From a virus (Duplodnaviria; Caudoviricetes), in IMG/VR virus record IMGVR_UViG_3300032219_001741, positions 1-61,080 of that record: a DNA stretch of 61,080 nt, one strand, 5' to 3'. Position numbers and translations under genes: made by a program. Position 1 is the first letter of the stretch. Each line of letters begins with the position of its first letter. The notes beneath the pieces were generated by a model that saw only the letters and a list, made by a program, of their open reading frames with translations, was not told the DNA's origin and ran no database searches. Shown one piece after another: positions 1 to 61,080 of the stretch.

Positions 1-123
1 ATCCCGGCGATTCTCGGGGCCGCGCGGCTTGCGTTCCGTTTGGTTCAAGGCTTTCGGGCCGCCCGTCGCCGTTGGACTCAAGGATGCGTGATCGCTCCCA
101 ACGCCGCAATTTACGAAGCGATC
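1..123. repeat. Terminal direct repeat, copy 1 (circular assembly overlap)
   Basis: 1-123 is identical to 60958-61080. Confidence 0.95.
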
Positions 124-194
124 ATCGCCAGCGGTGATCGGAAACTTTCAACCGCAGACGAATGGCCGGTGCTCGGATTTCACGGAAACGAACG

Positions 195-647
195 ATGACG
201 GAGCCGGGCCACGATCGAGTTACAACACTCGCCCACGAGTTAAGCGAGGTTGCGCAAACCGTGGCGCTGGTCCAGCAAGGGCTGACATCGCTTGCGGAGA
301 CCGTGAAACGCGACGGCACGGCCACCGTTGACGCCATCCGAGGCATCATGGCGGAAATCAAGAGCGTCCGCGATGAAGTCAAGAGCGTTGCGAGTTCCAC
401 TGGACCCACATGGAGCGGGCTCGGCAAAGGAGCCACCATCATCGCCACCTACACGGTAATCCTTTGTTCTGCGATCGGGCTTTACGTCGATTCCGTGGCC
501 ACCAAAACGCTTTACGCTGAAGGCGAGAAACGGATCACGGAGATGAAAGAGGCGCACGCAAAAGACTTGGCTCAGACCGAAGACATGATTCGAATCAAGA
601 CCACGCTCGGCATCGCTTTCAACTCCAGCCTCCCCCGCCAGCAATGA
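195..647 (+). CDS. Coiled-coil protein with one TM segment (possibly lysis-related)
   Basis: ATGA overlap at 195-198 with the junction-spanning gene; hydrophobic stretch IIATYTVILCSAIGLYV. Confidence 0.6.
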   Translation: MTEPGHDRVTTLAHELSEVAQTVALVQQGLTSLAETVKRDGTATVDAIRGIMAEIKSVRDEVKSVASSTGPTWSGLGKGATIIATYTVILCSAIGLYVDSVATKTLYAEGEKRITEMKEAHAKDLAQTEDMIRIKTTLGIAFNSSLPRQQ

Positions 648-2875
648 GCGCACGAAAGATCCTCCCTCCCACCAACGGCGACACGCTCGAAATTGGAAGC
701 AGCGCCGAGCCGATTGCCTACATCAACGCGGTGGTCGTCAAGAAGGACGGGGCTGACGTGGCAACCTTGGCAAGCCCGACTTTCACCGGAACCGTCACCA
801 TCCCAACTGCGGACGGGGCCGACAACTCGACCAAGGCGGCCAACACGTCATGGGTGCGCTCGTTTGTGGCTGGGATTTCGTTCGGAACGCTTGGCGGTCT
901 GGCGTCTGGAGTTCTTGCGTGGCTTCAGGATCCGACCTCGGCAAAACTTCGGGCGGCCGTGACCGATGAGACCGGGACAGGCTCGCTGGTGTTTGCCAAC
1001 ACCCCGACTCTCACGACGCCAGTCCTCGGAACGCCCACGTCAGGAACCCTCACGAATTGCACAGGGCTCCCGGTCGCAACAGGGATCGCTGGGTTTGCTG
1101 CCAACGTCGCGGCATTCCTGGCAGCCCCAACTTCGGCCAACCTGTTGGCGATGCTGACGACCAAAACCGGCACCGGCAACGCCGTCTTTGGAACCTCGCC
1201 AACACTGACCACTCCAGCCCTTGGAACCCCGACGGCGCTGGTGTTGACCAACGCTACCGGGCTCCCTCTCTCAACCGGCGTCGTTGGCCAACTCCCAGCC
1301 GGAAACATCGCGAACACCGCAGTCACGGCAGGGAGCTACACCTTGGCCAACATCACGGTGGACGCACAGGGCCGACTCACGGCAGCATCCTCGGGCTCGA
1401 TCATCGACGACGCGACCCCGTCCTTGACTAAAGCCTACTCGTCATCGGCGGTCAACGGACGCCTTGCTGCGCTCGAATCTGGCGGACTCACCACCGAGGG
1501 CGTGCAAGACACCGTCGCGGTGATGATCCAAAACGGTGGCGGGATCTCGTGGACCTACGACGACTCTGCCGGGACGTTGACTCCAGCCACAACGGGACTC
1601 CTTAAGGCGGATGGCACCGTCGCAGGATCTGCCATCCAATCCCTGTTCGGAGTCAAGTTCGCCGCCGCCACGACGCTGACCATCACGGGCGGTGCCGTGA
1701 CCGTATCGCAGTCCAGCCACATCCTGAGCGGCACCACGACGCTTTCGACGATCTCGGGCGGGGCGACGGAACAGGTCGTGTTTCTCACCGTGGCCAGCGG
1801 CTCAACCGTGACGGTCAAGCACTACGCGAGCGGGAGCGATAACATCCTTTGCGGTGGCGCCAATTTCTCTGTCACAGGGGGCGCCGGGGTGCTGTTGATT
1901 GGTCGATGGGACGGAAGCCGGTGGCACCTCGGCAAGCTGGATGGACTGAGCGCCACAGGCGACGCACTTGTCGCCAACCCGCTCTCGCAGTTTGCGGCCA
2001 CAACATCGGCGCAACTTCGCGGGGTCTTGAGCGACGAGACCGGAACTGGGGCTGCGGTATTTGCCACATCCCCTACACTAGTGACTCCTATTCTTGGAAC
2101 CCCGACAAGCGGCACGCTGACAAACTGCGCGGGACTCCCGCTTGCAGGACTGGCGGCACAGGCGGCAAACACCATCGTAATGAACGCCACCGGAGCCTCG
2201 GCGGTGCCTACGGCGAAAACCATCACGCAAGCCCTGGATGCCCTTATTGGATCGAACGAGGGTTCATTGATCGTCCGCAACGCATCAAACTGGATTGAAC
2301 TGCCACGCGACAACAATGGGAGCGTCTTGGAGCTTGTTGCCGGAGTGCCTGCGTGGGCGTTTGCATATCGCGAAGTCTGGATCGGTGCTGGTTCGATCAT
2401 CCCGCGCACGACCAACGGTCCGGCGCAATCCACCGTTGAGTTGGCGACCAACGACGTGATGTTCGATTTTTTGGACTTCGATCAAACCACCGAGGAAGGC
2501 GCGACGTTTTGCGTCAGCCTGCCGAATCGCTACGGGCGGGGAACGATCAAGGCGAAGTTTTACTGGACTGCTGCAAGCGGGTCGGGCGGGGTCGGTTGGG
2601 GTATCCGAGCTCGGGCAAACTCTGATGACGATGCTCTTGATTCTGCCTATGGCACCGAGCAAGTCGTCACGGACACATTGATCACGGCCAATGATTGCCA
2701 CATCACGGCGGCCAGCGCAGCCATCACCATCGGAAACACACCAGCAACTGATGACCTGATCGTCTTTGAAATCACTCGCGAAGTCGCAAACGGTTCCGAT
2801 ACCCTTAATGCCGACGCTCGATTGATTGGAGTCAAACTTCAATACTTGGAGGGTGCGGCATCCGTTGCGTGGTAA
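644..2875 (+). CDS. Tail fibre / virion structural protein
   Basis: 743 aa, Gly/Thr/Ala-rich, three ~46-aa repeats (TGTG.VF..PTL.TP.LGTPT...LTN..GLP), VDAQGRLTAA fibre motif. Confidence 0.8.
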   Translation: MSARKILPPTNGDTLEIGSSAEPIAYINAVVVKKDGADVATLASPTFTGTVTIPTADGADNSTKAANTSWVRSFVAGISFGTLGGLASGVLAWLQDPTSAKLRAAVTDETGTGSLVFANTPTLTTPVLGTPTSGTLTNCTGLPVATGIAGFAANVAAFLAAPTSANLLAMLTTKTGTGNAVFGTSPTLTTPALGTPTALVLTNATGLPLSTGVVGQLPAGNIANTAVTAGSYTLANITVDAQGRLTAASSGSIIDDATPSLTKAYSSSAVNGRLAALESGGLTTEGVQDTVAVMIQNGGGISWTYDDSAGTLTPATTGLLKADGTVAGSAIQSLFGVKFAAATTLTITGGAVTVSQSSHILSGTTTLSTISGGATEQVVFLTVASGSTVTVKHYASGSDNILCGGANFSVTGGAGVLLIGRWDGSRWHLGKLDGLSATGDALVANPLSQFAATTSAQLRGVLSDETGTGAAVFATSPTLVTPILGTPTSGTLTNCAGLPLAGLAAQAANTIVMNATGASAVPTAKTITQALDALIGSNEGSLIVRNASNWIELPRDNNGSVLELVAGVPAWAFAYREVWIGAGSIIPRTTNGPAQSTVELATNDVMFDFLDFDQTTEEGATFCVSLPNRYGRGTIKAKFYWTAASGSGGVGWGIRARANSDDDALDSAYGTEQVVTDTLITANDCHITAASAAITIGNTPATDDLIVFEITREVANGSDTLNADARLIGVKLQYLEGAASVAW

Positions 2876-3195
2876 TGAATGTGTTCGGGACACAACGACG
2901 CAGGGCACGGTTGATTCCGCCAGTATCACCACCGGCCACCCCGGGAAGCTTTTCAGGCAGCTCAACATCGCCCGGATATGCCGACCTCACATGGACCGAC
3001 GTCGTCGGAGAGTCCGAATACGAACTGGAATACGGAACCGCACCGTCCTTTTTTCCGCTGGCAACACTCACGGCCGGGACAATCAGCTACACGCACTCCA
3101 TTACCGGACCTGTGGATGTCGATTATCGAATTCGGGCCAACAACGCAGGCGGATCATCCGCATGGAGCAGCACGATCACAGTCAGCGTCCTTTGA
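2875..3195 (+). CDS. Fibronectin type III (Ig-like) domain virion protein
   Basis: LTWTD...YELEY...YRIRANNAGGSSAWS FN3 pattern; TAATG coupling to the fibre gene. Confidence 0.8.
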   Translation: MNVFGTQRRRARLIPPVSPPATPGSFSGSSTSPGYADLTWTDVVGESEYELEYGTAPSFFPLATLTAGTISYTHSITGPVDVDYRIRANNAGGSSAWSSTITVSVL

Positions 3196-3312
3196 TGGCT
3201 TGACGTGCGGCAATTCCGCCTACGCTTACGCCAACGCCACCACGGACCCGTGACCGCTTGACTTCGCGCGGAAATCGGTCAAAGCTGACCGCCTCGTTTG
3301 GATCGTCCATAA

Positions 3313-3344
3313 GCCCCCATCCTACGGCGAACCGGGATGGGGGC
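3313..3344. terminator. GC-rich hairpin between convergent genes
   Basis: gcccccatcc-N12-ggatgggggc perfect 10-bp stem; no clear U tract. Confidence 0.5.
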
Positions 3345-3349
3345 GACGA

Positions 3350-5167
3350 TCAAATCCCGAACGGTCGCGGCCTTGCCTGCCGTTGCTGCCCGTCCCCGGG
3401 AATCCATCCGCCCTGACTGCCCGGAGGCGTGTAGACCGTCGCCGCGTCGATCAGCGCATAGGCCAACGCCAGGGCCATCACAGAGTCGTCGTGTTGCCCT
3501 TGCAACGCCCGGAACTTCCCATCTTTGTGCTGCACGAAAAGGCGCATCTCGTCCAAGGTGCGCCGGTCCACCACGATCCCGCCCGTCGGATTGACAAGCA
3601 CGCGGTTTTCGCCGGTCCCGACCCATTCCGGGAAATCCCGCACCGCTTGGTTAAGCTGGGCCAACATCGTGCGCCGACTCTCCGCCGTGGTGAGGTATCC
3701 GTAGCGCCCGGATGGCCGCGACTTCTTGACCTCTTGGTTGATGTCCACCCCGTCCCGGCCCTCAAAGACAGTCGCGCCCCAGTCCACCAGATCCCGGATG
3801 ATGTCTGTCCCGCAGTTGCGCTCCGGGACGATGAACGCTCCGCCGTAAAGTCGATGGGCAAGGTAGACCTGTTCCGCGACAATGTCCGGCATCCATTGGC
3901 ACGGCCAACGGTTGCGCATCACGATTTTTGGAGGATGCCAGCCGCGTTCGTCGTGGTAGCCTTGCCGGAGGACGATGATGCCGTGGTGATCTCGGTTCGT
4001 GCCTTTCTCGTCTGAGGCGACGCCGGTCATGAAGTCGCACCCGATGACGTAGCGGCGTCCCTTAATCGGCGGCTCGTATTGCAACCACATCGCCTGTTCC
4101 ATGCCAACCGGGGAGAAGATCGCAATCTTGCGGTTCGTTGGTGACGTGTCGAGAATGCCTCCGCTTGGGACCATCTCGCCAATGACGGTTTCGAGTCGTC
4201 CGAGACCCGAGTTGGAAAAAAACGACGGGCTTGATGCCGTGAATGCTTCCTCGGGATTCTCCGGGAACTCTTGCTTAAACCGGTTGGCGTCACCCTTGAA
4301 CTCCGTGGCGATCGTTCGGCGGCGGAATGCGATGTATTCCGGCCCAATCCCCAGCCGGGCCATGATGCCCTTTTCCTCCTCGGTCAGATTGTCCATGAGT
4401 TCCTCCCTCTGCGCGTCCGTCAGTTCGTCTTTGCTGTCCTCAAACTCGTGCCACCCGGCGAAGATTTTGATCCAGCCTCGGAGATCCTTCTGCTTGGCTT
4501 CGTGCAAAAACTGCGTGGTCTCCGCCGTCCAGTAATCGAAGAACACCCCGCTCGGGCCGTTCGCCGTCGTCTCCAACACCGCAAGCGTCCCCGGAAGGTG
4601 GGGCATCGTGTTCATCATCCCCGAGAGGACGTTGTCGGCGTTCGCAACTCCGAACTGCGCCCAGTGGGCCACCTCCGTTCCAATGATGACCTGGCACGTC
4701 GCCGATCGACCCGCCCGCGTGTCCCGGGCCGTTTCCTTCTGAACGATCGACCGGTTCGGGAAAGTGATTTTCTTGTCCGTGACCTTGACCGGCCCATCCC
4801 ACGGATACCCGTCATTCTCGATAAACCGGTTGAGGATCGCCCACATGTTGTCGGTTGCCGAATACTCATGGCCGATGATAAGGGTCCGCTTTGGGTTCGG
4901 CTGGGATTCGCTAAACCACTTCACTCCGCCCATCCAACCGGTCGAGCTGCCTTTCTGGCGGGGCTTAAGCGACAGAAAGCGCATCGGCCGACTGTTGGCC
5001 AAGCACCACGCCATCGCCTCGCCAAAGCGGCGCTGAAGGATGTTCAGCTTCCAGGGCTTGGTCGACCCATCCTTGAAATCGATCTTCTCGTATCGCTCCG
5101 CCCAAAGCCGGAACCCGCCCGGGTCGCAGAGCAGCGCACGCTCAAGACCGGCGGCGTCGATGACCAT
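3350..5167 (-). CDS. terL: Terminase large subunit
   Basis: LQRR Q-motif region, KPRQKGSST Walker A, IIGTEVAHW Walker B, ETTANG coupling motif, IGCDF and HDDSVMA nuclease motifs. Confidence 0.92.
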   Translation of the reverse strand: MVIDAAGLERALLCDPGGFRLWAERYEKIDFKDGSTKPWKLNILQRRFGEAMAWCLANSRPMRFLSLKPRQKGSSTGWMGGVKWFSESQPNPKRTLIIGHEYSATDNMWAILNRFIENDGYPWDGPVKVTDKKITFPNRSIVQKETARDTRAGRSATCQVIIGTEVAHWAQFGVANADNVLSGMMNTMPHLPGTLAVLETTANGPSGVFFDYWTAETTQFLHEAKQKDLRGWIKIFAGWHEFEDSKDELTDAQREELMDNLTEEEKGIMARLGIGPEYIAFRRRTIATEFKGDANRFKQEFPENPEEAFTASSPSFFSNSGLGRLETVIGEMVPSGGILDTSPTNRKIAIFSPVGMEQAMWLQYEPPIKGRRYVIGCDFMTGVASDEKGTNRDHHGIIVLRQGYHDERGWHPPKIVMRNRWPCQWMPDIVAEQVYLAHRLYGGAFIVPERNCGTDIIRDLVDWGATVFEGRDGVDINQEVKKSRPSGRYGYLTTAESRRTMLAQLNQAVRDFPEWVGTGENRVLVNPTGGIVVDRRTLDEMRLFVQHKDGKFRALQGQHDDSVMALALAYALIDAATVYTPPGSQGGWIPGDGQQRQARPRPFGI

Positions 5168-5170
5168 GGT

Positions 5171-5443
5171 CTAGCCCTCGATCGGGATGACTCGCGTGAC
5201 GCGCTTGCCGTTCTCGATGGATCGCACCTTGCGGAATCCAGCCTTCGCAAGCCGGGTCGCGTTCCAGTGCTTTTGCGGGACCGGATCGGGGATCGGGATA
5301 CCCCACCGGTCCATGAGTTCCTTGGCGCGTTCGATGTCAAGAGGCTTACGCTTCCCGTGGCCGCCTGTCGTGCGTCCGCTGCGCTCGTGACGACCCGGAG
5401 GAACCAGACGGAACGATGTCCTTGGAATGAATGGGGCGTTCAT
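5171..5443 (-). CDS. Small basic hypothetical protein upstream of terL
   Basis: ATG at 5443, tightly packed between the HTH gene and terL. Confidence 0.55.
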   Translation of the reverse strand: MNAPFIPRTSFRLVPPGRHERSGRTTGGHGKRKPLDIERAKELMDRWGIPIPDPVPQKHWNATRLAKAGFRKVRSIENGKRVTRVIPIEG

Positions 5444-5444
5444 C

Positions 5445-5774
5445 TCAGTAGCCCACCTTTCCGGCCCGTCGCGCCATGGCCCCATAAACCCAAAGCTCCC
5501 GGTATTTGTAGCGGTGGCCCGTGCGTTGCCAGCAATCGGACGGGATTTTGCCTTGTTTGCGCCACCGGTTGAGCGTGTTTTTGTGGCACGAGATGCGCTC
5601 ACAAACCTCATTCGAATCGAGGAACACCGGGCCGCGCCGGTTCTCAATGTTGTCGATGTCGGTCGGCCCGTGAGACCGAAGCAGTTCTCTCACGAGTTGC
5701 GTCAACTCTTGAACGGCGGACTCCAAAACGGAGACGCGATCTGATTGCTTAAACGGTGATGCAGTGGCGCTCAT
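5445..5774 (-). CDS. MerR/excisionase-like HTH DNA-binding protein
   Basis: FLDSNEVCERISCHKNTLNRWRKQGKIP winged-HTH pattern; start may be 5786. Confidence 0.7.
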   Translation of the reverse strand: MSATASPFKQSDRVSVLESAVQELTQLVRELLRSHGPTDIDNIENRRGPVFLDSNEVCERISCHKNTLNRWRKQGKIPSDCWQRTGHRYKYRELWVYGAMARRAGKVGY

Positions 5775-5850
5775 GGTGAGTGCCATAATTGCAGTAGTTA
5801 CGGAAAGTGCCAACAAATTAGTGGCTTGACAGAGCGAAAAACCTTTGCCG

Positions 5851-5867
5851 TGGTTGCGCGTGGTGTC
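5851..5867. repeat. 17-bp inverted repeat, left copy
   Basis: tggttgcgcgtggtgtc is the exact reverse complement of 8316-8332. Confidence 0.9.
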
Positions 5868-5890
5868 GTTCGGTGCGAAGGATTGGGAAG

Positions 5891-6127
5891 ATGAGCAAGC
5901 CCGTCGCCTACATGCACGAGTTCTTCGGGATGCCATGCAACCCGGAGGCGCTACGGCAATACCGCCTCGCGCGGCAGATTGCGAACCGTGGCCACGCCTA
6001 CGCAAAACGCCGGGCGAGCGAGCTAGAATCCTCGGAGCCGGAGGTTGCCAAGACGATTCGCGTCATGATTGAGCGCGACGAATCGTATTTGATTACGCTG
6101 CTGCCAAGCCCGGACGCTGCGCCGTGA
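5891..6127 (+). CDS. Hypothetical protein
   Basis: 78 aa helical ORF; overlaps the portal 3' end convergently by 35 bp. Confidence 0.55.
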   Translation: MSKPVAYMHEFFGMPCNPEALRQYRLARQIANRGHAYAKRRASELESSEPEVAKTIRVMIERDESYLITLLPSPDAAP

Positions 6128-8270
6128 CGTTCGACATCGGAGTCGGGGCCGCCGTCATTACCGGCATCTGCGCAATCGCATCGATTGCCGCCATACCCTC
6201 CCGGGATTGGTAAAGCTGCATCTGCTTGCGATACACCGGGGCCAGCATCACCCGGACCTCGGGCAAAAGGGCCATGAACCGCTCGACGAGCCCGATCACC
6301 TCCAGGCCCTTACCGCCTTGCTGCTCCTGCTTGAAGCTCGCGACGGTCATGGTGATGTCGAATTCCAGATCGACGACCTTGGTCCGCTGAATCGCCTCCA
6401 TCTTGACCGCGTCGCCGTCCGTGAGTCGGAACAGTTGCGAGTCCGGCATCCGATCAGCCGCGAGGAGAATGATGGATTGCGTCGCCCGCGCCAGACCTGG
6501 GGACAGGTGCATGATGTAGGGCGCAAACATTTGGTCCCCATCGCGCGACATCTGATTGATCCCGGTGGCTGTCTTCGTGGTGTTCAACCCCGCCGTGGCG
6601 TTGTCGTTCATGTTGGCTTGGCCGGTGAGGTTCTGGACCGTCTGGAGCAGGAGTTCGAGGTAGGTGTAGAGATCGGCTTGGTTGACCGGCACGATGCTCT
6701 TGACCTGGAACGCTTCCTCCAACTGCCTGCCTGGTTTGAGGTTCCACTGCTCGCCCCCGTTGATCGTGACCGGCCCGTCCTGCTCCTCGAAATCCGTGAA
6801 GGCGGACTTGTCCAAAGCGCTTACCGTTCCCGTCGTCATTGTCTGGAACGCGAAGCGGTTGGCGGTGGTGTCCACGGACCAGTTGAGCCGCCAGAAATAC
6901 TTAGCCATCCCCTCACCATGCCAACGACCATCGACCGGATTGATGCGGACGATTGAGAACGGACGCTTGCCGCGCGGCAACACATTCCTCGCGTAGTCGT
7001 AGAAAATCGGCTTCTGCTGGTCGATGTCGATCAAAACCATAAGGGAGCGAGGCTCGCCTTTTTCCCACACGTCGAAATGCACGTAGCATTCGAGGACGCC
7101 AATCTTGGCCCCTCGTTTGGTGGTGTCGGTGAACTGCGTGGTTGACGCGCCCATCCCCATCGCCTCGCCAAGATCCTCCCGGGGTTGCTCCCTGGCGCTC
7201 TTCGGGTTCGTGCTGCCGACGCCCTGCGACTTAATGTAGGCCAAGAGGTTCGGAAAATCCTCCTGTTTACCGCCACTTTGGAAATACTCCGCCGTCAACG
7301 ACAGCGCGGGCATGTCGTAGATGTGGCCAACAAAGGCAGCCGTATCGACATCCCGATCCGTGAGGCCGATCAGGAAATCCCTGAAATCGACGTTATCGAT
7401 GACGGCCCTGTTGTCCGAATCCACAATTCGCTCGACCGTGTGGACGGCGAATTGAAGTTGATCAGGCTCCTGGGCGTAGGTCGGGAGCATTGTGAACCCA
7501 TCCCGGGCCAAGATGAACTGCACCGTGCCGTTCTCGTCCTTGTTCCGAATCCACTGGTCGGAGCGGAAAATGTAATCGCCGTCCTTGGCAAAGATCGGCT
7601 TGCCCTTGTCCACCACGACTTCGGCATCGGTCTCGTAATAGTCGGGACGGCGGAGCCACGAGGTTTTCGTGATACCTTCCCCGCGCCGGAACGCTTGCGC
7701 CGTGGCGATGTTGAGCACTTCGACGGCATCGGCCCGGTCAACAACCCATCGCGCCCATCCCTCAACGACCGGGGCGATCTCGGCGTCGTTGTTGCCCAGC
7801 GGGGTCGGGGCGATACCAAACCACGGATCGCTTCCAAAGAAATACCCCTGCGCCTTGGCTTCGAGCTGTTGGATCTGCCGCCTTGTAATCGGAATGTGAT
7901 CGTTCGAGTGATCCCACAAGCCCGGATAGAGCATCGGACGCCAGTCCATTTCCAGGCTGTAGATCAGGTCGAACAGCTTGCGTTGACCCATGTGGGTCCT
8001 CACCGCGAGCTTGGCTTGCTGGTTGGCCGGGGCGTTCGGATCGGTGAGGAATCCCGTGGCGTGCGCGTGATCGCGGCCAAGCTCGTTTTCGCATCGGAGC
8101 TTTTCCGCGATGCAATGCTCGACAAGGCGCTTTTCCAATCGTCGGCCGTCCGGGTGCTCCTGAAGTCGGCGTTTCAGAACGGAATCGAAGACGGCGACCG
8201 GCTTGTCATAAGCAGGCTCCGGGTCCGGGGTGCCGTTGTGCTTTTTGATGAAGCCTTCGAGTTCGTTCAT
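6093..8270 (-). CDS. Portal protein (podovirus-type)
   Basis: ~725 aa; RPFSIVRINPVDGRWHGEGM, NTTKTATGINQM and DLEFDITM segments typical of P22/N4-like portals; TACAAT 6 nt before ATG 8270. Confidence 0.85.
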   Translation of the reverse strand: MNELEGFIKKHNGTPDPEPAYDKPVAVFDSVLKRRLQEHPDGRRLEKRLVEHCIAEKLRCENELGRDHAHATGFLTDPNAPANQQAKLAVRTHMGQRKLFDLIYSLEMDWRPMLYPGLWDHSNDHIPITRRQIQQLEAKAQGYFFGSDPWFGIAPTPLGNNDAEIAPVVEGWARWVVDRADAVEVLNIATAQAFRRGEGITKTSWLRRPDYYETDAEVVVDKGKPIFAKDGDYIFRSDQWIRNKDENGTVQFILARDGFTMLPTYAQEPDQLQFAVHTVERIVDSDNRAVIDNVDFRDFLIGLTDRDVDTAAFVGHIYDMPALSLTAEYFQSGGKQEDFPNLLAYIKSQGVGSTNPKSAREQPREDLGEAMGMGASTTQFTDTTKRGAKIGVLECYVHFDVWEKGEPRSLMVLIDIDQQKPIFYDYARNVLPRGKRPFSIVRINPVDGRWHGEGMAKYFWRLNWSVDTTANRFAFQTMTTGTVSALDKSAFTDFEEQDGPVTINGGEQWNLKPGRQLEEAFQVKSIVPVNQADLYTYLELLLQTVQNLTGQANMNDNATAGLNTTKTATGINQMSRDGDQMFAPYIMHLSPGLARATQSIILLAADRMPDSQLFRLTDGDAVKMEAIQRTKVVDLEFDITMTVASFKQEQQGGKGLEVIGLVERFMALLPEVRVMLAPVYRKQMQLYQSREGMAAIDAIAQMPVMTAAPTPMSNVTAQRPGLAAA

Positions 8271-8315
8271 GAGCGCATTGTATGGGCCTTTCGTGAATAG
8301 CGAAACTTTGGGCTT

Positions 8316-8332
8316 GACACCACGCGCAACCA
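8316..8332. repeat. 17-bp inverted repeat, right copy, in the portal/scaffold divergent promoter region
   Basis: gacaccacgcgcaacca. Confidence 0.9.
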
Positions 8333-8392
8333 TCGCAAACCGAGCCCTCAAGTTACCCGTGCGAGCGTGCGCGAAAGGGTCATGATGGCGGC

Positions 8393-9412
8393 ATGTCATT
8401 ACTCGAACAGGCTGGGCTCACGTCCGCCGCCGATACGACTGAGACGGCCGTCCTTGAGGGGACGGATACCCAATCCCTGGCAACGGCTGACGGAGCCGGG
8501 GATGTTGTGACCTATGATGACCCGGAACTTGCCGAACTCGCGGCGCTTCTGGCTCCGAAACCAAAAACCGAGGGCGACGCCCCGGTTGAGACCACGGAAC
8601 CAGCGCAAGCCGAAGAGGAGGAAGAGGATCCCGGAGAGGTCAAGCATGAGCCTGGAACGCGTCGGATGCGAATCCCGCGCGATGACGTGTGGGAAATGTC
8701 CCTCACGATCACCCGGGAGCTGGCGAAGACTGGAGTCAAGATCAGCCCGAGCGAAGCCGAAACCCGAGCCAAAGCGGCCCTGGGGATCGTGGACGCTCCG
8801 AAGACTGAGCCAACCACCGCGCAACCCGATAGGCCCGCCATTGACGGACTGCCCGAAGGAATTCACGACCTTGCCTCACTTGAGGCCCGGATCGAAGTCC
8901 TTCAGGCCGAAGCCGATGCAGCCCTTGATCGTGCGGTGGATGAGTTCGACGACGAAGCCAAGGCGGAAGCCAAGGCCAAGGCCGCCGAAATCCGCGCCCT
9001 GACGAAGCTCGCCCCGAAGCTGGAAGCCGCAAAAGCTGCGGATGAAAAGGCTTATTGGGCGGAGTTCGACAGGCACGAGGCCGAAGCTCGCTCGATCTAC
9101 CCGGAACTCGCGGACGAAACTCACCCGGCAAACTCTCGGGCGAAGGAAATCCTCGATGGATGGTCCGCGACTGGAGACCCCCGGCTTGCCCGTGCGGATC
9201 TCGCCAAGGTCGTGGCTAATCTTGTCGCCGCTGAACTCGGACTGACCCCGGCCCGCCGCGAAAGAGCGGCGACCACTGAGCGACCCGTCACAACATCCCC
9301 GTCCCCGGTAGCCAAGCCGCCAACCGGTCGAGGTTCCTCGACCACAACCGCCCCGGCGGCCAAGACATCGGCGTCCGCACTGCTCGAACAACTCGCAGCA
9401 GCCGGTCTGTAA
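8393..9412 (+). CDS. Capsid scaffolding protein (putative)
   Basis: Acidic, Ala/Glu-rich helical protein directly upstream of the capsid gene. Confidence 0.7.
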   Translation: MSLLEQAGLTSAADTTETAVLEGTDTQSLATADGAGDVVTYDDPELAELAALLAPKPKTEGDAPVETTEPAQAEEEEEDPGEVKHEPGTRRMRIPRDDVWEMSLTITRELAKTGVKISPSEAETRAKAALGIVDAPKTEPTTAQPDRPAIDGLPEGIHDLASLEARIEVLQAEADAALDRAVDEFDDEAKAEAKAKAAEIRALTKLAPKLEAAKAADEKAYWAEFDRHEAEARSIYPELADETHPANSRAKEILDGWSATGDPRLARADLAKVVANLVAAELGLTPARRERAATTERPVTTSPSPVAKPPTGRGSSTTTAPAAKTSASALLEQLAAAGL

Positions 9413-9476
9413 CCCGTGGAATTGGCCGTTAGAGCAAACTCAACGACTAACTCAAACACAATAACACACTAAGAAA

Positions 9477-11027
9477 ATGGCTACTAATCCTGCACTTGTT
9501 GGAACGGATGCGATCACGACCCTGCTCTCTTCGCCGAACTACGGCGAAGCGGTGCGCACCGGGGCGGAATCGGAAGTCCGCAAAATCTGGGACAAGGTGA
9601 TTCGCTACGGCGAACGCTCCAAGAATTGGACTATGGGAATGGAGGGCACTTCGGAGGATTCTATGATTCTTTCGAAGACCGACACTTCCAAGGGCAACGG
9701 TCAAACCCTGCGCATCACGACCTCCACCGGTCACGCCAACGTCCCCGTCACGGGCGACAATGCGTTCGACGACGCAAACAAGTTTGACCGCCGTCTCCTG
9801 AACGGCTTCGACGTGACGGTTGACTGGGTTCGCTTTGGCTACTCTGAAACCGCCCGGATGGGTGAGTTGATGGGTCTCCGGGCCGAACTCATGAACCCAT
9901 CCGCCGTCCAACGCCTCGGCGAACAGGCCGCTGATTGGATGGTCGAAGACATGGGGATGACCTTCATCCTTGGGACCAATGCCACCGGGACGTTCTTTGC
10001 GGGCGGCAAGTCCAGCTTTGATCAGCTTACCCTGAACGACTCGGTCGGCATCAACGACATCATCAACCTGTCCAGCCTTCTCCGCCTCACCGGGACTCCC
10101 CCGGCAAAGGTTGGCAAGGATGGGATGGGCAACCCGATCAACAAATACATGTATGCGTTTCCGAGCACCGCTCTGGTTCCGTTGCGCAAGGAGTTGATCG
10201 CGAACGGTGTCCACCAGAATGCCGACGTTCGCGGCGACGCCAACGTGATCTACGCGGGCGGGTTGCATGAGCTTGATGGAAACATCATTCGCTCGCGTGA
10301 CATCGTCAATGCCGCGAACCACGGCGCGATCGGGTGCGAACAGTCCCCTGTTGCGTTCCTCGGCAAGGCCCTCACCTCCGGCCTGACCGGCGGCAACCGC
10401 TACATCTACGGTGGCTATCGTTCGGCCCTCGCCGACCTCAGCAAATACACCAAGCCGTTGCGCTGGTTCCCAGGTTACAGCTACACCTTCGCGAGCGGCA
10501 AAGGCCCTCGCGGTGGCGCGGCCTACAGCCCGGCGGCTCCGGACGCTGGCACCCCGCAGGACGCTCCTCGGTATGTGGTGATCGAGAACCTGAGCGGTGC
10601 TGACCGTGGGAAATGGGGCATGTATCGCATCGCGTCTCACAACGCGGACGGCTACATGGTCCACGACGTGGCGCTGGCCAACGGGACCAACTGCGGCAAC
10701 GTGGTTTGGTCCTCGGCCAACAACACCTCGACCCACCCGGAAGGTTCGTTCATCTGCCCGGTGACGGCTAACGGAGTTCCCTACGGGTTCGGCTACGCGA
10801 TGGGCTCCACGGCCATCATTCGCGGACGCGGGATGTATACCAACCATTACACCAACGAGCTGCGCGACCTTGGAATGGTCAACTGCTCGGCGGTGTCCTC
10901 GGTCTACGGCCACCAGATCGCGTATGACTTCATCGACCGTCAGGTCGGATTCGCGGTGATGGTCACCGCCATCAACCACGTTGGCCTGAGCTTCTGTAGC
11001 GGAAGGAAGCCGACCTTGGCCGCGTAA
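9477..11027 (+). CDS. Major capsid protein, N4-gp56/DUF4043-like
   Basis: DTSKGNGQTLRIT, VTGD, RGDANVIYAGGLHELDGNII and ELRDLG segments; strong codon bias; followed by a terminator. Confidence 0.85.
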   Translation: MATNPALVGTDAITTLLSSPNYGEAVRTGAESEVRKIWDKVIRYGERSKNWTMGMEGTSEDSMILSKTDTSKGNGQTLRITTSTGHANVPVTGDNAFDDANKFDRRLLNGFDVTVDWVRFGYSETARMGELMGLRAELMNPSAVQRLGEQAADWMVEDMGMTFILGTNATGTFFAGGKSSFDQLTLNDSVGINDIINLSSLLRLTGTPPAKVGKDGMGNPINKYMYAFPSTALVPLRKELIANGVHQNADVRGDANVIYAGGLHELDGNIIRSRDIVNAANHGAIGCEQSPVAFLGKALTSGLTGGNRYIYGGYRSALADLSKYTKPLRWFPGYSYTFASGKGPRGGAAYSPAAPDAGTPQDAPRYVVIENLSGADRGKWGMYRIASHNADGYMVHDVALANGTNCGNVVWSSANNTSTHPEGSFICPVTANGVPYGFGYAMGSTAIIRGRGMYTNHYTNELRDLGMVNCSAVSSVYGHQIAYDFIDRQVGFAVMVTAINHVGLSFCSGRKPTLAA

Positions 11028-11053
11028 TCAATCGGTCACTCGAACCTCAACTG

Positions 11054-11084
11054 GCGTCGCCCTGGAAACGGGGCGGCGCTTTTT
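11054..11084 (+). terminator. Rho-independent terminator after capsid gene
   Basis: gcgtcgccc-N8-gggcggcgc-ttttt. Confidence 0.85.
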
Positions 11085-11122
11085 GTTGGACAACGCGAAC
11101 AATCAGGGCATCCTAAACTTCG

Positions 11123-11485
11123 ATGGCGAAGGCGAAAACGGAATGGCGGTATTTGGTCTACCTAAACCACGTCAAGAGCTTGCGCCCGGGTGACAAAGAC
11201 GAGATCAAGTCGCCGTCAGGGATGCATCCCCAGGATTGGTTTCGGTGGGACTACGCGCGGAACCTCATGGTCTATCAGGGGCGCGGGTTGACGCTTTCCG
11301 AATACACCGACTTGCTCAACGATCCATCACGGCAGGACCGACTTGTGCAAACCGGGTGCGGCGTGCCTGCCAAGACCCCGAGGTGGTTCATTTCGGTGCT
11401 TCCGATCGAGGTCGAGATCGACGTTCTGGCCGAGAAGACGCTGGATCGCAAGCAGCTCAAGGCTACCCCGGAGCTTTCCGCATGA
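11123..11485 (+). CDS. Hypothetical protein
   Basis: 120 aa ORF with own promoter-like upstream sequence; ATGA-coupled to the next gene. Confidence 0.65.
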   Translation: MAKAKTEWRYLVYLNHVKSLRPGDKDEIKSPSGMHPQDWFRWDYARNLMVYQGRGLTLSEYTDLLNDPSRQDRLVQTGCGVPAKTPRWFISVLPIEVEIDVLAEKTLDRKQLKATPELSA

Positions 11486-11718
11486 TCCCAATTCAAGACA
11501 AGGTCCGGGCCGCGTTGTTGGCTCACGAGGAAATCGAACGCGAGTCAGGCGTAGGTTCCTTTTTTGACTGGTTGGCCAAAGAACGCCAGCGCCGCGTTGA
11601 CGAATATGTCGCAGCGGGCGGAACGCTCCCGATGGTCATCCATCACCGGGACGCTACTTTGGAACACCGGGCCGTGTTGGCCATGCAAGGAAAGACTCAT
11701 GACCGAAAGCCCAACTGA
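11482..11718 (+). CDS. Hypothetical protein
   Basis: MIPIQDKVRAALL start at an ATGA overlap. Confidence 0.6.
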   Translation: MIPIQDKVRAALLAHEEIERESGVGSFFDWLAKERQRRVDEYVAAGGTLPMVIHHRDATLEHRAVLAMQGKTHDRKPN

Positions 11719-11956
11719 AGCCCTCAACGCAGGACTCTCCGCATTCGCCGACAACCTCCCGAAAGGCACCGAAGCTGTCGCGGGTTTCTTCTTTGTCGCC
11801 GACGGCAAGGAGATCAAGCTGGTTCACGCGGTGCGCAAACACCGAGACAAGGTCAAGGATGACGTGATGAAAGACCGCATCCTCACGGCTTTGGATGAGT
11901 TCCTTCGAGACAAGCGCAAGGAGTGGTCAGGGGCGAAAGTGGTGATTGAGGGGTAA
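11699..11956 (+). CDS. Hypothetical protein
   Basis: MTESPTEALNAG start; protein-like composition. Confidence 0.6.
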   Translation: MTESPTEALNAGLSAFADNLPKGTEAVAGFFFVADGKEIKLVHAVRKHRDKVKDDVMKDRILTALDEFLRDKRKEWSGAKVVIEG

Positions 11957-12016
11957 CACCGCGCAAAACCACGCGCAACAGTTTGACTTTGCCGAAAATC
12001 AGGGAACCTGAAAGGC

Positions 12017-13261
12017 ATGTCACAACTTCTGTCACTATCTCGCCCGAAGTCGGATCAAACCTACCGGGCCAACCACAACGAACTCGCAGTTCGTCTCAAT
12101 GAATCCGACGAACTGATTGTCATCGACGATCAGGGCGATCAGGTTCAAAACTTGTCCGCCCTTGATCTCTCGTTTGAGATCACGGCAGCAGCGGAGGCGG
12201 CCAATGCCAGAAATGTCACCGTCACACTAGTTGATTCCAACGGCGATGCTTACCCGGTCTCCGGGGCCTTGCTTCGGGCGCGGATTTGTAACGACGGCAC
12301 CTCTCACGCGGTGGCGAGCAATGCCACCATCATCGCGGGTGATGGATGCACGACCGTTGATGCGATCAACGGCACCCACCCGAATACGAAAGACATCGTC
12401 ATCACCAACGCCACGGCGACGGCATCGACCGGCACTCTCACCATTTCCGGCGTCGTGGTTGACGGTGAGACGGTCACAATCGGGAGCCGGGTCTATCAGT
12501 TCCGCACTGGGGCCACGGCCCTTACCTCTGGCAACGTCGCGGTGGATGTCTCAGCACGAGGCACCAAGGCGCAAGGCATCCTGACGATTGCCGAGCCGGT
12601 GACGGCCGGGGACACGATCATCATTGGCACCCAGACCTACGTCTTCGTGACCGGCGCAACCAACGCCCCGGGCGAAATCGGGATCGGCGGGAGCGAGGCG
12701 GCGACCAAGTTGGCGATTCCGCTGGCGATCAACGGCGGAGACGGGTTCAATGTCGCGAACACCACCGTCACGGCGGCATCGGCGTTCTCGGCTGACATCT
12801 TGACCCTGACGGCTCGGTTCACCGGGACGCAAGGCAACAGCATTGTCACCGCCGAACTTGGCCAAGGTTTGACCCACGCCAGCAATGTTTTCAACAATTC
12901 GACCCTCGGCACCACAACTGCCGGGGTTGACGTAAGCGCCGCAAACGCCGGGGCCGATCTCGTGACCGCGATAAACGCCGACGCCAGCGCCATCGTGAGC
13001 GCATCAGGCACCGGCACTGTGACCATCACTGCTGACACCGCAGGCAACGCCGGGGATTCCATCGTCTCAACCGAGACTATGGCCAACGGCGCTTTTGGGG
13101 CCGCGACTCTGACGGGCGGGGCCAATGGAAGTCTCGCCGTCTTCAACCTCATCGTGACCGATGCCAGCGTTGAGACCGTGACCCTTCGACTTGGCCCCCC
13201 TCCGCTTGGGCTCAACTACCGGGCCGACTTCTCGGCGATCTTGGATCTGGCCTTTGCCTGA
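12017..13261 (+). CDS. Virion structural/decoration protein with beta-rich repeats
   Basis: Thr/Ala/Gly-rich; duplicated G.LTI..V..G.T..IG...Y.F motif; TTGACT upstream and terminator downstream. Confidence 0.7.
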   Translation: MSQLLSLSRPKSDQTYRANHNELAVRLNESDELIVIDDQGDQVQNLSALDLSFEITAAAEAANARNVTVTLVDSNGDAYPVSGALLRARICNDGTSHAVASNATIIAGDGCTTVDAINGTHPNTKDIVITNATATASTGTLTISGVVVDGETVTIGSRVYQFRTGATALTSGNVAVDVSARGTKAQGILTIAEPVTAGDTIIIGTQTYVFVTGATNAPGEIGIGGSEAATKLAIPLAINGGDGFNVANTTVTAASAFSADILTLTARFTGTQGNSIVTAELGQGLTHASNVFNNSTLGTTTAGVDVSAANAGADLVTAINADASAIVSASGTGTVTITADTAGNAGDSIVSTETMANGAFGAATLTGGANGSLAVFNLIVTDASVETVTLRLGPPPLGLNYRADFSAILDLAFA

Positions 13262-13286
13262 CCTTTTGACGGAGAGTGACCGACTT

Positions 13287-13314
13287 GGGCGGCCCTGAGT
13301 GGGGCCGCCCTTTT
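13287..13314 (+). terminator. Rho-independent terminator
   Basis: gggcggccc-N6-gggccgccc-tttt between convergent genes. Confidence 0.8.
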
Positions 13315-13319
13315 GCGTT

Positions 13320-16300
13320 TCACTTCTTGGCGCGTCGTTGAGCGATCTCGCGCCAGATTTCACGGACAGCGCGGACCCGCATCGCCTTCCATTCGGACTC
13401 CAATCGTTCAACGCTCGCGCGTTCTGGATCGGAAATGTCGCGCTTGAATCGGGCGATCTTGGCCGCCGAATCTTCGCCCTTATCACCTTTGATCCCCCGG
13501 AGTGGATTGCGGTCGTCGATCAAGTCAACCAGTTGCTTCGGTGTCGTGATCGCGTTGGGAGTTTTGCCGTCCGCTGCGCCGACTTCCGCAAGATTGGTCA
13601 GCTCACGTTCGACGGCATTTACGTCGTTGTTCAGGATCGCTTGATAGACTCGTTGCCGAGCCCGGCCCAGCTTTGTAGTGTCGCCCCCAGGATCCGCGCC
13701 AAGGCTGTAGCCGTTGCGTTCTGCCCAGCGGTTCGCGATGCGCCAGACTTGCGGGCTCGCGTTGCGGAAGTCCAAGCCGGTCCAAGCCCGGACGACATCG
13801 CCCCCGGCAGTGCGGCGCTCCATGGTGGATCGTTGCACGTCACCGCCCCCGGTGGTGCCCTCGACGGTCTTTTGCACCACGCCGTAGGATGCGGCAAAGG
13901 CCGGAGCCCAGATGTCGCGCATCTTGTTTCCGATCGCCATAGCCTTTTCTCCGGCGTCCATCTCCGAATGCACCAGAGGCTTGTCGGTGAATGGGTCGCG
14001 GTTCAGCATGAGGTTCAACGCCGTGCTGGCAACCGGGGAGGAAAACCATGAGCGTCCAAGCTGGACGGCGAATCCGGGATCCTCGCGCCCTTCCTCGACC
14101 CGCATCCCGAGGGAGTTGGCGTAGGGGTTAATGTTCGTCATATCGAACATCATCGGGCGGCCTTGATCGTCGAGCCCTGGCATGAGGGCGGAGAACTGCA
14201 ACGTGATGGGACCAATCTTGCGGCGTCCGCGCATCTCCGCGTAGATCGCTTCCCGGGCCTTGCGCTTGCGTTCGTCGTCATCGCCCGGGAGTCCGTAACC
14301 GAGGGCGGCCAACGAGTAGACCGTCACAAGACCAGGGATCGCCATCCACTTCGCAAGGGTGGCAGGGCGATACTGCATGGCGTTCAGCAAGATCCGACCG
14401 CTTTCGTAGTAAAACGACAAGAACGGCATGATGGTCCGCTTCAGGTTGCGCACCGTGGCGGTCTTCGGGACGTTGTCGTAGTAGGGGAACCACAGGCGGA
14501 CGTGCGCGGCGGCTTCCTTTGGACTCATGCCCGACTGCTTCGCCTTCGCGTAGGCGGCGGTTTTGAAGAGGGCGTCCTCGATCTCGTAGGCTTTGTTGGC
14601 CCCGGCCCGGAGCGACATCATCATCGCCTTAAACTTGCCGGGCGGCTTCTCCGGCAGGGTCATTTGAGCGATGGCGGCGGCGAATTCCTTGCTTCCGATG
14701 TCCGAACCGAGAACACCCTCGCGGAAGAGTTCCGCAAACGTCACTCCGCCCGAAGCCTTGCGGCCCACGACAAGGTTCCAGGCGTGTCCGTAGAATTGAA
14801 GGTTTGCAGGAGAAACGGGTGAGCAATACCCGAAATCAGCGAACATGAAGTTGCCGATGAGGTTGCGCCCGTGAGTGGCCGGGTTCCAACTCGTGTGCGT
14901 TTCCTTCCAAAGTCCAAGCATCGCGTCATAGATCTTGAGGGCATCGTTCGGGGCTCCGGCGATTTCGTAGAGGTCGCGAGCAAGGTTTTCCTCAACCCAT
15001 CGGCCGGAGATTTTGCCGAGGGCTTTGTTGTCGGCCATCCGCACGAATCCGGGACGTTCGGAATCACTGACGAGATTCGGATCGGCTTCCAACGTCGCAA
15101 ACATTTTGGCCATCGCGAGATCGTGGCCCATGGTGGCGATGATCTTTCCGACGACGTAGCCGGGGTCGCGGATCAGCCCCATGGCCGTCAGCTCGCCCTC
15201 GGTCTTCGGAACGGTCAGGTTGAACTGATCCGCCGTCTTCGCCATCACGTTGCGGATCTGCGAGCGGAGTTGCGGCGACACGGAATCGGCGTTGCGGTTC
15301 TCGATCACCGACACCGGGAGACGCATTTCCTTGGCCGTCAACCGCTCAACGTATCCGTGAAACCATTCGTCCCGGTCCTCGGCGGAATCGAAGCGCCACG
15401 CGCCATCCGCGCCGTGAGCAATTGGGCGAGGGTTCGCACCCCGGGTGGTGACGGCCCACGCATCCGAAAGCCGGGCTTTCGTGTAGCTGAGATCCATTTT
15501 GCCCTTGAGCATCTTCCGATCCCGCGCTTTCTCGATCGCGTTGCCGATCACCCCGGAAAGCCCGTATCGGTTCTGCTCGTGTTCCAGGTAGAATCGGCGG
15601 AGGTAGGTGCCAAATCCCTTTGCGACCGTCTCCGCTTTGAGTAGACCGGCGGCCACCGCGCGTTCGCCGAGAATGTCGATCGTTTCCCGCGCGGCTTCCA
15701 CGACAGGGCGAAGGGCGGGCGGCAGGGTGTTGAGGTTGGCCTCGCCTCCCAACACCTTCCACATCGCGGCCTGCATCACCGGGTCTTTGGCGTATTGCTT
15801 TGGCACCGTGAGCCCAAGCAAGTCCGAGGTTCCACCATCGCGGAGGATGCGCAGGAACTCGCCGCCTTCTTGACCGGCCAAGGACTTTGCAATGTCGGCC
15901 TCGCGTTGCGCCATGACCGCCTCGTGAGCCACGCCCCAATGCGGAATGAGTTGGGACGGTGCGGCATCCATCACCATCTTGGCGACCGGCCCAAGGACCG
16001 GGATGGCCTCAACAATGGCACTGGCGGCGGATGCGGCCTTCTTGGTCACACGCATCTTGCCCGCCCGGTTGAGCCCCTTGGCGGCAGCCTGGACGCCCTT
16101 TCCGAGTAGGGTGTTAAGCTTCCTTTCGACTCCGATGCCACCCATGCCGAGGGCTTTGGCTGGCGCGGGGTTTGTGGCCGGGACGGCACTGCTGGCAAAG
16201 AGCATCCCCGGCACTTCCTCGCGCAACCCGCTCGGGAATAGCGCCTCGCCTCCGGTGCGCGGCCTGGATGGCTGGCGTTCGCCTGTTTGCTTGGCGTCCT

Positions 16301-17552
16301 TCTTGTCTTCGGTGACTGGTGGACGCGGCTTCAAGGTGATCCGCACCGTCTCGTTGATGGCATTGCGCTCGCCCGGGGCGATCAACCAGTCGATCCCGTC
16401 CATCTCCGGCTTGGCGAATGCGGTGGGGTTGAGTTGGGCCGCCCGGTCTACCAGGGCTTGCGCTTCGGGGAACTTCTGCAACGTGGACTCGTAGATCGAA
16501 ACCGTGCCTTTCCCGGCCACTGGATTCTTGGCAAGCCACTTGCCAAAGTCCTGCATTCGGCGCCCGCGAAGGCTCATCTTGACCATCATCGACTCCGCTT
16601 CGCTGAGCGATGCGGGGATCAATTCCGTGAGGTCGGCGACGGTTCGCGCGGCGTCGGCCTTGACGAAAAACGAGGCCGCCATGGCTCCGGCGGTGGTCTT
16701 GAGGAAGTTGCGGCGGGTGGTGCCTTCCGGCACGGCAGCGGAGGCAAAAAGCATCTGACTTTCACCCTTGATAGAATCCGCCATCTCCGGGGTGATGGTC
16801 ACGCGCCAGATAGGGGTAGATTTCGCCTTCCACTTGCGAGCGGCAGCGATGTCATTTTCCGAAGACTCGTACCACGCTTGACTCAGTTCGGAATCCGTCG
16901 CCTCTGGGTGCTGCTCCTTATACCATTCTTTGAATTCGTTCGCTCCAACGTGCACTTCTTTGCCTGCAAGGTTGCCCTTTTCAACCTTCGCGCCCCACTG
17001 CTTGACGTATTTCTGGACTTCGGATGGGAGGATCTTGTCGTAGAATCCCTTCATGCCTTCGCCGCCAACTTTAAGCCCGTCGCCCTCAAAAACGGCAGCG
17101 GTGTCGTTTTCCACGGTCAGGATTTTCTCCGCCATGTCTTTGCCGATGATTTCATCCAACCGCTTGTTAGCGAATTGCCCGTATTTTACGGTCCCTCCGT
17201 CAACCTCTAAGTCGATGACGCTACCGGATTTCTCGAAAATTCGCACGTCGTGGAACGTGTCATCCCTCGCCTCAACCTCGATGCTGTCCACGCTCTTGGC
17301 CAAGTCGTAGCGGTCGTTCTGCGTCTCGCCCGAGGTCCATCCGACCCATGATTGACCGGAGTTCACCGCGTCGCGCAAGGCTCGCTTGAACATCGCCAAA
17401 CCCCATGCAGACGAGTTGCGGAACGGCATATCCGGAGTTTTCGGTGGGCCGATGTATTTGACCGCAAGGTCCGTGTCATTGACCAAGGCTGCCCGAAACT
17501 CATCATACGAGAGTTTCTTTCCGTTCAAAAAGTAGGTGCAGTCAGGACGCAT
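13320..17552 (-). CDS. Large virion/ejection-type polyvalent protein, C-terminal part
   Basis: 1410 aa; PDMPF..W...FKRALRDA and GMKGFYDKILP segments; helical C-terminal region (WNPATHGRN, MPFLSFY, NRDPFTDKPL) typical of podovirus internal proteins. Confidence 0.8.
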   Translation of the reverse strand: MRPDCTYFLNGKKLSYDEFRAALVNDTDLAVKYIGPPKTPDMPFRNSSAWGLAMFKRALRDAVNSGQSWVGWTSGETQNDRYDLAKSVDSIEVEARDDTFHDVRIFEKSGSVIDLEVDGGTVKYGQFANKRLDEIIGKDMAEKILTVENDTAAVFEGDGLKVGGEGMKGFYDKILPSEVQKYVKQWGAKVEKGNLAGKEVHVGANEFKEWYKEQHPEATDSELSQAWYESSENDIAAARKWKAKSTPIWRVTITPEMADSIKGESQMLFASAAVPEGTTRRNFLKTTAGAMAASFFVKADAARTVADLTELIPASLSEAESMMVKMSLRGRRMQDFGKWLAKNPVAGKGTVSIYESTLQKFPEAQALVDRAAQLNPTAFAKPEMDGIDWLIAPGERNAINETVRITLKPRPPVTEDKKDAKQTGERQPSRPRTGGEALFPSGLREEVPGMLFASSAVPATNPAPAKALGMGGIGVERKLNTLLGKGVQAAAKGLNRAGKMRVTKKAASAASAIVEAIPVLGPVAKMVMDAAPSQLIPHWGVAHEAVMAQREADIAKSLAGQEGGEFLRILRDGGTSDLLGLTVPKQYAKDPVMQAAMWKVLGGEANLNTLPPALRPVVEAARETIDILGERAVAAGLLKAETVAKGFGTYLRRFYLEHEQNRYGLSGVIGNAIEKARDRKMLKGKMDLSYTKARLSDAWAVTTRGANPRPIAHGADGAWRFDSAEDRDEWFHGYVERLTAKEMRLPVSVIENRNADSVSPQLRSQIRNVMAKTADQFNLTVPKTEGELTAMGLIRDPGYVVGKIIATMGHDLAMAKMFATLEADPNLVSDSERPGFVRMADNKALGKISGRWVEENLARDLYEIAGAPNDALKIYDAMLGLWKETHTSWNPATHGRNLIGNFMFADFGYCSPVSPANLQFYGHAWNLVVGRKASGGVTFAELFREGVLGSDIGSKEFAAAIAQMTLPEKPPGKFKAMMMSLRAGANKAYEIEDALFKTAAYAKAKQSGMSPKEAAAHVRLWFPYYDNVPKTATVRNLKRTIMPFLSFYYESGRILLNAMQYRPATLAKWMAIPGLVTVYSLAALGYGLPGDDDERKRKAREAIYAEMRGRRKIGPITLQFSALMPGLDDQGRPMMFDMTNINPYANSLGMRVEEGREDPGFAVQLGRSWFSSPVASTALNLMLNRDPFTDKPLVHSEMDAGEKAMAIGNKMRDIWAPAFAASYGVVQKTVEGTTGGGDVQRSTMERRTAGGDVVRAWTGLDFRNASPQVWRIANRWAERNGYSLGADPGGDTTKLGRARQRVYQAILNNDVNAVERELTNLAEVGAADGKTPNAITTPKQLVDLIDDRNPLRGIKGDKGEDSAAKIARFKRDISDPERASVERLESEWKAMRVRAVREIWREIAQRRAKK

Positions 17553-18219
17553 GAAATTCCAACGTGGTGAGATTTTTCCGAAACCCGGTAAGCATATTGT
17601 AGAGGCTTTTCATGGGGATGCCGCGATCTTCCGCCGCAGCCGTAACAGTTGCGAATTCCTGCCCCGTCGCCGAATCGACAACCCTCCTTGCGGAAGGATG
17701 TCGCGCACCCGTCCGACCAAACATCGGGTTTCGTTCTCCGAATTTGGTTTGCCTGATGCGATCCTTCCACCACTCGGGGAGCGTATCGCCTTTCTGGATT
17801 GATGTTGCGATTCCCTTTTTCGCTGCGGAGATTTTGCGCCCGTGCTCAGCGGTAAGTTTCCGCCCCTTTGATTGAGCACTGCGCTTTGCCCGTTCCTCGG
17901 GGCTAAAATAGCCACGCGAACGCCCGTCACCGCCATCTGTCTGATTCACCAGAGAACCGCCGTCTTCCTTGCGTCCGTAAAGGGAAATGAAAAACCGCTC
18001 CTTTTTCGCCGCTTCATCATCCGTTCGGCAAAGACAGAGGATTTCCACAGTGTGTCCGTGCTTTGCGACAACGGCATGCCACCACTTGTTGACCCGGTCC
18101 ATTGTAAATGCCCTTTCGAAATCAGGGCGACGTTTCAACCGGTTCGCTCCCTTTCCGACGTAAAACACTTCGCCCGTGTCATTGCGGACGTGCCTGTAGA
18201 CGTAAAATCGTTCATTCAT
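17542..18219 (-). CDS. GIY-YIG homing endonuclease with NUMOD3 and NUMOD1-like DNA-binding motifs
   Basis: YVY...FYVGKG, LVNQTDGGDG, KGRKLTAEHGRKIS, GERNPMFGR, TGQEFATVTAAA; more AT-rich than flanks. Confidence 0.88.
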   Translation of the reverse strand: MNERFYVYRHVRNDTGEVFYVGKGANRLKRRPDFERAFTMDRVNKWWHAVVAKHGHTVEILCLCRTDDEAAKKERFFISLYGRKEDGGSLVNQTDGGDGRSRGYFSPEERAKRSAQSKGRKLTAEHGRKISAAKKGIATSIQKGDTLPEWWKDRIRQTKFGERNPMFGRTGARHPSARRVVDSATGQEFATVTAAAEDRGIPMKSLYNMLTGFRKNLTTLEFHAS

Positions 18220-21200
18220 GGGCAGACGACTTTGAGGATTCCGTCCTTTTTCATCCTAGTGACAACGGACACCCAAGCATCGTCTAATTGCGCCATCATT
18301 CCAGCGGCGTCTTTGCGAATTGCTTGCCCCCTGTCGCTCTGGATTTCTTCGATGAACAACCCGCCCTCGCGTTCGTTGGTCCGCATGTGGGCCACGTAGT
18401 TCGCGACGTCCGGGAAGTGGGAGGACGTGTATCCCTCGTATCCGGTGGACACATCAGATAGGTCACGATACTGCACCCGCAACGCGCGTTTCTGGTCCTC
18501 GGTGAGATTCGGATTCTCCAACTCCTTGCGGATGCTTTCCATTTTCGCATACCGCTCGGCATCGGGCTTCCCGCCCATCGCCAGGACCACCTCGCGGTAG
18601 TTGCTCCCGCCCGGGATCTGGTATTGCGCGAACTTGGTGGCGTTTTCGCCAGACTCTTGAAGCCCGCGATAATCGGAGATCGTTTCCTGAACCAAGTCGG
18701 CGATTCGCGCGTTCCGTCCAAGGTAAGTATTTTCGTAACGCGATGCGGCTTGGACAACGGAGTCGGATTCGGTTGCGTTGAATCCATCCTCGCGCAAAGC
18801 TCGCCGCAGCCTTTCGGCAGATTGCGGAGCCGTCATCCGATCACGTCCGCCCATCGCCACCTCTTCAAACCGCACACGCCCCGAGTCCCGCAGATGCGCC
18901 AAGAGCGCCTCGCGCGGCACCTTCCCGCCGTTTTCCTTCGCGATCCGGTCAATGGCAGGGATCACGCCGCTCCACTTGATCTCGTCGGCCTTGACTCCGC
19001 TGCCAGGGTTCTGAATCAGCGCCTTGACCTGCTCCGGTGACGCAAAGCGCCCGGTGATTTTCGACCCGATGACCTGTTCCAGTTGGCTGAAGAATCCGGC
19101 CTCACGTTCGGCGCGAAACGACGGCACCGCCCCGCTAGCCTTGAGGATGTCGGAGGATTCGCCCGCGCTCATCTGCGGGCCGGAAGCGCCAAACATCACG
19201 ATCGCGTCCTCGGGTGCGATGTTCTCGGAGCTGTAGGGCGCAACCGCTTTGCGTTGCTCCGGGGTCATGGATTGGCGGGCTTGCACGTCGCGGGCCTCGA
19301 TCTCGCCTGCGTTACGACGATAGGCGCCCATTCGTTGCGCCGGGGTTGCTTGATCGGCTCGCGCCCGCGCCTCTGCGCTTGCTTGACGCAACGCATTCAA
19401 CTCGTCAACACCGTCTTGGTATCGCGACTCTAAACCGGATCGAGCTTGCGGGTCGCTCGTCTCCGTGATCTGTCGGTTGAGCGCCAGCAACGAGATCTTG
19501 ATCGCGTCCATCTTGGCGCGGTTTTGCGCCGCCACCTGATCGGCGGCGTAATCCATGCCATCCAGAGATGTGCCTACGGCGAATCCTTCGCGGTCTTGAA
19601 TCCAATGCTGAAGCTCATGAAGTAGGTCCGACAACAGCCTGTAGGACACTGGATTATTCAGTTCGATCTCATTGAGGCTGGGCCGGAACACGCCTCCGCC
19701 AAGAGGCTGTGGGCGCCATTTTACTGTGATGTCCCGCGCCTCCGGGTAGGCGTCGAAGAACGCCGGGTGGTCAAGGAAGTCGCCTAGCGCCCTTGTCAAC
19801 TCACCTTGGCGAAGTTCGCTTTGCGTCATGGCTCGCGTCTCAGCTCCGTCATCTGGGATCTCAAACCGCATCTTGCCGTCATACGGCCCCGGGAACCAAC
19901 CCGTCACCGCGCGAATCTCCTCCGAGGACTTGCCCGCCGCCGCCATCGCCTTCGCGGATTGCAACGCGTCAGCCATAAACTGCGGCATTTGCGCCGAGGC
20001 TCCTGCGTAGCTGTATCGGATGTCGTCGCTCGCAGGGTTGAAGCGCTTGTCTAGGGGGACTCCCGTGAACGGATCAGCCAGTTTGATCTGTGACGGGTCA
20101 ATCACGATCAGGGATTTCGTGTTGCCCGTCGCCAAACTTTCGCCTGGCTCAATCTGCGTGATCGAATCGAATCCGGCGTTGCGGAGGGCGGCAACGAAAT
20201 CATCGTCATCAACAAGGCTTTGCGTTGCTTCGTAAGTGTCCGCCTTTTCTTCGCCGGTCAAGATCGAACGCACGGAATCCCATACCGTGATAGGGTCGAA
20301 ATCTAGGACGATGCCGTTGCGTTGAAGGAATCGCATGAACGCAGTCTGCGTCGATTTCACGCCAAGCCTGTCGAGTCGTAGCGGGTTCTTGGCCGCGATG
20401 AATGTCTCGTAAACCTGCCCGTCAGCTCCGTGAAACTGCTTGGCGAACGCTTCGGCGAATCGCTTTTCAGTGGCGAAGAATGTTGGGGTGCTGAATTCTT
20501 CGATCCCCTTCGCGCCGCCATGCCATCCCTTTTCGGTGAATCCAGCATCCCGGGCGGCTTTGCGGGTGATGCGCTGAGCTTCGCGGGTCTCGGCCTCGGT
20601 GATCGTTCCGGCGTTGAATTTTGCCTCAAGCTCCGCGTGGCGTGCGGCGTCCTTTGACATCCCGCCCGCCTTGCTGCTGTATCGGGCATCTCCGTTCATC
20701 GGGCCGCCCCTAAAGCCCCGAAGTCCTGAGGCGAAGATGTCCCACGCTTGCGCCTTGGCCTCGGCTGGGGTTAGCGCAACCCCGAAGAGTTTTTTCACAG
20801 CTCGGGTCACGAGGTTGACCAGTCGCTCCCATGCGGTGCGCGTGTCAGGCCCGGACTTTGCAATCATGTTTTCGAACGCAAGAACGGCGCGTTCTTCGGA
20901 TGCGTATTCGCCCATTGGCCCGTCGTAGAAGTCGCGGATGATCTCATCGACTCGGGCGCGTTCTGCCGGGGTCAGAAGCTCCGTGAATCGATCGAACGCC
21001 TTGCGGGCTCCGGGCTTGCGCCAGACGTAATGCCCGATCTCGTGGGCTACCGTGAGTGGAGCTTGGCGGGCTTGATTCGTTGCGGCATTAACGAGGATCT
21101 CGTTGCCCTGGATCATTCCAAGCCACGTCTCGTTTGGGAGATCGACGACGCGGACGCCAGAGGGGATGCTTCCGCCGAATCGGTTTTTAAGGGCTTCGCG

Positions 21201-24200
21201 GACAGCCTCGACGTTGCCTCGGAGGACAGGGGCCGGGGCGGCGCTGTATCGGATGTCGTTGGATTGCGGGTTGAATCGCTCGCTGAGGCGGGTTCCTGTG
21301 AATGGCTCCGCGCTTTTGATCTGGTTGGAATTGAATACCGCGTAATGGTCGGCAGGCACATTGAACAATCCAATCGCGTCGTCAAGGTTGCGGAAAATGA
21401 CGCCGTCATAACCTTGGCGCCTTGCGTCCTTCAATAGTCCGGTCAACCCCTCATCAATATCGCCGTCCTCAGTCAATTCTTGCGGACTTTTGCCCTCGGC
21501 GTCAAACTCCATGAATCGGCCGGAAAGATACCCGGCGAACACGTCGGCATTCTTGCGGAGTTCAAGGCGTGACGCCGCTGTGTCCAACGCCTCGGCTTTG
21601 CGGACTGCTTCATCGTAACCGTCCCAGTCGCCGCGTCGCTCGGCTTTTTCAGCCTCCCGCATCGCCTCTTTGATTGGGCCATCTTCCGCCGAATACACCG
21701 CGTAAGCCCGCGCTGTGCGCTCGTCGGTTGTAAAGAAGAACGCAATCTTGGCGCTGCGAGCCTCTGTGTTTTTGCCTCCGAAACGCTTGTCGAACTTGTT
21801 GAACGATGCGCTCCGCCCGTGAAATACCCTTGGCGAGTCAAAGCCAGCATTCCGCGCGGCACTTGCAACCAATGCCTCGGCTTCAGTGGTTTCCGCCTCA
21901 GTGATCGTCCCGTTGTTGAACTTCGACTCAAGCACCGCGTGCCGTGCGTAATTCACCGGCACCGCCCCGCTAGCCTTCAGAATCACCGGCTCCTCATCAT
22001 TGGCGTCCTTGTAAACCCGATCACCATCCGGCCCTCGAACAACGCCGATGAAATCCCCCGTAGCCTTGAGGTCCGTGGCGTCAATCGTGCCCCCAAACAT
22101 CCCCGCGAGGTCGATCGTCCCTTGCCGAATCCCGTCCGCACCTCCCGAGGTCACCACGATCTGCGAGGCTTGCGTCATCTCCGGCATCGCCAGCGCCCAG
22201 GCGCGGGAGCGAACTGGAATCTGAACGGGCGCCATCGCCTCGCCATCAACGTCTCGGACCATCACCGTCGCCCCGGTGCGTCCTTCAGGGACTCGGCCCA
22301 CAAACATCGGGACCACTTCCTGATCTCCGGGCTCGCCGATCATCGCCAGTGCATCGCCGTAGATGCCCTGCCAGGTCGGGATTGCGTCACGGTGGACGAC
22401 GCCGATCATCGCGCCCATGTCGGGGATGTCCGCCAAAGCAACGGTGCGGGGCGGCTCCTTGGAGGGAGATTCCATCTTGCGGCGGACCTCGGCGATCTTG
22501 GCTGCAATCTTGCCTCCAACGGCTTTGCGAGTGCGTTCCTTTGGTGGAGTCGGGACCGGCGTGTTCGTGATGAGTCCTAGGGTGTCGCGAACTGTGGCGT
22601 CGATCCGGCGTTGGCGTTCGCGCTGGTATCGGTTCGGTTCTTCGGGGGTGGCTCCCGATGCGCGGAGGATGGAATCAGATTCAGGGTTGAATCGCTCGCT
22701 GAGAGGGATGACGCGGCCCGTTTCGTCGTAGGTAACAGCGTGATTTTCTTTTTGCAATGCCACCCATCCTGATGATTGGTCGTGCTTGATTCCAAGTCGA
22801 TCCTCAATCGTCTTGATGACGGTCGCGAAATCTGCGCGGATTGTGGATGAATCCCAGTCGCCCGATTGCGGAAGAATGCGGGCTGCGACATCGCCGTCAG
22901 CATTGGTGAAAATGTCAATGTCTGAGTTGCCTGCGCGACCCTCATCCATGTCACTTCGCTGGAAGCCGCCCCCCTGCTTCTGTTGATGCCCGGATGCGCG
23001 AACGGTGATGGTTTTATCGTCGTCGTTGGGAGCGTATCCTGTGAAATACACCGACCCTTGGCTTGATCCTCGATATGAAAAATCAACGGGAAACCCTGCC
23101 AGCAACGCCTGAACGGCGTCGGCTACAGGGTATTTGTTTTTGCGTTGAACCAACGCTTCTGCCTTATTGTCAACGGCTTCCTGCGCCTCTTCGACAGCGC
23201 GCTCCAACTCAAGAATTGTATCCTCTTCCCATCCGCCCCCCTCGTAGTGACGGCGGATGACCCTTTCCTTTTCATCGGACGAGAGGTCAATCCATTCGGG
23301 ATCGTCTCCGCGCACGTCAGCATCCCACATCTCAGCAAACGACTCACCATCCATCGTCTCTGCATCATCTGGGTTCGCTAGAGCTTTAGCGAATGCGCCT
23401 TCAAACCGCGCCATGTCAGCCTTTGCTGCATCTAGGTCTTTCTGTGAAACCTCCTTTTTGGCGTCGTTGAGAGAGTAAAGTTTCACCCCTGCCGCTTTCG
23501 CTGCCGACTCGAAAACCTTACGCGCCTTTGTGGTATTGCCGCCACCAACCGCCGCGAGATACTCCGCGTCCATCTTCGGTGTCACAGGCACAGCACCCGA
23601 AGCCTTCAGGATCTCATTCGTGGTCGCTGGCGATACGCCCTCAATCGCCTTGCGTGTGGCGGCGTCCGTCACATTGATCCCCTCCGCACGCACCAGCAAC
23701 GCAATGCGCTTGGCGTGGTCTCCGATCAACTGGCGGGCGTCTTCGGCGTTATTCACCCCGTTGATGCCCTGCATCGTGTTCGTGCCAGTGAAAAGCCGGA
23801 TGCCGCCTAGGGTCTTGCCGCTGGCGGGTCCGAGCAGGAGCCAGTAGTCGTGAGTGGCGAGGTAGTGGCGGGCTTGCCCTTCGCCGTTGGTGCACCAGCT
23901 ATCGGGGCTGAGGGCCATCAGGGACTTGATGTGGTCCGGCGGCACATCCGTGATTTCCTCAATCGTGAGCGTTCCGAGTTCAGCTTCAATCGCCGAAGAT
24001 CGTGCGTCATTCTTCGCTTCCTGCTTAGACGGGAACGTGTCGTCAATCCTGAATCGGTCATACATGTTTGGCCGATGCACCCATTGGCCTTTGTATTCCG
24101 CGACGTAATCCTCAGCATCTACGCGAGTCTCGAAAACCTTAACGACCTCGGTCATGTCTGGATCGGCGGACGATTCCACCGCAAACCCGATGTAGTCTTC

Positions 24201-27200
24201 ATCGTATTCGGACAACGGGTAATCGTTAATGATTTCCAAAAGGCTTGACGCCTCCACGATTTCGATGTCGCTAAAATCAAGGTATCCCTCAATTGCGTCC
24301 TTGGCAGCATTCTCGGCATCAACACGGGTCGCCGCTTTGATGGTGCTCCCATCCTCAAACGTAACCATGACAGCGGATTGAGGCGATCCTCCTCCGGCTG
24401 CACCGCCCGGCACGAACACCCACCGATGCCCCTCGCCCGCCTTGATCGTGCGCAAGCCCTTCGTGGCCGCCTTGGCGCGTTCCTCGTCGTAGAGGAAGAG
24501 CGGGTCGCCCGCTTCGCCGGAGCGGATCAACTCAAGGGTGGATTCCAAGACCCTAAGCGTGATCTCCCTCGGGCGGCCCAGCCCGTAATTGTCACGGGAA
24601 CCAATGGAGTTTTCCAAGATGTCCCATGCAAGGTTTGCCGCATACGGGTCCGAAGCGTAGGAGTCGGGACCGGCGACCAAGAGATTCTTCCATGTCTCCG
24701 CCGCCTCTCTCCGGGGGCGGTTGACGTTCTGCTCCACCCACGCGGACCAGCCTGCGTCGGTCGATCGTTTCGGCATCGCGTTTTCAGCCTCGTCGAGATA
24801 CGATTGCCGCTCGTAGGCATTCATCTCGCGCCACTCACGCCCGTTATCAGCGGCCGCCTTTCTAGCCGCAGCTTCCACGTAATTGGAGCTTTCTCCCGCT
24901 GAAAGCGTGGCCAGGGTGTCAAAGCCCTCCTCAATCCCATACTTCGCTTGCTTCTCCGCCGCCTTGCGAATCACCGGCTCCAGCCTGCGGATGGACTCCG
25001 ACTCAACCTGGAAACGGTTCGCGGAACGCCGCGCGAACTCCGCCTCGGCGAAAGCGTCAAGGTCCGCCTTTGTCTTGATCTCCTGCGTGTTGATCTTCCC
25101 GCGACGCCGCCCAAGGTAGGCGAAGGCGAACGGGTCGCTCTCTTGCGTGACTCCGAAGCGGCGCACCATGGATGATGGCACGGCGGCGGACGCCATCAAT
25201 AGTTCGTTCTCGGACGGCGTTACCGGGTCGGCTTGCGGCGCGGTGAAGGATTGCTCGGATGGGGTTGCGTCCTCATCTTCTACGAGATCGGAATGGCCTG
25301 CATCCACAAGCAGTTTGGACACATCGACCTCTGAGGCTCCCTTTAAGAATTGCGCCCATTGATCGAAATTCCCTCGCGCCATTCGCGCCCTGACGGCGGA
25401 CTCATTGCGGGGATCTCCCTCGGCTTCCCATTCCCTGACAATTTCATCAAAGACATCGACGCCCTTGCCGTAGCCGTAATAGCTTGAATCGCCAATGATG
25501 CCGAGCGCCGTCAGTAATTGATCGATATCGCTCAGCGGATCATCCGAATCGCGGATGTAGTCAACGAGGCTTGACGGAACCGCGCCGGATGCGTTGAGAG
25601 TCTCGTTCTGCCCGTCGTCCTTTGGCTTCGTCGCGGGCTTTGATCCCGTGGCCGCCTCGGTCTTCAGGTTGCGCAAAGCTTGCGCCGTGGCCGCCGCCAT
25701 AGCCTCCAACTCCGCCTTGAGTTCCGGGTTCGCGTCGCCGAGTTGCTTGATCGCCAGCTTGAGCCACTTACGCAGCTCGCGGAGGATCCTGCGCACCATT
25801 GAGGTCGCCTCCGCGTTGCCGATCACCGCCTCTGAAATCTGCCCCGCGAACTCCGCATCCTCGACCATCATGCGGATCATTTCCGCCCCGAGCACAAAGT
25901 CGGAAGCCTCCGCCGCCTCGGCCTTCATCGACCGGGACGAGAAATAGGCGTTGCGGACTAGGCGTTGCAGCTTCTTGCCCTCGCGGCTGTCGCCAAGGGC
26001 GGACCATACTCCGGCCACGTCCGCGTCGGAAAACGCACCTTCCCGCACCGCGTCCTTCATGGCGTGGTGGATCAGTTCGTGGCGAACCAAGGTTTCGGCT
26101 TGCTCTGGACTGTATCGCTCCAACGCCCGGCGGTTGACGACCAACTTCCCGCGAGCGTAGCCCATCGGCGATTCGCCTAGCTCGCTTTCTTTGGCGTCGC
26201 GGACACCGCCCGGGAACACGTCCACCAGCGCCGCCGCCTTCGGGGCGATGCGCTTCACGTAGTCGGTTGGGGTTTCGTCCTGCCCTGCCGATGTCCCGTT
26301 TGCTTCGGGCTTTTGTCCCCTTCGTGCCCCCTTCGTGCCCCCTTTGGCTTTGGCGTTGAGTTGCGCGACGACTGCCCCGGCTTCTGAGTATGTGCCTACG
26401 ATCAAGTCAGGCCGGACCTTGGCGATCTCCGCCTTGATCGTTGCGGCCTGATCGGCGTGAGCCTCATTGATCAGGATCGCCCCGAGACCCTCTAGATATT
26501 GGCCCTCCAGGTATTGCCCTGGTCGCGCCAAAAGCTGGAACGGTCCGTCACTGTATGCCGAACCGTTCGGCGTCGCTCCTGCGCTGCTTCCGCCCTTCTC
26601 GCTGACTAGAGGAGCAGTCTCAAGCATGAGTTCCCCGTTGCTGTATGGCTTGATCCTCGACGGGTCTAGCCCGTTGGTGATCATGTTGAGCAGATCAGCC
26701 AATCCTCCAGACAACGTCCCAGCCTTTGCCATCCCGTGGGCTTGGATGTCATGACCTCCATTGGCCCGAGCCTCGTCAAATCCACGCCTCGCGGATTCGT
26801 TTACGTTCGCGCCATCAAACCATTCGTCGTGACGTTCGGTTCGGTGTTGCTGATCCCATGCCGCCACTTCAGCAGGGACCCGATACGATCCCTTGTCGAA
26901 GGATGCCTTACCTCGTTCGCTTTGGGTTGTTCTTTGCGATGGATTGGCGAGTGCTTTGATTCGGGCTAAGGTGAGCCCTGGGAGTTTTGCGCGAACTTCT
27001 GCGGGGGTCGAACCGCTTTGCAACATAGCCACCGCTTCAATCTCCGCCGGACTTTGCGCGCCCCCTTTGTTTGAAGATGCAGGAACTTGTGCGGAAGTGC
27101 CTGCGGTTTCAGTGATCGGCGTATTCGTCGGAATCGTGACCCCGGCATCTTGGAAGAGGACGACACGCGCCGCCCGGCCTAGTCGTTGCTCCGATGGGAG

Positions 27201-30200
27201 GCTGACCGTCTGCCCGTCCGGCATCGTCGCCGTGTAGGTGAAGCCCTGCGCCGCCCCCTCACCCGAGGGAGCGGCGACTTCGGGTTGTTGTGTGCCCTGC
27301 GGTGCCATGCCTCCGCCGGATTGTTTGGCCGCCTTCGCGTCTTCGCGGGCTTGAGCTTGTTGGGTGGCTTCCACCTCACCCATCGGATTGATCGACTTCA
27401 GCGCCGCGCCCATCCCTGGCATCAGGGTTTCCGCGCGTTCGATTGCGAGGTCGGAAACGATCGGCGTTTTGCCGGGGCCTTCGGTGATTGCGGGGGCGGA
27501 TGTGCCTTCAAATTGCGCCTCGATCGCCGCTTGCTCTGCCGTGGAGGGCGTGTTCCCGGCCAAAACCTTTGCGATCCCCCGAACGAACAACGCGGATTGT
27601 TGGCTTGCGACGACTTCAGCGATGGCGTTTTCATCCCCGGAATCCCTGGCCGACAACAGCGCCCGATCGAATTCCTTCGGGTCCGTGGCTACAGCGATGT
27701 CGGCCATGGCTTTCGCCCGTTCTTGCGCCCGCGCGGTTCCTTGTTGAATCGCTTCCGTGACCGGGGCCAACACGTCGCTGTGGCGGTTCTGCTGTTGCGC
27801 CCCGGTGGTGAGTAGGTTGGCGGTGGCGAAATCCTTGGCCGCAGCCTGTGAAGGATCTCCAAAGTCTTTTACCAGCGCCTCGTATTGGGCCGGTTCAATC
27901 CCGGCGTGGGCTGCGAGGGCTTCAGGAGTCGTGACCGTGGCGGCGTTCTGCCATGCAACCTGAATCTTGCCTTGCGGCGTCGCGGTGTTGACGGGTTCGG
28001 AACTCAACGCCCCGCCAATGGCGCCGACACCGCCGCCCATAATCCCGCCCATTGCCGTGGCGTTGATGATGTCGCGCCGTCCCTCGGCGTCGATCGGGTT
28101 TTGACCGGCTCCGACACGTTCCAAGACGGTCTGCAACGCCTCGGTTCCGCCTTCCATGGCAACGCCTTGCGCCGCGCCGGTAGCTGCGCGAACCGCCCGG
28201 CCTGTTACGCCCTTCGGCATCTTCTTGCCTCCAAGGAGATCCAAGCCAAATTTGTCCGCCACGGATTCCAGCCCGCCCGCCGCGATGCCGGTTCCCCAGA
28301 CTCGCGCGAGTTCCCATCCGGTAAGTTCTCGACCTTCCTCTTTGGCCTTCTTGGCGGCCTCGCCGTAGATCGCGCCCAACTCCATCCCGAGGGCGTTGGT
28401 GAGGATTGCGGTATTCGACCCGATCGCTTTCGCGGCGGCTTGTTTTAGCGTTGCAGTTTGAGCGAGAGCTTTGACCTCCGCCTTCGCTGCCGTTTTGCCG
28501 AGCTGCTTCAGGGCCATCTTTTCGGCCTGACTGGCGATGGCTTCAGCCATGAACTTGCGGATGCCGGTCTTCACCGCACCTTTGGCGAACGCGCCGCCGA
28601 GGGCTCCACCAACCGCACCGACAGCCGTCCCTCCCCCAGGCTCCACCGCCGTCCCGGCCGCGCCACCGATCGCCCCACCCGCCGCAGATACGGCGATCGT
28701 TTCGAGAATCTGGCCGATGCCGTAGCCGACGGCGTATTCCAGGAAGTTCGCCATCGCGCCAAGATTGCCCTTGCTCGCCTTCGACCATGCCACCGTGACG
28801 TCGTCGTCTTCCCGGCTGATAGGAGCCATGCCTTGCTCGGCATCGAGGTATCCACGAAAACCCCAGTTGCGGAGCGTCTCCCCTTTGCCGACCGTCTTTT
28901 CCAGGGTGTCGCCGATCAAGGCCGCGACTCCAAAGCCAAGCTGCGGGAGCTGGCGGGTGGAGACTTCCGCGCCTCGGACCACGTCGCCCACGATCGGTGC
29001 CCGCTTGAGTTGCGCAAACCATCCCTTTCCTTCGACCGGTTCAGGCTTTGGCTTGAACGTTGCCGTGTCTACGTTGGCGAGATACAGGGCCGCCGCATCA
29101 TCGTAGCCAAGGGCCGGAGCGATTTTCGACAACTTGCCGGATGCCATCAGTTTCGCCGCCGCTTCCTCCGGGGTCTTCGCGTCCTTTTCAGCCGCCGCAA
29201 ACGCCTCTGCAACCAAAGGGCTAAGCCTCTCTTGCGTGGCGTCGTCCAGTTGCGTGTCGATGGCCGACATTGCCGCCGCAACCGCGTCGTTGGCCTCCTC
29301 TGGCAACATTTGATCGTTGGCCAGCTTTGCAATCACGTCGCGTTGCGTGGCTTGAAACTCTGCGAGCTGCGAGGCGCGGCGTTCTTGGATGCGCGAGGCG
29401 ATCACGCCCTCATCGCTCTGGTCCTCCTCTACGGGGACGGCGGGCGATGCGTTCAGCGGTTCCAATCCAGGGGTCTGAACTTCAGCCGGGGCGGCTCCCG
29501 GCGCGGGCTCCCCCGGCGTCGGGGCTTCCTGCGGGGCGTTCGAGAACGGTGTCGCCGCCGGTTGTTTTGCGGGAACGTCCTTTGGCAGTTTGCGCTCCAG
29601 CAACGCTTGCTGAATCGCGTCCTCGTCACGGATTGCGCCGTAGGTCCGGGCGAAACGGTTGGTTGCAAGATCGATCGCGTTGCGGCTCTCCACCTTGATC
29701 GCGTCCCGCTTCACCTTGGCCTCACGATATTGGTCGGAGGTCATCGGGCCGGAAACGGCGGTCTCGAACTCCTCCTCGGCGGCCAGGATCCGGGCTTGAT
29801 GTTCGGCGGTCGTCTGATCCACCTGCGCCTTGGCGGCTTCGGCCTTGGCGGAAAGCTCCGCACGTTTCGCGGCGAGTTCCTGAATCTCGCGATCTTGGCG
29901 CACTCGGTTTGCCTCGGCCACCACGGCGGAATCGGCTTTGTCGGCCCCACCCTTGAACGAAAACGCCTTGTCGTCGGCGGCCTGAGCGGCTTGCGCGGCC
30001 ACGTCCCGGGCTTGCTTGGTCGCCTGGACATACGCCTTGTCGGTGTCAGCGAGGCTTTCGATTGACTGCGGGTCTTCAGGATCAACTCCCAAATCCTTGC
30101 CGACTTGCTTCAGAATCGCGTCTGGCTCCTTGGCCATCCGCTTCGCGGCCTCGGCGTTGTAATCCAGTTCCCGAGACTTCGCGGCGCGTTGATTTGCAAT

Positions 30201-30611
30201 GAGCTGTTGACGCTCACGATCCTGTTCGGCGGCGATCTTTTCCGCATCAGCCCGAACCTTCTCGGGATCTTGCGGGACCACAAATGCAGGCTTGATCCGG
30301 GTCTCGCCGGTCGAATCCTGCCAGGTATCTTCCCCGGACAACATCGCCTGTTGCTTGGTCCGATCGTTGCGGGCTCCAAGGTCCGCCGCTTCTTGGTCCC
30401 GGCGTTGACGTTCGGCCAAAATCGCATCCTGGCGGGCCTTGCGGTCGGCGGCGGCGCGTTGCTGTTGGATCGTGTCGCGAATCCACGACCCGGTTTTCTC
30501 AGTGCGCTGGCGGTCGGCGGCGATCTTCTCTGTCTCCTGCCGCATGTCAACATTCACGGGGATGCTGCCGGACTGAAGACCGGAGCGGACTTTGTCAAAG
30601 GGGGATGCCAT
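18216..30611 (-). CDS. Giant polyvalent virion protein (DarB-like architecture): coiled-coil/Gly-rich N-terminus, zincin HExxH modules, two ART-PolyVal-like domains, LPD23
   Basis: 4131 aa; HELIH, HEIGH, HELQH; FHG..F..F/GYDG/QIKSA ART pattern twice; TGWF.G..DGKMRFEI.D LPD23 pattern. Confidence 0.85.
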   Translation of the reverse strand: MASPFDKVRSGLQSGSIPVNVDMRQETEKIAADRQRTEKTGSWIRDTIQQQRAAADRKARQDAILAERQRRDQEAADLGARNDRTKQQAMLSGEDTWQDSTGETRIKPAFVVPQDPEKVRADAEKIAAEQDRERQQLIANQRAAKSRELDYNAEAAKRMAKEPDAILKQVGKDLGVDPEDPQSIESLADTDKAYVQATKQARDVAAQAAQAADDKAFSFKGGADKADSAVVAEANRVRQDREIQELAAKRAELSAKAEAAKAQVDQTTAEHQARILAAEEEFETAVSGPMTSDQYREAKVKRDAIKVESRNAIDLATNRFARTYGAIRDEDAIQQALLERKLPKDVPAKQPAATPFSNAPQEAPTPGEPAPGAAPAEVQTPGLEPLNASPAVPVEEDQSDEGVIASRIQERRASQLAEFQATQRDVIAKLANDQMLPEEANDAVAAAMSAIDTQLDDATQERLSPLVAEAFAAAEKDAKTPEEAAAKLMASGKLSKIAPALGYDDAAALYLANVDTATFKPKPEPVEGKGWFAQLKRAPIVGDVVRGAEVSTRQLPQLGFGVAALIGDTLEKTVGKGETLRNWGFRGYLDAEQGMAPISREDDDVTVAWSKASKGNLGAMANFLEYAVGYGIGQILETIAVSAAGGAIGGAAGTAVEPGGGTAVGAVGGALGGAFAKGAVKTGIRKFMAEAIASQAEKMALKQLGKTAAKAEVKALAQTATLKQAAAKAIGSNTAILTNALGMELGAIYGEAAKKAKEEGRELTGWELARVWGTGIAAGGLESVADKFGLDLLGGKKMPKGVTGRAVRAATGAAQGVAMEGGTEALQTVLERVGAGQNPIDAEGRRDIINATAMGGIMGGGVGAIGGALSSEPVNTATPQGKIQVAWQNAATVTTPEALAAHAGIEPAQYEALVKDFGDPSQAAAKDFATANLLTTGAQQQNRHSDVLAPVTEAIQQGTARAQERAKAMADIAVATDPKEFDRALLSARDSGDENAIAEVVASQQSALFVRGIAKVLAGNTPSTAEQAAIEAQFEGTSAPAITEGPGKTPIVSDLAIERAETLMPGMGAALKSINPMGEVEATQQAQAREDAKAAKQSGGGMAPQGTQQPEVAAPSGEGAAQGFTYTATMPDGQTVSLPSEQRLGRAARVVLFQDAGVTIPTNTPITETAGTSAQVPASSNKGGAQSPAEIEAVAMLQSGSTPAEVRAKLPGLTLARIKALANPSQRTTQSERGKASFDKGSYRVPAEVAAWDQQHRTERHDEWFDGANVNESARRGFDEARANGGHDIQAHGMAKAGTLSGGLADLLNMITNGLDPSRIKPYSNGELMLETAPLVSEKGGSSAGATPNGSAYSDGPFQLLARPGQYLEGQYLEGLGAILINEAHADQAATIKAEIAKVRPDLIVGTYSEAGAVVAQLNAKAKGGTKGARRGQKPEANGTSAGQDETPTDYVKRIAPKAAALVDVFPGGVRDAKESELGESPMGYARGKLVVNRRALERYSPEQAETLVRHELIHHAMKDAVREGAFSDADVAGVWSALGDSREGKKLQRLVRNAYFSSRSMKAEAAEASDFVLGAEMIRMMVEDAEFAGQISEAVIGNAEATSMVRRILRELRKWLKLAIKQLGDANPELKAELEAMAAATAQALRNLKTEAATGSKPATKPKDDGQNETLNASGAVPSSLVDYIRDSDDPLSDIDQLLTALGIIGDSSYYGYGKGVDVFDEIVREWEAEGDPRNESAVRARMARGNFDQWAQFLKGASEVDVSKLLVDAGHSDLVEDEDATPSEQSFTAPQADPVTPSENELLMASAAVPSSMVRRFGVTQESDPFAFAYLGRRRGKINTQEIKTKADLDAFAEAEFARRSANRFQVESESIRRLEPVIRKAAEKQAKYGIEEGFDTLATLSAGESSNYVEAAARKAAADNGREWREMNAYERQSYLDEAENAMPKRSTDAGWSAWVEQNVNRPRREAAETWKNLLVAGPDSYASDPYAANLAWDILENSIGSRDNYGLGRPREITLRVLESTLELIRSGEAGDPLFLYDEERAKAATKGLRTIKAGEGHRWVFVPGGAAGGGSPQSAVMVTFEDGSTIKAATRVDAENAAKDAIEGYLDFSDIEIVEASSLLEIINDYPLSEYDEDYIGFAVESSADPDMTEVVKVFETRVDAEDYVAEYKGQWVHRPNMYDRFRIDDTFPSKQEAKNDARSSAIEAELGTLTIEEITDVPPDHIKSLMALSPDSWCTNGEGQARHYLATHDYWLLLGPASGKTLGGIRLFTGTNTMQGINGVNNAEDARQLIGDHAKRIALLVRAEGINVTDAATRKAIEGVSPATTNEILKASGAVPVTPKMDAEYLAAVGGGNTTKARKVFESAAKAAGVKLYSLNDAKKEVSQKDLDAAKADMARFEGAFAKALANPDDAETMDGESFAEMWDADVRGDDPEWIDLSSDEKERVIRRHYEGGGWEEDTILELERAVEEAQEAVDNKAEALVQRKNKYPVADAVQALLAGFPVDFSYRGSSQGSVYFTGYAPNDDDKTITVRASGHQQKQGGGFQRSDMDEGRAGNSDIDIFTNADGDVAARILPQSGDWDSSTIRADFATVIKTIEDRLGIKHDQSSGWVALQKENHAVTYDETGRVIPLSERFNPESDSILRASGATPEEPNRYQRERQRRIDATVRDTLGLITNTPVPTPPKERTRKAVGGKIAAKIAEVRRKMESPSKEPPRTVALADIPDMGAMIGVVHRDAIPTWQGIYGDALAMIGEPGDQEVVPMFVGRVPEGRTGATVMVRDVDGEAMAPVQIPVRSRAWALAMPEMTQASQIVVTSGGADGIRQGTIDLAGMFGGTIDATDLKATGDFIGVVRGPDGDRVYKDANDEEPVILKASGAVPVNYARHAVLESKFNNGTITEAETTEAEALVASAARNAGFDSPRVFHGRSASFNKFDKRFGGKNTEARSAKIAFFFTTDERTARAYAVYSAEDGPIKEAMREAEKAERRGDWDGYDEAVRKAEALDTAASRLELRKNADVFAGYLSGRFMEFDAEGKSPQELTEDGDIDEGLTGLLKDARRQGYDGVIFRNLDDAIGLFNVPADHYAVFNSNQIKSAEPFTGTRLSERFNPQSNDIRYSAAPAPVLRGNVEAVREALKNRFGGSIPSGVRVVDLPNETWLGMIQGNEILVNAATNQARQAPLTVAHEIGHYVWRKPGARKAFDRFTELLTPAERARVDEIIRDFYDGPMGEYASEERAVLAFENMIAKSGPDTRTAWERLVNLVTRAVKKLFGVALTPAEAKAQAWDIFASGLRGFRGGPMNGDARYSSKAGGMSKDAARHAELEAKFNAGTITEAETREAQRITRKAARDAGFTEKGWHGGAKGIEEFSTPTFFATEKRFAEAFAKQFHGADGQVYETFIAAKNPLRLDRLGVKSTQTAFMRFLQRNGIVLDFDPITVWDSVRSILTGEEKADTYEATQSLVDDDDFVAALRNAGFDSITQIEPGESLATGNTKSLIVIDPSQIKLADPFTGVPLDKRFNPASDDIRYSYAGASAQMPQFMADALQSAKAMAAAGKSSEEIRAVTGWFPGPYDGKMRFEIPDDGAETRAMTQSELRQGELTRALGDFLDHPAFFDAYPEARDITVKWRPQPLGGGVFRPSLNEIELNNPVSYRLLSDLLHELQHWIQDREGFAVGTSLDGMDYAADQVAAQNRAKMDAIKISLLALNRQITETSDPQARSGLESRYQDGVDELNALRQASAEARARADQATPAQRMGAYRRNAGEIEARDVQARQSMTPEQRKAVAPYSSENIAPEDAIVMFGASGPQMSAGESSDILKASGAVPSFRAEREAGFFSQLEQVIGSKITGRFASPEQVKALIQNPGSGVKADEIKWSGVIPAIDRIAKENGGKVPREALLAHLRDSGRVRFEEVAMGGRDRMTAPQSAERLRRALREDGFNATESDSVVQAASRYENTYLGRNARIADLVQETISDYRGLQESGENATKFAQYQIPGGSNYREVVLAMGGKPDAERYAKMESIRKELENPNLTEDQKRALRVQYRDLSDVSTGYEGYTSSHFPDVANYVAHMRTNEREGGLFIEEIQSDRGQAIRKDAAGMMAQLDDAWVSVVTRMKKDGILKVVCP

Positions 30612-30620
30612 GGCGGTGGA

Positions 30621-32171
30621 TTAGCGGGAAGCGAGAGCTTTGGAGGCAGCGGCGCGGACCGGGGAAGGAGTTGCGGCAACCCGCTTGGTTGCTCCAGCGC
30701 GTCCGCCCGTGCGGGCAACTGGCGTGAACTCTGTGGGAGTCCGTGGCTTGCCCATTACCTTTTGCACCATGCTGTCAACAGTCGGCGGCGCGGGCGCATC
30801 CTTCCCGACTCGCGAGCTGGGTGGTCGCGCTGCGATTTGCGGAGCCGGGGCGGATTGCGCCGCCTTGTATTCCGGGGAATCAATGAAAGATGTCGGCTTG
30901 TATTCCACATCGGAAGGCCGACCAAGCAGAGCTGTTTTTGGACTCTGCATTAACGGATGTTCGATGTAAATGCGGTTGGCTTCACGCTTTGCAAACGCCT
31001 TCGCGGCATCACGAACCGCTTGCGTCGGTTCAGGCAGGGGCGGAGCCTTAACGTCAGTTCGCGGGGCTGGGACTGTGGCGCGAGCGTTGGCGAACATCGA
31101 CGCAACCTCGCCTTGCGCTTTGGCAGTGGCGGCAGCGCGATCAAACGTCGGAAGCTTCGGGCCTTGCGTCGGCCTGTCACCCATTACATTCGTTGTCGCT
31201 TTGGCGGGCGGACCCGATACTGCAATCTTGCGATCAGCACGAGTCATGCCGTCGTTTCGCCGCACGTTCATAGCTCCGGCAGGAGTGGCGGTTTCGGTTT
31301 GCGGCTTCGACCCTGATCCGTTGTAGGTCGATTGCGGACCAATCACGCCCATCGCCATCGCGGTCTGAGCCCGTGCGCGGAAGGTCGAGGCGGCGTTTTT
31401 GCCCTCCCATGACGGTGGAGCTGCGGGCCGATCAGCGGGCAACAACGGCGAGGCATTCAGCGGACCAGCTCCCTGCACGCCGGAAACGCTCCCAAGTCCT
31501 CGCGCACCTTGAATCCCACCCGTGCTTTGCTGACGCGCTCCATTGAGTCCGGATGGCCCGTCTTGCGCAACCGCGCCTTGCACCGGGCCAGTGCTCTGTG
31601 GCCTTGCGCCGTCAGGAAGTGGGGACGGAGCCGCCGGATTAGGGGCCGTAGTCGGGGTTTGACCTCCCGGAGTCGCGGGCCGCATCGGACTCCCCGGAGC
31701 GTTCGCGGAATTCGGTGCAGAACCTTCCGATTGACCAAGTCCCGTCACCGCAATCCGGTTCCGCGCATCCGCAGCCTTGGCCCGGATGTCCATTTGCGAT
31801 TGAGAGAGCGGCGTGTTCTGGCGTTGCTCCCACGCAGCGCGGCCCTCATCGCCCATCTCCCGATACTCTTTGTCGAGGATCGCCATGGCCTCGAACTTGG
31901 TCTTGCCCTTGAACCGGCCCTCGTTGTATTTGGCACCGCCGCCGCGTTTCCCGCTCAACGTCCGGGAAGCTCCGCCGATGGCCGATGCGACATAGGCGTC
32001 GTAGCCGTTCAGCTCAGGGGCTGTCGCGGCGGCGTAGTCGTCTTTCGTAACTCCCTCGGCGGCTTGGTTCGCCTTGGCCTTTTCCAACGAAGCGTTTCCG
32101 CCAAGATCGACAGGAGGCCGTTTCGAAGCCGTTCCCTTGTATTGCGCAACCAACTCCGAAAGCGTAGCCAT
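30621..32171 (-). CDS. Low-complexity Ala/Pro-rich protein, probable internal virion/ejection protein
   Basis: 516 aa, first gene of the giant-protein operon; internal repeat GARPQSTGPVQGA / GARQQSTGGIQGA. Confidence 0.65.
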   Translation of the reverse strand: MATLSELVAQYKGTASKRPPVDLGGNASLEKAKANQAAEGVTKDDYAAATAPELNGYDAYVASAIGGASRTLSGKRGGGAKYNEGRFKGKTKFEAMAILDKEYREMGDEGRAAWEQRQNTPLSQSQMDIRAKAADARNRIAVTGLGQSEGSAPNSANAPGSPMRPATPGGQTPTTAPNPAAPSPLPDGARPQSTGPVQGAVAQDGPSGLNGARQQSTGGIQGARGLGSVSGVQGAGPLNASPLLPADRPAAPPSWEGKNAASTFRARAQTAMAMGVIGPQSTYNGSGSKPQTETATPAGAMNVRRNDGMTRADRKIAVSGPPAKATTNVMGDRPTQGPKLPTFDRAAATAKAQGEVASMFANARATVPAPRTDVKAPPLPEPTQAVRDAAKAFAKREANRIYIEHPLMQSPKTALLGRPSDVEYKPTSFIDSPEYKAAQSAPAPQIAARPPSSRVGKDAPAPPTVDSMVQKVMGKPRTPTEFTPVARTGGRAGATKRVAATPSPVRAAASKALASR

Positions 32172-32246
32172 TCCGCACCTTAGCGCGTGCGCGAGAGGGC
32201 GGGAGGCAGAACCGCGCGGAGTGTCGCCGATGGTTGGCGACGGTGC

Positions 32247-32438
32247 CTAATTTAGTCCACTCAACGGATTGGTTCCGCCCTTTGGCGTTCCGAAGGCAAG
32301 CAGAAGCTGCGCGAGAGATGGAACGTATCGGACGATGTCCTCGGCTAATGATCGAAGCTCATCCTCAGTATAAAGGCTTCCGGCGGGGCGAATGGCGCGG
32401 GGCGTGTCTTTGGCGTCGTTGGGTTCGTTCAGGTTCAT
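32247..32438 (-). CDS. Hypothetical protein
   Basis: MNLNEPNDAK... short ORF; start uncertain. Confidence 0.4.
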   Translation of the reverse strand: MNLNEPNDAKDTPRAIRPAGSLYTEDELRSLAEDIVRYVPSLAQLLLAFGTPKGGTNPLSGLN

Positions 32439-32514
32439 CCCGAACTCTAACATTACACCCCCACAGGTCCGCAACCGGAATTTGCAAATTTGAGACTACC
32501 GCTTAAGCTGACGC

Positions 32515-32784
32515 ATGGCAGACGTTGAACTTCGCGCAAACTTAATGACGCGGCTCGTGGAACTCAAGGAATGGGCCGAGGTTGTCGTGATGGCAAACGA
32601 GCGCATCGCGGAGCTGGACCGCATGATCGTTGACGCATCCGTCAAAGGCGGGGACATGGCCGAGGCCGTCAAGAACGGTCAACGCCGCGATGAGTTGACA
32701 TCATTCTTGCGGCGAGTCCGCGAGGCTCGCAGCGCAAAGGCTCCGAAGGGTCAGCCCTCGGAGGCTGGTCCTTTCAAGGTTTGA
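32515..32784 (+). CDS. Hypothetical helical protein
   Basis: TTGCAA-N16-TAAGCT-N5-ATG promoter-like element. Confidence 0.65.
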   Translation: MADVELRANLMTRLVELKEWAEVVVMANERIAELDRMIVDASVKGGDMAEAVKNGQRRDELTSFLRRVREARSAKAPKGQPSEAGPFKV

Positions 32785-33155
32785 TCGGGCGGGAAAATCG
32801 TCTTTGTGACCACGAACCCATCGCCCCGCGCTTTCAATACACGAAGCTGAGCCGGGCCGTAGTGCGCCCAAAGCTTGAATCGAATCCGAAACCCCTCGGT
32901 TTCAAACCCTTTGACTTCCTCGTAGATGACGACGCCGTTTTCGACAAATCGAAAATCTGGTTTGTAACCGATCTGGGCGGCACTCAGATAGGTTTGAGGC
33001 TGGAATTCCAGATCAGTGATCTCACCGGCCAGCTCCAAAAGCCGGAGCATATTGCCGCGCCGCATCTCCGCTTTGGAATCGAAGGTGCGATCCAAGAGGT
33101 TGGATTTGGCTCGGACGGCACCAAACTTGTTGCGAGTAATTCCGGTGCGCTTCAC
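32751..33155 (-). CDS. DUF1064-like PD-(D/E)xK endonuclease
   Basis: NKFGA...FDSKAE...DLEFQP...YKPDF...EEVKG. Confidence 0.85.
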   Translation of the reverse strand: MKRTGITRNKFGAVRAKSNLLDRTFDSKAEMRRGNMLRLLELAGEITDLEFQPQTYLSAAQIGYKPDFRFVENGVVIYEEVKGFETEGFRIRFKLWAHYGPAQLRVLKARGDGFVVTKTIFPPDQTLKGPASEG

Positions 33156-33454
33156 TGCGGCAAGCCTTCCTCGTCATCGACCAGAAACCATTTTCGGTCC
33201 CGGATCGTCAGGACCCCGTCGGCCACGAGGTTGCCCATTCGGTCGTCAACGTATCGACCTACCCCGCGAGGGCTCTCGGTCGGATGCAACGTGCAAACGT
33301 AAGTCTGGACATCGATGCGCGTAGCCCCGGATCCGTTGAGCGACCGGAAGTAGTCGAGCACGTCGCATGAAACCCGGGCGGGTGCTGCGCTGCGTTTAGG
33401 CGTCCCTCGGGGGAGGTGGCGCGTCCATTCGGCGGGGTGCGGGGGTTTCTTCAT
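33152..33454 (-). CDS. Hypothetical (possible winged helix) protein
   Basis: ATGA-coupled in operon. Confidence 0.55.
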   Translation of the reverse strand: MKKPPHPAEWTRHLPRGTPKRSAAPARVSCDVLDYFRSLNGSGATRIDVQTYVCTLHPTESPRGVGRYVDDRMGNLVADGVLTIRDRKWFLVDDEEGLPQ

Positions 33455-33885
33455 GGCTTTGTCGATGGTGATTCAATCCGCGCGGACCAAAACTCGTGGT
33501 TCTCGCTCGCGTAGTGTCGGCCCGAAAAACCGACTCCGACCCATTCGCCAAACTCTGGTTGGCTCGGATTCGGAGCCCAGAGGACGAGCCATTCTTCGAG
33601 CCAGTCTGATTTGTCACGCATCCAGTAGTATCCGGGGTCGGCGGGGCGTTCTGCGGTCCATTTGGCGGCGGACGCAACCGCAATGACCTCCTGCCACGTC
33701 ATACCGCGCGGGATATGGATGACATCTCCAGGCTTTGCTTGCCGGATCGCCCGCATCGTTTCTTGGATCTCCAATTCGTCACGACGTGTTTGCAGCGACA
33801 GAATCAACCCGATGGCGCTTCTGTTTTGCTTGTCAATCAGCTTCGGCTCCATCGGCGGGACGGCGTCGTCAAAGGGCGGGTTCAT
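33451..33885 (-). CDS. Hypothetical protein
   Basis: WTAERPADPGYYW motif common in small phage proteins; ATGA-coupled. Confidence 0.6.
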   Translation of the reverse strand: MNPPFDDAVPPMEPKLIDKQNRSAIGLILSLQTRRDELEIQETMRAIRQAKPGDVIHIPRGMTWQEVIAVASAAKWTAERPADPGYYWMRDKSDWLEEWLVLWAPNPSQPEFGEWVGVGFSGRHYASENHEFWSARIESPSTKP

Positions 33886-34232
33886 GCCTCAAGCCTCCTT
33901 GCCAATCGATCGCCCTTACTGACTTGGCATCCAAACCCTCGCGCCAGATCGTGCCACATTTGACTCACCGGCGAGAAAACAAGATCGCCTTCCTCGGCGA
34001 TTTCGCCTTCGAGTAGACCTCGATAATACGGAGGCGGTTCGGCATCCCCGATAAACCATGGTCGCGCCGCATCGTTTGGAATTGCGGAATGATCAACCGC
34101 CGTGACGTGAGCCCGCAGCGTGTTGGACGTGTTGATCGCCCGCTCAAGCTCGATCGCGTCATCTGGGGACAGGTCCGCCGTGACGTCGAGCACGGTTCGC
34201 CCGAAGGATTGGATCTGAATTCGGGTTTTCAT
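33882..34232 (-). CDS. Hypothetical protein
   Basis: ATGA-coupled in operon. Confidence 0.6.
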   Translation of the reverse strand: MKTRIQIQSFGRTVLDVTADLSPDDAIELERAINTSNTLRAHVTAVDHSAIPNDAARPWFIGDAEPPPYYRGLLEGEIAEEGDLVFSPVSQMWHDLARGFGCQVSKGDRLARRLEA

Positions 34233-34238
34233 AGTCGC

Positions 34239-34976
34239 TTAGGAGATTCTCGCGAGCGCCTCTTGCATGACTCGTTCGGTTCTTCGGTCGTATCTGGCCG
34301 TGGTTGATGGGTTCTTGTGGCCCACGATTCGATCAACGACCTCCATCACTTGGTCCGTCGTGATGGAGAAAAACTCGACCCCTTCGTTGAGGCTCCCGCT
34401 GTAACTCCTTATGACTCCAGTCACGGGCGTGCGAAATCGACCAAAGTAACCATGAATCATCTGCTCAGCTTTAACGCAGCATGTCACAGGAATCGAACTA
34501 GCCACCTTTGCCTTGATGCCAAAATGCTTTTCCGCCCACCGCGCCCTTGCTTGCGCTGAGGTTGAAGCGCGGCCAATCTTGATCAGGCCGTTACTGCACT
34601 CCAAGAAGTAGATGACGCCACCCTTAATTGGCTCGCAGCGATGCTGACCATTCATGACCGCGATGGACAATTCCGATCTTTTGGCCACAGGAACCGGGAC
34701 TGACGCTCGAAACCATTCAACCATCCGCTCCGGCCCAAAGAACGCATCGTGCTCAGCGTCATGCAATCGCTTCAGGTAGGTGATGAATTCACGGTGCATC
34801 AACGGAAACCCAAGGCACCATCCGCCGTCAGGGCAAAGCGCCACGGGTCTCTTTGGCTTAAATGAAGCAAGGGCGACTCGTAGGGTTTTGCAATCGATCG
34901 GGTCCATTGGAGGCTGTTCGGTATCAGACACGACGAAAGTATCACGGTTTCTAAATGCGCCAAATTCTTTCTGCAT
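34239..34976 (-). CDS. T5orf172/Mug113-like GIY-YIG domain protein with recombinase-like C-terminal tail
   Basis: VIYFLECSNGLIKIGRAS...AEQMIH..F...EFF; ends with GHKNPSTTARYDRR. Confidence 0.75.
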   Translation of the reverse strand: MQKEFGAFRNRDTFVVSDTEQPPMDPIDCKTLRVALASFKPKRPVALCPDGGWCLGFPLMHREFITYLKRLHDAEHDAFFGPERMVEWFRASVPVPVAKRSELSIAVMNGQHRCEPIKGGVIYFLECSNGLIKIGRASTSAQARARWAEKHFGIKAKVASSIPVTCCVKAEQMIHGYFGRFRTPVTGVIRSYSGSLNEGVEFFSITTDQVMEVVDRIVGHKNPSTTARYDRRTERVMQEALARIS

Positions 34977-35077
34977 CTACATCACCATTTTCAGCAGAAA
35001 GGTGAGTCTTCCAGAGCGTAAACGTGATGGTTCACGGAAAGTATTGCTGTTATGGTTAAAATAGAGAAGGGATTTGC

Positions 35078-35665
35078 CTACTCCTCACGCATCGCGGCGA
35101 TGACGGAATCGTCGCGGAGGTGGTGCAAATACTTCTCCGTCGTCGCGATGTTGGAGTGACCGAGACCGCGCGAGACATCCATGGTGTCAATCCCCTTGCG
35201 CTTCATGCGGACGGCCCCAGAATGTCGGAACCCGTGGGCGTGTAGGCGTTTGCCCAGATCAATCTTGGCGGCGATCCGGGGGAGCTTGTGCCGGAAGTGG
35301 GACGGATGAAGCGGTTTGCCGTAGAGTGAGCAGAACATCGGGTCCATCTTGGTCGCCGGGAGAGTCTTGCGCACGTCAAGCCAAGCCCCAACGCAATCAA
35401 GGGCCGACGGGGGGAGTCCGACCGTTCGAGGTTTGTCGCCTTTCCCGTGAAGAACGCGAAGCTCTCCGGTCTTCAGGTCCAAATCCGCGACCCGGAGTTG
35501 AAGGCACTCGCGAACCCGGAGCATTCCGCGCCACATGACCATGACGGCGGCCCGGTCACGGATGCCGGTTTTCGTTCGGCGCGACATGGCCGCGAGAATC
35601 AACTCCATCTCGTCGTCCGTGTAGAAGACGGAATCACGCTTTTGCTCCTTGGAGGGGGAACTCAT
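35078..35665 (-). CDS. Short tyrosine recombinase (FimB/Xer-like catalytic domain only)
   Basis: 195 aa; RDRA, LRVRE, GKGDKPR, HGFRH, LGHSNIATTEKY catalytic motifs. Confidence 0.92.
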   Translation of the reverse strand: MSSPSKEQKRDSVFYTDDEMELILAAMSRRTKTGIRDRAAVMVMWRGMLRVRECLQLRVADLDLKTGELRVLHGKGDKPRTVGLPPSALDCVGAWLDVRKTLPATKMDPMFCSLYGKPLHPSHFRHKLPRIAAKIDLGKRLHAHGFRHSGAVRMKRKGIDTMDVSRGLGHSNIATTEKYLHHLRDDSVIAAMREE

Positions 35666-35729
35666 CGGGCAATGTATCACGAAAAGCCAAAAGCACCACG
35701 GCGCATTTCGGTGCATTCGCTAATTTCCC

Positions 35730-36065
35730 TTATCGGCCCCCAGGCCAAACATACCAGCAACCCCAGCAGATGTTTTGATGCTCAAACTCCGCGCCCGCGC
35801 GTTGCGATCCGCACCGCTTGCCGCACTTCGGGCACTGCAAAAGCCACGGGCGTTCCTTGGAATCGCTTTTTCCGGTGCCGTTGCAAACCTCACATTGACC
35901 GGCAAGGTTCATTTCATCGTCTTCGAGGAAGCCGCATCCGCCGCATTTCCAGCAAATGGCAGCAGTCGGCTTCGGTTGAAGCATATCCGTTGGGATGTTC
36001 CTCAAAGCGGCCAGATAGTCGATCTCGCCGAACTTCGCGGCTTCAAGGTTCGTCGTCTCGCTCAT
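35730..36065 (-). CDS. Zn-finger (multiple CxxC) protein
   Basis: CWKCGGCG, CEVCNGTG, CPKCG, CWGC. Confidence 0.65.
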   Translation of the reverse strand: MSETTNLEAAKFGEIDYLAALRNIPTDMLQPKPTAAICWKCGGCGFLEDDEMNLAGQCEVCNGTGKSDSKERPWLLQCPKCGKRCGSQRAGAEFEHQNICWGCWYVWPGGR

Positions 36066-36301
36066 CGTTCGTCCTTTTCGTAGGCTGACAAATCAGGGCT
36101 CTCGTGGTCCCTGCCGCCCCACCCTAAAGCGTCAACTATCACGCGCCGCGCCGCCGTCACGTTTTCCGACAAAGCGCCATGACCGACGTCCTCGATCAAA
36201 GCGAGAATTTCGTCGGCGACTTCGAGCGCATTCCTGTTTTGGTCGCGCTCGGCTTGGAGCCTGCGGATTTCCGCAACTCGGGATTGGTCAAGGGTGCTCA
36301 T
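36062..36301 (-). CDS. Hypothetical protein
   Basis: MSTLDQSRVAEIRR; ATGA-coupled. Confidence 0.6.
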   Translation of the reverse strand: MSTLDQSRVAEIRRLQAERDQNRNALEVADEILALIEDVGHGALSENVTAARRVIVDALGWGGRDHESPDLSAYEKDER

Positions 36302-36555
36302 GCCGCAACCTCCCCGGTGAACTTCACCACGAAATCCATGCCGCCGTCTCCGAGCCTCCCAGCGTATCCGGCCGTCAGCGCCATGCGGGCCACGGCTTGA
36401 CGTGCGGGTTGTATCGGCCATGATGGGTAGCATTGCACGATGTCGTCAGGTCCGAAGGATTCGCCGGAGTGGCGGTTGGCAAGGACCGGGATTCCGTAGC
36501 TTGATGCCGCGTGCTCGTCAGTAAGGGACCAACTAGGAGTGAGTTGGATCGTCAT
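36298..36555 (-). CDS. Hypothetical phage protein
   Basis: LTDEHAASSYGIPVL motif; ATGA-coupled. Confidence 0.7.
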   Translation of the reverse strand: MTIQLTPSWSLTDEHAASSYGIPVLANRHSGESFGPDDIVQCYPSWPIQPARQAVARMALTAGYAGRLGDGGMDFVVKFTGEVAA

Positions 36556-37253
36556 TTGGTTTTCTCCTTCGCGGGAAGCCTTTCATTAGGTTCTGGATGC
36601 GGGACGCGACCGTTTGCGCCATAGAAGAAGGCCGTTTCGCCTCCGATAATTTCGTCGGAATCGCCCCACCATTCGTCCCATTGGCCGTTGCTCGCGGCGT
36701 CCCAGTCCGGGATTGCCTTCGCGGCCCCGGGCGGCGTGAGGGAAAGCGGCAGCCATTTGAGCCGGTTGTTTGGATAGATCGCGATCTGACCGTTCTCCAG
36801 CCGGATCACGTTTGCCTCCTTGTGCTCCTCCAATAAATCGGCCTCGCCAACGTCAAGGTGTCCCAAACCCTGACCTTCGGGAAGAAAGTCCAACGTGAAC
36901 CAGTAGTGGCCCGCCGCCATCTTTCCGCCCCCGAGATTGACGATGACCGGCACGTCGGCGAGTTGCGCCTTTTGCCAGCACTCGATTGACCCGCTGAGGC
37001 ATTCCCACATTTGCACTTTGTGCATCGGCAGGGCTTCGGCATCGGATTCCTCCGGCTCGCGCCAGTAGAGGCAATGCGGCGGGATCTTGTCGTAGCACGC
37101 GGCGAATTGATCGACCCAAACCTGAAAGGCGAAGGGGCGGTTTCGCAAGGCGCGGGCTGATACCAACCATGCGGACTCGAACTTCGAGGCGTCGCGTCCA
37201 AAGGCGTCGCAGCGGACCCACACGCGGGCTTTTGGTAGGTTGACGTTCCTCAT
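36552..37253 (-). CDS. Conserved-looking hypothetical phage protein
   Basis: QMWEC, YWFTLD, EHKE, LENGQIAIYPNNRL motifs. Confidence 0.75.
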   Translation of the reverse strand: MRNVNLPKARVWVRCDAFGRDASKFESAWLVSARALRNRPFAFQVWVDQFAACYDKIPPHCLYWREPEESDAEALPMHKVQMWECLSGSIECWQKAQLADVPVIVNLGGGKMAAGHYWFTLDFLPEGQGLGHLDVGEADLLEEHKEANVIRLENGQIAIYPNNRLKWLPLSLTPPGAAKAIPDWDAASNGQWDEWWGDSDEIIGGETAFFYGANGRVPHPEPNERLPAKEKTK

Positions 37254-37666
37254 TCGACCTCCTTGATTTTGTAATCGCCGTCCACGTTGAGGACGTTGAC
37301 CTGAAACGCCCGCGACTTGCCGACTATGGATTGTGTCCTCGGGTGCAAATCACGCTCCGAGCAATAGGCGTTCAGCCAGACCTCAAAATCGAGTTGCATT
37401 TGCTTGGCGGCTTCATCCGAGATCTCCCATCCGCCCTCGCCGAAAGTGGATTCGTAATGGTTTTCCTGAAGATGCTCCGCGATGTTTGGCGCGAAGTGGT
37501 GGGCGGAGTCGTCTGCAAAATCCGCTTCGTAGATCGTCAATTCAACCGGGAACGTAGGCTCGTCTTCCTCGTTGAGATCAAGGTAGATTTCCACGGCGAC
37601 CTCGACGGCTTCGTCAACCGATCCGTGATAATCCTCGTCGTTGTGTGAGTAGAGTTCGGTGCTCAT
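37250..37666 (-). CDS. Highly acidic protein
   Basis: About a quarter Asp/Glu by hand count; ATGA-coupled. Confidence 0.65.
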   Translation of the reverse strand: MSTELYSHNDEDYHGSVDEAVEVAVEIYLDLNEEDEPTFPVELTIYEADFADDSAHHFAPNIAEHLQENHYESTFGEGGWEISDEAAKQMQLDFEVWLNAYCSERDLHPRTQSIVGKSRAFQVNVLNVDGDYKIKEVE

Positions 37667-38067
37667 GCTTCGGTCTTCGGCGAGCCTCCCCACTCAGGAG
37701 CACACGATTGCCAAACCCATTTCGGGGCACCATGGCTCGAAACGGATGGCTTGGCGAGAAACGCCCCTGGCACTCGGTCGTCGGCGATCTTTACGATCCA
37801 TCCGTCTTTCGCGAGCGACGATATGATTGCTCCAATCCCGGCCTTGCAACCTTTCGATGGCGGCTTCAATCCCATCGGCTCAAGCTCGTCAATGTGCATG
37901 GTCGGATTATCCCGGAGGAATCCGATCACAAAACGGCGGGCGTAGGCTTGGTATGGATCGCCGTTGTTCGCGGCGGCCGTTTCCATGCCCGCTTTTGCGG
38001 CTTCCCGCGCGGCGGCCAGTGTCCAGAGGTCTTCGGGTTCTGTGTGTTTCGGTGGTGCAAGCGTCAT
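37663..38067 (-). CDS. Hypothetical (winged-helix-like) protein
   Basis: AREAAKAGMETAA...IGAIISSLAKDGWI...SHG...VW. Confidence 0.65.
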   Translation of the reverse strand: MTLAPPKHTEPEDLWTLAAAREAAKAGMETAAANNGDPYQAYARRFVIGFLRDNPTMHIDELEPMGLKPPSKGCKAGIGAIISSLAKDGWIVKIADDRVPGAFLAKPSVSSHGAPKWVWQSCAPEWGGSPKTEA

Positions 38068-38071
38068 GGCG

Positions 38072-38341
38072 TTAGATTGAGTTGAGTTCTTGGGTTAATG
38101 ACTGTAGCTGCTCTCGAAGATCGGATATGACGGCAAGCTCCACTGCGAGCCACGCAGCGTCAGACAGCCGGAAGCTCGCACCTTTCTGGCCGACATTCCA
38201 TTCTCGCAGTCCGCCCGGCTCGTTTGTCCGTTTGGCAAAAACCACGCGCTGCAAACTCACGTCGTCTGAGGCAACGACGCGCCCAAGCTGTTTGATTTTT
38301 TCGTGCAGGACTTTGGCACGCTCTAAGTCTTCAATGGTCAT
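38072..38341 (-). CDS. Hypothetical protein
   Basis: Helical ORF in operon. Confidence 0.6.
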   Translation of the reverse strand: MTIEDLERAKVLHEKIKQLGRVVASDDVSLQRVVFAKRTNEPGGLREWNVGQKGASFRLSDAAWLAVELAVISDLREQLQSLTQELNSI

Positions 38342-38607
38342 GATGCGAAAAGGGTGAAAAACTCCTCAATTGATTTGACTCGCGGCGTCTGATCCAGACA
38401 AATACCGCGCGAAAGGTCTCGGTTCTTGCGCTTCAGCTCCGCAACTTCAATAAGGGCCTCAAACCGCGCCACGTCTGCGGCAGCGGCGGCCCGCTCAAGC
38501 TGGCGGCACAACGTGACGGGGCGGAGGTGCAACGGAACTTCCGGGTGCTCCCAGGCGTCGGTGATTGGTGTGTCAGTCCCTGGGGTGTCGTGGATTTTCA
38601 GGATCAT
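38338..38607 (-). CDS. Hypothetical protein
   Basis: DTPITDA...LCRQLER motif of small phage proteins. Confidence 0.6.
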   Translation of the reverse strand: MILKIHDTPGTDTPITDAWEHPEVPLHLRPVTLCRQLERAAAAADVARFEALIEVAELKRKNRDLSRGICLDQTPRVKSIEEFFTLFAS

Positions 38608-38996
38608 GATGGGATTCCTTCCATGTGGTCGTTAAGCCAAGCCTCCGCCCGGCGTTTGGCCTCGTCGCGTCCGTAAATGTGGACCGCGAAGCTCTTGGTT
38701 TTGGTTACATCGGCAACGGGTAGTAGCGCACGCCAGAACTGCTTGCCGTTGATCGTTGAGAGGCGGACACGGGCCGTGCCGCCGGTTGGCTTCGATTCCT
38801 TCGCGGGCTTTTTGTTCTCGTCGCGCCACTTCCTTGCGGCTTTCAAAGCCCCGGACTTTCCGCCGTGCTTGCGGTCGGAGAAGAGCTTCGTTTGCAGGTC
38901 GCCCCGGGTTTGGAATCGGACGCGCCACCCGTGCGTGCGGGCGTCGTCGTTGTCGATCCGGGTGATGTGGCGGTAAGCCGCGCGAGGATCTTTCAT
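38604..38996 (-). CDS. Tandem AP2-domain DNA-binding protein
   Basis: HITRID...HGWRVR...KLFSDRKHGG...ALKAA and WRA...KSFAVHIYG..EAKRRA. Confidence 0.8.
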   Translation of the reverse strand: MKDPRAAYRHITRIDNDDARTHGWRVRFQTRGDLQTKLFSDRKHGGKSGALKAARKWRDENKKPAKESKPTGGTARVRLSTINGKQFWRALLPVADVTKTKSFAVHIYGRDEAKRRAEAWLNDHMEGIPS

Positions 38997-39030
38997 TGCT
39001 AAGATTGCTGCTAAGCTAGCGGTAAGGGGT

Positions 39031-39058
39031 GCCCGCCCCCTGGTTGAAAGGGGCGGGC
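39031..39058. terminator. Intergenic hairpin
   Basis: gcccgcccc-N10-ggggcgggc. Confidence 0.5.
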
Positions 39059-39063
39059 TAGGC

Positions 39064-39330
39064 TCACTGTGGTGTCCCGGCCTCTTGGACCGACAAAGTG
39101 GTTTCGGTTTGCAAAGCATGCAGCGCCTCATAGCACTCCACCAATGCCGTTTGTGCCGCGATGATTGCGGCGTCCTCGGCCAATTCTCTGGACGGGTGCG
39201 TCACCTGTGTCCCGCGAGTCAAAAAACAGGGGTGCCACAATCCCCAGCCATCCGGGAATCGTAGGACGCGCAACTCAAAAAACGCCGTGCGCAGGGTTGA
39301 GCATTCAGGATTGGTTCGGTTCCAGGTCAT
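39064..39330 (-). CDS. Hypothetical protein
   Basis: ORF in operon. Confidence 0.5.
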   Translation of the reverse strand: MTWNRTNPECSTLRTAFFELRVLRFPDGWGLWHPCFLTRGTQVTHPSRELAEDAAIIAAQTALVECYEALHALQTETTLSVQEAGTPQ

Positions 39331-39333
39331 GGC

Positions 39334-39555
39334 TCAGGCGGTTTCCATCATGCGAGCAACTGCCCGCTTTTCGTCCTCTTCGGACAAAATCCACGGCTCG
39401 CCGTCCATGGTTTCGGCGTCCGTGATCTCGACCGAGTCGCCTTGTCCTGGATATCCGGGATAGTCCCGGGGTTCGTCAAGGATCCCGGTGACAAGGACTT
39501 CGACGTTTTGGCCTTCGTGCTCAACGAAGATGGTTGTCTGGATGTCGGTTCTCAT
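39334..39555 (-). CDS. Small acidic hypothetical protein
   Basis: ATGA-coupled to the exonuclease. Confidence 0.6.
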   Translation of the reverse strand: MRTDIQTTIFVEHEGQNVEVLVTGILDEPRDYPGYPGQGDSVEITDAETMDGEPWILSEEDEKRAVARMMETA

Positions 39556-40217
39556 GCGGCGGAAAGTTCGGTTGCGGTGTTGGGTTGAGAATCTTTCCAT
39601 GCCGCGATCTCGGCGGCCATGGCTTGATCTAGTTCGGCGGAAAATTTCACGAGGGCGTCCCGAAGGTCGTCGGTGAATTCGGTTCTCTCCACAAGGATGC
39701 GCAGCGGCGCGAGGTCAGGATTCCAGCTTTGGAACCACCACCGGGTTGCGCCAGTTACAGCCATACTGCCGTGGATCTGGAGGAAATACTCTTCCGGCAG
39801 GACTCCTGCGCGTCTGTAGGCGATGTGCGTTGATGGCAGCGGCACTTTGGATTCAACGCCCGCGCCGCTTTCAAGAAGTCCATCCGGGGAGCACCCGAAC
39901 AAGCCCTTGATCGATTTGCAGAAGCCCACCGGAATCACCGTCTCGCCATGCCATGCTTCGAATGAGGCAATGGCTTGCGGCTCCAGGGCGGTTCCCCGGG
40001 CCATAGCGGGCGTCTCGTAGTTGGGCGGCGTCCAAAGTCCACCAGCCCCCGCAATGATGCGGCAAATGGCATTCTCGCGGGCTTTGACGCTGGTTTTGTC
40101 CGTCTTCAGGAGCCATGGCCCGAAGTCGCTCGCAGTCAAGAGCCCGGCCCGCAGCGCGTGCCACTCCGGGGAGCGTTGCTCGCAATAGCGAATCTCGCAG
40201 TCTGGGAAAGCCTCCAT
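39552..40217 (-). CDS. YqaJ/lambda-type exonuclease
   Basis: EQRSPEWHALRAGLLTAS, RGTALEP, GCSPDGL, ESKVP, YFLQIHGSM. Confidence 0.92.
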   Translation of the reverse strand: MEAFPDCEIRYCEQRSPEWHALRAGLLTASDFGPWLLKTDKTSVKARENAICRIIAGAGGLWTPPNYETPAMARGTALEPQAIASFEAWHGETVIPVGFCKSIKGLFGCSPDGLLESGAGVESKVPLPSTHIAYRRAGVLPEEYFLQIHGSMAVTGATRWWFQSWNPDLAPLRILVERTEFTDDLRDALVKFSAELDQAMAAEIAAWKDSQPNTATELSAA

Positions 40218-40218
40218 A

Positions 40219-40998
40219 TCAGGCGAGCGGGTCGGTGTTGATGTTGGCGACGGCCACGGCCCACTTGTCGGGGGCCAGGAGCGCAGCAAGGTGAGCCTCT
40301 GGAAGATCTTGCCACTTCGTGAACCGAATCTTCAGGGAGTCCTTGTATCGGGGCGCCAACTCAAGATTGAGTTGCGCGTCCGTGATGTCGTCGGACTGCA
40401 TCGCGTCCATGATCCGTTTGTGAAGTTCCTCACGCGGGGACGGGGCGGGCTCGGTCTTGGCCCGATCCCACGGGTTGCTTTGCGGGAGCGCGGGAGCCTC
40501 TGGCTGGCGTTTCTTGCGCGGACCTGGATCTCCGGCGTCCTCCAACTCCGATTCATCCAGGAACCCGAGCCCGCAAATGGACAGGGTAGCCCGACGCTTC
40601 GATTTGGTGTCGCATTTCATCATTGCAATCGCCAACGCTTCGCCTTTCAGGTTTGCGGTCGGGACGGCAGCAAGAGCCTGATCTGTCCGCCCGTCCGGCA
40701 TCGCGACGTGCGTGATGACGGTGAGGAGGTCGCCCATCTGCTGGCGCTCCACTTTCGTGACGCTGACACCGTGGAGCTTTCGAAGTTGATCCGTCGCGTC
40801 GCGTCGAGCGTAAAGCGTGAGCTTGCCGTTCAGGATGATGTAATCAAACGGCCGAGTCAGCGGGTTGAGACCGGTGGACCGGCAGACGGCACGAACGTAT
40901 TCGACGCGCTGCGCTGGGTTGAGGGCGCTGAGATCGCCGACGACAAGCGCCTGCTCAACCGGGTCGCTCACTTTAATTTCGGCGAGTTCCGTGCTCAT
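40219..40998 (-). CDS. Single-strand annealing recombinase (Bet/RecT-like)
   Basis: CRSTGLNPLTRPF, MMKCDTKSKRRA, GFLDESE; adjacent to the exonuclease. Confidence 0.75.
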   Translation of the reverse strand: MSTELAEIKVSDPVEQALVVGDLSALNPAQRVEYVRAVCRSTGLNPLTRPFDYIILNGKLTLYARRDATDQLRKLHGVSVTKVERQQMGDLLTVITHVAMPDGRTDQALAAVPTANLKGEALAIAMMKCDTKSKRRATLSICGLGFLDESELEDAGDPGPRKKRQPEAPALPQSNPWDRAKTEPAPSPREELHKRIMDAMQSDDITDAQLNLELAPRYKDSLKIRFTKWQDLPEAHLAALLAPDKWAVAVANINTDPLA

Positions 40999-41276
40999 GA
41001 TGCCAGCGCCTCCGCCGCCTTTGCTGCTTCCCGGGATGCGAACTGCTCCCAGGACGCACAAACTTCCTCTTTGCCCTCTGACTTGCCTTTGGCGTAGGCC
41101 CATGCGCAGAGCTTTTCAGCCAGCTTGGCTACTTGATCCGGGATCGAGCCGTTGGCTGGCATCGTCGCGAGGACTTCGGACCCGCCGGACATAGCGCGGA
41201 GGTCTCCAAAGTCGTCCTCTGATATGTTCCAGACCGCGTCTCCGATTTGGAACTGGTTGGGAGTAAGATTACTCAT
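40995..41276 (-). CDS. Hypothetical protein
   Basis: Coupled ORF. Confidence 0.55.
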   Translation of the reverse strand: MSNLTPNQFQIGDAVWNISEDDFGDLRAMSGGSEVLATMPANGSIPDQVAKLAEKLCAWAYAKGKSEGKEEVCASWEQFASREAAKAAEALAS

Positions 41277-41502
41277 GGGGATACGGGACGTTGGACTTGT
41301 AGGCTTTGAGGGCGTTGGCCAGCGACTCGTTTGAGCCAAAGTCCCGGATGTTGTTGCGAAGGTCGGCCTCGGACATCCAGAGTTCCTCGGTGTCGCCGGC
41401 CGGCCAGGTGACTTTGACTCTTGCCGCTTCGACACCTCGCGCTTTACGTCGCGGGTTGTAACGGACAAGCGTGAACGTCGGCGTTTGGTTTTCCATCTTC
41501 AT
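41269..41502 (-). CDS. Hypothetical protein
   Basis: LWMSEADLRNNIRDFG; coupled ORF. Confidence 0.6.
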   Translation of the reverse strand: MKMENQTPTFTLVRYNPRRKARGVEAARVKVTWPAGDTEELWMSEADLRNNIRDFGSNESLANALKAYKSNVPYPHE

Positions 41503-41681
41503 GCTGCCATCCTTTCTTCCATCTCAGCCATGACAGCCTCGACCACGAGCGGGTCGTTTTCGGAGAGCGTTTCCGCGAGAGCCTCGCAAAACGTGAAGTA
41601 GGAGTCCGGCGGGACAAAGTCCCCGGTAGTGACGGTTGACCCGTCAACGAGCTTAATGATTTCAAGCTTGGTTTTTTTCAT
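41499..41681 (-). CDS. Hypothetical protein
   Basis: Coupled ORF. Confidence 0.55.
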   Translation of the reverse strand: MKKTKLEIIKLVDGSTVTTGDFVPPDSYFTFCEALAETLSENDPLVVEAVMAEMEERMAA

Positions 41682-41682
41682 C

Positions 41683-41937
41683 TTACCGGAGTTCGTTTAG
41701 GCTCGCAGCGGTGGAATGAATGCAGGTCTCTACAGCAGCGGACCAGCAGGCCCGACCAAGATCCTGAATCATGAGGGCGACTGTCTCTTGGGCGACCTCC
41801 GGCCCGGTTGCGTGAGGGTAGGACCACGTTCCGGGGCGGCCCTCCATGGTGACGGTGAGGGCGTTTTCCGTCGATCGGACGGTGAAGACGCGTTGCGACC
41901 CTTTCGGGCCAATGGCTACCTTGGTTTCAACTGGCAT
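41683..41937 (-). CDS. Hypothetical protein, first gene of leftward early operon
   Basis: TTGCAC/TAAATA-like elements just upstream. Confidence 0.55.
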   Translation of the reverse strand: MPVETKVAIGPKGSQRVFTVRSTENALTVTMEGRPGTWSYPHATGPEVAQETVALMIQDLGRACWSAAVETCIHSTAASLNELR

Positions 41938-42019
41938 GATGTCTATTTACTGCACTCCAGTAATTGTGCAAGTGCAATTGTTTCGCTTGCTCAGTAATTT
42001 TTCGATGGCATATTGCGCC
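41938..42019. promoter_or_regulatory. AT-rich divergent promoter/operator region
   Basis: tgcac..gtgca inverted repeat 41951-41970, cagtaatt twice (41958, 41992), -35/-10-like hexamers in both directions. Confidence 0.65.
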
Positions 42020-42301
42020 ATGCCCCTAATGGAGCAAGAACTGCCGAAACAATGCCGCATGCCCCTTGAATGGGTGGAAATTGTCCACCTACGCCGCGCC
42101 GTGCGCTATCGTTGCCCGCTTGCAGTAAAAGCCCTGATGGCGGTGCGCGTGAAAGGCGCGAAAAAGCTGGGTGCGGATGGCGTTGCGGAGGCGCTGGCCG
42201 TGTCGCCGAAGACAATCTACGATTGGTCGTGGGGCAAGAACATCCGGCTCGCCGACTTCCTGGCGCTGTGCCGGTTGTGGAACGAGCATCACGAGGGTTG
42301 A
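42020..42301 (+). CDS. Cro/CI-like HTH regulator
   Basis: ADGVAEALAVSPKTIYDWSWGKNIRLADFLALC. Confidence 0.7.
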   Translation: MPLMEQELPKQCRMPLEWVEIVHLRRAVRYRCPLAVKALMAVRVKGAKKLGADGVAEALAVSPKTIYDWSWGKNIRLADFLALCRLWNEHHEG

Positions 42302-42305
42302 TCGC

Positions 42306-42947
42306 ATGGCCGAGGCTCCCGTCGCCATCCATCAAGTTGCGACTCCGGGCGGTGGTTTAATCGTCGTCTTGCCGGGGCCAGCGGCGCGGGCGGCGGGGAT
42401 ATTCCCGGACTCGACGGGCCTCTACCTCGTGACGGATCAGGGAGGCGTGAACCTTGAGGAATGCAGCGATCCCGACGCCGCGCGAGACTTTGCCAACGCC
42501 ATTGCGGAAGGTTCCCGAATGTGGGGACGGCGACGCGTGGCCGACAAGGGCTTCATTCGAGACCCGGCGCGACGCCATGAGGACGTGTTGGCCGCAATTG
42601 ATCGGCGCATCTCACCCGACAATTTGGCCGACGTGATCCACGGCCTGATGCACGCCAAGAAGATGGTGACCGTCGCCGGGGCCGCCATGGAGGTCGAGGA
42701 CAACGCCGCTCGCAAAGCCGGGGCCGAAATGTATCTCGCGAATTTTGTCGGCACCCCGACACCGCGCACCCCGATCGAGGGCGAGACGAAGCAGACGCTC
42801 GGCCTCAACGAACTACTGGATCAGCCCGCCGTTCGCGACTTGCTCCTAATGCGCCTGTTAGAATACCCCGGCGCCCTTGATTCTGTGTTGGCGAAACTTT
42901 CGGCCATGGGCATCGCCGGAAGTTCTGGAAATTCCAGCAACGCCTGA
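42306..42947 (+). CDS. Hypothetical protein (possible terminase small subunit-like)
   Basis: ISPDNLADVIHGLMHA...EDNAARKAGAEMYL helical pattern; weak call. Confidence 0.45.
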   Translation: MAEAPVAIHQVATPGGGLIVVLPGPAARAAGIFPDSTGLYLVTDQGGVNLEECSDPDAARDFANAIAEGSRMWGRRRVADKGFIRDPARRHEDVLAAIDRRISPDNLADVIHGLMHAKKMVTVAGAAMEVEDNAARKAGAEMYLANFVGTPTPRTPIEGETKQTLGLNELLDQPAVRDLLLMRLLEYPGALDSVLAKLSAMGIAGSSGNSSNA

Positions 42948-42958
42948 TTCTTTCAGCG

Positions 42959-43091
42959 TTGACAAAGCCGTCGACTGGAATCAGGTTGAGCCTCGCCGCG
43001 TAGGTTCCCTGTCAGGAATCCGGCAGTCGAAAACCAAAACAAAAAGGCCCCCGTGCGCGTCCGTGACGGGACATTTGCGCAAGCGGGGGCC
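42959..43091 (+). ncRNA. Candidate structured leader RNA behind a TTGACA promoter
   Basis: TTGACA-N17-CAGGTT followed by two hairpins with complementary loops. Confidence 0.4.
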
Positions 43092-43099
43092 TCCGAAGT

Positions 43100-43414
43100 A
43101 TGCAAGCAACTAAACGACATCCCGGCGATGTCAATGGCGGATTCACGATTGAAGACCCGCTTTTGTTTCTTCTCCCCGAGTCACCGTCTCCTCGGCTGGC
43201 TTGGTATCGGACCCACCGAATCCGCGTCGGTGAGGGCAAATGCGGCGGCATCGAAGCTCTTGGCAGTTTTGCCAGAAAAACGGAACCGGGGTTTGTCGCG
43301 ATGAGCGCCCACGGTCGAGACGAAGACGAGGCGGTCACGAAACTGGCGAAAAAGGCCGGGGTGCGGCTTTGGTTCGAGGAAGAGTTCGCGGCGAAGGGAG
43401 GACTGGAAGCATGA
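43100..43414 (+). CDS. Hypothetical protein
   Basis: ESPSPRLAW...GRDEDEAVTKLAKKAGVRLW. Confidence 0.6.
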   Translation: MQATKRHPGDVNGGFTIEDPLLFLLPESPSPRLAWYRTHRIRVGEGKCGGIEALGSFARKTEPGFVAMSAHGRDEDEAVTKLAKKAGVRLWFEEEFAAKGGLEA

Positions 43415-43623
43415 ACCAGGTCACGGCAATGATCGGCATCACCGCCCTGGTGATCGCGTGGAGGATTATCCAGTGGATCCGGCGTGAGCAACACCGCGCG
43501 ATCCCATTCACGGCCGCAGACGAGGAACGGCTCTACCTTGAGTCGATCGGGGCCAACTGCCGCGCGAAATACCGACCCTGTGATGGCTGTCAGAACGGGT
43601 GCGGGTGCTACGGGGAAGAATAA
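43411..43623 (+). CDS. Small membrane-anchored Cys-rich protein
   Basis: N-terminal TM segment, CDGCQNGCGC. Confidence 0.55.
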   Translation: MNQVTAMIGITALVIAWRIIQWIRREQHRAIPFTAADEERLYLESIGANCRAKYRPCDGCQNGCGCYGEE

Positions 43624-43624
43624 C

Positions 43625-43948
43625 ATGGAAATTACCACTGAAATGCCGCCGCCTGAAATCATTGAGGCCGCCTACAGCGTCGGCAACTGGATGGAATCGC
43701 AACCCTGCACCGATTGGGAGATTGGGCCGGTTGTGTCACGGGGATGGTTCGCAAAAGTTGAGGCCGAACGCGACAAGCTCCGGGAGATTAACGCAAACGG
43801 AGCCCTGGCGTGGGACTTGTTGCAATCGCAACTGGCGGCGACGCAAGCCGAACTAAAGGAAGCCCGCGCCCTTGCGGAGCACAACGCACAAGCCCTGGCC
43901 CGCGCCTTGATTGAGCTTCGCCGCGAACAGCCGGAGGCCGACCTATGA
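43625..43948 (+). CDS. Coiled-coil hypothetical protein
   Basis: Coupled ORF. Confidence 0.6.
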   Translation: MEITTEMPPPEIIEAAYSVGNWMESQPCTDWEIGPVVSRGWFAKVEAERDKLREINANGALAWDLLQSQLAATQAELKEARALAEHNAQALARALIELRREQPEADL

Positions 43949-44148
43949 CGGCCCACTACTGCCCCTCATGCCTCGTTGCGTGGCAGGAACACCAATGTCT
44001 CGCCACAACATGCGCCGAACTGAAAGCCTCGCGCCAAGAGGCCGTGGAGCTTCGAGAAAAGGTCGTAGAACTCCGCGCGTTGGTCGATCAACTCACCTCC
44101 GCGATCGAGGCAAATCCTGAAGTGATGGCGTGGGAGGGTGAATTTTGA
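43945..44148 (+). CDS. Small Zn-binding/coiled-coil protein
   Basis: CPSC...H.C...C. Confidence 0.6.
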   Translation: MTAHYCPSCLVAWQEHQCLATTCAELKASRQEAVELREKVVELRALVDQLTSAIEANPEVMAWEGEF

Positions 44149-44915
44149 AGACCATCGTCATGTTTTCCAGCGGTATCGGATCATGGGCTGCCGCAAAACG
44201 TCGCGCGGAGACGCACGGGACCGATGGGATGGTCCTGCTTTTCGCCGACACTTTGATTGAGGACGAGGACAACTACCGGTTTTTGCATGAGGCGGCGGCG
44301 AACATTGGTGCGCCTCTGGAAATCATCAAAGACGGGCGGACTCCGTGGGAGGTGATGCGCAAGAATCGGATCATCGGGAATTCGTCAATCGACCCATGCT
44401 CTGCCGTGCTGAAACGCAAACTGCTCGACAAGTGGCGCGACGCCAACGGATCGCCAGAGACCACGACCGTCATCCTCGGGATTTCATGGGACGAACACCA
44501 CCGACTTGAACGAGTCCAGGGTCGTGTGGTACCGTGGCGCTACGAGGCTCCTCTCTGCGAAGCGCCCTACCTCACTAAAAGGGATCTGCTCGCCTGGGCG
44601 AAGCGCGAGGGATTGAAACCACCGAGGCTCTACGACTTTGGGTTCCCTCACGCGAATTGCGGAGGCTTTTGCATCAAAGCGGGTCAAGCTCAATTCGCCC
44701 TGCTACTCCGCACATTCCCCGAACGCTACGCCGAGCACGAACGCGAGGAGGAATCCATGCGCAATCTCGTCGGCGACCACTCCATCATGAGCGACCGGAG
44801 CGGCGACGGGCAGAAGAAGGTTTTGACCATGCGGATGCTTCGCGAACGGATCGAAGCGCAACAACCAATCGATGAATTTGAATGGGGCGGCTGCGGCTGC
44901 GCCCTCCCACTATGA
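44145..44915 (+). CDS. PAPS-reductase-like (PP-loop) protein
   Basis: FSSGIGSW variant PP-loop, FADTLIEDED, CSAVLK, GFPHANCGGFC, terminal GCGC. Confidence 0.8.
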   Translation: MKTIVMFSSGIGSWAAAKRRAETHGTDGMVLLFADTLIEDEDNYRFLHEAAANIGAPLEIIKDGRTPWEVMRKNRIIGNSSIDPCSAVLKRKLLDKWRDANGSPETTTVILGISWDEHHRLERVQGRVVPWRYEAPLCEAPYLTKRDLLAWAKREGLKPPRLYDFGFPHANCGGFCIKAGQAQFALLLRTFPERYAEHEREEESMRNLVGDHSIMSDRSGDGQKKVLTMRMLRERIEAQQPIDEFEWGGCGCALPL

Positions 44916-45022
44916 ACTGCCCACTATGAACTGCCCACTATGAACTGCCCACTATGAACTGCCCACTATGAACTGCCCACTATGAACTGCCCACTATGAA
45001 CTGCCCACTATGAACTGCCCAC
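44906..45022 (+). repeat. Tandem repeat, 8 x 14 bp (cccactatgaactg) plus 5 bp
   Basis: Read directly; ATG recurs at 44912, 44926 ... 45010. Confidence 0.95.
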
Positions 45023-45243
45023 GATGCTCCCGCCCGATTGAGGCGAACGAACTCACATGGCCCTCCGCGAAAGGGGCAGGCACCTACGACATCTGCCAGG
45101 ACTGCTGGGAGGACCAGTGCGACCGTGAGTGGTGGTTGCGCCTCAATTTGCAAGACGTCCTCGAAGAGGCCGGGAAATCCGACGCAGAGGCCACGGAGCG
45201 GCTTCAGTCCATCATGGACGCGTGGGCCGACAAACATTTGTGA
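45010..45243 (+). CDS. Small Zn-finger protein
   Basis: CPRC...ICQDCWE. Confidence 0.65.
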   Translation: MNCPRCSRPIEANELTWPSAKGAGTYDICQDCWEDQCDREWWLRLNLQDVLEEAGKSDAEATERLQSIMDAWADKHL

Positions 45244-45327
45244 CGCAACGCCGCGAAGTTTATCAAATTCCTACCCTTTGTGAAAACACTTGCGCCCCGT
45301 TTGTTGTCATGCAAGACTGACATGCAC

Positions 45328-45373
45328 AAAAAACCCGGCGCAGGATTCGTAGTCCATATACGCCGGGTCTTTT
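45328..45373. terminator. Bidirectional terminator-like hairpin
   Basis: aaaaaa-cccggcg-N20-cgccggg-tctttt. Confidence 0.65.
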
Positions 45374-45489
45374 GAAGTTCCTATGAAAGCTTTAGCACAC
45401 CCACCGGGTGCGGTCAACCGCACGTTTGCGCCTTTTCATCAAGCTTGGCCCTTTGCCTCGCTCCTGTCTGATACCTTGGGGGTGCGTCC

Positions 45490-46584
45490 ATGAAGAAGTT
45501 CACTTGCACCGACAAGTGGGACAACAATTGGCACTTCGCGCTGAGTCCCTTTCACAAGCTCGCGTGGAGCTTCGTCAACGACCGATGCGACCACGCTGGG
45601 GTGATCGAGGTTCCTGACGTTCTCATGGCGGGATACGTCGGAGACCCAACCTTCACGATGGAGGCTTTCGCCATCATTGCCGGTCCCGAAAGAATCGTCC
45701 GTCTTGCGAGCGGCGCATGGTGGCTTCCAAAATACGTCGGGTTTCAACACGCCGGAGGCGTCTCCGCCAAGAAGAAGCCGCATCAACCTGCCGTCCGGTC
45801 CATCATCAAGAATCGGCTTCCAATCCTGATCGGGAACGATTCCGACGGGGTGTATGCCGTTCATAATCAATGGGTAAAAGATAGCTCTCTCTATCCTATT
45901 CCATACCCAACGGATAGGGATGTTTTACGTAAAACTTACGTAAACGATAGCTACAGAGATAGAGATAAGGAAAAGGATAAGGAAAAGGAAACGGATCAGG
46001 GTTTGCATGCCGATGGGTTTCTTGACTTCGCTTTGGAGCTTCCACCGTGCTGCGCTCTGAACATTGAGCCGACCACCGATGAGATCGACGCAGCGCGGCG
46101 ACACGACCCGGTTGCGCCCCTCGTCAAGCAAACCGGCTTGACTCGGGATCAGATGACGGCCTACATCGCGACGCTCAACAGCGGCGCGGAGAAGTTCACC
46201 CCGGAGTCCCTGCTTTTGGCCTACGCCAACGAACTGACGCAACGCGAGTATCGGGTCTATCGCGGGGGCGTCGGGCAGCGCACGGCGCCGTTTGTGACCA
46301 TGGGATCGTTTCGGACCGACTGCGAGCGGTTCGTTGATCTTGCCCGCAAGAGGCCGGAGATGAACAAGCTGGTGCTTCGTGAGGCCGCCGCATCATCCCA
46401 CATTGACCTCAGGACTCCTCCAGCGTTCAACTGGCGCAAGGCGGCCGGAATTCTCAACGGCACCGGCGTCGAAACCGCCGCAGTGTGGTCAAGCCTCCCC
46501 GAATCTCGGCGGAGGATCATCGCAACCAAAGGGGCGGACGCGCTTGCGCATCCCGAAAAATACGCCAAAGCCGCACGAGCATGA
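45490..46584 (+). CDS. Replication initiator / replisome organiser
   Basis: KFTCTDKW...LSP..KL.W....CDHAG N-terminal HTH pattern, DKEKDKEKE linker, directly upstream of DnaB. Confidence 0.75.
   Translation: MKKFTCTDKWDNNWHFALSPFHKLAWSFVNDRCDHAGVIEVPDVLMAGYVGDPTFTMEAFAIIAGPERIVRLASGAWWLPKYVGFQHAGGVSAKKKPHQPAVRSIIKNRLPILIGNDSDGVYAVHNQWVKDSSLYPIPYPTDRDVLRKTYVNDSYRDRDKEKDKEKETDQGLHADGFLDFALELPPCCALNIEPTTDEIDAARRHDPVAPLVKQTGLTRDQMTAYIATLNSGAEKFTPESLLLAYANELTQREYRVYRGGVGQRTAPFVTMGSFRTDCERFVDLARKRPEMNKLVLREAAASSHIDLRTPPAFNWRKAAGILNGTGVETAAVWSSLPESRRRIIATKGADALAHPEKYAKAARA
45871..45995. other. Putative replication origin inside the initiator gene
   Basis: AT-rich patch with gatagct x2, ttacgtaaa x2, gataaggaaaag x2. 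Confidence 0.5.
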
Positions 46585-47900
46585 ACGCCCATCCTTCTGA
46601 GTTGGCGCTGGTGGCTCTGGCGCTGCGCGATGACACATGGCTGGATCGGTTCGAGGAGGACCGGATTGAGTTCAGCGGCACTGTCCGCCGTGTGGTCGAG
46701 ACCATGCACGGGCTTAAGGCAAAACACGGATGCGCCCCGGATGTTCCGGCCTTGCGCCATGTGCTGAAAGACAACGAGGCGGCGCTTTCGTTGATCGAAG
46801 ACGCGCGATGCACCGACGTTCAGCGGGCGGCCTACGACATGCACCGCGACGCAGTGCGTGCCGAGCGGATCAAGCTGGCGGTGTTCGAGCTGACGGCGCG
46901 ATACGGCATCCTCAACGATCCGTTTGCGGTGGACGACCCTGAGACCGTCGTGGAGCGACTCAGCGCAGACATTGCACGGCTTGCGGAATCTCTCGCCATC
47001 GGCAAACGCGACACAGTCCAAGACGGACGCGGCATGGTGATGGCCTATCTGGACGAACTGGAAAGCCGGTCCAAGCAACCGATTTCCACCGGATTCCAAG
47101 AGGTTGACAACCTGACGGGCGGCGGATTCCGACCGGGTCAAATGATCATTATCGGGGCCTATACCGGCGTTGGAAAAAGCGCCCTCCTGACCGCGATGGC
47201 GTCATGGATGACCTCGCAAAAGAACTACACGCCAGGGATAAAGCCTGCCGTGCCGGTGCTGATCATCTCGATTGAAATGACGGCGGGCGAGGTTGAGGCT
47301 AGGATCTTGGCCCGGGAAACCGGCATCCCGATGGAGACGTTGATGTCGATGCGCAAGATTGAGGAGATGGAAAGCTGGCGCCAAAAGTCCCTACTTGCGC
47401 AGCAAAAGGAGCACTCCGAAAAAGCGACGTTGTTCTGCGATGATTCGCCGGACACGAACGCGGGGCGCCTGCGCAGCATGATCCGGCGTCAGGTCCGCAT
47501 CAATCACGTCCGAGTCGTCTTCATCGACTACATCCAGTTGTTGCGCACTGACCGGCGCGAGAACCGCGTTCAAGAACTCGACGACCTTTCACGCGAGCTA
47601 AAGGTGATCGCGAAAGAGCTAAACGTGACGATCATTTGCCTGGCGCAGTTGAGCCGATCCGCAAGCAAGGACGATCGCAAGCCAAGGTTGTCAGACCTCC
47701 GAGAGTCCGGTGGCTTGGAGGCAAACGCGAACATCGTCATTCTCCTAAGTCGAAGATCGCCCGAGGAAGGCGAGGGCGCCTACGAGGATACCGGGGTCAT
47801 GCCGCTGTTACTTGACGTGGCCAAGAATCGGGCGGGGAGAATCGGAGAGGTCAAACTTGGATTCAACGGCGAAACCATGGACTACGAGGAACGCGCATGA
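46581..47900 (+). CDS. dnaB: Replicative DNA helicase
   Basis: GAYTGVGKS, SIEM, FIDYIQL, LAQLSR, LSDLRESGGLE, VAKNRAG. Confidence 0.93.
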   Translation: MNAHPSELALVALALRDDTWLDRFEEDRIEFSGTVRRVVETMHGLKAKHGCAPDVPALRHVLKDNEAALSLIEDARCTDVQRAAYDMHRDAVRAERIKLAVFELTARYGILNDPFAVDDPETVVERLSADIARLAESLAIGKRDTVQDGRGMVMAYLDELESRSKQPISTGFQEVDNLTGGGFRPGQMIIIGAYTGVGKSALLTAMASWMTSQKNYTPGIKPAVPVLIISIEMTAGEVEARILARETGIPMETLMSMRKIEEMESWRQKSLLAQQKEHSEKATLFCDDSPDTNAGRLRSMIRRQVRINHVRVVFIDYIQLLRTDRRENRVQELDDLSRELKVIAKELNVTIICLAQLSRSASKDDRKPRLSDLRESGGLEANANIVILLSRRSPEEGEGAYEDTGVMPLLLDVAKNRAGRIGEVKLGFNGETMDYEERA

Positions 47901-48787
47901 CGAACACACCCGATTGGCTCAATCAACAACTGAGTGGATGCCCCACCAGTGGAGGCGGAGTGAACCTGTGGATTTACGGCATGGCCGGGAAGCTCAAGGC
48001 GTTTATGTCCCACGACCAAGCCAAGCAGGTTCTGCGCAACGCTGTGGCCGGTTGCGGGCGCCAAGTCCGCGACTTCGAGATTGACCGGGCGTTGCAACGA
48101 TCCGAGGCCCTGAAGCTATCCTCGGACGGCTACGAGCAGTTCACGACGGCAGACTCAAGTCTCTGTGCTCAAATCGACGACCGATATGAAATCAGCGGGG
48201 CGGATTTCATGGATCAATCGCCGATTCAAATGGACGGACAGGCAAGGACGCGAGCGATCCTTCGGAGGTTGTTCCGGCCCGACGAGACGATTTGCTTGGC
48301 CCGAGAGCATCTCTACGAGGCCAAGCTTCACCCGATGAGTGCACTTCCGGCCGACACGTCGGCGCATTCGTTTGTGGTCCCGAGCCCAATGAAGCCGGAG
48401 GGCGGGACGACGGACGACGGGAAGCCCTCGCAACGATCCAAGAACGGCGTGGTTCACCGTCGCTACGTGGTGGCGGATTTCGATCAGGATGCCCCGGACC
48501 AGCATTTGAGGAGGATCAATTTCCTGCGCAACTACGCGCCGCTTGTCGCTGTCGTTTGGAGCGGAGGCAAAGGCTACCATGGATGGTTCCTTGTCGAGAA
48601 CAAACCGAGCGCCGCCGTCAGGCAATTCATCGAGCTGGTCTGCAAACTGGGCGGAGATCGCGCAGCATGGCAACCGCACCAAGTGTTCCGACTTCCCGAT
48701 GGGTGGAGATATGCAAACCCGAGCAAGCCGGGCAGTGTCGCCAGTCGCCAGTCCTGTATCTACCTAAATCCTCCGACGTTTCAATGA
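47897..48787 (+). CDS. Primase (AEP/RepB-primase-like)
   Basis: VADFD, VWSGGKGYHGWF, FRLPDG. Confidence 0.75.
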   Translation: MTNTPDWLNQQLSGCPTSGGGVNLWIYGMAGKLKAFMSHDQAKQVLRNAVAGCGRQVRDFEIDRALQRSEALKLSSDGYEQFTTADSSLCAQIDDRYEISGADFMDQSPIQMDGQARTRAILRRLFRPDETICLAREHLYEAKLHPMSALPADTSAHSFVVPSPMKPEGGTTDDGKPSQRSKNGVVHRRYVVADFDQDAPDQHLRRINFLRNYAPLVAVVWSGGKGYHGWFLVENKPSAAVRQFIELVCKLGGDRAAWQPHQVFRLPDGWRYANPSKPGSVASRQSCIYLNPPTFQ

Positions 48788-49368
48788 ACTACCAGGATCT
48801 CAGTGACCAGACCATTGATGAAAAGATCGACGAACTTCGGGCGTCGCTCTCAACCATTCATGAGAGAGTTGCCGCCGAGTTTGATTGCGACCATGCCACC
48901 GTCAGCCTGTATTTCCAAACCTGCGTCGATGGAACGCGGCAATACCGGCGGAGGTGTTCGAGGTGTTTTCAGAACATCGGAAAAACTGTGCTTTCGCACA
49001 GAGAAGTTGCGGCTATTGCCTCGCAAGCGATCGAATGGGATCAACGACTACAGCAGGCATGGATCGACAAACGAACTCGCCGAACTCAAGAGATGCGAGT
49101 CAGTGTTGAGCGCGAAATTGAACGGCTTTGGGAGGAGAAGAAAACACTGCGCAAGGAAGATTACGCGGTGTATCTCACCACCGACAAATGGAAGGCTAAA
49201 CGCGAAAGAGTGCTCAAGCGGGACGATTATTTGTGCCAAGCTTGCCTGATTCGAAAAGCTACGCAGGTTCACCACAAGACCTACGAGCACATTTACAACG
49301 AGCCGTTGTTCGATTTGGAATCTGTTTGCGACATTTGCCACAACGCACTTCACTTCGACGAACCATGA
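48784..49368 (+). CDS. HNH endonuclease
   Basis: WKAKRERVLKRDDYLCQAC...VHHKTY...VCDICHNALH. Confidence 0.88.
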   Translation: MNYQDLSDQTIDEKIDELRASLSTIHERVAAEFDCDHATVSLYFQTCVDGTRQYRRRCSRCFQNIGKTVLSHREVAAIASQAIEWDQRLQQAWIDKRTRRTQEMRVSVEREIERLWEEKKTLRKEDYAVYLTTDKWKAKRERVLKRDDYLCQACLIRKATQVHHKTYEHIYNEPLFDLESVCDICHNALHFDEP

Positions 49369-49637
49369 CATCAATTCAAGACCTAATCCCAGACTCTCTT
49401 GCAAATCTCACGCGAGGCACCGACCCAAATCCAATCGTTGCACAGTGGGAGGATTTTATTTCGCTTTCGACCGGCAAAGCCAACGCCCGATATGAAATTG
49501 AGATGGACGACGTATCAACGCCACTGAAGCGAGGAAAGACAATCGAAGCCCTGCGGCTACTGCCTTGGTTTACACGGCAGCACGAGGCGGCATTAACGGC
49601 GTTTGCAATGGTAACTTTTGACGGAGCGCAATCATGA
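49365..49637 (+). CDS. Hypothetical protein
   Basis: ATGA-coupled. Confidence 0.55.
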   Translation: MTSIQDLIPDSLANLTRGTDPNPIVAQWEDFISLSTGKANARYEIEMDDVSTPLKRGKTIEALRLLPWFTRQHEAALTAFAMVTFDGAQS

Positions 49638-49876
49638 ACACGATGACCGACATGGAAAAAGACGCCTACGCGCAAGGCCAAACCGCCGCCCGCTGTGGCT
49701 GGGGAGAAGACGCGAACGAGTTCAAGGACGAGGTCCGGGCCGCCGCGTGGATGGATGGTTTCAGAGGGTGGCTAGGAATGCCTCAACCGGTTGCTGACGC
49801 CCGCACGTCGTGCGACACTGCTGAGCTGTTCGCGGGGTGCGACCCGTATCGGCCTGGACTCGAATTGCCGTCATGA
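49634..49876 (+). CDS. Hypothetical protein (Rmf/CrpP-like AY.QG..A...W..G pattern)
   Basis: AYAQGQTAA...AAWMDGF. Confidence 0.55.
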   Translation: MNTMTDMEKDAYAQGQTAARCGWGEDANEFKDEVRAAAWMDGFRGWLGMPQPVADARTSCDTAELFAGCDPYRPGLELPS

Positions 49877-50097
49877 CATCCGAAACCTATTGGGAGGCTA
49901 CGCAAGCCCAAAACCCCGCCTTCGCCGACGAGACTAAGCGCGTCACGATCACAGTGGGGAAGATCCGCGAACTCATGGCCGCCGCGCACGCTGAGGGATG
50001 CCGCGAGGCCGCCGACCTTCAAAGGATGTGCAGCGACTACCGGCGCGGGACCGCCTGGGAGGCGCTCGGGAAGATCCTGAAAATCAAACCGGAATGA
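49873..50097 (+). CDS. Hypothetical protein
   Basis: ATGA-coupled. Confidence 0.6.
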   Translation: MTSETYWEATQAQNPAFADETKRVTITVGKIRELMAAAHAEGCREAADLQRMCSDYRRGTAWEALGKILKIKPE

Positions 50098-50162
50098 ACG
50101 ACAAACAGAACTCCGTCCCTGACCCGTTCGAGGACGACTTGGAAGATTACGACGACGAATGA
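50094..50162 (+). CDS. 22-aa acidic micropeptide MNDKQNSVPDPFEDDLEDYDDE
   Basis: Not in the ORF track; ATGA overlaps at both ends fill the gap exactly. Confidence 0.6.
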   Translation: MNDKQNSVPDPFEDDLEDYDDE

Positions 50163-50404
50163 AGACCCGCCCCAGAAGCCGCCGCCTCATGGCCGTAAAG
50201 GCCAAGGTTCACCACGCGATCCGCGAAGCCCTGAAGTCCGGCCCGCTCGCCATCGGACCGATCGCGGACAAGGTCGGAACCGTGGCATACGAGAAAGCCA
50301 ACGGTGAAACCGGCCTGAGGATGATGGTCCGGTTGGAGTTGGACTGGCTCAAAAAGCAAGGGGTTGTTGCGAAGGACGAGATGCTTTGGAGGCTTGCCCA
50401 ATGA
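50159..50404 (+). CDS. Winged-helix-like protein
   Basis: IREALKSGPLAIGPIADKV...LDWLKKQGVV...WRL. Confidence 0.6.
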   Translation: MKTRPRSRRLMAVKAKVHHAIREALKSGPLAIGPIADKVGTVAYEKANGETGLRMMVRLELDWLKKQGVVAKDEMLWRLAQ

Positions 50405-50643
50405 CTGACCGTGAATCCGAGCGCCGCGCCAAGGCGACCGTCATCCGCAAGGCCCCGCAGAAGTTCGCCCACTGCAACGGGTGTTTCTCCCTTGTGAGCC
50501 GCCGATATTTGGACAAAGCGACGTTTCGGATCTGTCCCAACTGCCATCATTACCGCTTCGACGAAGGGCCGCGCGCCAAGCAGATTGTGCTTGATGCGGT
50601 GGATGCGGCCCTTTGTTCAGACAACGTCCCGGTCTGGGATTGA
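50401..50643 (+). CDS. Zn-ribbon protein
   Basis: CNGC...CPNCHHYRFD. Confidence 0.65.
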   Translation: MTDRESERRAKATVIRKAPQKFAHCNGCFSLVSRRYLDKATFRICPNCHHYRFDEGPRAKQIVLDAVDAALCSDNVPVWD

Positions 50644-50680
50644 CGGGTAACGCGGAACAATTATCTTTCCTGACACAACC

Positions 50681-50968
50681 ATGCAACCCTACGCCGAACG
50701 CGTCGCTGAGTCCAAAGCGGTTCAAAAGCTGGACCGGAAGACGCCATACGTGATTGAGGGCGTGAGCCGCACGCAGTTGAGCCCGTGCCGTCACTACGGC
50801 GGATGCGTCTTCAACGGGGCGCATTACAGCTACGTGCCGCCCACCGATGAACTGGTCCGGGCCGATGTCGTCAAAGCGCTTTCGAGAGAAGACAAAGCGG
50901 CAGCAAAGGCCGCAAATTCGGGGAGCAGCTCCCCGAAAATCGAGGAGCAACCCGAATTGATTTCATGA
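50681..50968 (+). CDS. Hypothetical protein
   Basis: GVSRTQLS...YGGC.FNG.HY.Y.P.TDELVR; TTGACG upstream. Confidence 0.65.
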   Translation: MQPYAERVAESKAVQKLDRKTPYVIEGVSRTQLSPCRHYGGCVFNGAHYSYVPPTDELVRADVVKALSREDKAAAKAANSGSSSPKIEEQPELIS

Positions 50969-51603
50969 CCATGCAAGCCATCCTAGACTTCGCCCGGGAC
51001 CACATCGAAACCATCATTTGCGCCGTCGCCGGAGTTTGCTTCGGACTGGCGTGGACGATTAACCAAGGAGCGTTTCGACTCTCCCGCGACATCGATGCAA
51101 AGCTTAGGGAGTTCCGCGCCGAAGTTGATCGCGAGAGGGCGTATTCTGCCGAGGTCGCCCGACTCCTTGAAACCGGCATCGAACTTATGACCCCCGCCCA
51201 AGTCGAGCAATGGGCGGGCGTGCGCGAGTTCCTTGCGGCCTACAGCGTAAGATCGGCGAAGGGCGAGGACGATGACGCGGGAACCGAGGAACCGGCGCGA
51301 GAGGGGCGTCCTGGCGCGATTCTGACGCAAGCCGAAGCGCAAGCCGCCGCGATCCGTCACGAGATGGAAAACTTCACGCCCGAAGAACGCAAGGAGCGGG
51401 CCGCGCGATTCAGGGACCAGCGCTCTTTTACCCTGAGGAATGCGAACGAAGACCTCACACACCCGGGGTATCCGCCCGAATACAGCCTAACCTCCGCAGA
51501 GATCGCCGAGCGTTTGCGCGTCGGCATCATGGACTTTGAGGAGCCGGGCGACGCGGACGCTGGGTTTCCTGATTGGACGCCCAAAGCGCAAAGGCCGTTT
51601 TGA
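50965..51603 (+). CDS. Membrane-anchored hypothetical protein
   Basis: N-terminal TM IICAVAGVCFGLAW. Confidence 0.6.
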   Translation: MTMQAILDFARDHIETIICAVAGVCFGLAWTINQGAFRLSRDIDAKLREFRAEVDRERAYSAEVARLLETGIELMTPAQVEQWAGVREFLAAYSVRSAKGEDDDAGTEEPAREGRPGAILTQAEAQAAAIRHEMENFTPEERKERAARFRDQRSFTLRNANEDLTHPGYPPEYSLTSAEIAERLRVGIMDFEEPGDADAGFPDWTPKAQRPF

Positions 51604-51682
51604 TTTAGCACAATCCGCAACCGCCGCAAACCGGACGGGTTGAACTTTCTCGCATCCCGCGCGGGTAAGGGGACGATGGGGC

Positions 51683-52171
51683 GTGGCTTTGGAACCTTCC
51701 GCAATCACCCCAGCACAATGGACCTCGTTCATTGACCAGTTTGCGGAATCGACAAAGGCCGGGATGATCGCGGCGGCGACGAACCACGGCATCCAGATCC
51801 AGTTTTTTGTCGATGAGACCGGACGCAGTTACGTTGATTGCGAGTTCGACTTCTTGGTTCAGCTCAACGCGTTTGACGTGGTCTCCACCGAGCTGACACC
51901 GCTCTCGGAGTCCAGTGAGACCCGCACCGAAAACGAGCTGATCACGACGACGGTGACCACAACATTGGAGGAGAGGACCGTGCAAAACTCCGAGGTGACG
52001 GGGGCGGATGTTGTGACCGAGCAAACCACAATCCGAGGGGCACAAACCGTATCTGGCACGCAGACCGAGACGGGAAGTCAGACCGCCAATCACCCAAACA
52101 GTCAATCTACCGTCACCAGCACAGGTTCGGACTCGACGACTGAAACCATGACCTACACGGAGATCGCGTAA
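51683..52171 (+). CDS. Thr-rich structural protein
   Basis: GTG start; long T/E/S-rich beta-like C-terminus. Confidence 0.65.
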   Translation: MALEPSAITPAQWTSFIDQFAESTKAGMIAAATNHGIQIQFFVDETGRSYVDCEFDFLVQLNAFDVVSTELTPLSESSETRTENELITTTVTTTLEERTVQNSEVTGADVVTEQTTIRGAQTVSGTQTETGSQTANHPNSQSTVTSTGSDSTTETMTYTEIA

Positions 52172-52554
52172 TGGCAGCCCCTGAAGGATTTGAATTGACC
52201 CAACGCGAAACCCAGGCCGGGAGCGGCAAGGGTCAGGTGCAGACCGACACGGGCGGAACGAGCACTGGAAGCAGTTCCAGCACACGGACCAACTCCGAGA
52301 ATCGCGGGCAGGCCACGGACATCGCGACGACCCGCAGAAAGCCGGGCGGCGTCGAGAAGCAAACAACGATTGCCGATCCGACGACTCGGACGCAGACGCA
52401 GACGGTCCCGCAACAGCAAATCACGACCGCAACGACCAAACAACCCGTCACGACGACCAGCACGGCCAAAGGTCATGCCGTCGTGAGGGTGAAGTGTCGG
52501 CTCCAGATCATCAACCCCGGCCCCTACGCGACGGGTTCCGGTTTATCCTGTTAA
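52171..52554 (+). CDS. Thr/Gln-rich structural protein
   Basis: TAATG coupling; T-rich. Confidence 0.65.
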   Translation: MAAPEGFELTQRETQAGSGKGQVQTDTGGTSTGSSSSTRTNSENRGQATDIATTRRKPGGVEKQTTIADPTTRTQTQTVPQQQITTATTKQPVTTTSTAKGHAVVRVKCRLQIINPGPYATGSGLSC

Positions 52555-52598
52555 TTATTGACCTTGCGCGAAGGTCAATTCGTGCGAACAATCGAAAC

Positions 52599-53282
52599 GT
52601 GACGCGGCTAGAGTTCAAAAACCTCGTGCTTTGGGGGACTGCCAATCAGCAGTCCACGACCGCTTCCAACATGCTGCACCAGAGCATGGCTGCCGCAACG
52701 AATCTCGCTTATCAGACGGCTTGGAACTCCCCGAAGTCCGACGTTTACCGGACCCGGGACTTCACGATTTCGACCGTCGTCAGTCAGTTCGCCTACGTGC
52801 TGCCCGCCGAGGTGATGGAGGTTGCGGCCCCTGTGCGATGCGCGGGGTTGCCGCTCACGGAGATTGAAGAAGAGGGCGATTTCTTTGGGCTCAACGCTCG
52901 ATTCGGGCTGGATCTAGCAACCACCGGCACGCCTCAATACTACTTCCTGAAGCCAACCAACGCCGTCCACACGGACGCCGAGGCGATCACCTTGACGATG
53001 TTGCTGGCGCCGACACCGAGCGCAATCCGCGTTGTGGACTACAACGCCAACGTCAAGGCTCCGCGCTACTCTGCGTGCGACCTCGAAGACGATGCGGCGG
53101 TGATGCACGGAATGAACGGATACATCGAACTCTACATCCTCCCGTTGGCCAAGGAATCGATGATGGCCACGGCCAACTTTTACCGCCAGGACATCGCCGC
53201 GCAGATCACACGGGAAGCAGAAGCGGCCCGCGCGGGGCTTGGGATCATTCAACCGGCGTCGGCCAAGCGGGAGGCGGCATGA
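52599..53282 (+). CDS. Head-to-tail adaptor-like protein
   Basis: YVLPAEVMEV, TGTPQYY, LAPTPS motifs of podovirus adaptors. Confidence 0.65.
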   Translation: MTRLEFKNLVLWGTANQQSTTASNMLHQSMAAATNLAYQTAWNSPKSDVYRTRDFTISTVVSQFAYVLPAEVMEVAAPVRCAGLPLTEIEEEGDFFGLNARFGLDLATTGTPQYYFLKPTNAVHTDAEAITLTMLLAPTPSAIRVVDYNANVKAPRYSACDLEDDAAVMHGMNGYIELYILPLAKESMMATANFYRQDIAAQITREAEAARAGLGIIQPASAKREAA

Positions 53283-54238
53283 CATCCACGCAAGCCATCC
53301 AGAGCGTTCTCGATCTCACGGACATCAAGTCCTTGGATGGCGCGTCCATCAATCACCGCTTGATCCTCGCCAACGCACTGACGGCATCGGTTCAGCTTTG
53401 GTTCGAGCTGGCCCCATCGATCTACAAGCGGACCCGGGCGACGTTCGCCACGACCTATCCGCAAACGGTGACGTGCGTGTTTGAGCCGGGCGGCAACACG
53501 GCCAGCGCCGAAGTGTTCACGGACGCAATGCGCGGGTCCACGGTCCTCATCGCGGGCGACAACACTTGGAACGAGGTTGTTGATCGATCCACGGTGCTTT
53601 ATCCGTATCGCGGCACGGCCAACAGTGTCAACGCGGTGGTCTACGGCGATTGCTGGACGTTCTTCGACTTCGCAATCGAGCGCATCGCGGGGGATGTCGA
53701 ATACCAAACCGGAGACGGCAAAATCGGGTTGCTTTCACCGCGCGAGACCGGCCGCCGTCAGCTTCACTCCCATCATTCCAGCATCAACGCCTTCGCGAAC
53801 TACGGGACGGGCTGGGGATTCGCCGGTGGATCGGCCGACATCCGGCAGATCCGCGAGGTGCCGACCTGCTACACGCTCGAACCGGTGGGCGATTCGGTAA
53901 ATTCCGGCGACCTTGACGCGACGATGATGGTCCGGCTTGACCCGATCCCGTCGCGCGGCCTGAGTTTGTCGGCCATGGTGGACATCCTACCCCGGACCTA
54001 CGGAGTCCAGCACGTCACCAACACGCCGCTCAACCTCCCGGTGCCAGACGAGCGATGCCAGCTCACGCTTCTGCCGCTATTGGCCCTCAAAGTGGCGAAC
54101 TCAACCATTGGCACGGTGCCGCAAGCCAAGATGGGCGGGATTCAAGACGAAGCCGCCGAGGCCAGGAATCGAATCGCGATGTTGCCGAAGGTTCGGCACC
54201 GCACCCAATCACGTCTCGCCATCAAACCCGGACACTGA
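53279..54238 (+). CDS. Adaptor/tail protein, possible paralogue of the previous gene
   Basis: VPTCYTL, VRLDPIP, LPVPD...LLPL. Confidence 0.6.
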   Translation: MTSTQAIQSVLDLTDIKSLDGASINHRLILANALTASVQLWFELAPSIYKRTRATFATTYPQTVTCVFEPGGNTASAEVFTDAMRGSTVLIAGDNTWNEVVDRSTVLYPYRGTANSVNAVVYGDCWTFFDFAIERIAGDVEYQTGDGKIGLLSPRETGRRQLHSHHSSINAFANYGTGWGFAGGSADIRQIREVPTCYTLEPVGDSVNSGDLDATMMVRLDPIPSRGLSLSAMVDILPRTYGVQHVTNTPLNLPVPDERCQLTLLPLLALKVANSTIGTVPQAKMGGIQDEAAEARNRIAMLPKVRHRTQSRLAIKPGH

Positions 54239-54453
54239 TGACCCGCAACGGCCAAACCCGCGACCCGCTCCCCGGCCTATCCCCCGGACCTGTATGGGTT
54301 CGCACCGGAAACGATTATCGGCCCGCGCCCGTGAAGCAATCCGACATCGGCCAAGCCTTCAACACGGACGCCGAGGGCGTGATCCGCATCGCGGGATTCA
54401 CCGGCGACGACCCGCTTTTCATCAAGGACGGCAACAACATCCGACTCATCTGA
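54238..54453 (+). CDS. Small hypothetical virion protein
   Basis: TGATG coupling. Confidence 0.55.
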   Translation: MTRNGQTRDPLPGLSPGPVWVRTGNDYRPAPVKQSDIGQAFNTDAEGVIRIAGFTGDDPLFIKDGNNIRLI

Positions 54454-54455
54454 CC

Positions 54456-54785
54456 ATGGAGACCACCACTCAAATCAAACTCACCACCGGCACCGGGCCG
54501 CGATGCCTCAAGATCCCTGCCGGGGCGTTGTCCTGGCAGGTCAAAGCGCACGGCGGCGGAACGATCAAGCTGAAGATCGGCACGCAATCCATTGTTGCCT
54601 GCTCGCCTGAGACCGGTTGGGATTCCGGCATCCTGCCGCTCCGGCTCAACGACCCCCTGACTCACCCGGCGATCGTCGTGGAGTTCAGCGGAGGCGACGG
54701 TGTCGCGTCCTACGTGGCCATCGACGACATCGGGGAGATTAAAGAGTTCGGCGACACGGTCGCCATCGCAACCGTCACCGCGTAA
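54456..54785 (+). CDS. Small beta-rich virion protein
   Basis: In tail operon. Confidence 0.6.
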   Translation: METTTQIKLTTGTGPRCLKIPAGALSWQVKAHGGGTIKLKIGTQSIVACSPETGWDSGILPLRLNDPLTHPAIVVEFSGGDGVASYVAIDDIGEIKEFGDTVAIATVTA

Positions 54786-54789
54786 CGCC

Positions 54790-55986
54790 ATGGCATTCAT
54801 CTCAACAGGCGGAAGCGGGACGGTCAACGACGGCGACATCAGCAACGCGAAGCTCGCCAACATGGCGCAAGCCACGGTCAAGGGGCGGGCTTCCGGTGCG
54901 GGGACGGGAGTTCCAGTCGACCTCACGGCGGCGCAACAGAAGACAATCCTTGGAATCAGTGCGTTTGCGGAGACGATCCTTGACGACGCAGACGCGGCAG
55001 CGGTGCGGGCCACAATCGGCGCGGGGACGGTCGCCACCGGCTCAGTAGACAACGCCGTTCTCCGCGCCGATGGCACGGGAGGCGCGACGACTCAAGGGAG
55101 CCCCTTGATTGTCGGAGACGCCACGACCTACAGCTCTCAGGTCTACGTCCAGACCCGAGTCGATGACGGGAGCACGACGAACATCCATGCGGTTGTGAGC
55201 CCGAAAGGGAACGCTGCTTTTATCCTTGGCCCATCACCGGACGGAACAATCACTGGGGGCAATAATCGGGGCCAGTATGCCGTTGATCTTCAACTTCAAC
55301 GAACAACCGGCGCGTCGCTGGTCGCATCAGGCAACTATTCGGCAGTGCTGGGCGGCCTTAACAGTTTTGCAACCGGGCTGTATTCGGTTTCTCATGGACA
55401 ACAGGCTGGTGCTAGCGGGTCTCATTCATTTGCCCACGGAAACATTGCAACCGCAAGCGGCCAATCCGCCGTGTGCAATGGGCGTGATTCAACTGCTTCA
55501 GGCGATTACACATATGCCGGAGGCTGGGGCGCCTCGGCGAGTCGCCGAGGCCAGGTTGCATACACTGCATGTTTTTTTGCTGCTGCTGGCGACGCTCAGT
55601 TCGTTCGCCTGACGGCTTGCACTAAAACCACCAATGCGACGCCGACGGAGATGAGGTTGGATGGGAACGGAGGAACGGCGCGCATTACCATTCCGAGCGG
55701 TAAGGTTTGTAATCTCCTCATCCAGATCACGGGGGCGAAATCAGACGGGACCGCCGTTGCGAATTACACGCGACAGGTTGGAATCAAGAACGTCGCCGGA
55801 ACAACATCACTCGTTGGGTCGATTTTGTCGGTAGTGACGGACACTGAGGACAACAACCTGACCGACGTTGCCATCACCGCAGACGATACGAATGACGCGC
55901 TGGCGATTGCCGTGACCGGGATCGCTGGTGAAACGTGGCGCTGGTGCGCAGTCATCAGTGGAGTCGAAATCGCATACGGAACCTAA
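54790..55986 (+). CDS. Tail fibre/spike with YadA-like head repeats
   Basis: ISNAKLANMAQATVKGRA; ASGNYS/ATGLYS/ASGSHS/ASGQSA/ASGDYT 14-aa repeats. Confidence 0.8.
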   Translation: MAFISTGGSGTVNDGDISNAKLANMAQATVKGRASGAGTGVPVDLTAAQQKTILGISAFAETILDDADAAAVRATIGAGTVATGSVDNAVLRADGTGGATTQGSPLIVGDATTYSSQVYVQTRVDDGSTTNIHAVVSPKGNAAFILGPSPDGTITGGNNRGQYAVDLQLQRTTGASLVASGNYSAVLGGLNSFATGLYSVSHGQQAGASGSHSFAHGNIATASGQSAVCNGRDSTASGDYTYAGGWGASASRRGQVAYTACFFAAAGDAQFVRLTACTKTTNATPTEMRLDGNGGTARITIPSGKVCNLLIQITGAKSDGTAVANYTRQVGIKNVAGTTSLVGSILSVVTDTEDNNLTDVAITADDTNDALAIAVTGIAGETWRWCAVISGVEIAYGT

Positions 55987-55987
55987 T

Positions 55988-56482
55988 ATGAAGACCTTTG
56001 GACTACCTGCCACGCAGGCGCTCGTTTCCCTGCCGTTCGACGACGACGGCAACGCGATCACTGACTCACTGAAGCCGCACGACGCCGGTGATGATTGGAC
56101 GCCGCCCGTTGTCGTCCCGCTGGTCAAGATCGACAAGCCGACCGAGCCGAGCGGCAAAGTCGCAGAGCCAAAACTTGTCTGGTTTGAGGATCGCGTGGAA
56201 CGGCAATGGGATCTCGTCGATCTTTCGCCCGCAGCTTTGCGCGAATCCGCCCGCGCCACCCTCCGCGCATCCTGGGCCGCGCAACAGAGTTGGATTCGAG
56301 GCCCGTTCGACGGACACTTCCGGGGCGCACAGGTTTTCTTGGACGCCGGAGACGACGACGCAGCCGCCGATCTGATCCGCTACGCCGAAGCTCCCGGAGC
56401 CTACACCACGGAGCAGCTCGCCACGTTTGTGACCCTGAAGACCACGATCGCGAACGCCATCGCCGCCCTGCCCTCCCTATGA
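55988..56482 (+). CDS. Tail-fibre assembly chaperone-like protein
   Basis: Follows fibre gene; VERQWDLVDLS pattern. Confidence 0.55.
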   Translation: MKTFGLPATQALVSLPFDDDGNAITDSLKPHDAGDDWTPPVVVPLVKIDKPTEPSGKVAEPKLVWFEDRVERQWDLVDLSPAALRESARATLRASWAAQQSWIRGPFDGHFRGAQVFLDAGDDDAAADLIRYAEAPGAYTTEQLATFVTLKTTIANAIAALPSL

Positions 56483-56946
56483 TCACCAAGATCCTCGCCC
56501 TGACGATGCTCTCGCTCGCCACCGCTTCGGCGCAAGACGGATGGTATTCCGTCCACGCGTGGTATTGGCCCACGCACGTCCCGATCGCCTTCGTTGACAG
56601 CGGCGGACATCGTTGGACTGCCGAGCAAAAGCGCGAATGTTCCGAGGCCATCACCGCCAAGTTCCGCTCGCGCACCAAGACGTTCGTCAAGCAGCGTGTG
56701 CCGGGCCGCGAGTCCATCGGTGACATTCACATCCCAGGAACCGGCCCGTCGTGGCCGATCCTCACCCGTTCCGCATCCGCCGCGCTGATCGTCGTGGAAG
56801 TTGCTCAGACCAAAACGGGCGACCCCGGCGAGGTCTACCTTCGTCCCACCGGACGCTCCACGATCCGCATCCGGCCCGATTGCGTCAAGAACGCCGTGAA
56901 GATCTGCCGTCACGAGGGCCGCCACCTCACAGGGGAACTGCACTGA
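56479..56946 (+). CDS. Secreted HExxH (zincin-like) protein
   Basis: Signal peptide MITKILALTMLSLATASA; C-terminal RHEGRH. Confidence 0.55.
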   Translation: MITKILALTMLSLATASAQDGWYSVHAWYWPTHVPIAFVDSGGHRWTAEQKRECSEAITAKFRSRTKTFVKQRVPGRESIGDIHIPGTGPSWPILTRSASAALIVVEVAQTKTGDPGEVYLRPTGRSTIRIRPDCVKNAVKICRHEGRHLTGELH

Positions 56947-56947
56947 A

Positions 56948-57742
56948 ATGCCGCGCACCGGAGGACCAGAGCCAGAGTTGATTCTCCCCATCGCCAAGGT
57001 GGGGCCAGCGCCGCTCAACGTCCTCTCGCCGGAATATCAAGCGCATCAATCTGCGGCGCGGCGGGCGGATGCTCACAACAAGGTTTCGGGCGGCCTAAAG
57101 AGTCTGCACTCGTCACTCAATCACTACCGGGACATGCGAATTCGGACGGGAGACGGGCGTTACATCCACGTCCTGGCGTTCTATGGATCGGGCGATGGAT
57201 CGACGTTCGGGCTTGCATTCGCGTTGGTTCCTGGTAGCGCCGCAAACAAGCTGCGGGTCTCCCCTGGCGTTCTTTCCGGCCCCTGCGTTTCGGCCGGTGT
57301 CGGCGATGGTGAGAGCGAATTCTTCCCGACCATCGGCGGAACGACCAAGCACATTTACGAGGACGACGCGGATGAAATCACGGTGCCGGTGTCGTCGAAT
57401 TTCGGGCGTGTCTACATGGACATCCGCACCGATCCGATTGTTTCGGAGGGATATGGAGAGTTTTACGTGTCTGGATTGGAGCTTGAGCGTGCAGAGGTCA
57501 AGACGGCCAGCTCACTGCCGAACGATCATGTGGCGGCGTCGTGCAATTCGACGACCGGCACACCTACTCAGGGCCGGGCCTACAAAACGATCGCGTTGAT
57601 TCGACGCCGGACCAGCGATGCGCCGGTTGAGTTCATTCAGATCAGCTACGGCAACTGGCATCTCCAGACCTGCGAGGACGGCAACATCACGATCCACGAG
57701 CCGAATTACGTCAATCAAACCGTCAACATCACGCAGGCGTGA
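56948..57742 (+). CDS. Hypothetical tail protein
   Basis: Beta-rich ORF in tail operon. Confidence 0.65.
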   Translation: MPRTGGPEPELILPIAKVGPAPLNVLSPEYQAHQSAARRADAHNKVSGGLKSLHSSLNHYRDMRIRTGDGRYIHVLAFYGSGDGSTFGLAFALVPGSAANKLRVSPGVLSGPCVSAGVGDGESEFFPTIGGTTKHIYEDDADEITVPVSSNFGRVYMDIRTDPIVSEGYGEFYVSGLELERAEVKTASSLPNDHVAASCNSTTGTPTQGRAYKTIALIRRRTSDAPVEFIQISYGNWHLQTCEDGNITIHEPNYVNQTVNITQA

Positions 57743-58542
57743 CCTACGATTGGCCAGAAGCAACCTGGACCGAGGTCAATTCCTCCACCGCACCGCTCGC
57801 CGCCGAGGAATTGACCTACGCGGACGTGCATGGGGCGGGGATTGATCTGGACACGACCCGGACCACGCCGAGCCACCCGGCCGACTGCCCTTGTCCGGGG
57901 CCGACCGGCATTTCCCCGGTGACGATCACGATTGATGGCTCGTGGAGCTACAGCCTCACTGGCGGAAAACGCTACTACGTGACCGGCGCCGAGGAGGATC
58001 CAGACGTGATTCCGCCAACCGATCCGCCGACGATGCGCCTGAAGTGGGAGCCGGAGAGCGACGAATCAGAGACGTTCTCATACAGCGCAGAGCTTCCCTC
58101 GCCTGCGTATCTAATCGCGGTCAGGCTCAATCCAACCGCCACGGCGAGCTACAATTTCCGCAAGCATATCACGGTCGGGAGCCGCAAGCAGAATGCCGCC
58201 TACCTACGGTTTCAATGGGTTGGCACCGACATTGATGGGGACGCTGTCAATTTCCCGGAGACCCTGCAAAGCGGCCAAGTCAACGCCAACCTCACTCCGA
58301 GCCCAGTCCCGTATCTCGATCTTGTTGAGCCGATTGTCCTGGATTATTCGTTTAGCTCCTACGAAACAAGCGGGAGCGATGATTTCGAGGCCGTCCGACT
58401 TCTCGCCAATGCCAACTACAACACGCACCTCGCAGGGGGCGGCACCATGGCGAACTACCCGGGATATCCGCTTGGCGTGATCACCGAGACGGAAACCAAA
58501 ACCTACACGCTGACGTTCTGGCCGCCCGGAGGCGGCCCGTGA
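57739..58542 (+). CDS. Hypothetical tail protein
   Basis: GTGA-coupled, Thr/Tyr-rich. Confidence 0.65.
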   Translation: MTYDWPEATWTEVNSSTAPLAAEELTYADVHGAGIDLDTTRTTPSHPADCPCPGPTGISPVTITIDGSWSYSLTGGKRYYVTGAEEDPDVIPPTDPPTMRLKWEPESDESETFSYSAELPSPAYLIAVRLNPTATASYNFRKHITVGSRKQNAAYLRFQWVGTDIDGDAVNFPETLQSGQVNANLTPSPVPYLDLVEPIVLDYSFSSYETSGSDDFEAVRLLANANYNTHLAGGGTMANYPGYPLGVITETETKTYTLTFWPPGGGP

Positions 58543-58543
58543 T

Positions 58544-59638
58544 TCATGCGGCGGCTCGTTCGCGCAATGCGTCAATCCGCAGGCGTTCCGCTTCTTTGGA
58601 TGTGAGGCCGGATTGACGGGCTTCCTTCCGTTTGGCGGTGCGCTCATTGTGCCAGAGCTTCTGCGATTCGTAGCGCCTTTGAACGGCGGGCGATGCGGGA
58701 ACCAACTCCATTTGGACGGATTCCGGCTTCGGCCGTGGCTTGCGGCTTTTCGGCGGAGTGACTGGCGCAGGCTCCGGTTCCGGCTCAACCGTCAGCGGAA
58801 TCCTGGCCGACAAATTCAAGCAGATCATGCCCGCGTATTGAGCGACAAGCCAGCCGGTGGTCATGAGTGCGAGAATCAACTCCAAGGCGCGGGCTTGGCT
58901 GATCCCGAGGACCGGCGCCCATTGTTCGGACCAGCGAACGAATTGGTGGACGCTGGCGGCGGTCGTGGCTTCGTTGGCCGCCGTCTTCCCTCGATCGGCA
59001 CGATGGGCGGCAATGGCCAACAGCGCATCGGCGTGTCGTGTGTCGGACTTGGCGAGACGTTCAGTCCGGGCCTCCTCATTGGCCAAGTCGGCCTTCAGGG
59101 AATCGACAAGGGCAAGCTGGCCGGGGATGAGACGGTCATCCTCCGGGAGCCCGTTGTTGTCCATGTCCGTCGCCGTTTTGACTGCTGCCGCAATGGATTG
59201 ACGGAGCCGGTCGCAGTTGGCGCGGGCTTCAAGCTGGGCTGGGGTTTCCTTCAGTGCGTCGGCCGCATCGCGTTCTAGGTCGGACAACGTCCGCTCCCAA
59301 GCCCCGGATTCCGCAGAGGCCACAGTGCGTTTGTCGGCCTCGTGAACGCTGACCTCGTAACCCGCCCGGACCCAAACCCAGGTTTGTGCCGTGATGCCAA
59401 GGAGCAGGACAAGGCCCGCCGTTTTTAACCACGTCCACCTCCCGGGGACGTTGATCAGAAGGGACGAAAGGACCAGATCGGCGAGGGCAAAGATGATGCC
59501 AGTGGCGATCGGGACGAGCTTTCCGAAGCCGGAATCACCAACGGCATGATTGCCGAGGGTTTCGAATCCAACGATCATCCCCATGACCGACGCCACCAAG
59601 ACGCCGGAAGCGAACAAAAACAGGTGTCGAGTTTGCAT
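58544..59638 (-). CDS. Multi-pass membrane protein with coiled-coil loop
   Basis: Three N-terminal TMs, coiled coil, fourth TM, basic tail; AT-rich upstream region. Confidence 0.75.
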   Translation of the reverse strand: MQTRHLFLFASGVLVASVMGMIVGFETLGNHAVGDSGFGKLVPIATGIIFALADLVLSSLLINVPGRWTWLKTAGLVLLLGITAQTWVWVRAGYEVSVHEADKRTVASAESGAWERTLSDLERDAADALKETPAQLEARANCDRLRQSIAAAVKTATDMDNNGLPEDDRLIPGQLALVDSLKADLANEEARTERLAKSDTRHADALLAIAAHRADRGKTAANEATTAASVHQFVRWSEQWAPVLGISQARALELILALMTTGWLVAQYAGMICLNLSARIPLTVEPEPEPAPVTPPKSRKPRPKPESVQMELVPASPAVQRRYESQKLWHNERTAKRKEARQSGLTSKEAERLRIDALRERAAA

Positions 59639-59757
59639 TTTGTTAATAGATGCGTAACTCTAAGCACTGTTAGTCACCATTGCTATTGAAAAGTGAAGCG
59701 CCAGCGAAACCCAATCAAGATCCCGCGCATGGGATCGGGCCGAAGGCGTTGCAATTC

Positions 59758-59970
59758 ATGGGTGAACACGCCCGCGCAGGGTGTTACACGGTGATCCCAA
59801 CAGCGGACCATTTCAGCTCGTTTTCATCGGCCTCGTTGCTCGGGGCGCGGGTGCTGACAAAGAAACGGTTTCGTGATTCAGGTGGGCGCGTCTTGGTCTT
59901 CGGGCCGGATCGCAAGCTCCACTCGTGGACAGATTTGCAACCCGGACGACTGGAATGGCGGAAAGCGTAA
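59758..59970 (+). CDS. Hypothetical protein
   Basis: Short ORF; start uncertain. Confidence 0.4.
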   Translation: MGEHARAGCYTVIPTADHFSSFSSASLLGARVLTKKRFRDSGGRVLVFGPDRKLHSWTDLQPGRLEWRKA

Positions 59971-60305
59971 TCGACAAGCGAAAGCGCGTTGACTATTCGA
60001 AAGTCAACTGGGAAGCGGAATACACAAGCGACCTCGCGAAGCGGTTCAACGTCACGAGCGCGGCCATCGCCTCGGCCCGGAGGCGATACGCGCCGCATAC
60101 GATGCAACTTCGCAAGGCATCAACATCGTGGGGGACTCGGGTCGATTGGTCGATGCGCAACAAGGATATCGCCCGGCAATTCGGCAAGCCGCCGAGTTCT
60201 GTGGCCATGATGCGCAGGGCTCACGCGCCCGAAACGGTGCGGGTTATTTGCGTGCGATGCAAGGCGGCGATGAACGAATGCGGCACGCCCGCCCTCGCAT
60301 CGTAG
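59955..60305 (+). CDS. Tandem HTH-like protein
   Basis: Two W....D[LI]A..F........RR..AP repeats; terminal CVRC. Confidence 0.65.
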   Translation: MAESVIDKRKRVDYSKVNWEAEYTSDLAKRFNVTSAAIASARRRYAPHTMQLRKASTSWGTRVDWSMRNKDIARQFGKPPSSVAMMRRAHAPETVRVICVRCKAAMNECGTPALAS

Positions 60306-60393
60306 GCGGTGTCGCACCACAGGCGAGCGAGGGAAACCACGCGGGTAAAATCCGCACGCGCCCGCGCAAAAGGCGTGGACAATGGGGCCGGGA

Positions 60394-61080
60394 ATGCAAG
60401 CCTCGGCCCTCACGTCTCCGCCCTACTTCGGGCTCAATGCTTCGGCCAACTTGACGGTTGAGCGGCCTCGTCTGCAATCCTACACCGTCCCGCCCGAGCC
60501 GCTCGCCTCCCCGGTGATCGCGGAAGTCGTCGGGACGGATACGTTCCGGTTGGTTGAGCCCTTCCGGTTCCAGCTTCCGGCTCCTGATCATCGATGGGTT
60601 ACAATCCCGGCCGGGTTCGTGACCGACCTCGCCAGCGTCCCTCCCATCTTTCAGCCGGTCGTCAGCAAGACCGACCTCGGCATCGTCGCCCCACTGGTGC
60701 ATGACTGGGCCCTCCGGTGCGGCGACCCTCTAGGCATCACACAGGAGATGGCCGACGATCTCCTTGAATTCCTTTGCGAACGTCAGCGTGTCGTCCCGCA
60801 TAAGGCTCGGCTCGCCGTTCGTGCCGTTCGCGCAGCCCACTCTGTGGATACATCCGCCGAAAGGGTGATCGGAGCGCAATCGATCACGGGCGCGGTGGCC
60901 GGAGCGTTCCGGGCCGTCGCCCCGGTGGCGGCTATGGCGTTGATCCCTGGCGGTAGGATCCCGGCGATTCTCGGGGCCGCGCGGCTTGCGTTCCGTTTGG
61001 TTCAAGGCTTTCGGGCCGCCCGTCGCCGTTGGACTCAAGGATGCGTGATCGCTCCCAACGCCGCAATTTACGAAGCGATC
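60394..61080 (+). CDS. DUF1353-like protein; continues across the circular junction to stop at 196-198
   Basis: Absent from the ORF track; FRLVEPF, TIPAGFVTDLASVP, LVHDW, ADDLL motifs; ~253 aa in total. Confidence 0.85.
   Translation, partial: MQASALTSPPYFGLNASANLTVERPRLQSYTVPPEPLASPVIAEVVGTDTFRLVEPFRFQLPAPDHRWVTIPAGFVTDLASVPPIFQPVVSKTDLGIVAPLVHDWALRCGDPLGITQEMADDLLEFLCERQRVVPHKARLAVRAVRAAHSVDTSAERVIGAQSITGAVAGAFRAVAPVAAMALIPGGRIPAILGAARLAFRLVQGFRAARRRWTQGCVIAPNAAIYEAI
60958..61080. repeat. Terminal direct repeat, copy 2
   Basis: Identical to 1-123. Confidence 0.95.

Follow-up and report, generated by a model that had tools for sequence, protein, structure and literature searches.

A recurrent junction peptide at the cassette boundaries of a giant phage polyvalent protein: a candidate processing site

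Polymorphic toxins, which rely on bacterial secretion systems, carry one C-terminal toxin per protein behind short pre-toxin junction motifs such as VENN in CdiA and DPxGL in Rhs. In viral polyproteins and assemblin-type substrates one conserved short peptide marks each module boundary, and the HSV and HCMV assemblin sites are of the hydrophobic-x-Ala|Ser type. The pseudorabies sites given in PMC4498786 (YLQA-T and VQA-S) follow the pattern hydrophobic-x-A|S/T. Also close to the locus described here are the phage-type polyvalent proteins (Iyer, Burroughs, Anand, de Souza, and Aravind, 2017; PMC5512222), for which processing by a built-in MPTase has been put forward as a hypothesis; in that account, the N4 virion RNA polymerase possesses an MPTase and is reported to be packaged unprocessed. 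The main text of that article contains no junction or cleavage motif that we could find, the word "junction" referring there to Holliday junctions only, and we found no similar junction peptides in print.

The window analyzed here is a complete virus record of 61,080 bp with terminal repeats. More than a quarter of this phage genome (28%) is devoted to one giant multi-enzyme protein of about 5,540 aa, in which a recurring peptide links exchangeable modules. The gene lies in the structural-gene region, with the terminase, an SU10-type portal and the major head protein at most 10 kb away. The preliminary description spoke of giant virion proteins in the plural; the giant ORFs are real, but they are the two parts, P1 and P2 (Table 1), of a single gene cut by a free-standing homing endonuclease gene. 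Indeed, both flanks of the endonuclease are contiguous in the ORFs of 42 of 46 relatives, and the related phage G001 has an unsplit version of 5334 aa, also with nine motif copies; on both counts P1 and P2 are one gene. The endonuclease ORF, which overlaps P1 by ATGA and P2 by 11 nt, matches phrog_314 in PHROGs (homing endonuclease, E 3.9e-19), together with NUMOD3 and GIY-YIG matches under the Pfam threshold and a TIGR01453 match under cut-off (E 3.9e-4), while Rfam gave no intron match at gathering score.

About ten cassettes follow one another along the protein; counting the three D[IA]RYS junctions and both halves of cassette C8, the number of modules is 14. Its assignment to the polyvalent proteins of phages, proposed earlier, is borne out by two ART-PolyVal domains, LPD23 and HExxH modules. 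Pfam places ART-PolyVal at P1 residues 2928-3103 (in two stretches) and LPD23 at 3533-3591, the G001 protein carrying DUF7178 and LPD38 in addition, and cassette C7 has 7747 matching proteins in the library (E <= 0.001). With the proteins covered by PMC5512222 the locus shares a giant multi-domain protein adjoining structural genes, these domain types and a mosaic exchange of cassettes; beyond that account, the present analysis defines the exact junction peptide, the breakpoints of exchange and an export signal located after a junction. As in polymorphic toxins, a short conserved peptide stands where variable cassettes join a conserved chain, but nine or more such junctions follow each other inside one phage protein.

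Table 1. Features of the giant gene and its surroundings in the window. Identities are residues shared with the G001 protein among the 40 on each side of the motif (upstream; downstream).
Feature	Position	Strand	Residues	Remarks
P1	18216..30611	-	4131 aa	N-terminal 75% of the polyvalent protein gene; C1-C7 and first half of C8; ORF/translation
GIY-YIG-type homing endonuclease gene	17542..18219	-	225 aa	Splits the giant gene; start/stop overlap neighbouring ORFs
P2	13320..17552	-	1410 aa	Second half of C8, then C9 and C10
PLNASPAVP	29433..29459	-	P1 385-393	31/40; 35/40
TLNASGAVP	25575..25601	-	P1 1671-1679	39/40; 4/40
LLMASAAVP	25176..25202	-	P1 1804-1812	20/40; 34/40; homology restarts ~20 residues upstream
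ILKASGAVP	23586..23612	-	P1 2334-2342	36/40; 3/40
ILRASGATP	22644..22670	-	P1 2648-2656	4/40; 34/40; preceded by PLSERFNPESDS
ILKASGAVP	21957..21983	-	P1 2877-2885	33/40; 4/40
ILKASGAVP	19122..19148	-	P1 3822-3830	39/40; 3/40; left border of extra cassette C8
MLFASAAVP	16728..16754	-	P2 267-275	3/40; 37/40 (G001 junction 4221); right border of C8
MLFASSAVP	16179..16205	-	P2 450-458	39/40; 1/40; precedes C-terminal module
DIRYS junction	21243..21257	-	P1 3119-3123	End of ART#1; G001 homology restarts at P1 3115 / G001 (Q) 3481
DARYS junction	20676..20690	-	P1 3308-3312
DIRYS junction	20010..20024	-	P1 3530-3534	End of ART#2, start of LPD23 module
Tat-like signal EGTTRRNFLKTTAGAMAASFFVKADA	16653..16727	-		Begins three residues past MLFASAAVP
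C2 HExxH (HELIH) module	25659..26282	-	P1 ~1444-1651	Candidate zincin-like peptidase
ART-PolyVal domain 1	21303..21830	-		Pfam E 1.9e-21; AF2 pLDDT 85.3; weak Foldseek matches to PARP/ART folds
ART-PolyVal domain 2	20025..20675	-		Limits approximate; second Pfam stretch; conserved in G001
LPD23 and HELQH part	19605..20015	-		Most widespread module (M4); Pfam LPD23 E 1.1e-13
PLNASPLLP	31437..31463	-		Possible degenerate tenth copy; 516-aa ORF upstream of P1; kept in G001

Each cassette ends with a polar linker followed by x-L-x-A-S-x-A-V/T-P. The nine copies previously proposed are all in frame on the minus strand, exactly where they had been placed, seven in P1 and two in P2. The conserved stretch comprises 8-9 residues plus a proline about 11-14 residues upstream, and the core L-x-A-S is found in 9/9 copies. 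A six-frame search with L.AS.A.P returned 10 matches, i.e., the nine and one out-of-frame match at 20555-20578, while 0.02 would be expected from the composition of the 5541 residues, and 5000 shuffled versions contained 0.021 on average and never more than 2. Scored with a weight matrix derived from them, the nine sites reach 27.8-37.3 bits and the next best six-frame match 13.3. The codon divergence noted earlier was likewise recovered: serine is encoded by TCG, TCC, and AGC three times each, and nucleotide identity over the 27 nt ranges from 44 to 93% (pairwise mean 0.60). The 8 orthologous motif pairs comprise 72 codons, of which 46 are the same, 21 are synonymous variants and 5 alter the residue. 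Since serine switches between the AGC and TCN families and the orthologous copies differ mostly synonymously, conservation is imposed on the peptide and not on the DNA, as had been suggested, and the codon comparison shows purifying selection at the protein level.

The preliminary description also took the motif for a divider of cassettes at domain boundaries, and comparison with G001 provides an independent test, in which homology between the two proteins breaks at the motif. Seven of the nine junctions have 33-39 identical residues out of 40 on one flank and 1-4 out of 40 on the opposite flank; at the eighth the break lies about 20 residues upstream of the motif, and the remaining one shows no exchange. 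Over the whole protein six cassettes are conserved (P1 residues 1-1680 are 92% identical) and four replaced or inserted, C8 being inserted between two motif copies. Because near-identical sequence turns unrelated at the motif in 7/9 junctions, the alignments show that it marks real cassette-exchange boundaries, at which related phages swapped, inserted or deleted cassettes. The breakpoints fall inside the 27-nt stretch or at its very end, and two copies in the window have an identical 17-mer in common. Both observations favour a mere recombination joint, that is, DNA conserved for homologous or microhomology-driven cassette exchange and encoding a peptide without a role. We regard this as improbable, given the low DNA identity of the copies (mean 60%), the alternation of serine codon families and the largely synonymous differences between orthologues.

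D[IA]RYS, described earlier as a second motif, occurs at the three expected sites and is the same kind of junction as L-x-A-S-x-A-V/T-P; at the copy preceding the LPD23 module many library matches begin (query residues 650-659). The tail ...PLxxRF(N/D)..S.DIR(F/Y)S or SIL(R/K/Y)AS is widespread at module ends, and the nine-residue peptide is its lineage-specific form. A third motif-bearing relative, P0008, keeps xL[QYR]ASGA[ET]P and has ILRSSGAHP before its conserved C-terminal module, and P0151 contains SILRAS three times. In a second clade, R-[FY]-[MLV]-P-[EQ] (R-F-M-P-E) occupies homologous boundaries, the sequences downstream of it falling into 14 clusters among 30 ORFs. Stand-alone relatives have such tails as well: L041, L046, and L055 keep a motif equivalent 12-25 residues from their natural C-terminus. 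The P0021 cluster has four members, each 789 aa long (on contigs of 3.9-13.8 kb), and these terminate exactly at ...PLEKRFDSSNPDIRY (...DIRY).

What the peptide does is best accounted for, with a probability of roughly 0.5, by proteolytic processing, with the bond joining the invariant alanine and serine as the most plausible site. Cleavage there, after assembly or after delivery, would split the chain into individual module proteins, one of which would have a Tat-type export signal at its new N-terminus. The selection on the peptide, the resemblance of L-x-A|S to assemblin sites and the natural end of the P0021 proteins at ...DIRY are all consistent with such cutting; the conserved part, unlike that of assemblin sites, runs five residues past the Ser.

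New and indirect support comes from the Tat-like signal found three residues past a junction. Tat signals combine the consensus S/T-R-R-x-F-L-K with a stretch of moderate hydrophobicity and an AxA site; in both the window and G001, TTRRNFLK is followed by a hydrophobic stretch and ADA (TTRRNFLK-TTAGAMAASFFV-KADA). For [ST]RR.FLK, 0.0003 occurrences were expected and one was found. The Pfam TAT_signal scores (17.9 bits in the window, 20.2 in G001) lie under the cut-off of 22.7 and NCBIfam gave no match; look-alikes in the Atlas include TAT_signal clusters. Among 226 other giant proteins the signal occurs in one, which is G001's own cluster, and the search for a stand-alone homologue of its cassette returned none. 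As encoded, the signal is internal, starting at residue 276 of P2 and 4230 of the G001 ORF, and judging from this position, only cutting or an internal start of translation would place it at an N-terminus. In the window, initiation at the ATG of MLFAS could also expose this N-terminus. Separate synthesis of the modules by internal initiation close to or directly at the junctions, with no proteolysis at all, is nevertheless very improbable. ATG opens two copies, with AAGG at -15 in the case of the copy preceding the Tat-like cassette, and GTG follows two others; yet the motif contains no start codon in seven of nine copies, the nearest in-frame starts in G001 are 20-29 codons upstream of the signal, and why L, A, S, A, and P are conserved would be left unexplained.

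On the other hand, L041, L046, and L055 speak against cutting, since near their natural C-terminus there is nothing to release; they and P0021, which keeps DIRY, both fit a tail belonging to the module. Structure prediction is divided on the suggestion that the motifs lie in flexible linkers. Most of the 17 residues before TLNASGAVP have a pLDDT <50, as suggested, and order in the AF2 model of ART#1 stops at about DIRY|S, both of which hint at cutting. In the ART#1 model, however, the motif at 21957..21983 is not a fully disordered linker: it forms a mid-confidence hairpin (pLDDT ~61-75) at the N-terminal domain edge. Alternatively, and possibly though with lower probability than processing, the peptide is an uncut adaptor or docking element, either a module-end linear motif that binds a common partner (the module next to it, the capsid interior, the portal or a chaperone) or a structural joint of a standard kind, so that any cassette can be plugged in and packaged and ejected as one chain. 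The stand-alone tails, the predicted hairpin, the length of the conserved stretch with its upstream proline, the presence of copies in both halves of the endonuclease-split protein and the unprocessed packaging reported for the N4 polymerase in PMC5512222 agree with this. An uncut chain would, however, leave a Tat-type signal buried beyond residue 4,400 unexplained, and its partner would have to co-vary, the motif being wholly different between clades at the same boundary.

If the junction peptide is cut, the enzyme may be encoded within the chain. The three HExxH motifs claimed earlier were retrieved at 26067-26081, 21030-21044, and 19605-19619. The first belongs to the HELIH module, which occurs in the window, G001, P0008, and P0154 and is the sole HExxH module in P0008. 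H92, E93, H96, and E158 are invariant in the four aligned sequences, the downstream Glu lying in E-x-x-R-M-M-V, and the AF2 model (pLDDT 81.6), with a helix, three strands and the HExxH helix, has a topology that fits a zincin-like MPTase. The module gave no Pfam MPTase match and no Foldseek match against the PDB at E <= 0.001; VIA rows of the fold search span the C-terminal helices only, and weak BFVD matches (best E 2.5e-3) are to proteins named polyvalent, zincin or metallopeptidase, and lethal factor. Its being the sole HExxH module in P0008 narrows the earlier zincin proposal, yet P0151 has its SILRAS junctions without a HELIH-type module, and the HELIH module is a tentative candidate for the cutting protease. 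The remaining HExxH modules, a protease of the host and a phage protease that escaped detection are further candidates. Profile searches, which a divergent enzyme could escape, detected no head-maturation (prohead/assemblin-like) protease with PHROGs (34 ORFs), with Pfam (32 ORFs), or in the giant ORFs, and in this the locus differs from assemblin systems. The ORF between the portal and head protein genes is scaffold-like.

Finally, PLNASPLLP in the ORF upstream of P1 scores <12 bits in the matrix scan and may be a chance match.

The nine copies of the junction peptide L-x-A-S-x-A-V/T-P (hereafter the motif) that the preliminary description had placed in the giant polyvalent protein are all in frame and correctly located, as are the D[IA]RYS peptides, a second junction type, and the HExxH sequences. 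Chance is ruled out as the source of the nine copies: composition predicts 0.02, and the maximum in 5000 shuffles was 2. With a weight matrix, the nine sites score 27.8-37.3 bits, while the next best match in six frames reaches 13.3 bits. The copies had also been said to use divergent codons, and indeed Ser is encoded by TCG, TCC and AGC three times each, at a mean nucleotide identity of 0.60. In eight orthologous motif pairs from the window and a related phage, 46 of the 72 codons match exactly; of the rest, 21 are synonymous differences and 5 alter the residue. Since the codons are diverse and the differences between orthologues mostly synonymous, conservation acts on the peptide. Two minor features were noted. 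Aligning the nine junctions reveals an invariant Pro ~11-14 residues before the motif, which may be an alignment effect of Pro-rich linkers. In addition, an ORF just upstream of P1, the N-terminal part of the giant protein, encodes a Pro/Ala/Gly-rich protein of 516 aa containing PLNASPLLP. This peptide, conserved in the close relative G001, has six residues in common with PLNASPAVP of the first junction, and may be either a tenth copy in degenerate form or a product of chance.

A DNA pattern for I-L-K-A-S-G-A-V-P retrieved three contigs from IMG/VR, with several copies on each. In one of them, the phage G001 (43 kb), the giant protein is a single unsplit frame of 5334 codons with nine motif copies. 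The window and G001 were compared by BLASTP and by a motif-anchored comparison, in which identical residues were counted over the 40 positions before and the 40 after each motif (see table). Identity between the two phages is 74-95% in cassettes C1, C2, C4, C6, C7 and C9, whereas unrelated sequence stands in the place of C3, C5 and C10, and C8 is present in the window but absent from G001. At seven of the nine junctions homology breaks at the motif, which is therefore a cassette exchange point; within C7, it picks up again at the first DIRYS. At the level of sequence, then, the motif is a cassette boundary, and the earlier description of it as a cassette divider is borne out. As to the function of C8, it matches no Pfam family and its Atlas look-alikes are without names. 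The last cassette (~950 aa) is unrelated to its G001 counterpart (L073:13207-15993); the latter belongs to Pfam LPD38 (E 1.1e-42), and the window's version matches no family. To judge from this pair, even the C-terminal module, presumably structural, can be exchanged.

Features of the giant gene and other loci of the window, with identity to G001 at each junction
Feature	Position	Strand	Identical upstream	Identical downstream	Remark
P1 (N-terminal part)	18216-30611	-			4131 aa ORF
Homing endonuclease ORF, GIY-YIG-type	17542-18219	-			225 aa; phrog_314, E 3.9e-19
P2 (C-terminal part)	13320-17552	-			1410 aa ORF
Junction	P1 385		31/40	35/40	no exchange
Junction	P1 1671		39/40	4/40	
Junction	P1 1804		20/40	34/40	break ~20 residues upstream
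Junction	P1 2334		36/40	3/40	
Junction	P1 2648		4/40	34/40	
Junction	P1 2877		33/40	4/40	
Junction	P1 3822		39/40	3/40	
Junction	P2 267		3/40	37/40	
Junction	P2 450		39/40	1/40	
Tat-like signal	16653-16727	-			
Last cassette	13323-16178	-			
Hydrophobic stretch in C2	~27900-28950	-			P1 ~555-900
ORF of 516-aa protein	30621-32171	-			
PLNASPLLP	31437-31463	-			
Homing-endonuclease-like gene	34239-34976	-			
Homing-endonuclease-like gene	38604-39131	-			
Homing-endonuclease-like gene	48292-49368	+			
'Ferredoxin' ORF	36552-37253	-			phrog_3704, E 4.7e-34
PAPS reductase ORF	44145-44915	+			phrog_424, E 2.5e-49

The window is a complete virus record of 61,080 bp with direct terminal repeats, and within its 3.3-11 kb region lie genes for a terminase, an SU10-type portal, the major head protein and a protein resembling a scaffold. 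P1, the endonuclease ORF and P2 all overlap on the minus strand, the start and stop codons of the endonuclease gene overlapping both flanking halves of the giant gene; the GIY-YIG and NUMOD3 matches of this ORF in Pfam are sub-threshold. With the last 310 residues of P1 as query, IMG/VR returned 48 loci, and in 42 of the 46 large matching ORFs the homologues of P1 3837-4100 and P2 41-269 share one frame, separated by a variable linker. Because the two flanks share a reading frame in these relatives, P1 and P2 represent one gene, and the alignments place the endonuclease gene as an insertion into the variable linker of C8 that splits it. The phage evidently tolerates the giant chain in two pieces. 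A group I intron or other RNA near the endonuclease gene was rejected, the whole window giving 0 Rfam matches at gathering score.

Whether the motifs lie in flexible linkers was examined with AF2 models. The HExxH module of C2 (HELIH module, P1 ~1444-1651), a candidate zincin-like peptidase, folds with a mean pLDDT of 81.6 from a 4-row alignment, and most of the 17 residues preceding TLNASGAVP have pLDDT <50. The first ART-PolyVal domain folds at pLDDT 85.3 (23 rows); ILKASGAVP forms a small hairpin at its N-terminal edge (pLDDT ~61-75), order stops at ~DIRY, and the residues past the Ser have pLDDT <50. The models therefore put the motifs at domain edges and unburied, though some are not clearly disordered. 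Elsewhere in C2, a long Gly/Ala-rich hydrophobic stretch (...AVSAAGGAIGGAAGTAVEPGGGTAVGAVGGALGGAF...) looks membrane-active, as expected of an ejected channel-forming part.

Other lineages carry variants of the junction. In a distant clade recovered with the P1 C-terminus, the boundaries of the C8 homologue read ...T-R-F-M-P-E-G and ...Q-M-R-F-M-P-E, and of 30 ORFs measuring 1500 aa or more, 23 contain [RK]-[FY]-x-P-x in 1-6 copies. The 40 residues after the C8 end and motif form 14 clusters in this clade (30 ORFs), and the sequences upstream form 6 (25 ORFs). At seven loci of this clade (L012, L014, L019, L021, L029, L035 and L039) tandem degenerate copies, for instance ...VRMPEAQRAMPEGEQTPTRFMPEG, precede the junction on the upstream side of the C8 homologue. 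P0008, a third motif-bearing relative (4562 aa), has xL[QYR]ASGA[ET]P five times and ILRSSGAHP directly before its C-terminal module, which is 58% identical to P2 468-1400. Among 150 library representatives (74 ART matches), the ART subfamily of giant proteins ends in ...IPLSQRFNP.S.DIR[FY]S or ...SIL[RY]AS, and stand-alone ARTs of another subfamily end straight after the domain. As the subfamily tails carry either form, D[IA]RYS and ILKAS are alternative forms of a single module-terminal tail; across the sequences compared, the G-A-V-P extension is specific to the window's lineage. A homologue search aimed at short ART proteins that stop at the junction yielded 8 proteins, too few to count such ends. 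Some ART-PolyVal proteins (P0155-P0157 and P0014) with a ...RF(N/D)..DDRITFS tail carry, in the precomputed list, PF06074, a Mu-type portal family.

Putative cleavage at the motif is plausible, and we give it a probability of about 0.5. The L-x-A-S part of the motif, divided between Ala and Ser, resembles assemblin sites, those of HSV and HCMV included, which counts for cutting. So does the P0021 cluster, whose four proteins (P0021 and P0161-P0163; all 789 aa, on contigs of 3.9-13.8 kb) have their natural C-terminus exactly at ...DIRY (...PLEKRFDSSNPDIRY), the residue before the junction Ser. Assemblin sites given in PMC4498786 are YLQA-T and VQA-S. On the other side, N4 vRNAP is reported in PMC5512222 to be packaged unprocessed. 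Furthermore, relatives' loci L041, L046 and L055 retain a motif-equivalent close to the natural C-terminus, SILRAS occurs three times in the library protein P0151, which lacks the HELIH module, and no head protease was detected in the genome with Pfam and PHROGs.

Processing of polyvalent proteins by built-in zincin-like peptidase domains (MPTases) has been a published proposal since 2017 (PMC5512222, main text), which also counts for cutting. In the present case the HELIH module, with its HExxH and an invariant Glu within E-x-x-R-M-M-V, is suggestive only as a candidate protease for the motif. It occurs in the window, G001, P0008, where it is the sole HExxH module, and the library protein P0154. 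Further carriers were sought in IMG/VR (G001 and G003 only), by protein search (G001's cluster and P0154 only) and in a metagenome scan (none among 599 pattern matches). Of the 6 proteins carrying the module, 3 have at least two SIL-type junctions, compared with 2 of the 146 lacking it, but the set is so small and its proteins so closely related that this does not amount to evidence. Against cutting, the module's zincin fold is unconfirmed in the PDB (no Foldseek match at E <= 0.001), matches in BFVD are weak, and the VIA wide search gave helical-hairpin rows only (Z <= 8.1). At the sequence level, P1 and P2 had 0 matches in the PDB at E <= 0.1.

A further point counted for cutting is a Tat-like signal three residues past the junction MLFASAAVP, ahead of a 174-aa cassette; it is conserved in G001, three residues past ILKASGAVP. 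The Tat consensus fits TTRRNFLK followed by TTAGAMAASFFV and KADA, and would be expected 0.0003 times in the giant protein. Pfam TAT_signal gives 17.9 bits in the window and 20.2 in G001, both below the cut-off of 22.7, and among the Atlas look-alikes are TAT_signal clusters (0.91, low recognition). Such a putative signal should need an N-terminus close by; because it could work only with the N-terminus exposed, it offers a built-in read-out. In the window, however, the ATG of MLFAS could also expose it. Confinement of the signal to the window-G001 lineage counts against cutting: 226 other giant proteins yielded internal Tat-like signals in G001's own cluster only, so that this support comes from one lineage, and none of 115 candidates was a homologue of the cassette at 95-305 aa.

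More tentatively, and in our estimate rather improbably, the junction peptides might be a general, lineage-specific 'cut here' code of phage polyvalent proteins. A peptidase in the same chain would read the peptide as a cut signal, and cassettes would become plug-and-play because whatever module is pasted behind it would come free with a fixed end; in the present phage, the host Tat system would return one such module to the periplasm. So far as we found, the literature defines no cleavage site of polyvalent proteins. The abstract, section 8 and a term search of the main text of PMC5512222 revealed no such junction motif, nor did we find one in published work on polyvalent-protein phage cleavage, PLxRFG, ejection-protein processing or linker and boundary motifs. 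The locus supplies residue-exact candidate sites, and it is a natural experiment, since two close relatives swap cassettes at the peptide. Polyvalent proteins are found widely, cassette C7 having matches in 7,747 library proteins at E <= 0.001. A true cleavage signal would explain how anti-defence and takeover enzymes are shuffled with the chain intact, and would provide a rule by which giant phage proteins, uncharacterised in their thousands, could be divided into functional units.

Finally, the genome seems rich in homing-endonuclease-like elements, with further genes of T5orf172/MUG113, AP2-domain and HNH types (see table). The ORFs assigned by PHROGs to 'ferredoxin' and PAPS reductase may be part of a DNA- or nucleotide-modification pathway.

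What the first reader, a model, noticed from the sequence alone, without database searches (positions are those of the whole stretch)
17400..18340. A homing endonuclease splits a conserved domain into two ORFs, with Cys-bearing peptides at the new ends
Seen: the 4131-aa ORF stops soon after LFIEEIQSD, and the 1410-aa ORF resumes with PDMPF..W...FKRALRDA. From recall of related phage proteins these two motifs normally lie in one polypeptide. The GIY-YIG gene fills the whole gap and overlaps both neighbours, leaving no room for an intron core. The upstream half ends in an amphipathic helix plus KDGILKVVCP-stop; the downstream half begins MRPDCTYFLNGKKLSYDEFRAALV. Known: phage Aeh1 nrdA is split by free-standing mobE and the halves reassemble. 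Inference: the two ~30-35 aa terminal peptides form a docking module (beta-strand complementation, possibly a disulfide) that rejoins the halves without splicing, a third way for a homing endonuclease to be tolerated besides introns and inteins.
Basis: partly seen in the sequence, partly recalled or inferred. Interest (0 to 1): 0.85.

Follow-up and report, generated by a model that had tools for sequence, protein, structure and literature searches.

The report
Homing endonuclease splits phage polyvalent protein
A selfish endonuclease gene sits inside one domain of a giant phage protein and cuts it into two genes, and it appears to travel together with short cysteine-bearing end-pieces that may let the two halves find each other again.

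Summary
On the minus strand a 225-aa GIY-YIG/NUMOD3 homing endonuclease (HE, 17542-18219) lies between a 4131-aa ORF and a 1410-aa ORF, overlapping them by 4 and 11 nt. Together the two ORFs are one phage polyvalent protein. The HE interrupts one module of unknown function, bounded by two linker motifs. In 110 of 110 related loci holding both halves, the module is one uninterrupted frame.

It is not an intron (no Rfam match, no spare bases) and not an intein (stops in the host frame, ends too short).

New here: the split form is a lineage. At least five diverged loci or contigs, and 11 protein-cluster representatives, share the same arrangement. They have a conserved upstream tail (..RMKK.G.L.V.C.-stop) and a downstream head (M..C.Y...G...[ST][YH]DEF). 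The head was seen only at N-termini.

Split members keep all invariant core residues. They are polyphyletic on the core tree (AU p=0.0009), so HE plus tails behaves as a mobile cassette.

The concept has a published precedent (Aeh1 NrdA/mobE), so this is a new variant of a known kind.

The parts
18216..30611 (-). ORF A, 4131 aa: the upstream part of a phage polyvalent protein (ART-PolyVal x2, LPD23, seven L[KNMR]AS[GAP]A[VT]P linkers)
19122..19145 (-). Linker LKASGAVP (ORF A residues 3823-3830), the upstream boundary of the split module. Close relatives that lack the module break here.
18219..19121 (-). N-half of the split module (ORF A residues 3831-4131). It keeps 12 of 12 invariant residues (E, NY.E, H, H.R, E.QSD..Q).
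18219..18332 (-). Upstream tail, 38 aa after QSD: RGQAIRKDAAGMMAQLDDAWVSVVTRMKKDGILKVVCP. It replaces the near-invariant HQ.GRKKGY of unsplit relatives. The ..RMKK.G.L.V.C. motif is conserved in the other split loci.
17542..18219 (-). Free-standing GIY-YIG / NUMOD3 homing endonuclease, 225 aa, the only copy in the 61-kb genome
18216..18219 (-). ATGA overlap: ORF A stop and HE start
17542..17552 (-). 11-nt overlap ATGCGTCCTGA: ORF B start lies inside the HE 3' end. The same geometry is seen in L177.
17433..17552 (-). Downstream head, 40 aa: MRPDCTYFLNGKKLSYDEFRAALVNDTDLAVKYIGPPKTP. It is conserved at the N-terminus of 11 further cluster representatives and of L177, L179 and L259.
16752..17552 (-). 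C-half of the split module (ORF B residues 1-267). It keeps 7 of 7 invariant residues (P, W, R, G, G, YD).
16728..16751 (-). Linker LFASAAVP (ORF B residues 268-275), the downstream boundary of the module
13320..17552 (-). ORF B, 1410 aa: the downstream part of the polyvalent protein. In the relative P0050 its residues from about 276 on are fused into one 4551-aa polypeptide.

Best explanation
The window is a complete 61-kb phage genome. Its roughly 5,500-aa virion-associated polyvalent protein has been cut into two genes by a free-standing GIY-YIG homing endonuclease. The HE is inserted, in frame, into the variable spacer of one conserved module of unknown function. The insert is a cassette, not a bare HE. 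It consists of about 35 aa of upstream tail coding sequence, the HE ORF, and about 40 aa of downstream head coding sequence. The HE ORF supplies the start codon of ORF B, and its own start overlaps the ORF A stop. The cassette replaces the module's native spacer and the adjacent HQ.GRKKGY motif. It spreads among diverged versions of the module by homing or recombination through the conserved flanks. Shown here: the anatomy, the uninterrupted state of relatives, the recurrence and conservation of tail and head, the retention of core residues, and polyphyly on the core tree. Inferred: the three ORFs are translated from one message by coupling. The two halves then re-form the module without splicing, with the tail (a helix and a strand ending in Cys) and the head (a Cys, then hairpin and helix) packing together as the adaptor. 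This also keeps ORF B's 1,100-aa C-terminal part attached to ORF A.
For: The genome is complete with terminal repeats. Terminase and portal lie on the same strand. The ORFs and their overlaps are confirmed. Relatives are contiguous in 110 of 110 loci, and 146 further proteins carry the C-half internally. A relative, P0050, is one 4551-aa protein.

There is no Rfam match in 16500-19500. Four stops lie in the host frame across the HE.

The same tail-HE-head arrangement occurs elsewhere:
- A roughly 95%-identical variant from another sample has only an in-frame 6-nt indel.
- JGI and ENA contigs carry P0005/P0007 and P0049/P0051, with HEs 97% identical.
- P0006 and P0008 both list a longest contig of 3865 nt. 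The HE is 74% identical and the N-half 37%, yet the last 17 tail residues are identical.
- L177 has an HE 50% identical, with a tail BLASTP E-value of 1e-7.
- L179 has an HE 46% identical, and L259 shows the same arrangement.
- Eleven cluster representatives start at the split point with a homologous head.

The head motif was found only at N-termini among 201 proteins and all loci read in six frames.

Split members keep 12 of 12 N-half invariant residues (4 of 4 members) and 7 of 7 C-half invariants (11 of 13 members). All four lack the H..G..GY motif.

On the core tree, made without the head, split rows need 9-11 changes. Holding them as one clade is rejected (delta lnL 148, p-AU 0.0009).

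The window and P0051 share 44 of 45 head residues but only 107 of 228 core residues.

Tails and HE have lower GC than the flanks in both the window and L177.
Against: No direct evidence shows that the halves or the peptides bind, because neither fold tool ran. The nearest relatives (L036-L038, about 90% nucleotide identity, and P0050) lack the whole module, so it is dispensable and its loss of function would be tolerated. Four near-invariant residues next to the QSD motif are lost in every split member. That could mean impaired function rather than adaptation. Tail and head charges are not complementary (net +2 and +1), unlike Aeh1. No promoter-like site on the coding strand and no significant RNA structure were found at the junctions, so expression of the HE and ORF B by coupling is only inferred. 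The tree used 205 columns and quick methods, and I chose the unsplit rows. Recombination of cores under a fixed cassette would give the same pattern as cassette movement.
Confidence: 0.6

Rival explanations
1. The HE insertion simply broke a dispensable module. The halves do not reassemble, and the tail and head are conserved only because they hitch-hike with the HE as co-conversion tracts or overlap its expression signals.
For: The module is absent from the closest relatives. The near-invariant HQ.GRKKGY motif is lost in all split members. Tails share the HE's lower GC. The ORF B start codon lies inside the HE ORF.
Against: Split members as far apart as 41-52% identity still keep every invariant core residue in both halves. 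The diverged variant has only an in-frame indel. The last 17 tail residues are identical where the HE itself is 74% identical. ORF B also carries about 1,100 aa that relatives keep fused to the rest, so its separation should matter.
Confidence: 0.22
2. This is a fractured gene with a split intein. The end peptides are intein halves that trans-splice the two polypeptides, with the HE free-standing between them (the Dassa 2009 type).
For: An HE lies between the two halves, and Cys residues sit near both new ends. Such loci are known in phage metagenomes (PMC2677866, abstract only).
Against: Tail plus head total 38+40 aa, close to the 66-aa median spacer of unsplit relatives. That is far short of a HINT domain. 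Pfam finds no intein or Hint family in either ORF. The upstream Cys is followed by one residue and a stop, and the downstream Cys is not preceded by His-Asn. The tail end aligns with native sequence of unsplit relatives.
Confidence: 0.03
3. The HE sits in a self-splicing intron, or the ribosome bypasses or reads through it, so one polypeptide is made.
For: ORF A and ORF B are in the same frame in 4 of 4 loci with DNA.
Against: No Rfam family matches at E<=1. Every base between the halves is HE coding sequence. Four stops lie in the host frame. There is no significant RNA structure at the junctions.
Confidence: 0.02

Closest known systems
Phage Aeh1 nrdA-a / mobE / nrdA-b (Friedrich 2007, seen only as a citation; Crona 2011, PMC3045599, abstract, introduction and discussion read)
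   Same: A free-standing HE splits a normally contiguous gene between adjacent strands. The HE overlaps the downstream half. [quoted passage not shown] There is no RNA or protein splicing.
   Different: The HE is GIY-YIG rather than HNH (the HNH family of mobE is as stated in that paper's discussion). The host is a non-essential polyvalent-protein module, not RNR. The tails are not oppositely charged. The tail-HE-head unit recurs in several diverged loci and is polyphyletic on the host-domain tree, which was not reported for Aeh1 (a single case). Function is untested here.
T4 mobA in topoisomerase gene 39/60, and seg43(25) in gene 43 of Aeromonas phage 25 (PMC2988022, section 17 passages)
   Same: Genes split by an HE, whose products must reassemble.
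   Different: Those are essential replication enzymes. No conserved, portable tail pair was described in the passages I read.
Fractured genes with split inteins and a free-standing HE (PMC2677866, abstract)
   Same: The same gene order: half, HE, half, in phage metagenomes.
   Different: No intein halves are present here.
Phage polyvalent proteins (Iyer et al. 2017, PMC5512222; passages found by term search)
   Same: A giant multi-domain protein with ART-PolyVal and LPD domains, encoded near portal and terminase, and predicted to be packaged and injected.
   Different: That paper's main text has no occurrence of 'homing', 'intein' or 'GIY-YIG'. The split module has no Pfam family.

Membership tests
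Free-standing GIY-YIG homing endonuclease (Seg / I-TevI-like) | GIY-YIG catalytic domain | tested here: inconclusive
   Pfam GIY-YIG scores 16.7 bits, below the 22.6 cut-off. However, phrog_314 'homing endonuclease' matches at 3.9e-19. P0008, 74% identical, carries PF01541. Relatives in cultured phages are annotated Seg-like or putative HE. By eye the motifs YVY..FYVGKG, E and N are present; motif positions are recalled.
Free-standing GIY-YIG homing endonuclease (Seg / I-TevI-like) | DNA-binding extension (NUMOD3 or helix-turn-helix) | tested here: inconclusive
   NUMOD3 scores 20.3 bits against a cut-off of 20.4. Many relatives carry PF07460.
Free-standing GIY-YIG homing endonuclease (Seg / I-TevI-like) | Not embedded in an intron or intein | tested here: met
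Free-standing GIY-YIG homing endonuclease (Seg / I-TevI-like) | Site-specific cleavage and homing | not testable with these tools
   The only evidence is indirect: polyphyly of the split state on the core tree.
HE-split genes-in-pieces (Aeh1 NrdA type) | The host gene is contiguous in relatives | tested here: met
   110 of 110 loci; P0050
HE-split genes-in-pieces (Aeh1 NrdA type) | Tails are specific to the split form | tested here: met
   The head occurs only at N-termini. The tail replaces HQ.GRKKGY in 4 of 4 split N-halves.
HE-split genes-in-pieces (Aeh1 NrdA type) | The halves assemble into a functional product | not testable with these tools
   Complex prediction and structure prediction gave no result.
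Split-intein fractured gene | N- and C-intein halves (HINT blocks, terminal His-Asn followed by Cys/Ser/Thr) | tested here: not met
Group I/II intron with HE ORF | Ribozyme core flanking or overlapping the ORF | tested here: not met
   No Rfam match; no non-coding bases.
Phage polyvalent protein | Many effector or LPD domains in one polypeptide, in a virion gene context | tested here: met
   ART-PolyVal 1.9e-21 and LPD23 1.1e-13; portal and terminase; nine linkers.

The most novel reading that the evidence does not exclude
The tail-HE-head unit is a distinct class of self-neutralising mobile element. The homing endonuclease carries its own portable split-protein adaptor: a helix and strand ending in Cys, paired with a Cys-hairpin-helix. 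It can therefore invade a protein-coding domain without an intron or intein and leave it working. The conserved Cys pair would form a disulfide once the polyvalent protein is in the oxidising virion, tying the 4131-aa and 1410-aa chains together until injection.
Probability: 0.3. Interest if true: 0.8.

Novelty: new variant of a known kind. Interest (0 to 1): 0.62.

Why it matters
Crona et al. predicted that tail-mediated rescue of HE-split genes might be general but hard to find, because tails would differ from case to case. Here the same tail/head pair recurs with its HE across diverged phages and on different host-domain lineages. That gives a family, not a single case, in which to test whether such adaptors travel with the endonuclease. 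If the peptides do dock, they are also a compact natural split-protein tag. The case also shows that giant injected polyvalent proteins can be made from two genes.

Tried and rejected
**Fold tools**
There is no verdict.
The one accepted job, on the unsplit module A1, was interrupted.
- A read-through alignment with X at the stops (A7) was prepared but never folded.
- As a result, the fold of the module, its function and the tail-head packing all remain open.

**Module identity**
- There is no Pfam family.
- There is no PDB relative by sequence.
- The protein atlas gave only unnamed clusters below 0.9.

**RNA evidence**
- No RNA holder was listed.

**Searches that found nothing useful**
- Metagenome and IMG/VR scans with the HE alone gave only relatives at or below 46% identity. 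Apart from L179, none lies next to the module.
- The cultured-phage database has no split head.

**Ideas dropped**
- L178 has a ferritin gene between two polyvalent ORFs, and the downstream ORF starts with a head-like peptide. Its upstream tail has no detectable similarity to the window's tail. I therefore do not count it as a member or as evidence of a context-independent docking pair.
- My first idea was that the ends are just the two strands of an ancestral hairpin (KVVCP|DCTYF). It is only partly kept. MAFFT aligns the tail end to KDGLYRLVAP of the L057 group, but it does not place the head there.
Full report
**Anatomy**

The window is a whole virus record of 61,080 bp with direct terminal repeats. 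The minus strand carries three ORFs in a row:
- ORF A, 18216..30611, 4131 aa.
- A 225-aa ORF, 17542..18219.
- ORF B, 13320..17552, 1410 aa.

The middle ORF starts in the ATGA that ends ORF A. ORF B starts 11 nt before the middle ORF's stop (ATGCGTCCTGA). Terminase (3350-5167) and portal (6093-8399) lie on the same strand.

ORF A carries two ART-PolyVal stretches and LPD23. ORF A and ORF B together hold nine copies of a linker motif, L[KNMFR]AS[GASP]A[VIT]P. This is therefore a phage polyvalent protein in the sense of Iyer et al. 2017. In the passages I read, that paper says such phage proteins are likely packaged in the capsid (PMC5512222).

**The middle ORF is a homing endonuclease**

It matches phrog_314 'homing endonuclease' at 3.9e-19. 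Its Pfam GIY-YIG and NUMOD3 scores fall just under the cut-offs. Relatives at 45-74% identity carry PF01541 or PF07460. Relatives in cultured phages, at 40% identity or less, are annotated as Seg-like or putative homing endonucleases. It is the only copy in the genome.

**What is split**

The HE lies inside one module. The module is bounded by the linkers at ORF A residues 3823-3830 and ORF B residues 268-275.

I fetched related loci from IMG/VR with each half as query. I re-searched all 135 loci then in hand with both halves and the HE. Of these loci, 110 have the N-half reaching the QSD motif and the C-half starting by residue 60. In 110 of 110 the two halves are in one frame with no stop between them. 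None of the 135 has an HE match. The other 25 are contig ends, weak matches, or relatives that lack the module.

The spacer between QSD and the D of PDAPF is very variable. Its median is 66 aa and its range 12-130 (n=108). The window's 38+40 aa fall within this range.

Two records from the phage database also show both motifs in one protein.

The module has no Pfam family and no PDB relative by sequence.

**The module is a cassette**

Three contigs about 90% identical at the nucleotide level (L036-L038) jump from window position 19122 to 16745. They lack both halves and the HE.

P0050 belongs to ORF B's 90% cluster. It is one 4551-aa protein with a hybrid linker at that point. ORF B's last roughly 1,100 aa are therefore normally fused to the rest of the protein.

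P0005 has the N-half following a different upstream module.

**Not an intron or an intein**

- Rfam at E<=1 finds nothing in 16500-19500.
- There are no non-coding bases between the halves.
- ORF A and ORF B share a frame, but four stops lie in that frame across the HE.
- Tail plus head are far too short for intein halves and lack their end motifs. Pfam reports no Hint family.

**The split form is a lineage**

- Contigs from another sample of the same study cover 17304-18365 continuously. They have 57 differences and a 6-nt in-frame deletion, so a variant about 5% diverged has the same arrangement.
- A protein search with the last 60 aa of ORF A found P0005, with a tail 100% identical. It also found P0006, an 870-aa ENA protein ending in ..QSDRGQSIRKEINKARSVLDDKWVEVVTRMKKDGILKVVCP.
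- P0006's N-half is 37% identical to the window's overall, but its last 17 residues are identical.
- An HE 74% identical (P0008) lists the same longest-contig length as P0006, 3865 nt. That the two lie on the same contig is inferred, not seen.
- An exhaustive search with the first 100 aa of ORF B gave 1513 hits at E<=1e-3. Of the 150 listed, 11 representatives begin at the split point with a homologous head, at 41-52% identity.
- The head consensus is M.P[DNG]C.Y.[LI].GK..[ST][YH]DEF, with the Cys at 90% or more.
- Three more IMG/VR loci show the full arrangement in DNA: L177, L179 and L259.
- Their tails end ..IDRMKKDGLLTEVCK, ..IERMKKAGVLEVNCD and ..VERMKKAGVLEVVCD.
- Their heads start MGPNCTYTIDGKTYSHDEF, MACQYTYKGSTYE and MACRYTYQGKTYE.
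- In all four DNA cases the two halves share a frame.
- A motif scan of 201 proteins and of all loci in six frames found the head only at N-termini.

**Are the halves still under selection?**

All four split N-halves keep 12 of 12 invariant residues. Eleven of 13 split C-halves keep 7 of 7, and two differ at one column.

All four N-halves lack the near-invariant H..G..GY that follows QSD in unsplit relatives. The cassette has replaced that stretch.

One reading, which is inference only, is that this stretch or its DNA is the HE's target in unsplit alleles, and that its absence protects split alleles from being cut.

**Mobility**

I built a tree of the C-half core with the head removed. It has 165 rows, was made with FastTree, and leaves out P0003 because it is identical to the window. 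The split label needs 11 changes on this tree, at least 4 of them forced by starred branches.

I built a second tree with IQ-TREE (quick method) from 14 split rows and 42 unsplit rows that I chose as neighbours and representatives. P0087 was left out as identical to L177, long-branch rows were left out, and L179 was added. The split label needs 9 changes here. The AU test rejects a single split clade (delta lnL 148.4, p-AU 0.0009).

The window's core groups with the unsplit L056. P0051 has a head identical at 44 of 45 residues and an HE 97% identical, yet shares only 107 of 228 core residues with the window. It groups elsewhere.

Tails and HE have lower GC than the flanks in both the window and L177. 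The segments are short and lysine-rich, so this is weak evidence.

**Do the ends dock?**

Indirect support:
- Both peptides and both Cys residues are conserved across the lineage.
- The tail's last 10 aa align with an internal segment of the L057-group spacer.
- Many unsplit spacers look like a hairpin followed by a helix. One of them hits DUF2188.

Against:
- The charges of the two peptides are not complementary.
- The module is dispensable in close relatives.

**Known precedent**

Aeh1 nrdA split by mobE is the direct precedent. Crona et al. showed that tails 'inherited with the endonuclease' are essential, and proposed the mechanism as general (PMC3045599).

A review lists two further cases: mobA in T4 gene 39/60, and seg43(25) in gene 43 of Aeromonas phage 25 (PMC2988022).

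Fractured genes with split inteins are a different solution (PMC2677866, abstract only).

A full-text search for 'polyvalent protein' together with 'homing endonuclease' returned 4 papers. None has either term in its title or abstract, and I did not read them.

**Verdict**

This is a real and well-defined feature. It is a new variant of the HE-split 'genes-in-pieces' kind. Its added finding is that the tail-HE-head unit recurs and moves among module lineages. The docking mechanism remains a hypothesis.

Noticed in passing
window 13320-30611 (-): Nine linker motifs L[KNMFR]AS[GASP]A[VIT]P divide the polyvalent protein into modules. Close relatives (L036-L038, P0050, P0005) differ by whole modules, with breakpoints in these linkers. 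This suggests module shuffling by recombination at the linker-coding repeats. The linkers may also be protease sites.
   Followed up: partly
window 16671-16718 (-), ORF B residues 279-294: A twin-arginine-like signal (TRRNFLK followed by a hydrophobic stretch) lies directly after a linker inside the polyvalent protein. Pfam TAT_signal scores 17.9 bits, below the 22.7 cut-off. If the linker is cleaved, the next module would start with a Tat signal.
   Followed up: no
L178:3020-3508 and its flanks: In another polyvalent-protein locus, a ferritin-like gene (Pfam Ferritin, 4.3e-16) lies between two ORFs. The downstream ORF starts MANNCVYTIDGKKYSYEEFRAYL, a head-like peptide, but it is not followed by the module's C-half. 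The upstream ORF ends in ..NLIEKC, with no detectable similarity to the window's tail.
   Followed up: partly
window 16752-17432 compared with P0051 and L056: The C-half core is mosaic. Residues about 60-180 are 23-28 of 30 identical to the unsplit L056, while the N-half is only about 35% identical to it. The otherwise 94-98% identical relative P0051 has quite different variable sub-regions.
   Followed up: partly
proteins P0010-P0036: About 25 HE clusters (40-57% identical) share the C-terminus NML[TS]G.R.N.T.[LM].F[A]-stop. In L179 and L259 this ending is followed at once by the downstream half's ATG (TAATG in L179, the one junction I read). Many of these clusters may sit in the same junction, but their contigs could not be fetched.
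   Followed up: no
window 18216-30611 (-), ORF A residues 2928-3103 and a second stretch: There are two ART-PolyVal (ADP-ribosyltransferase) stretches, and an LPD23 domain at residues 3533-3591. Most of the 4131 aa has no family match.
   Followed up: no
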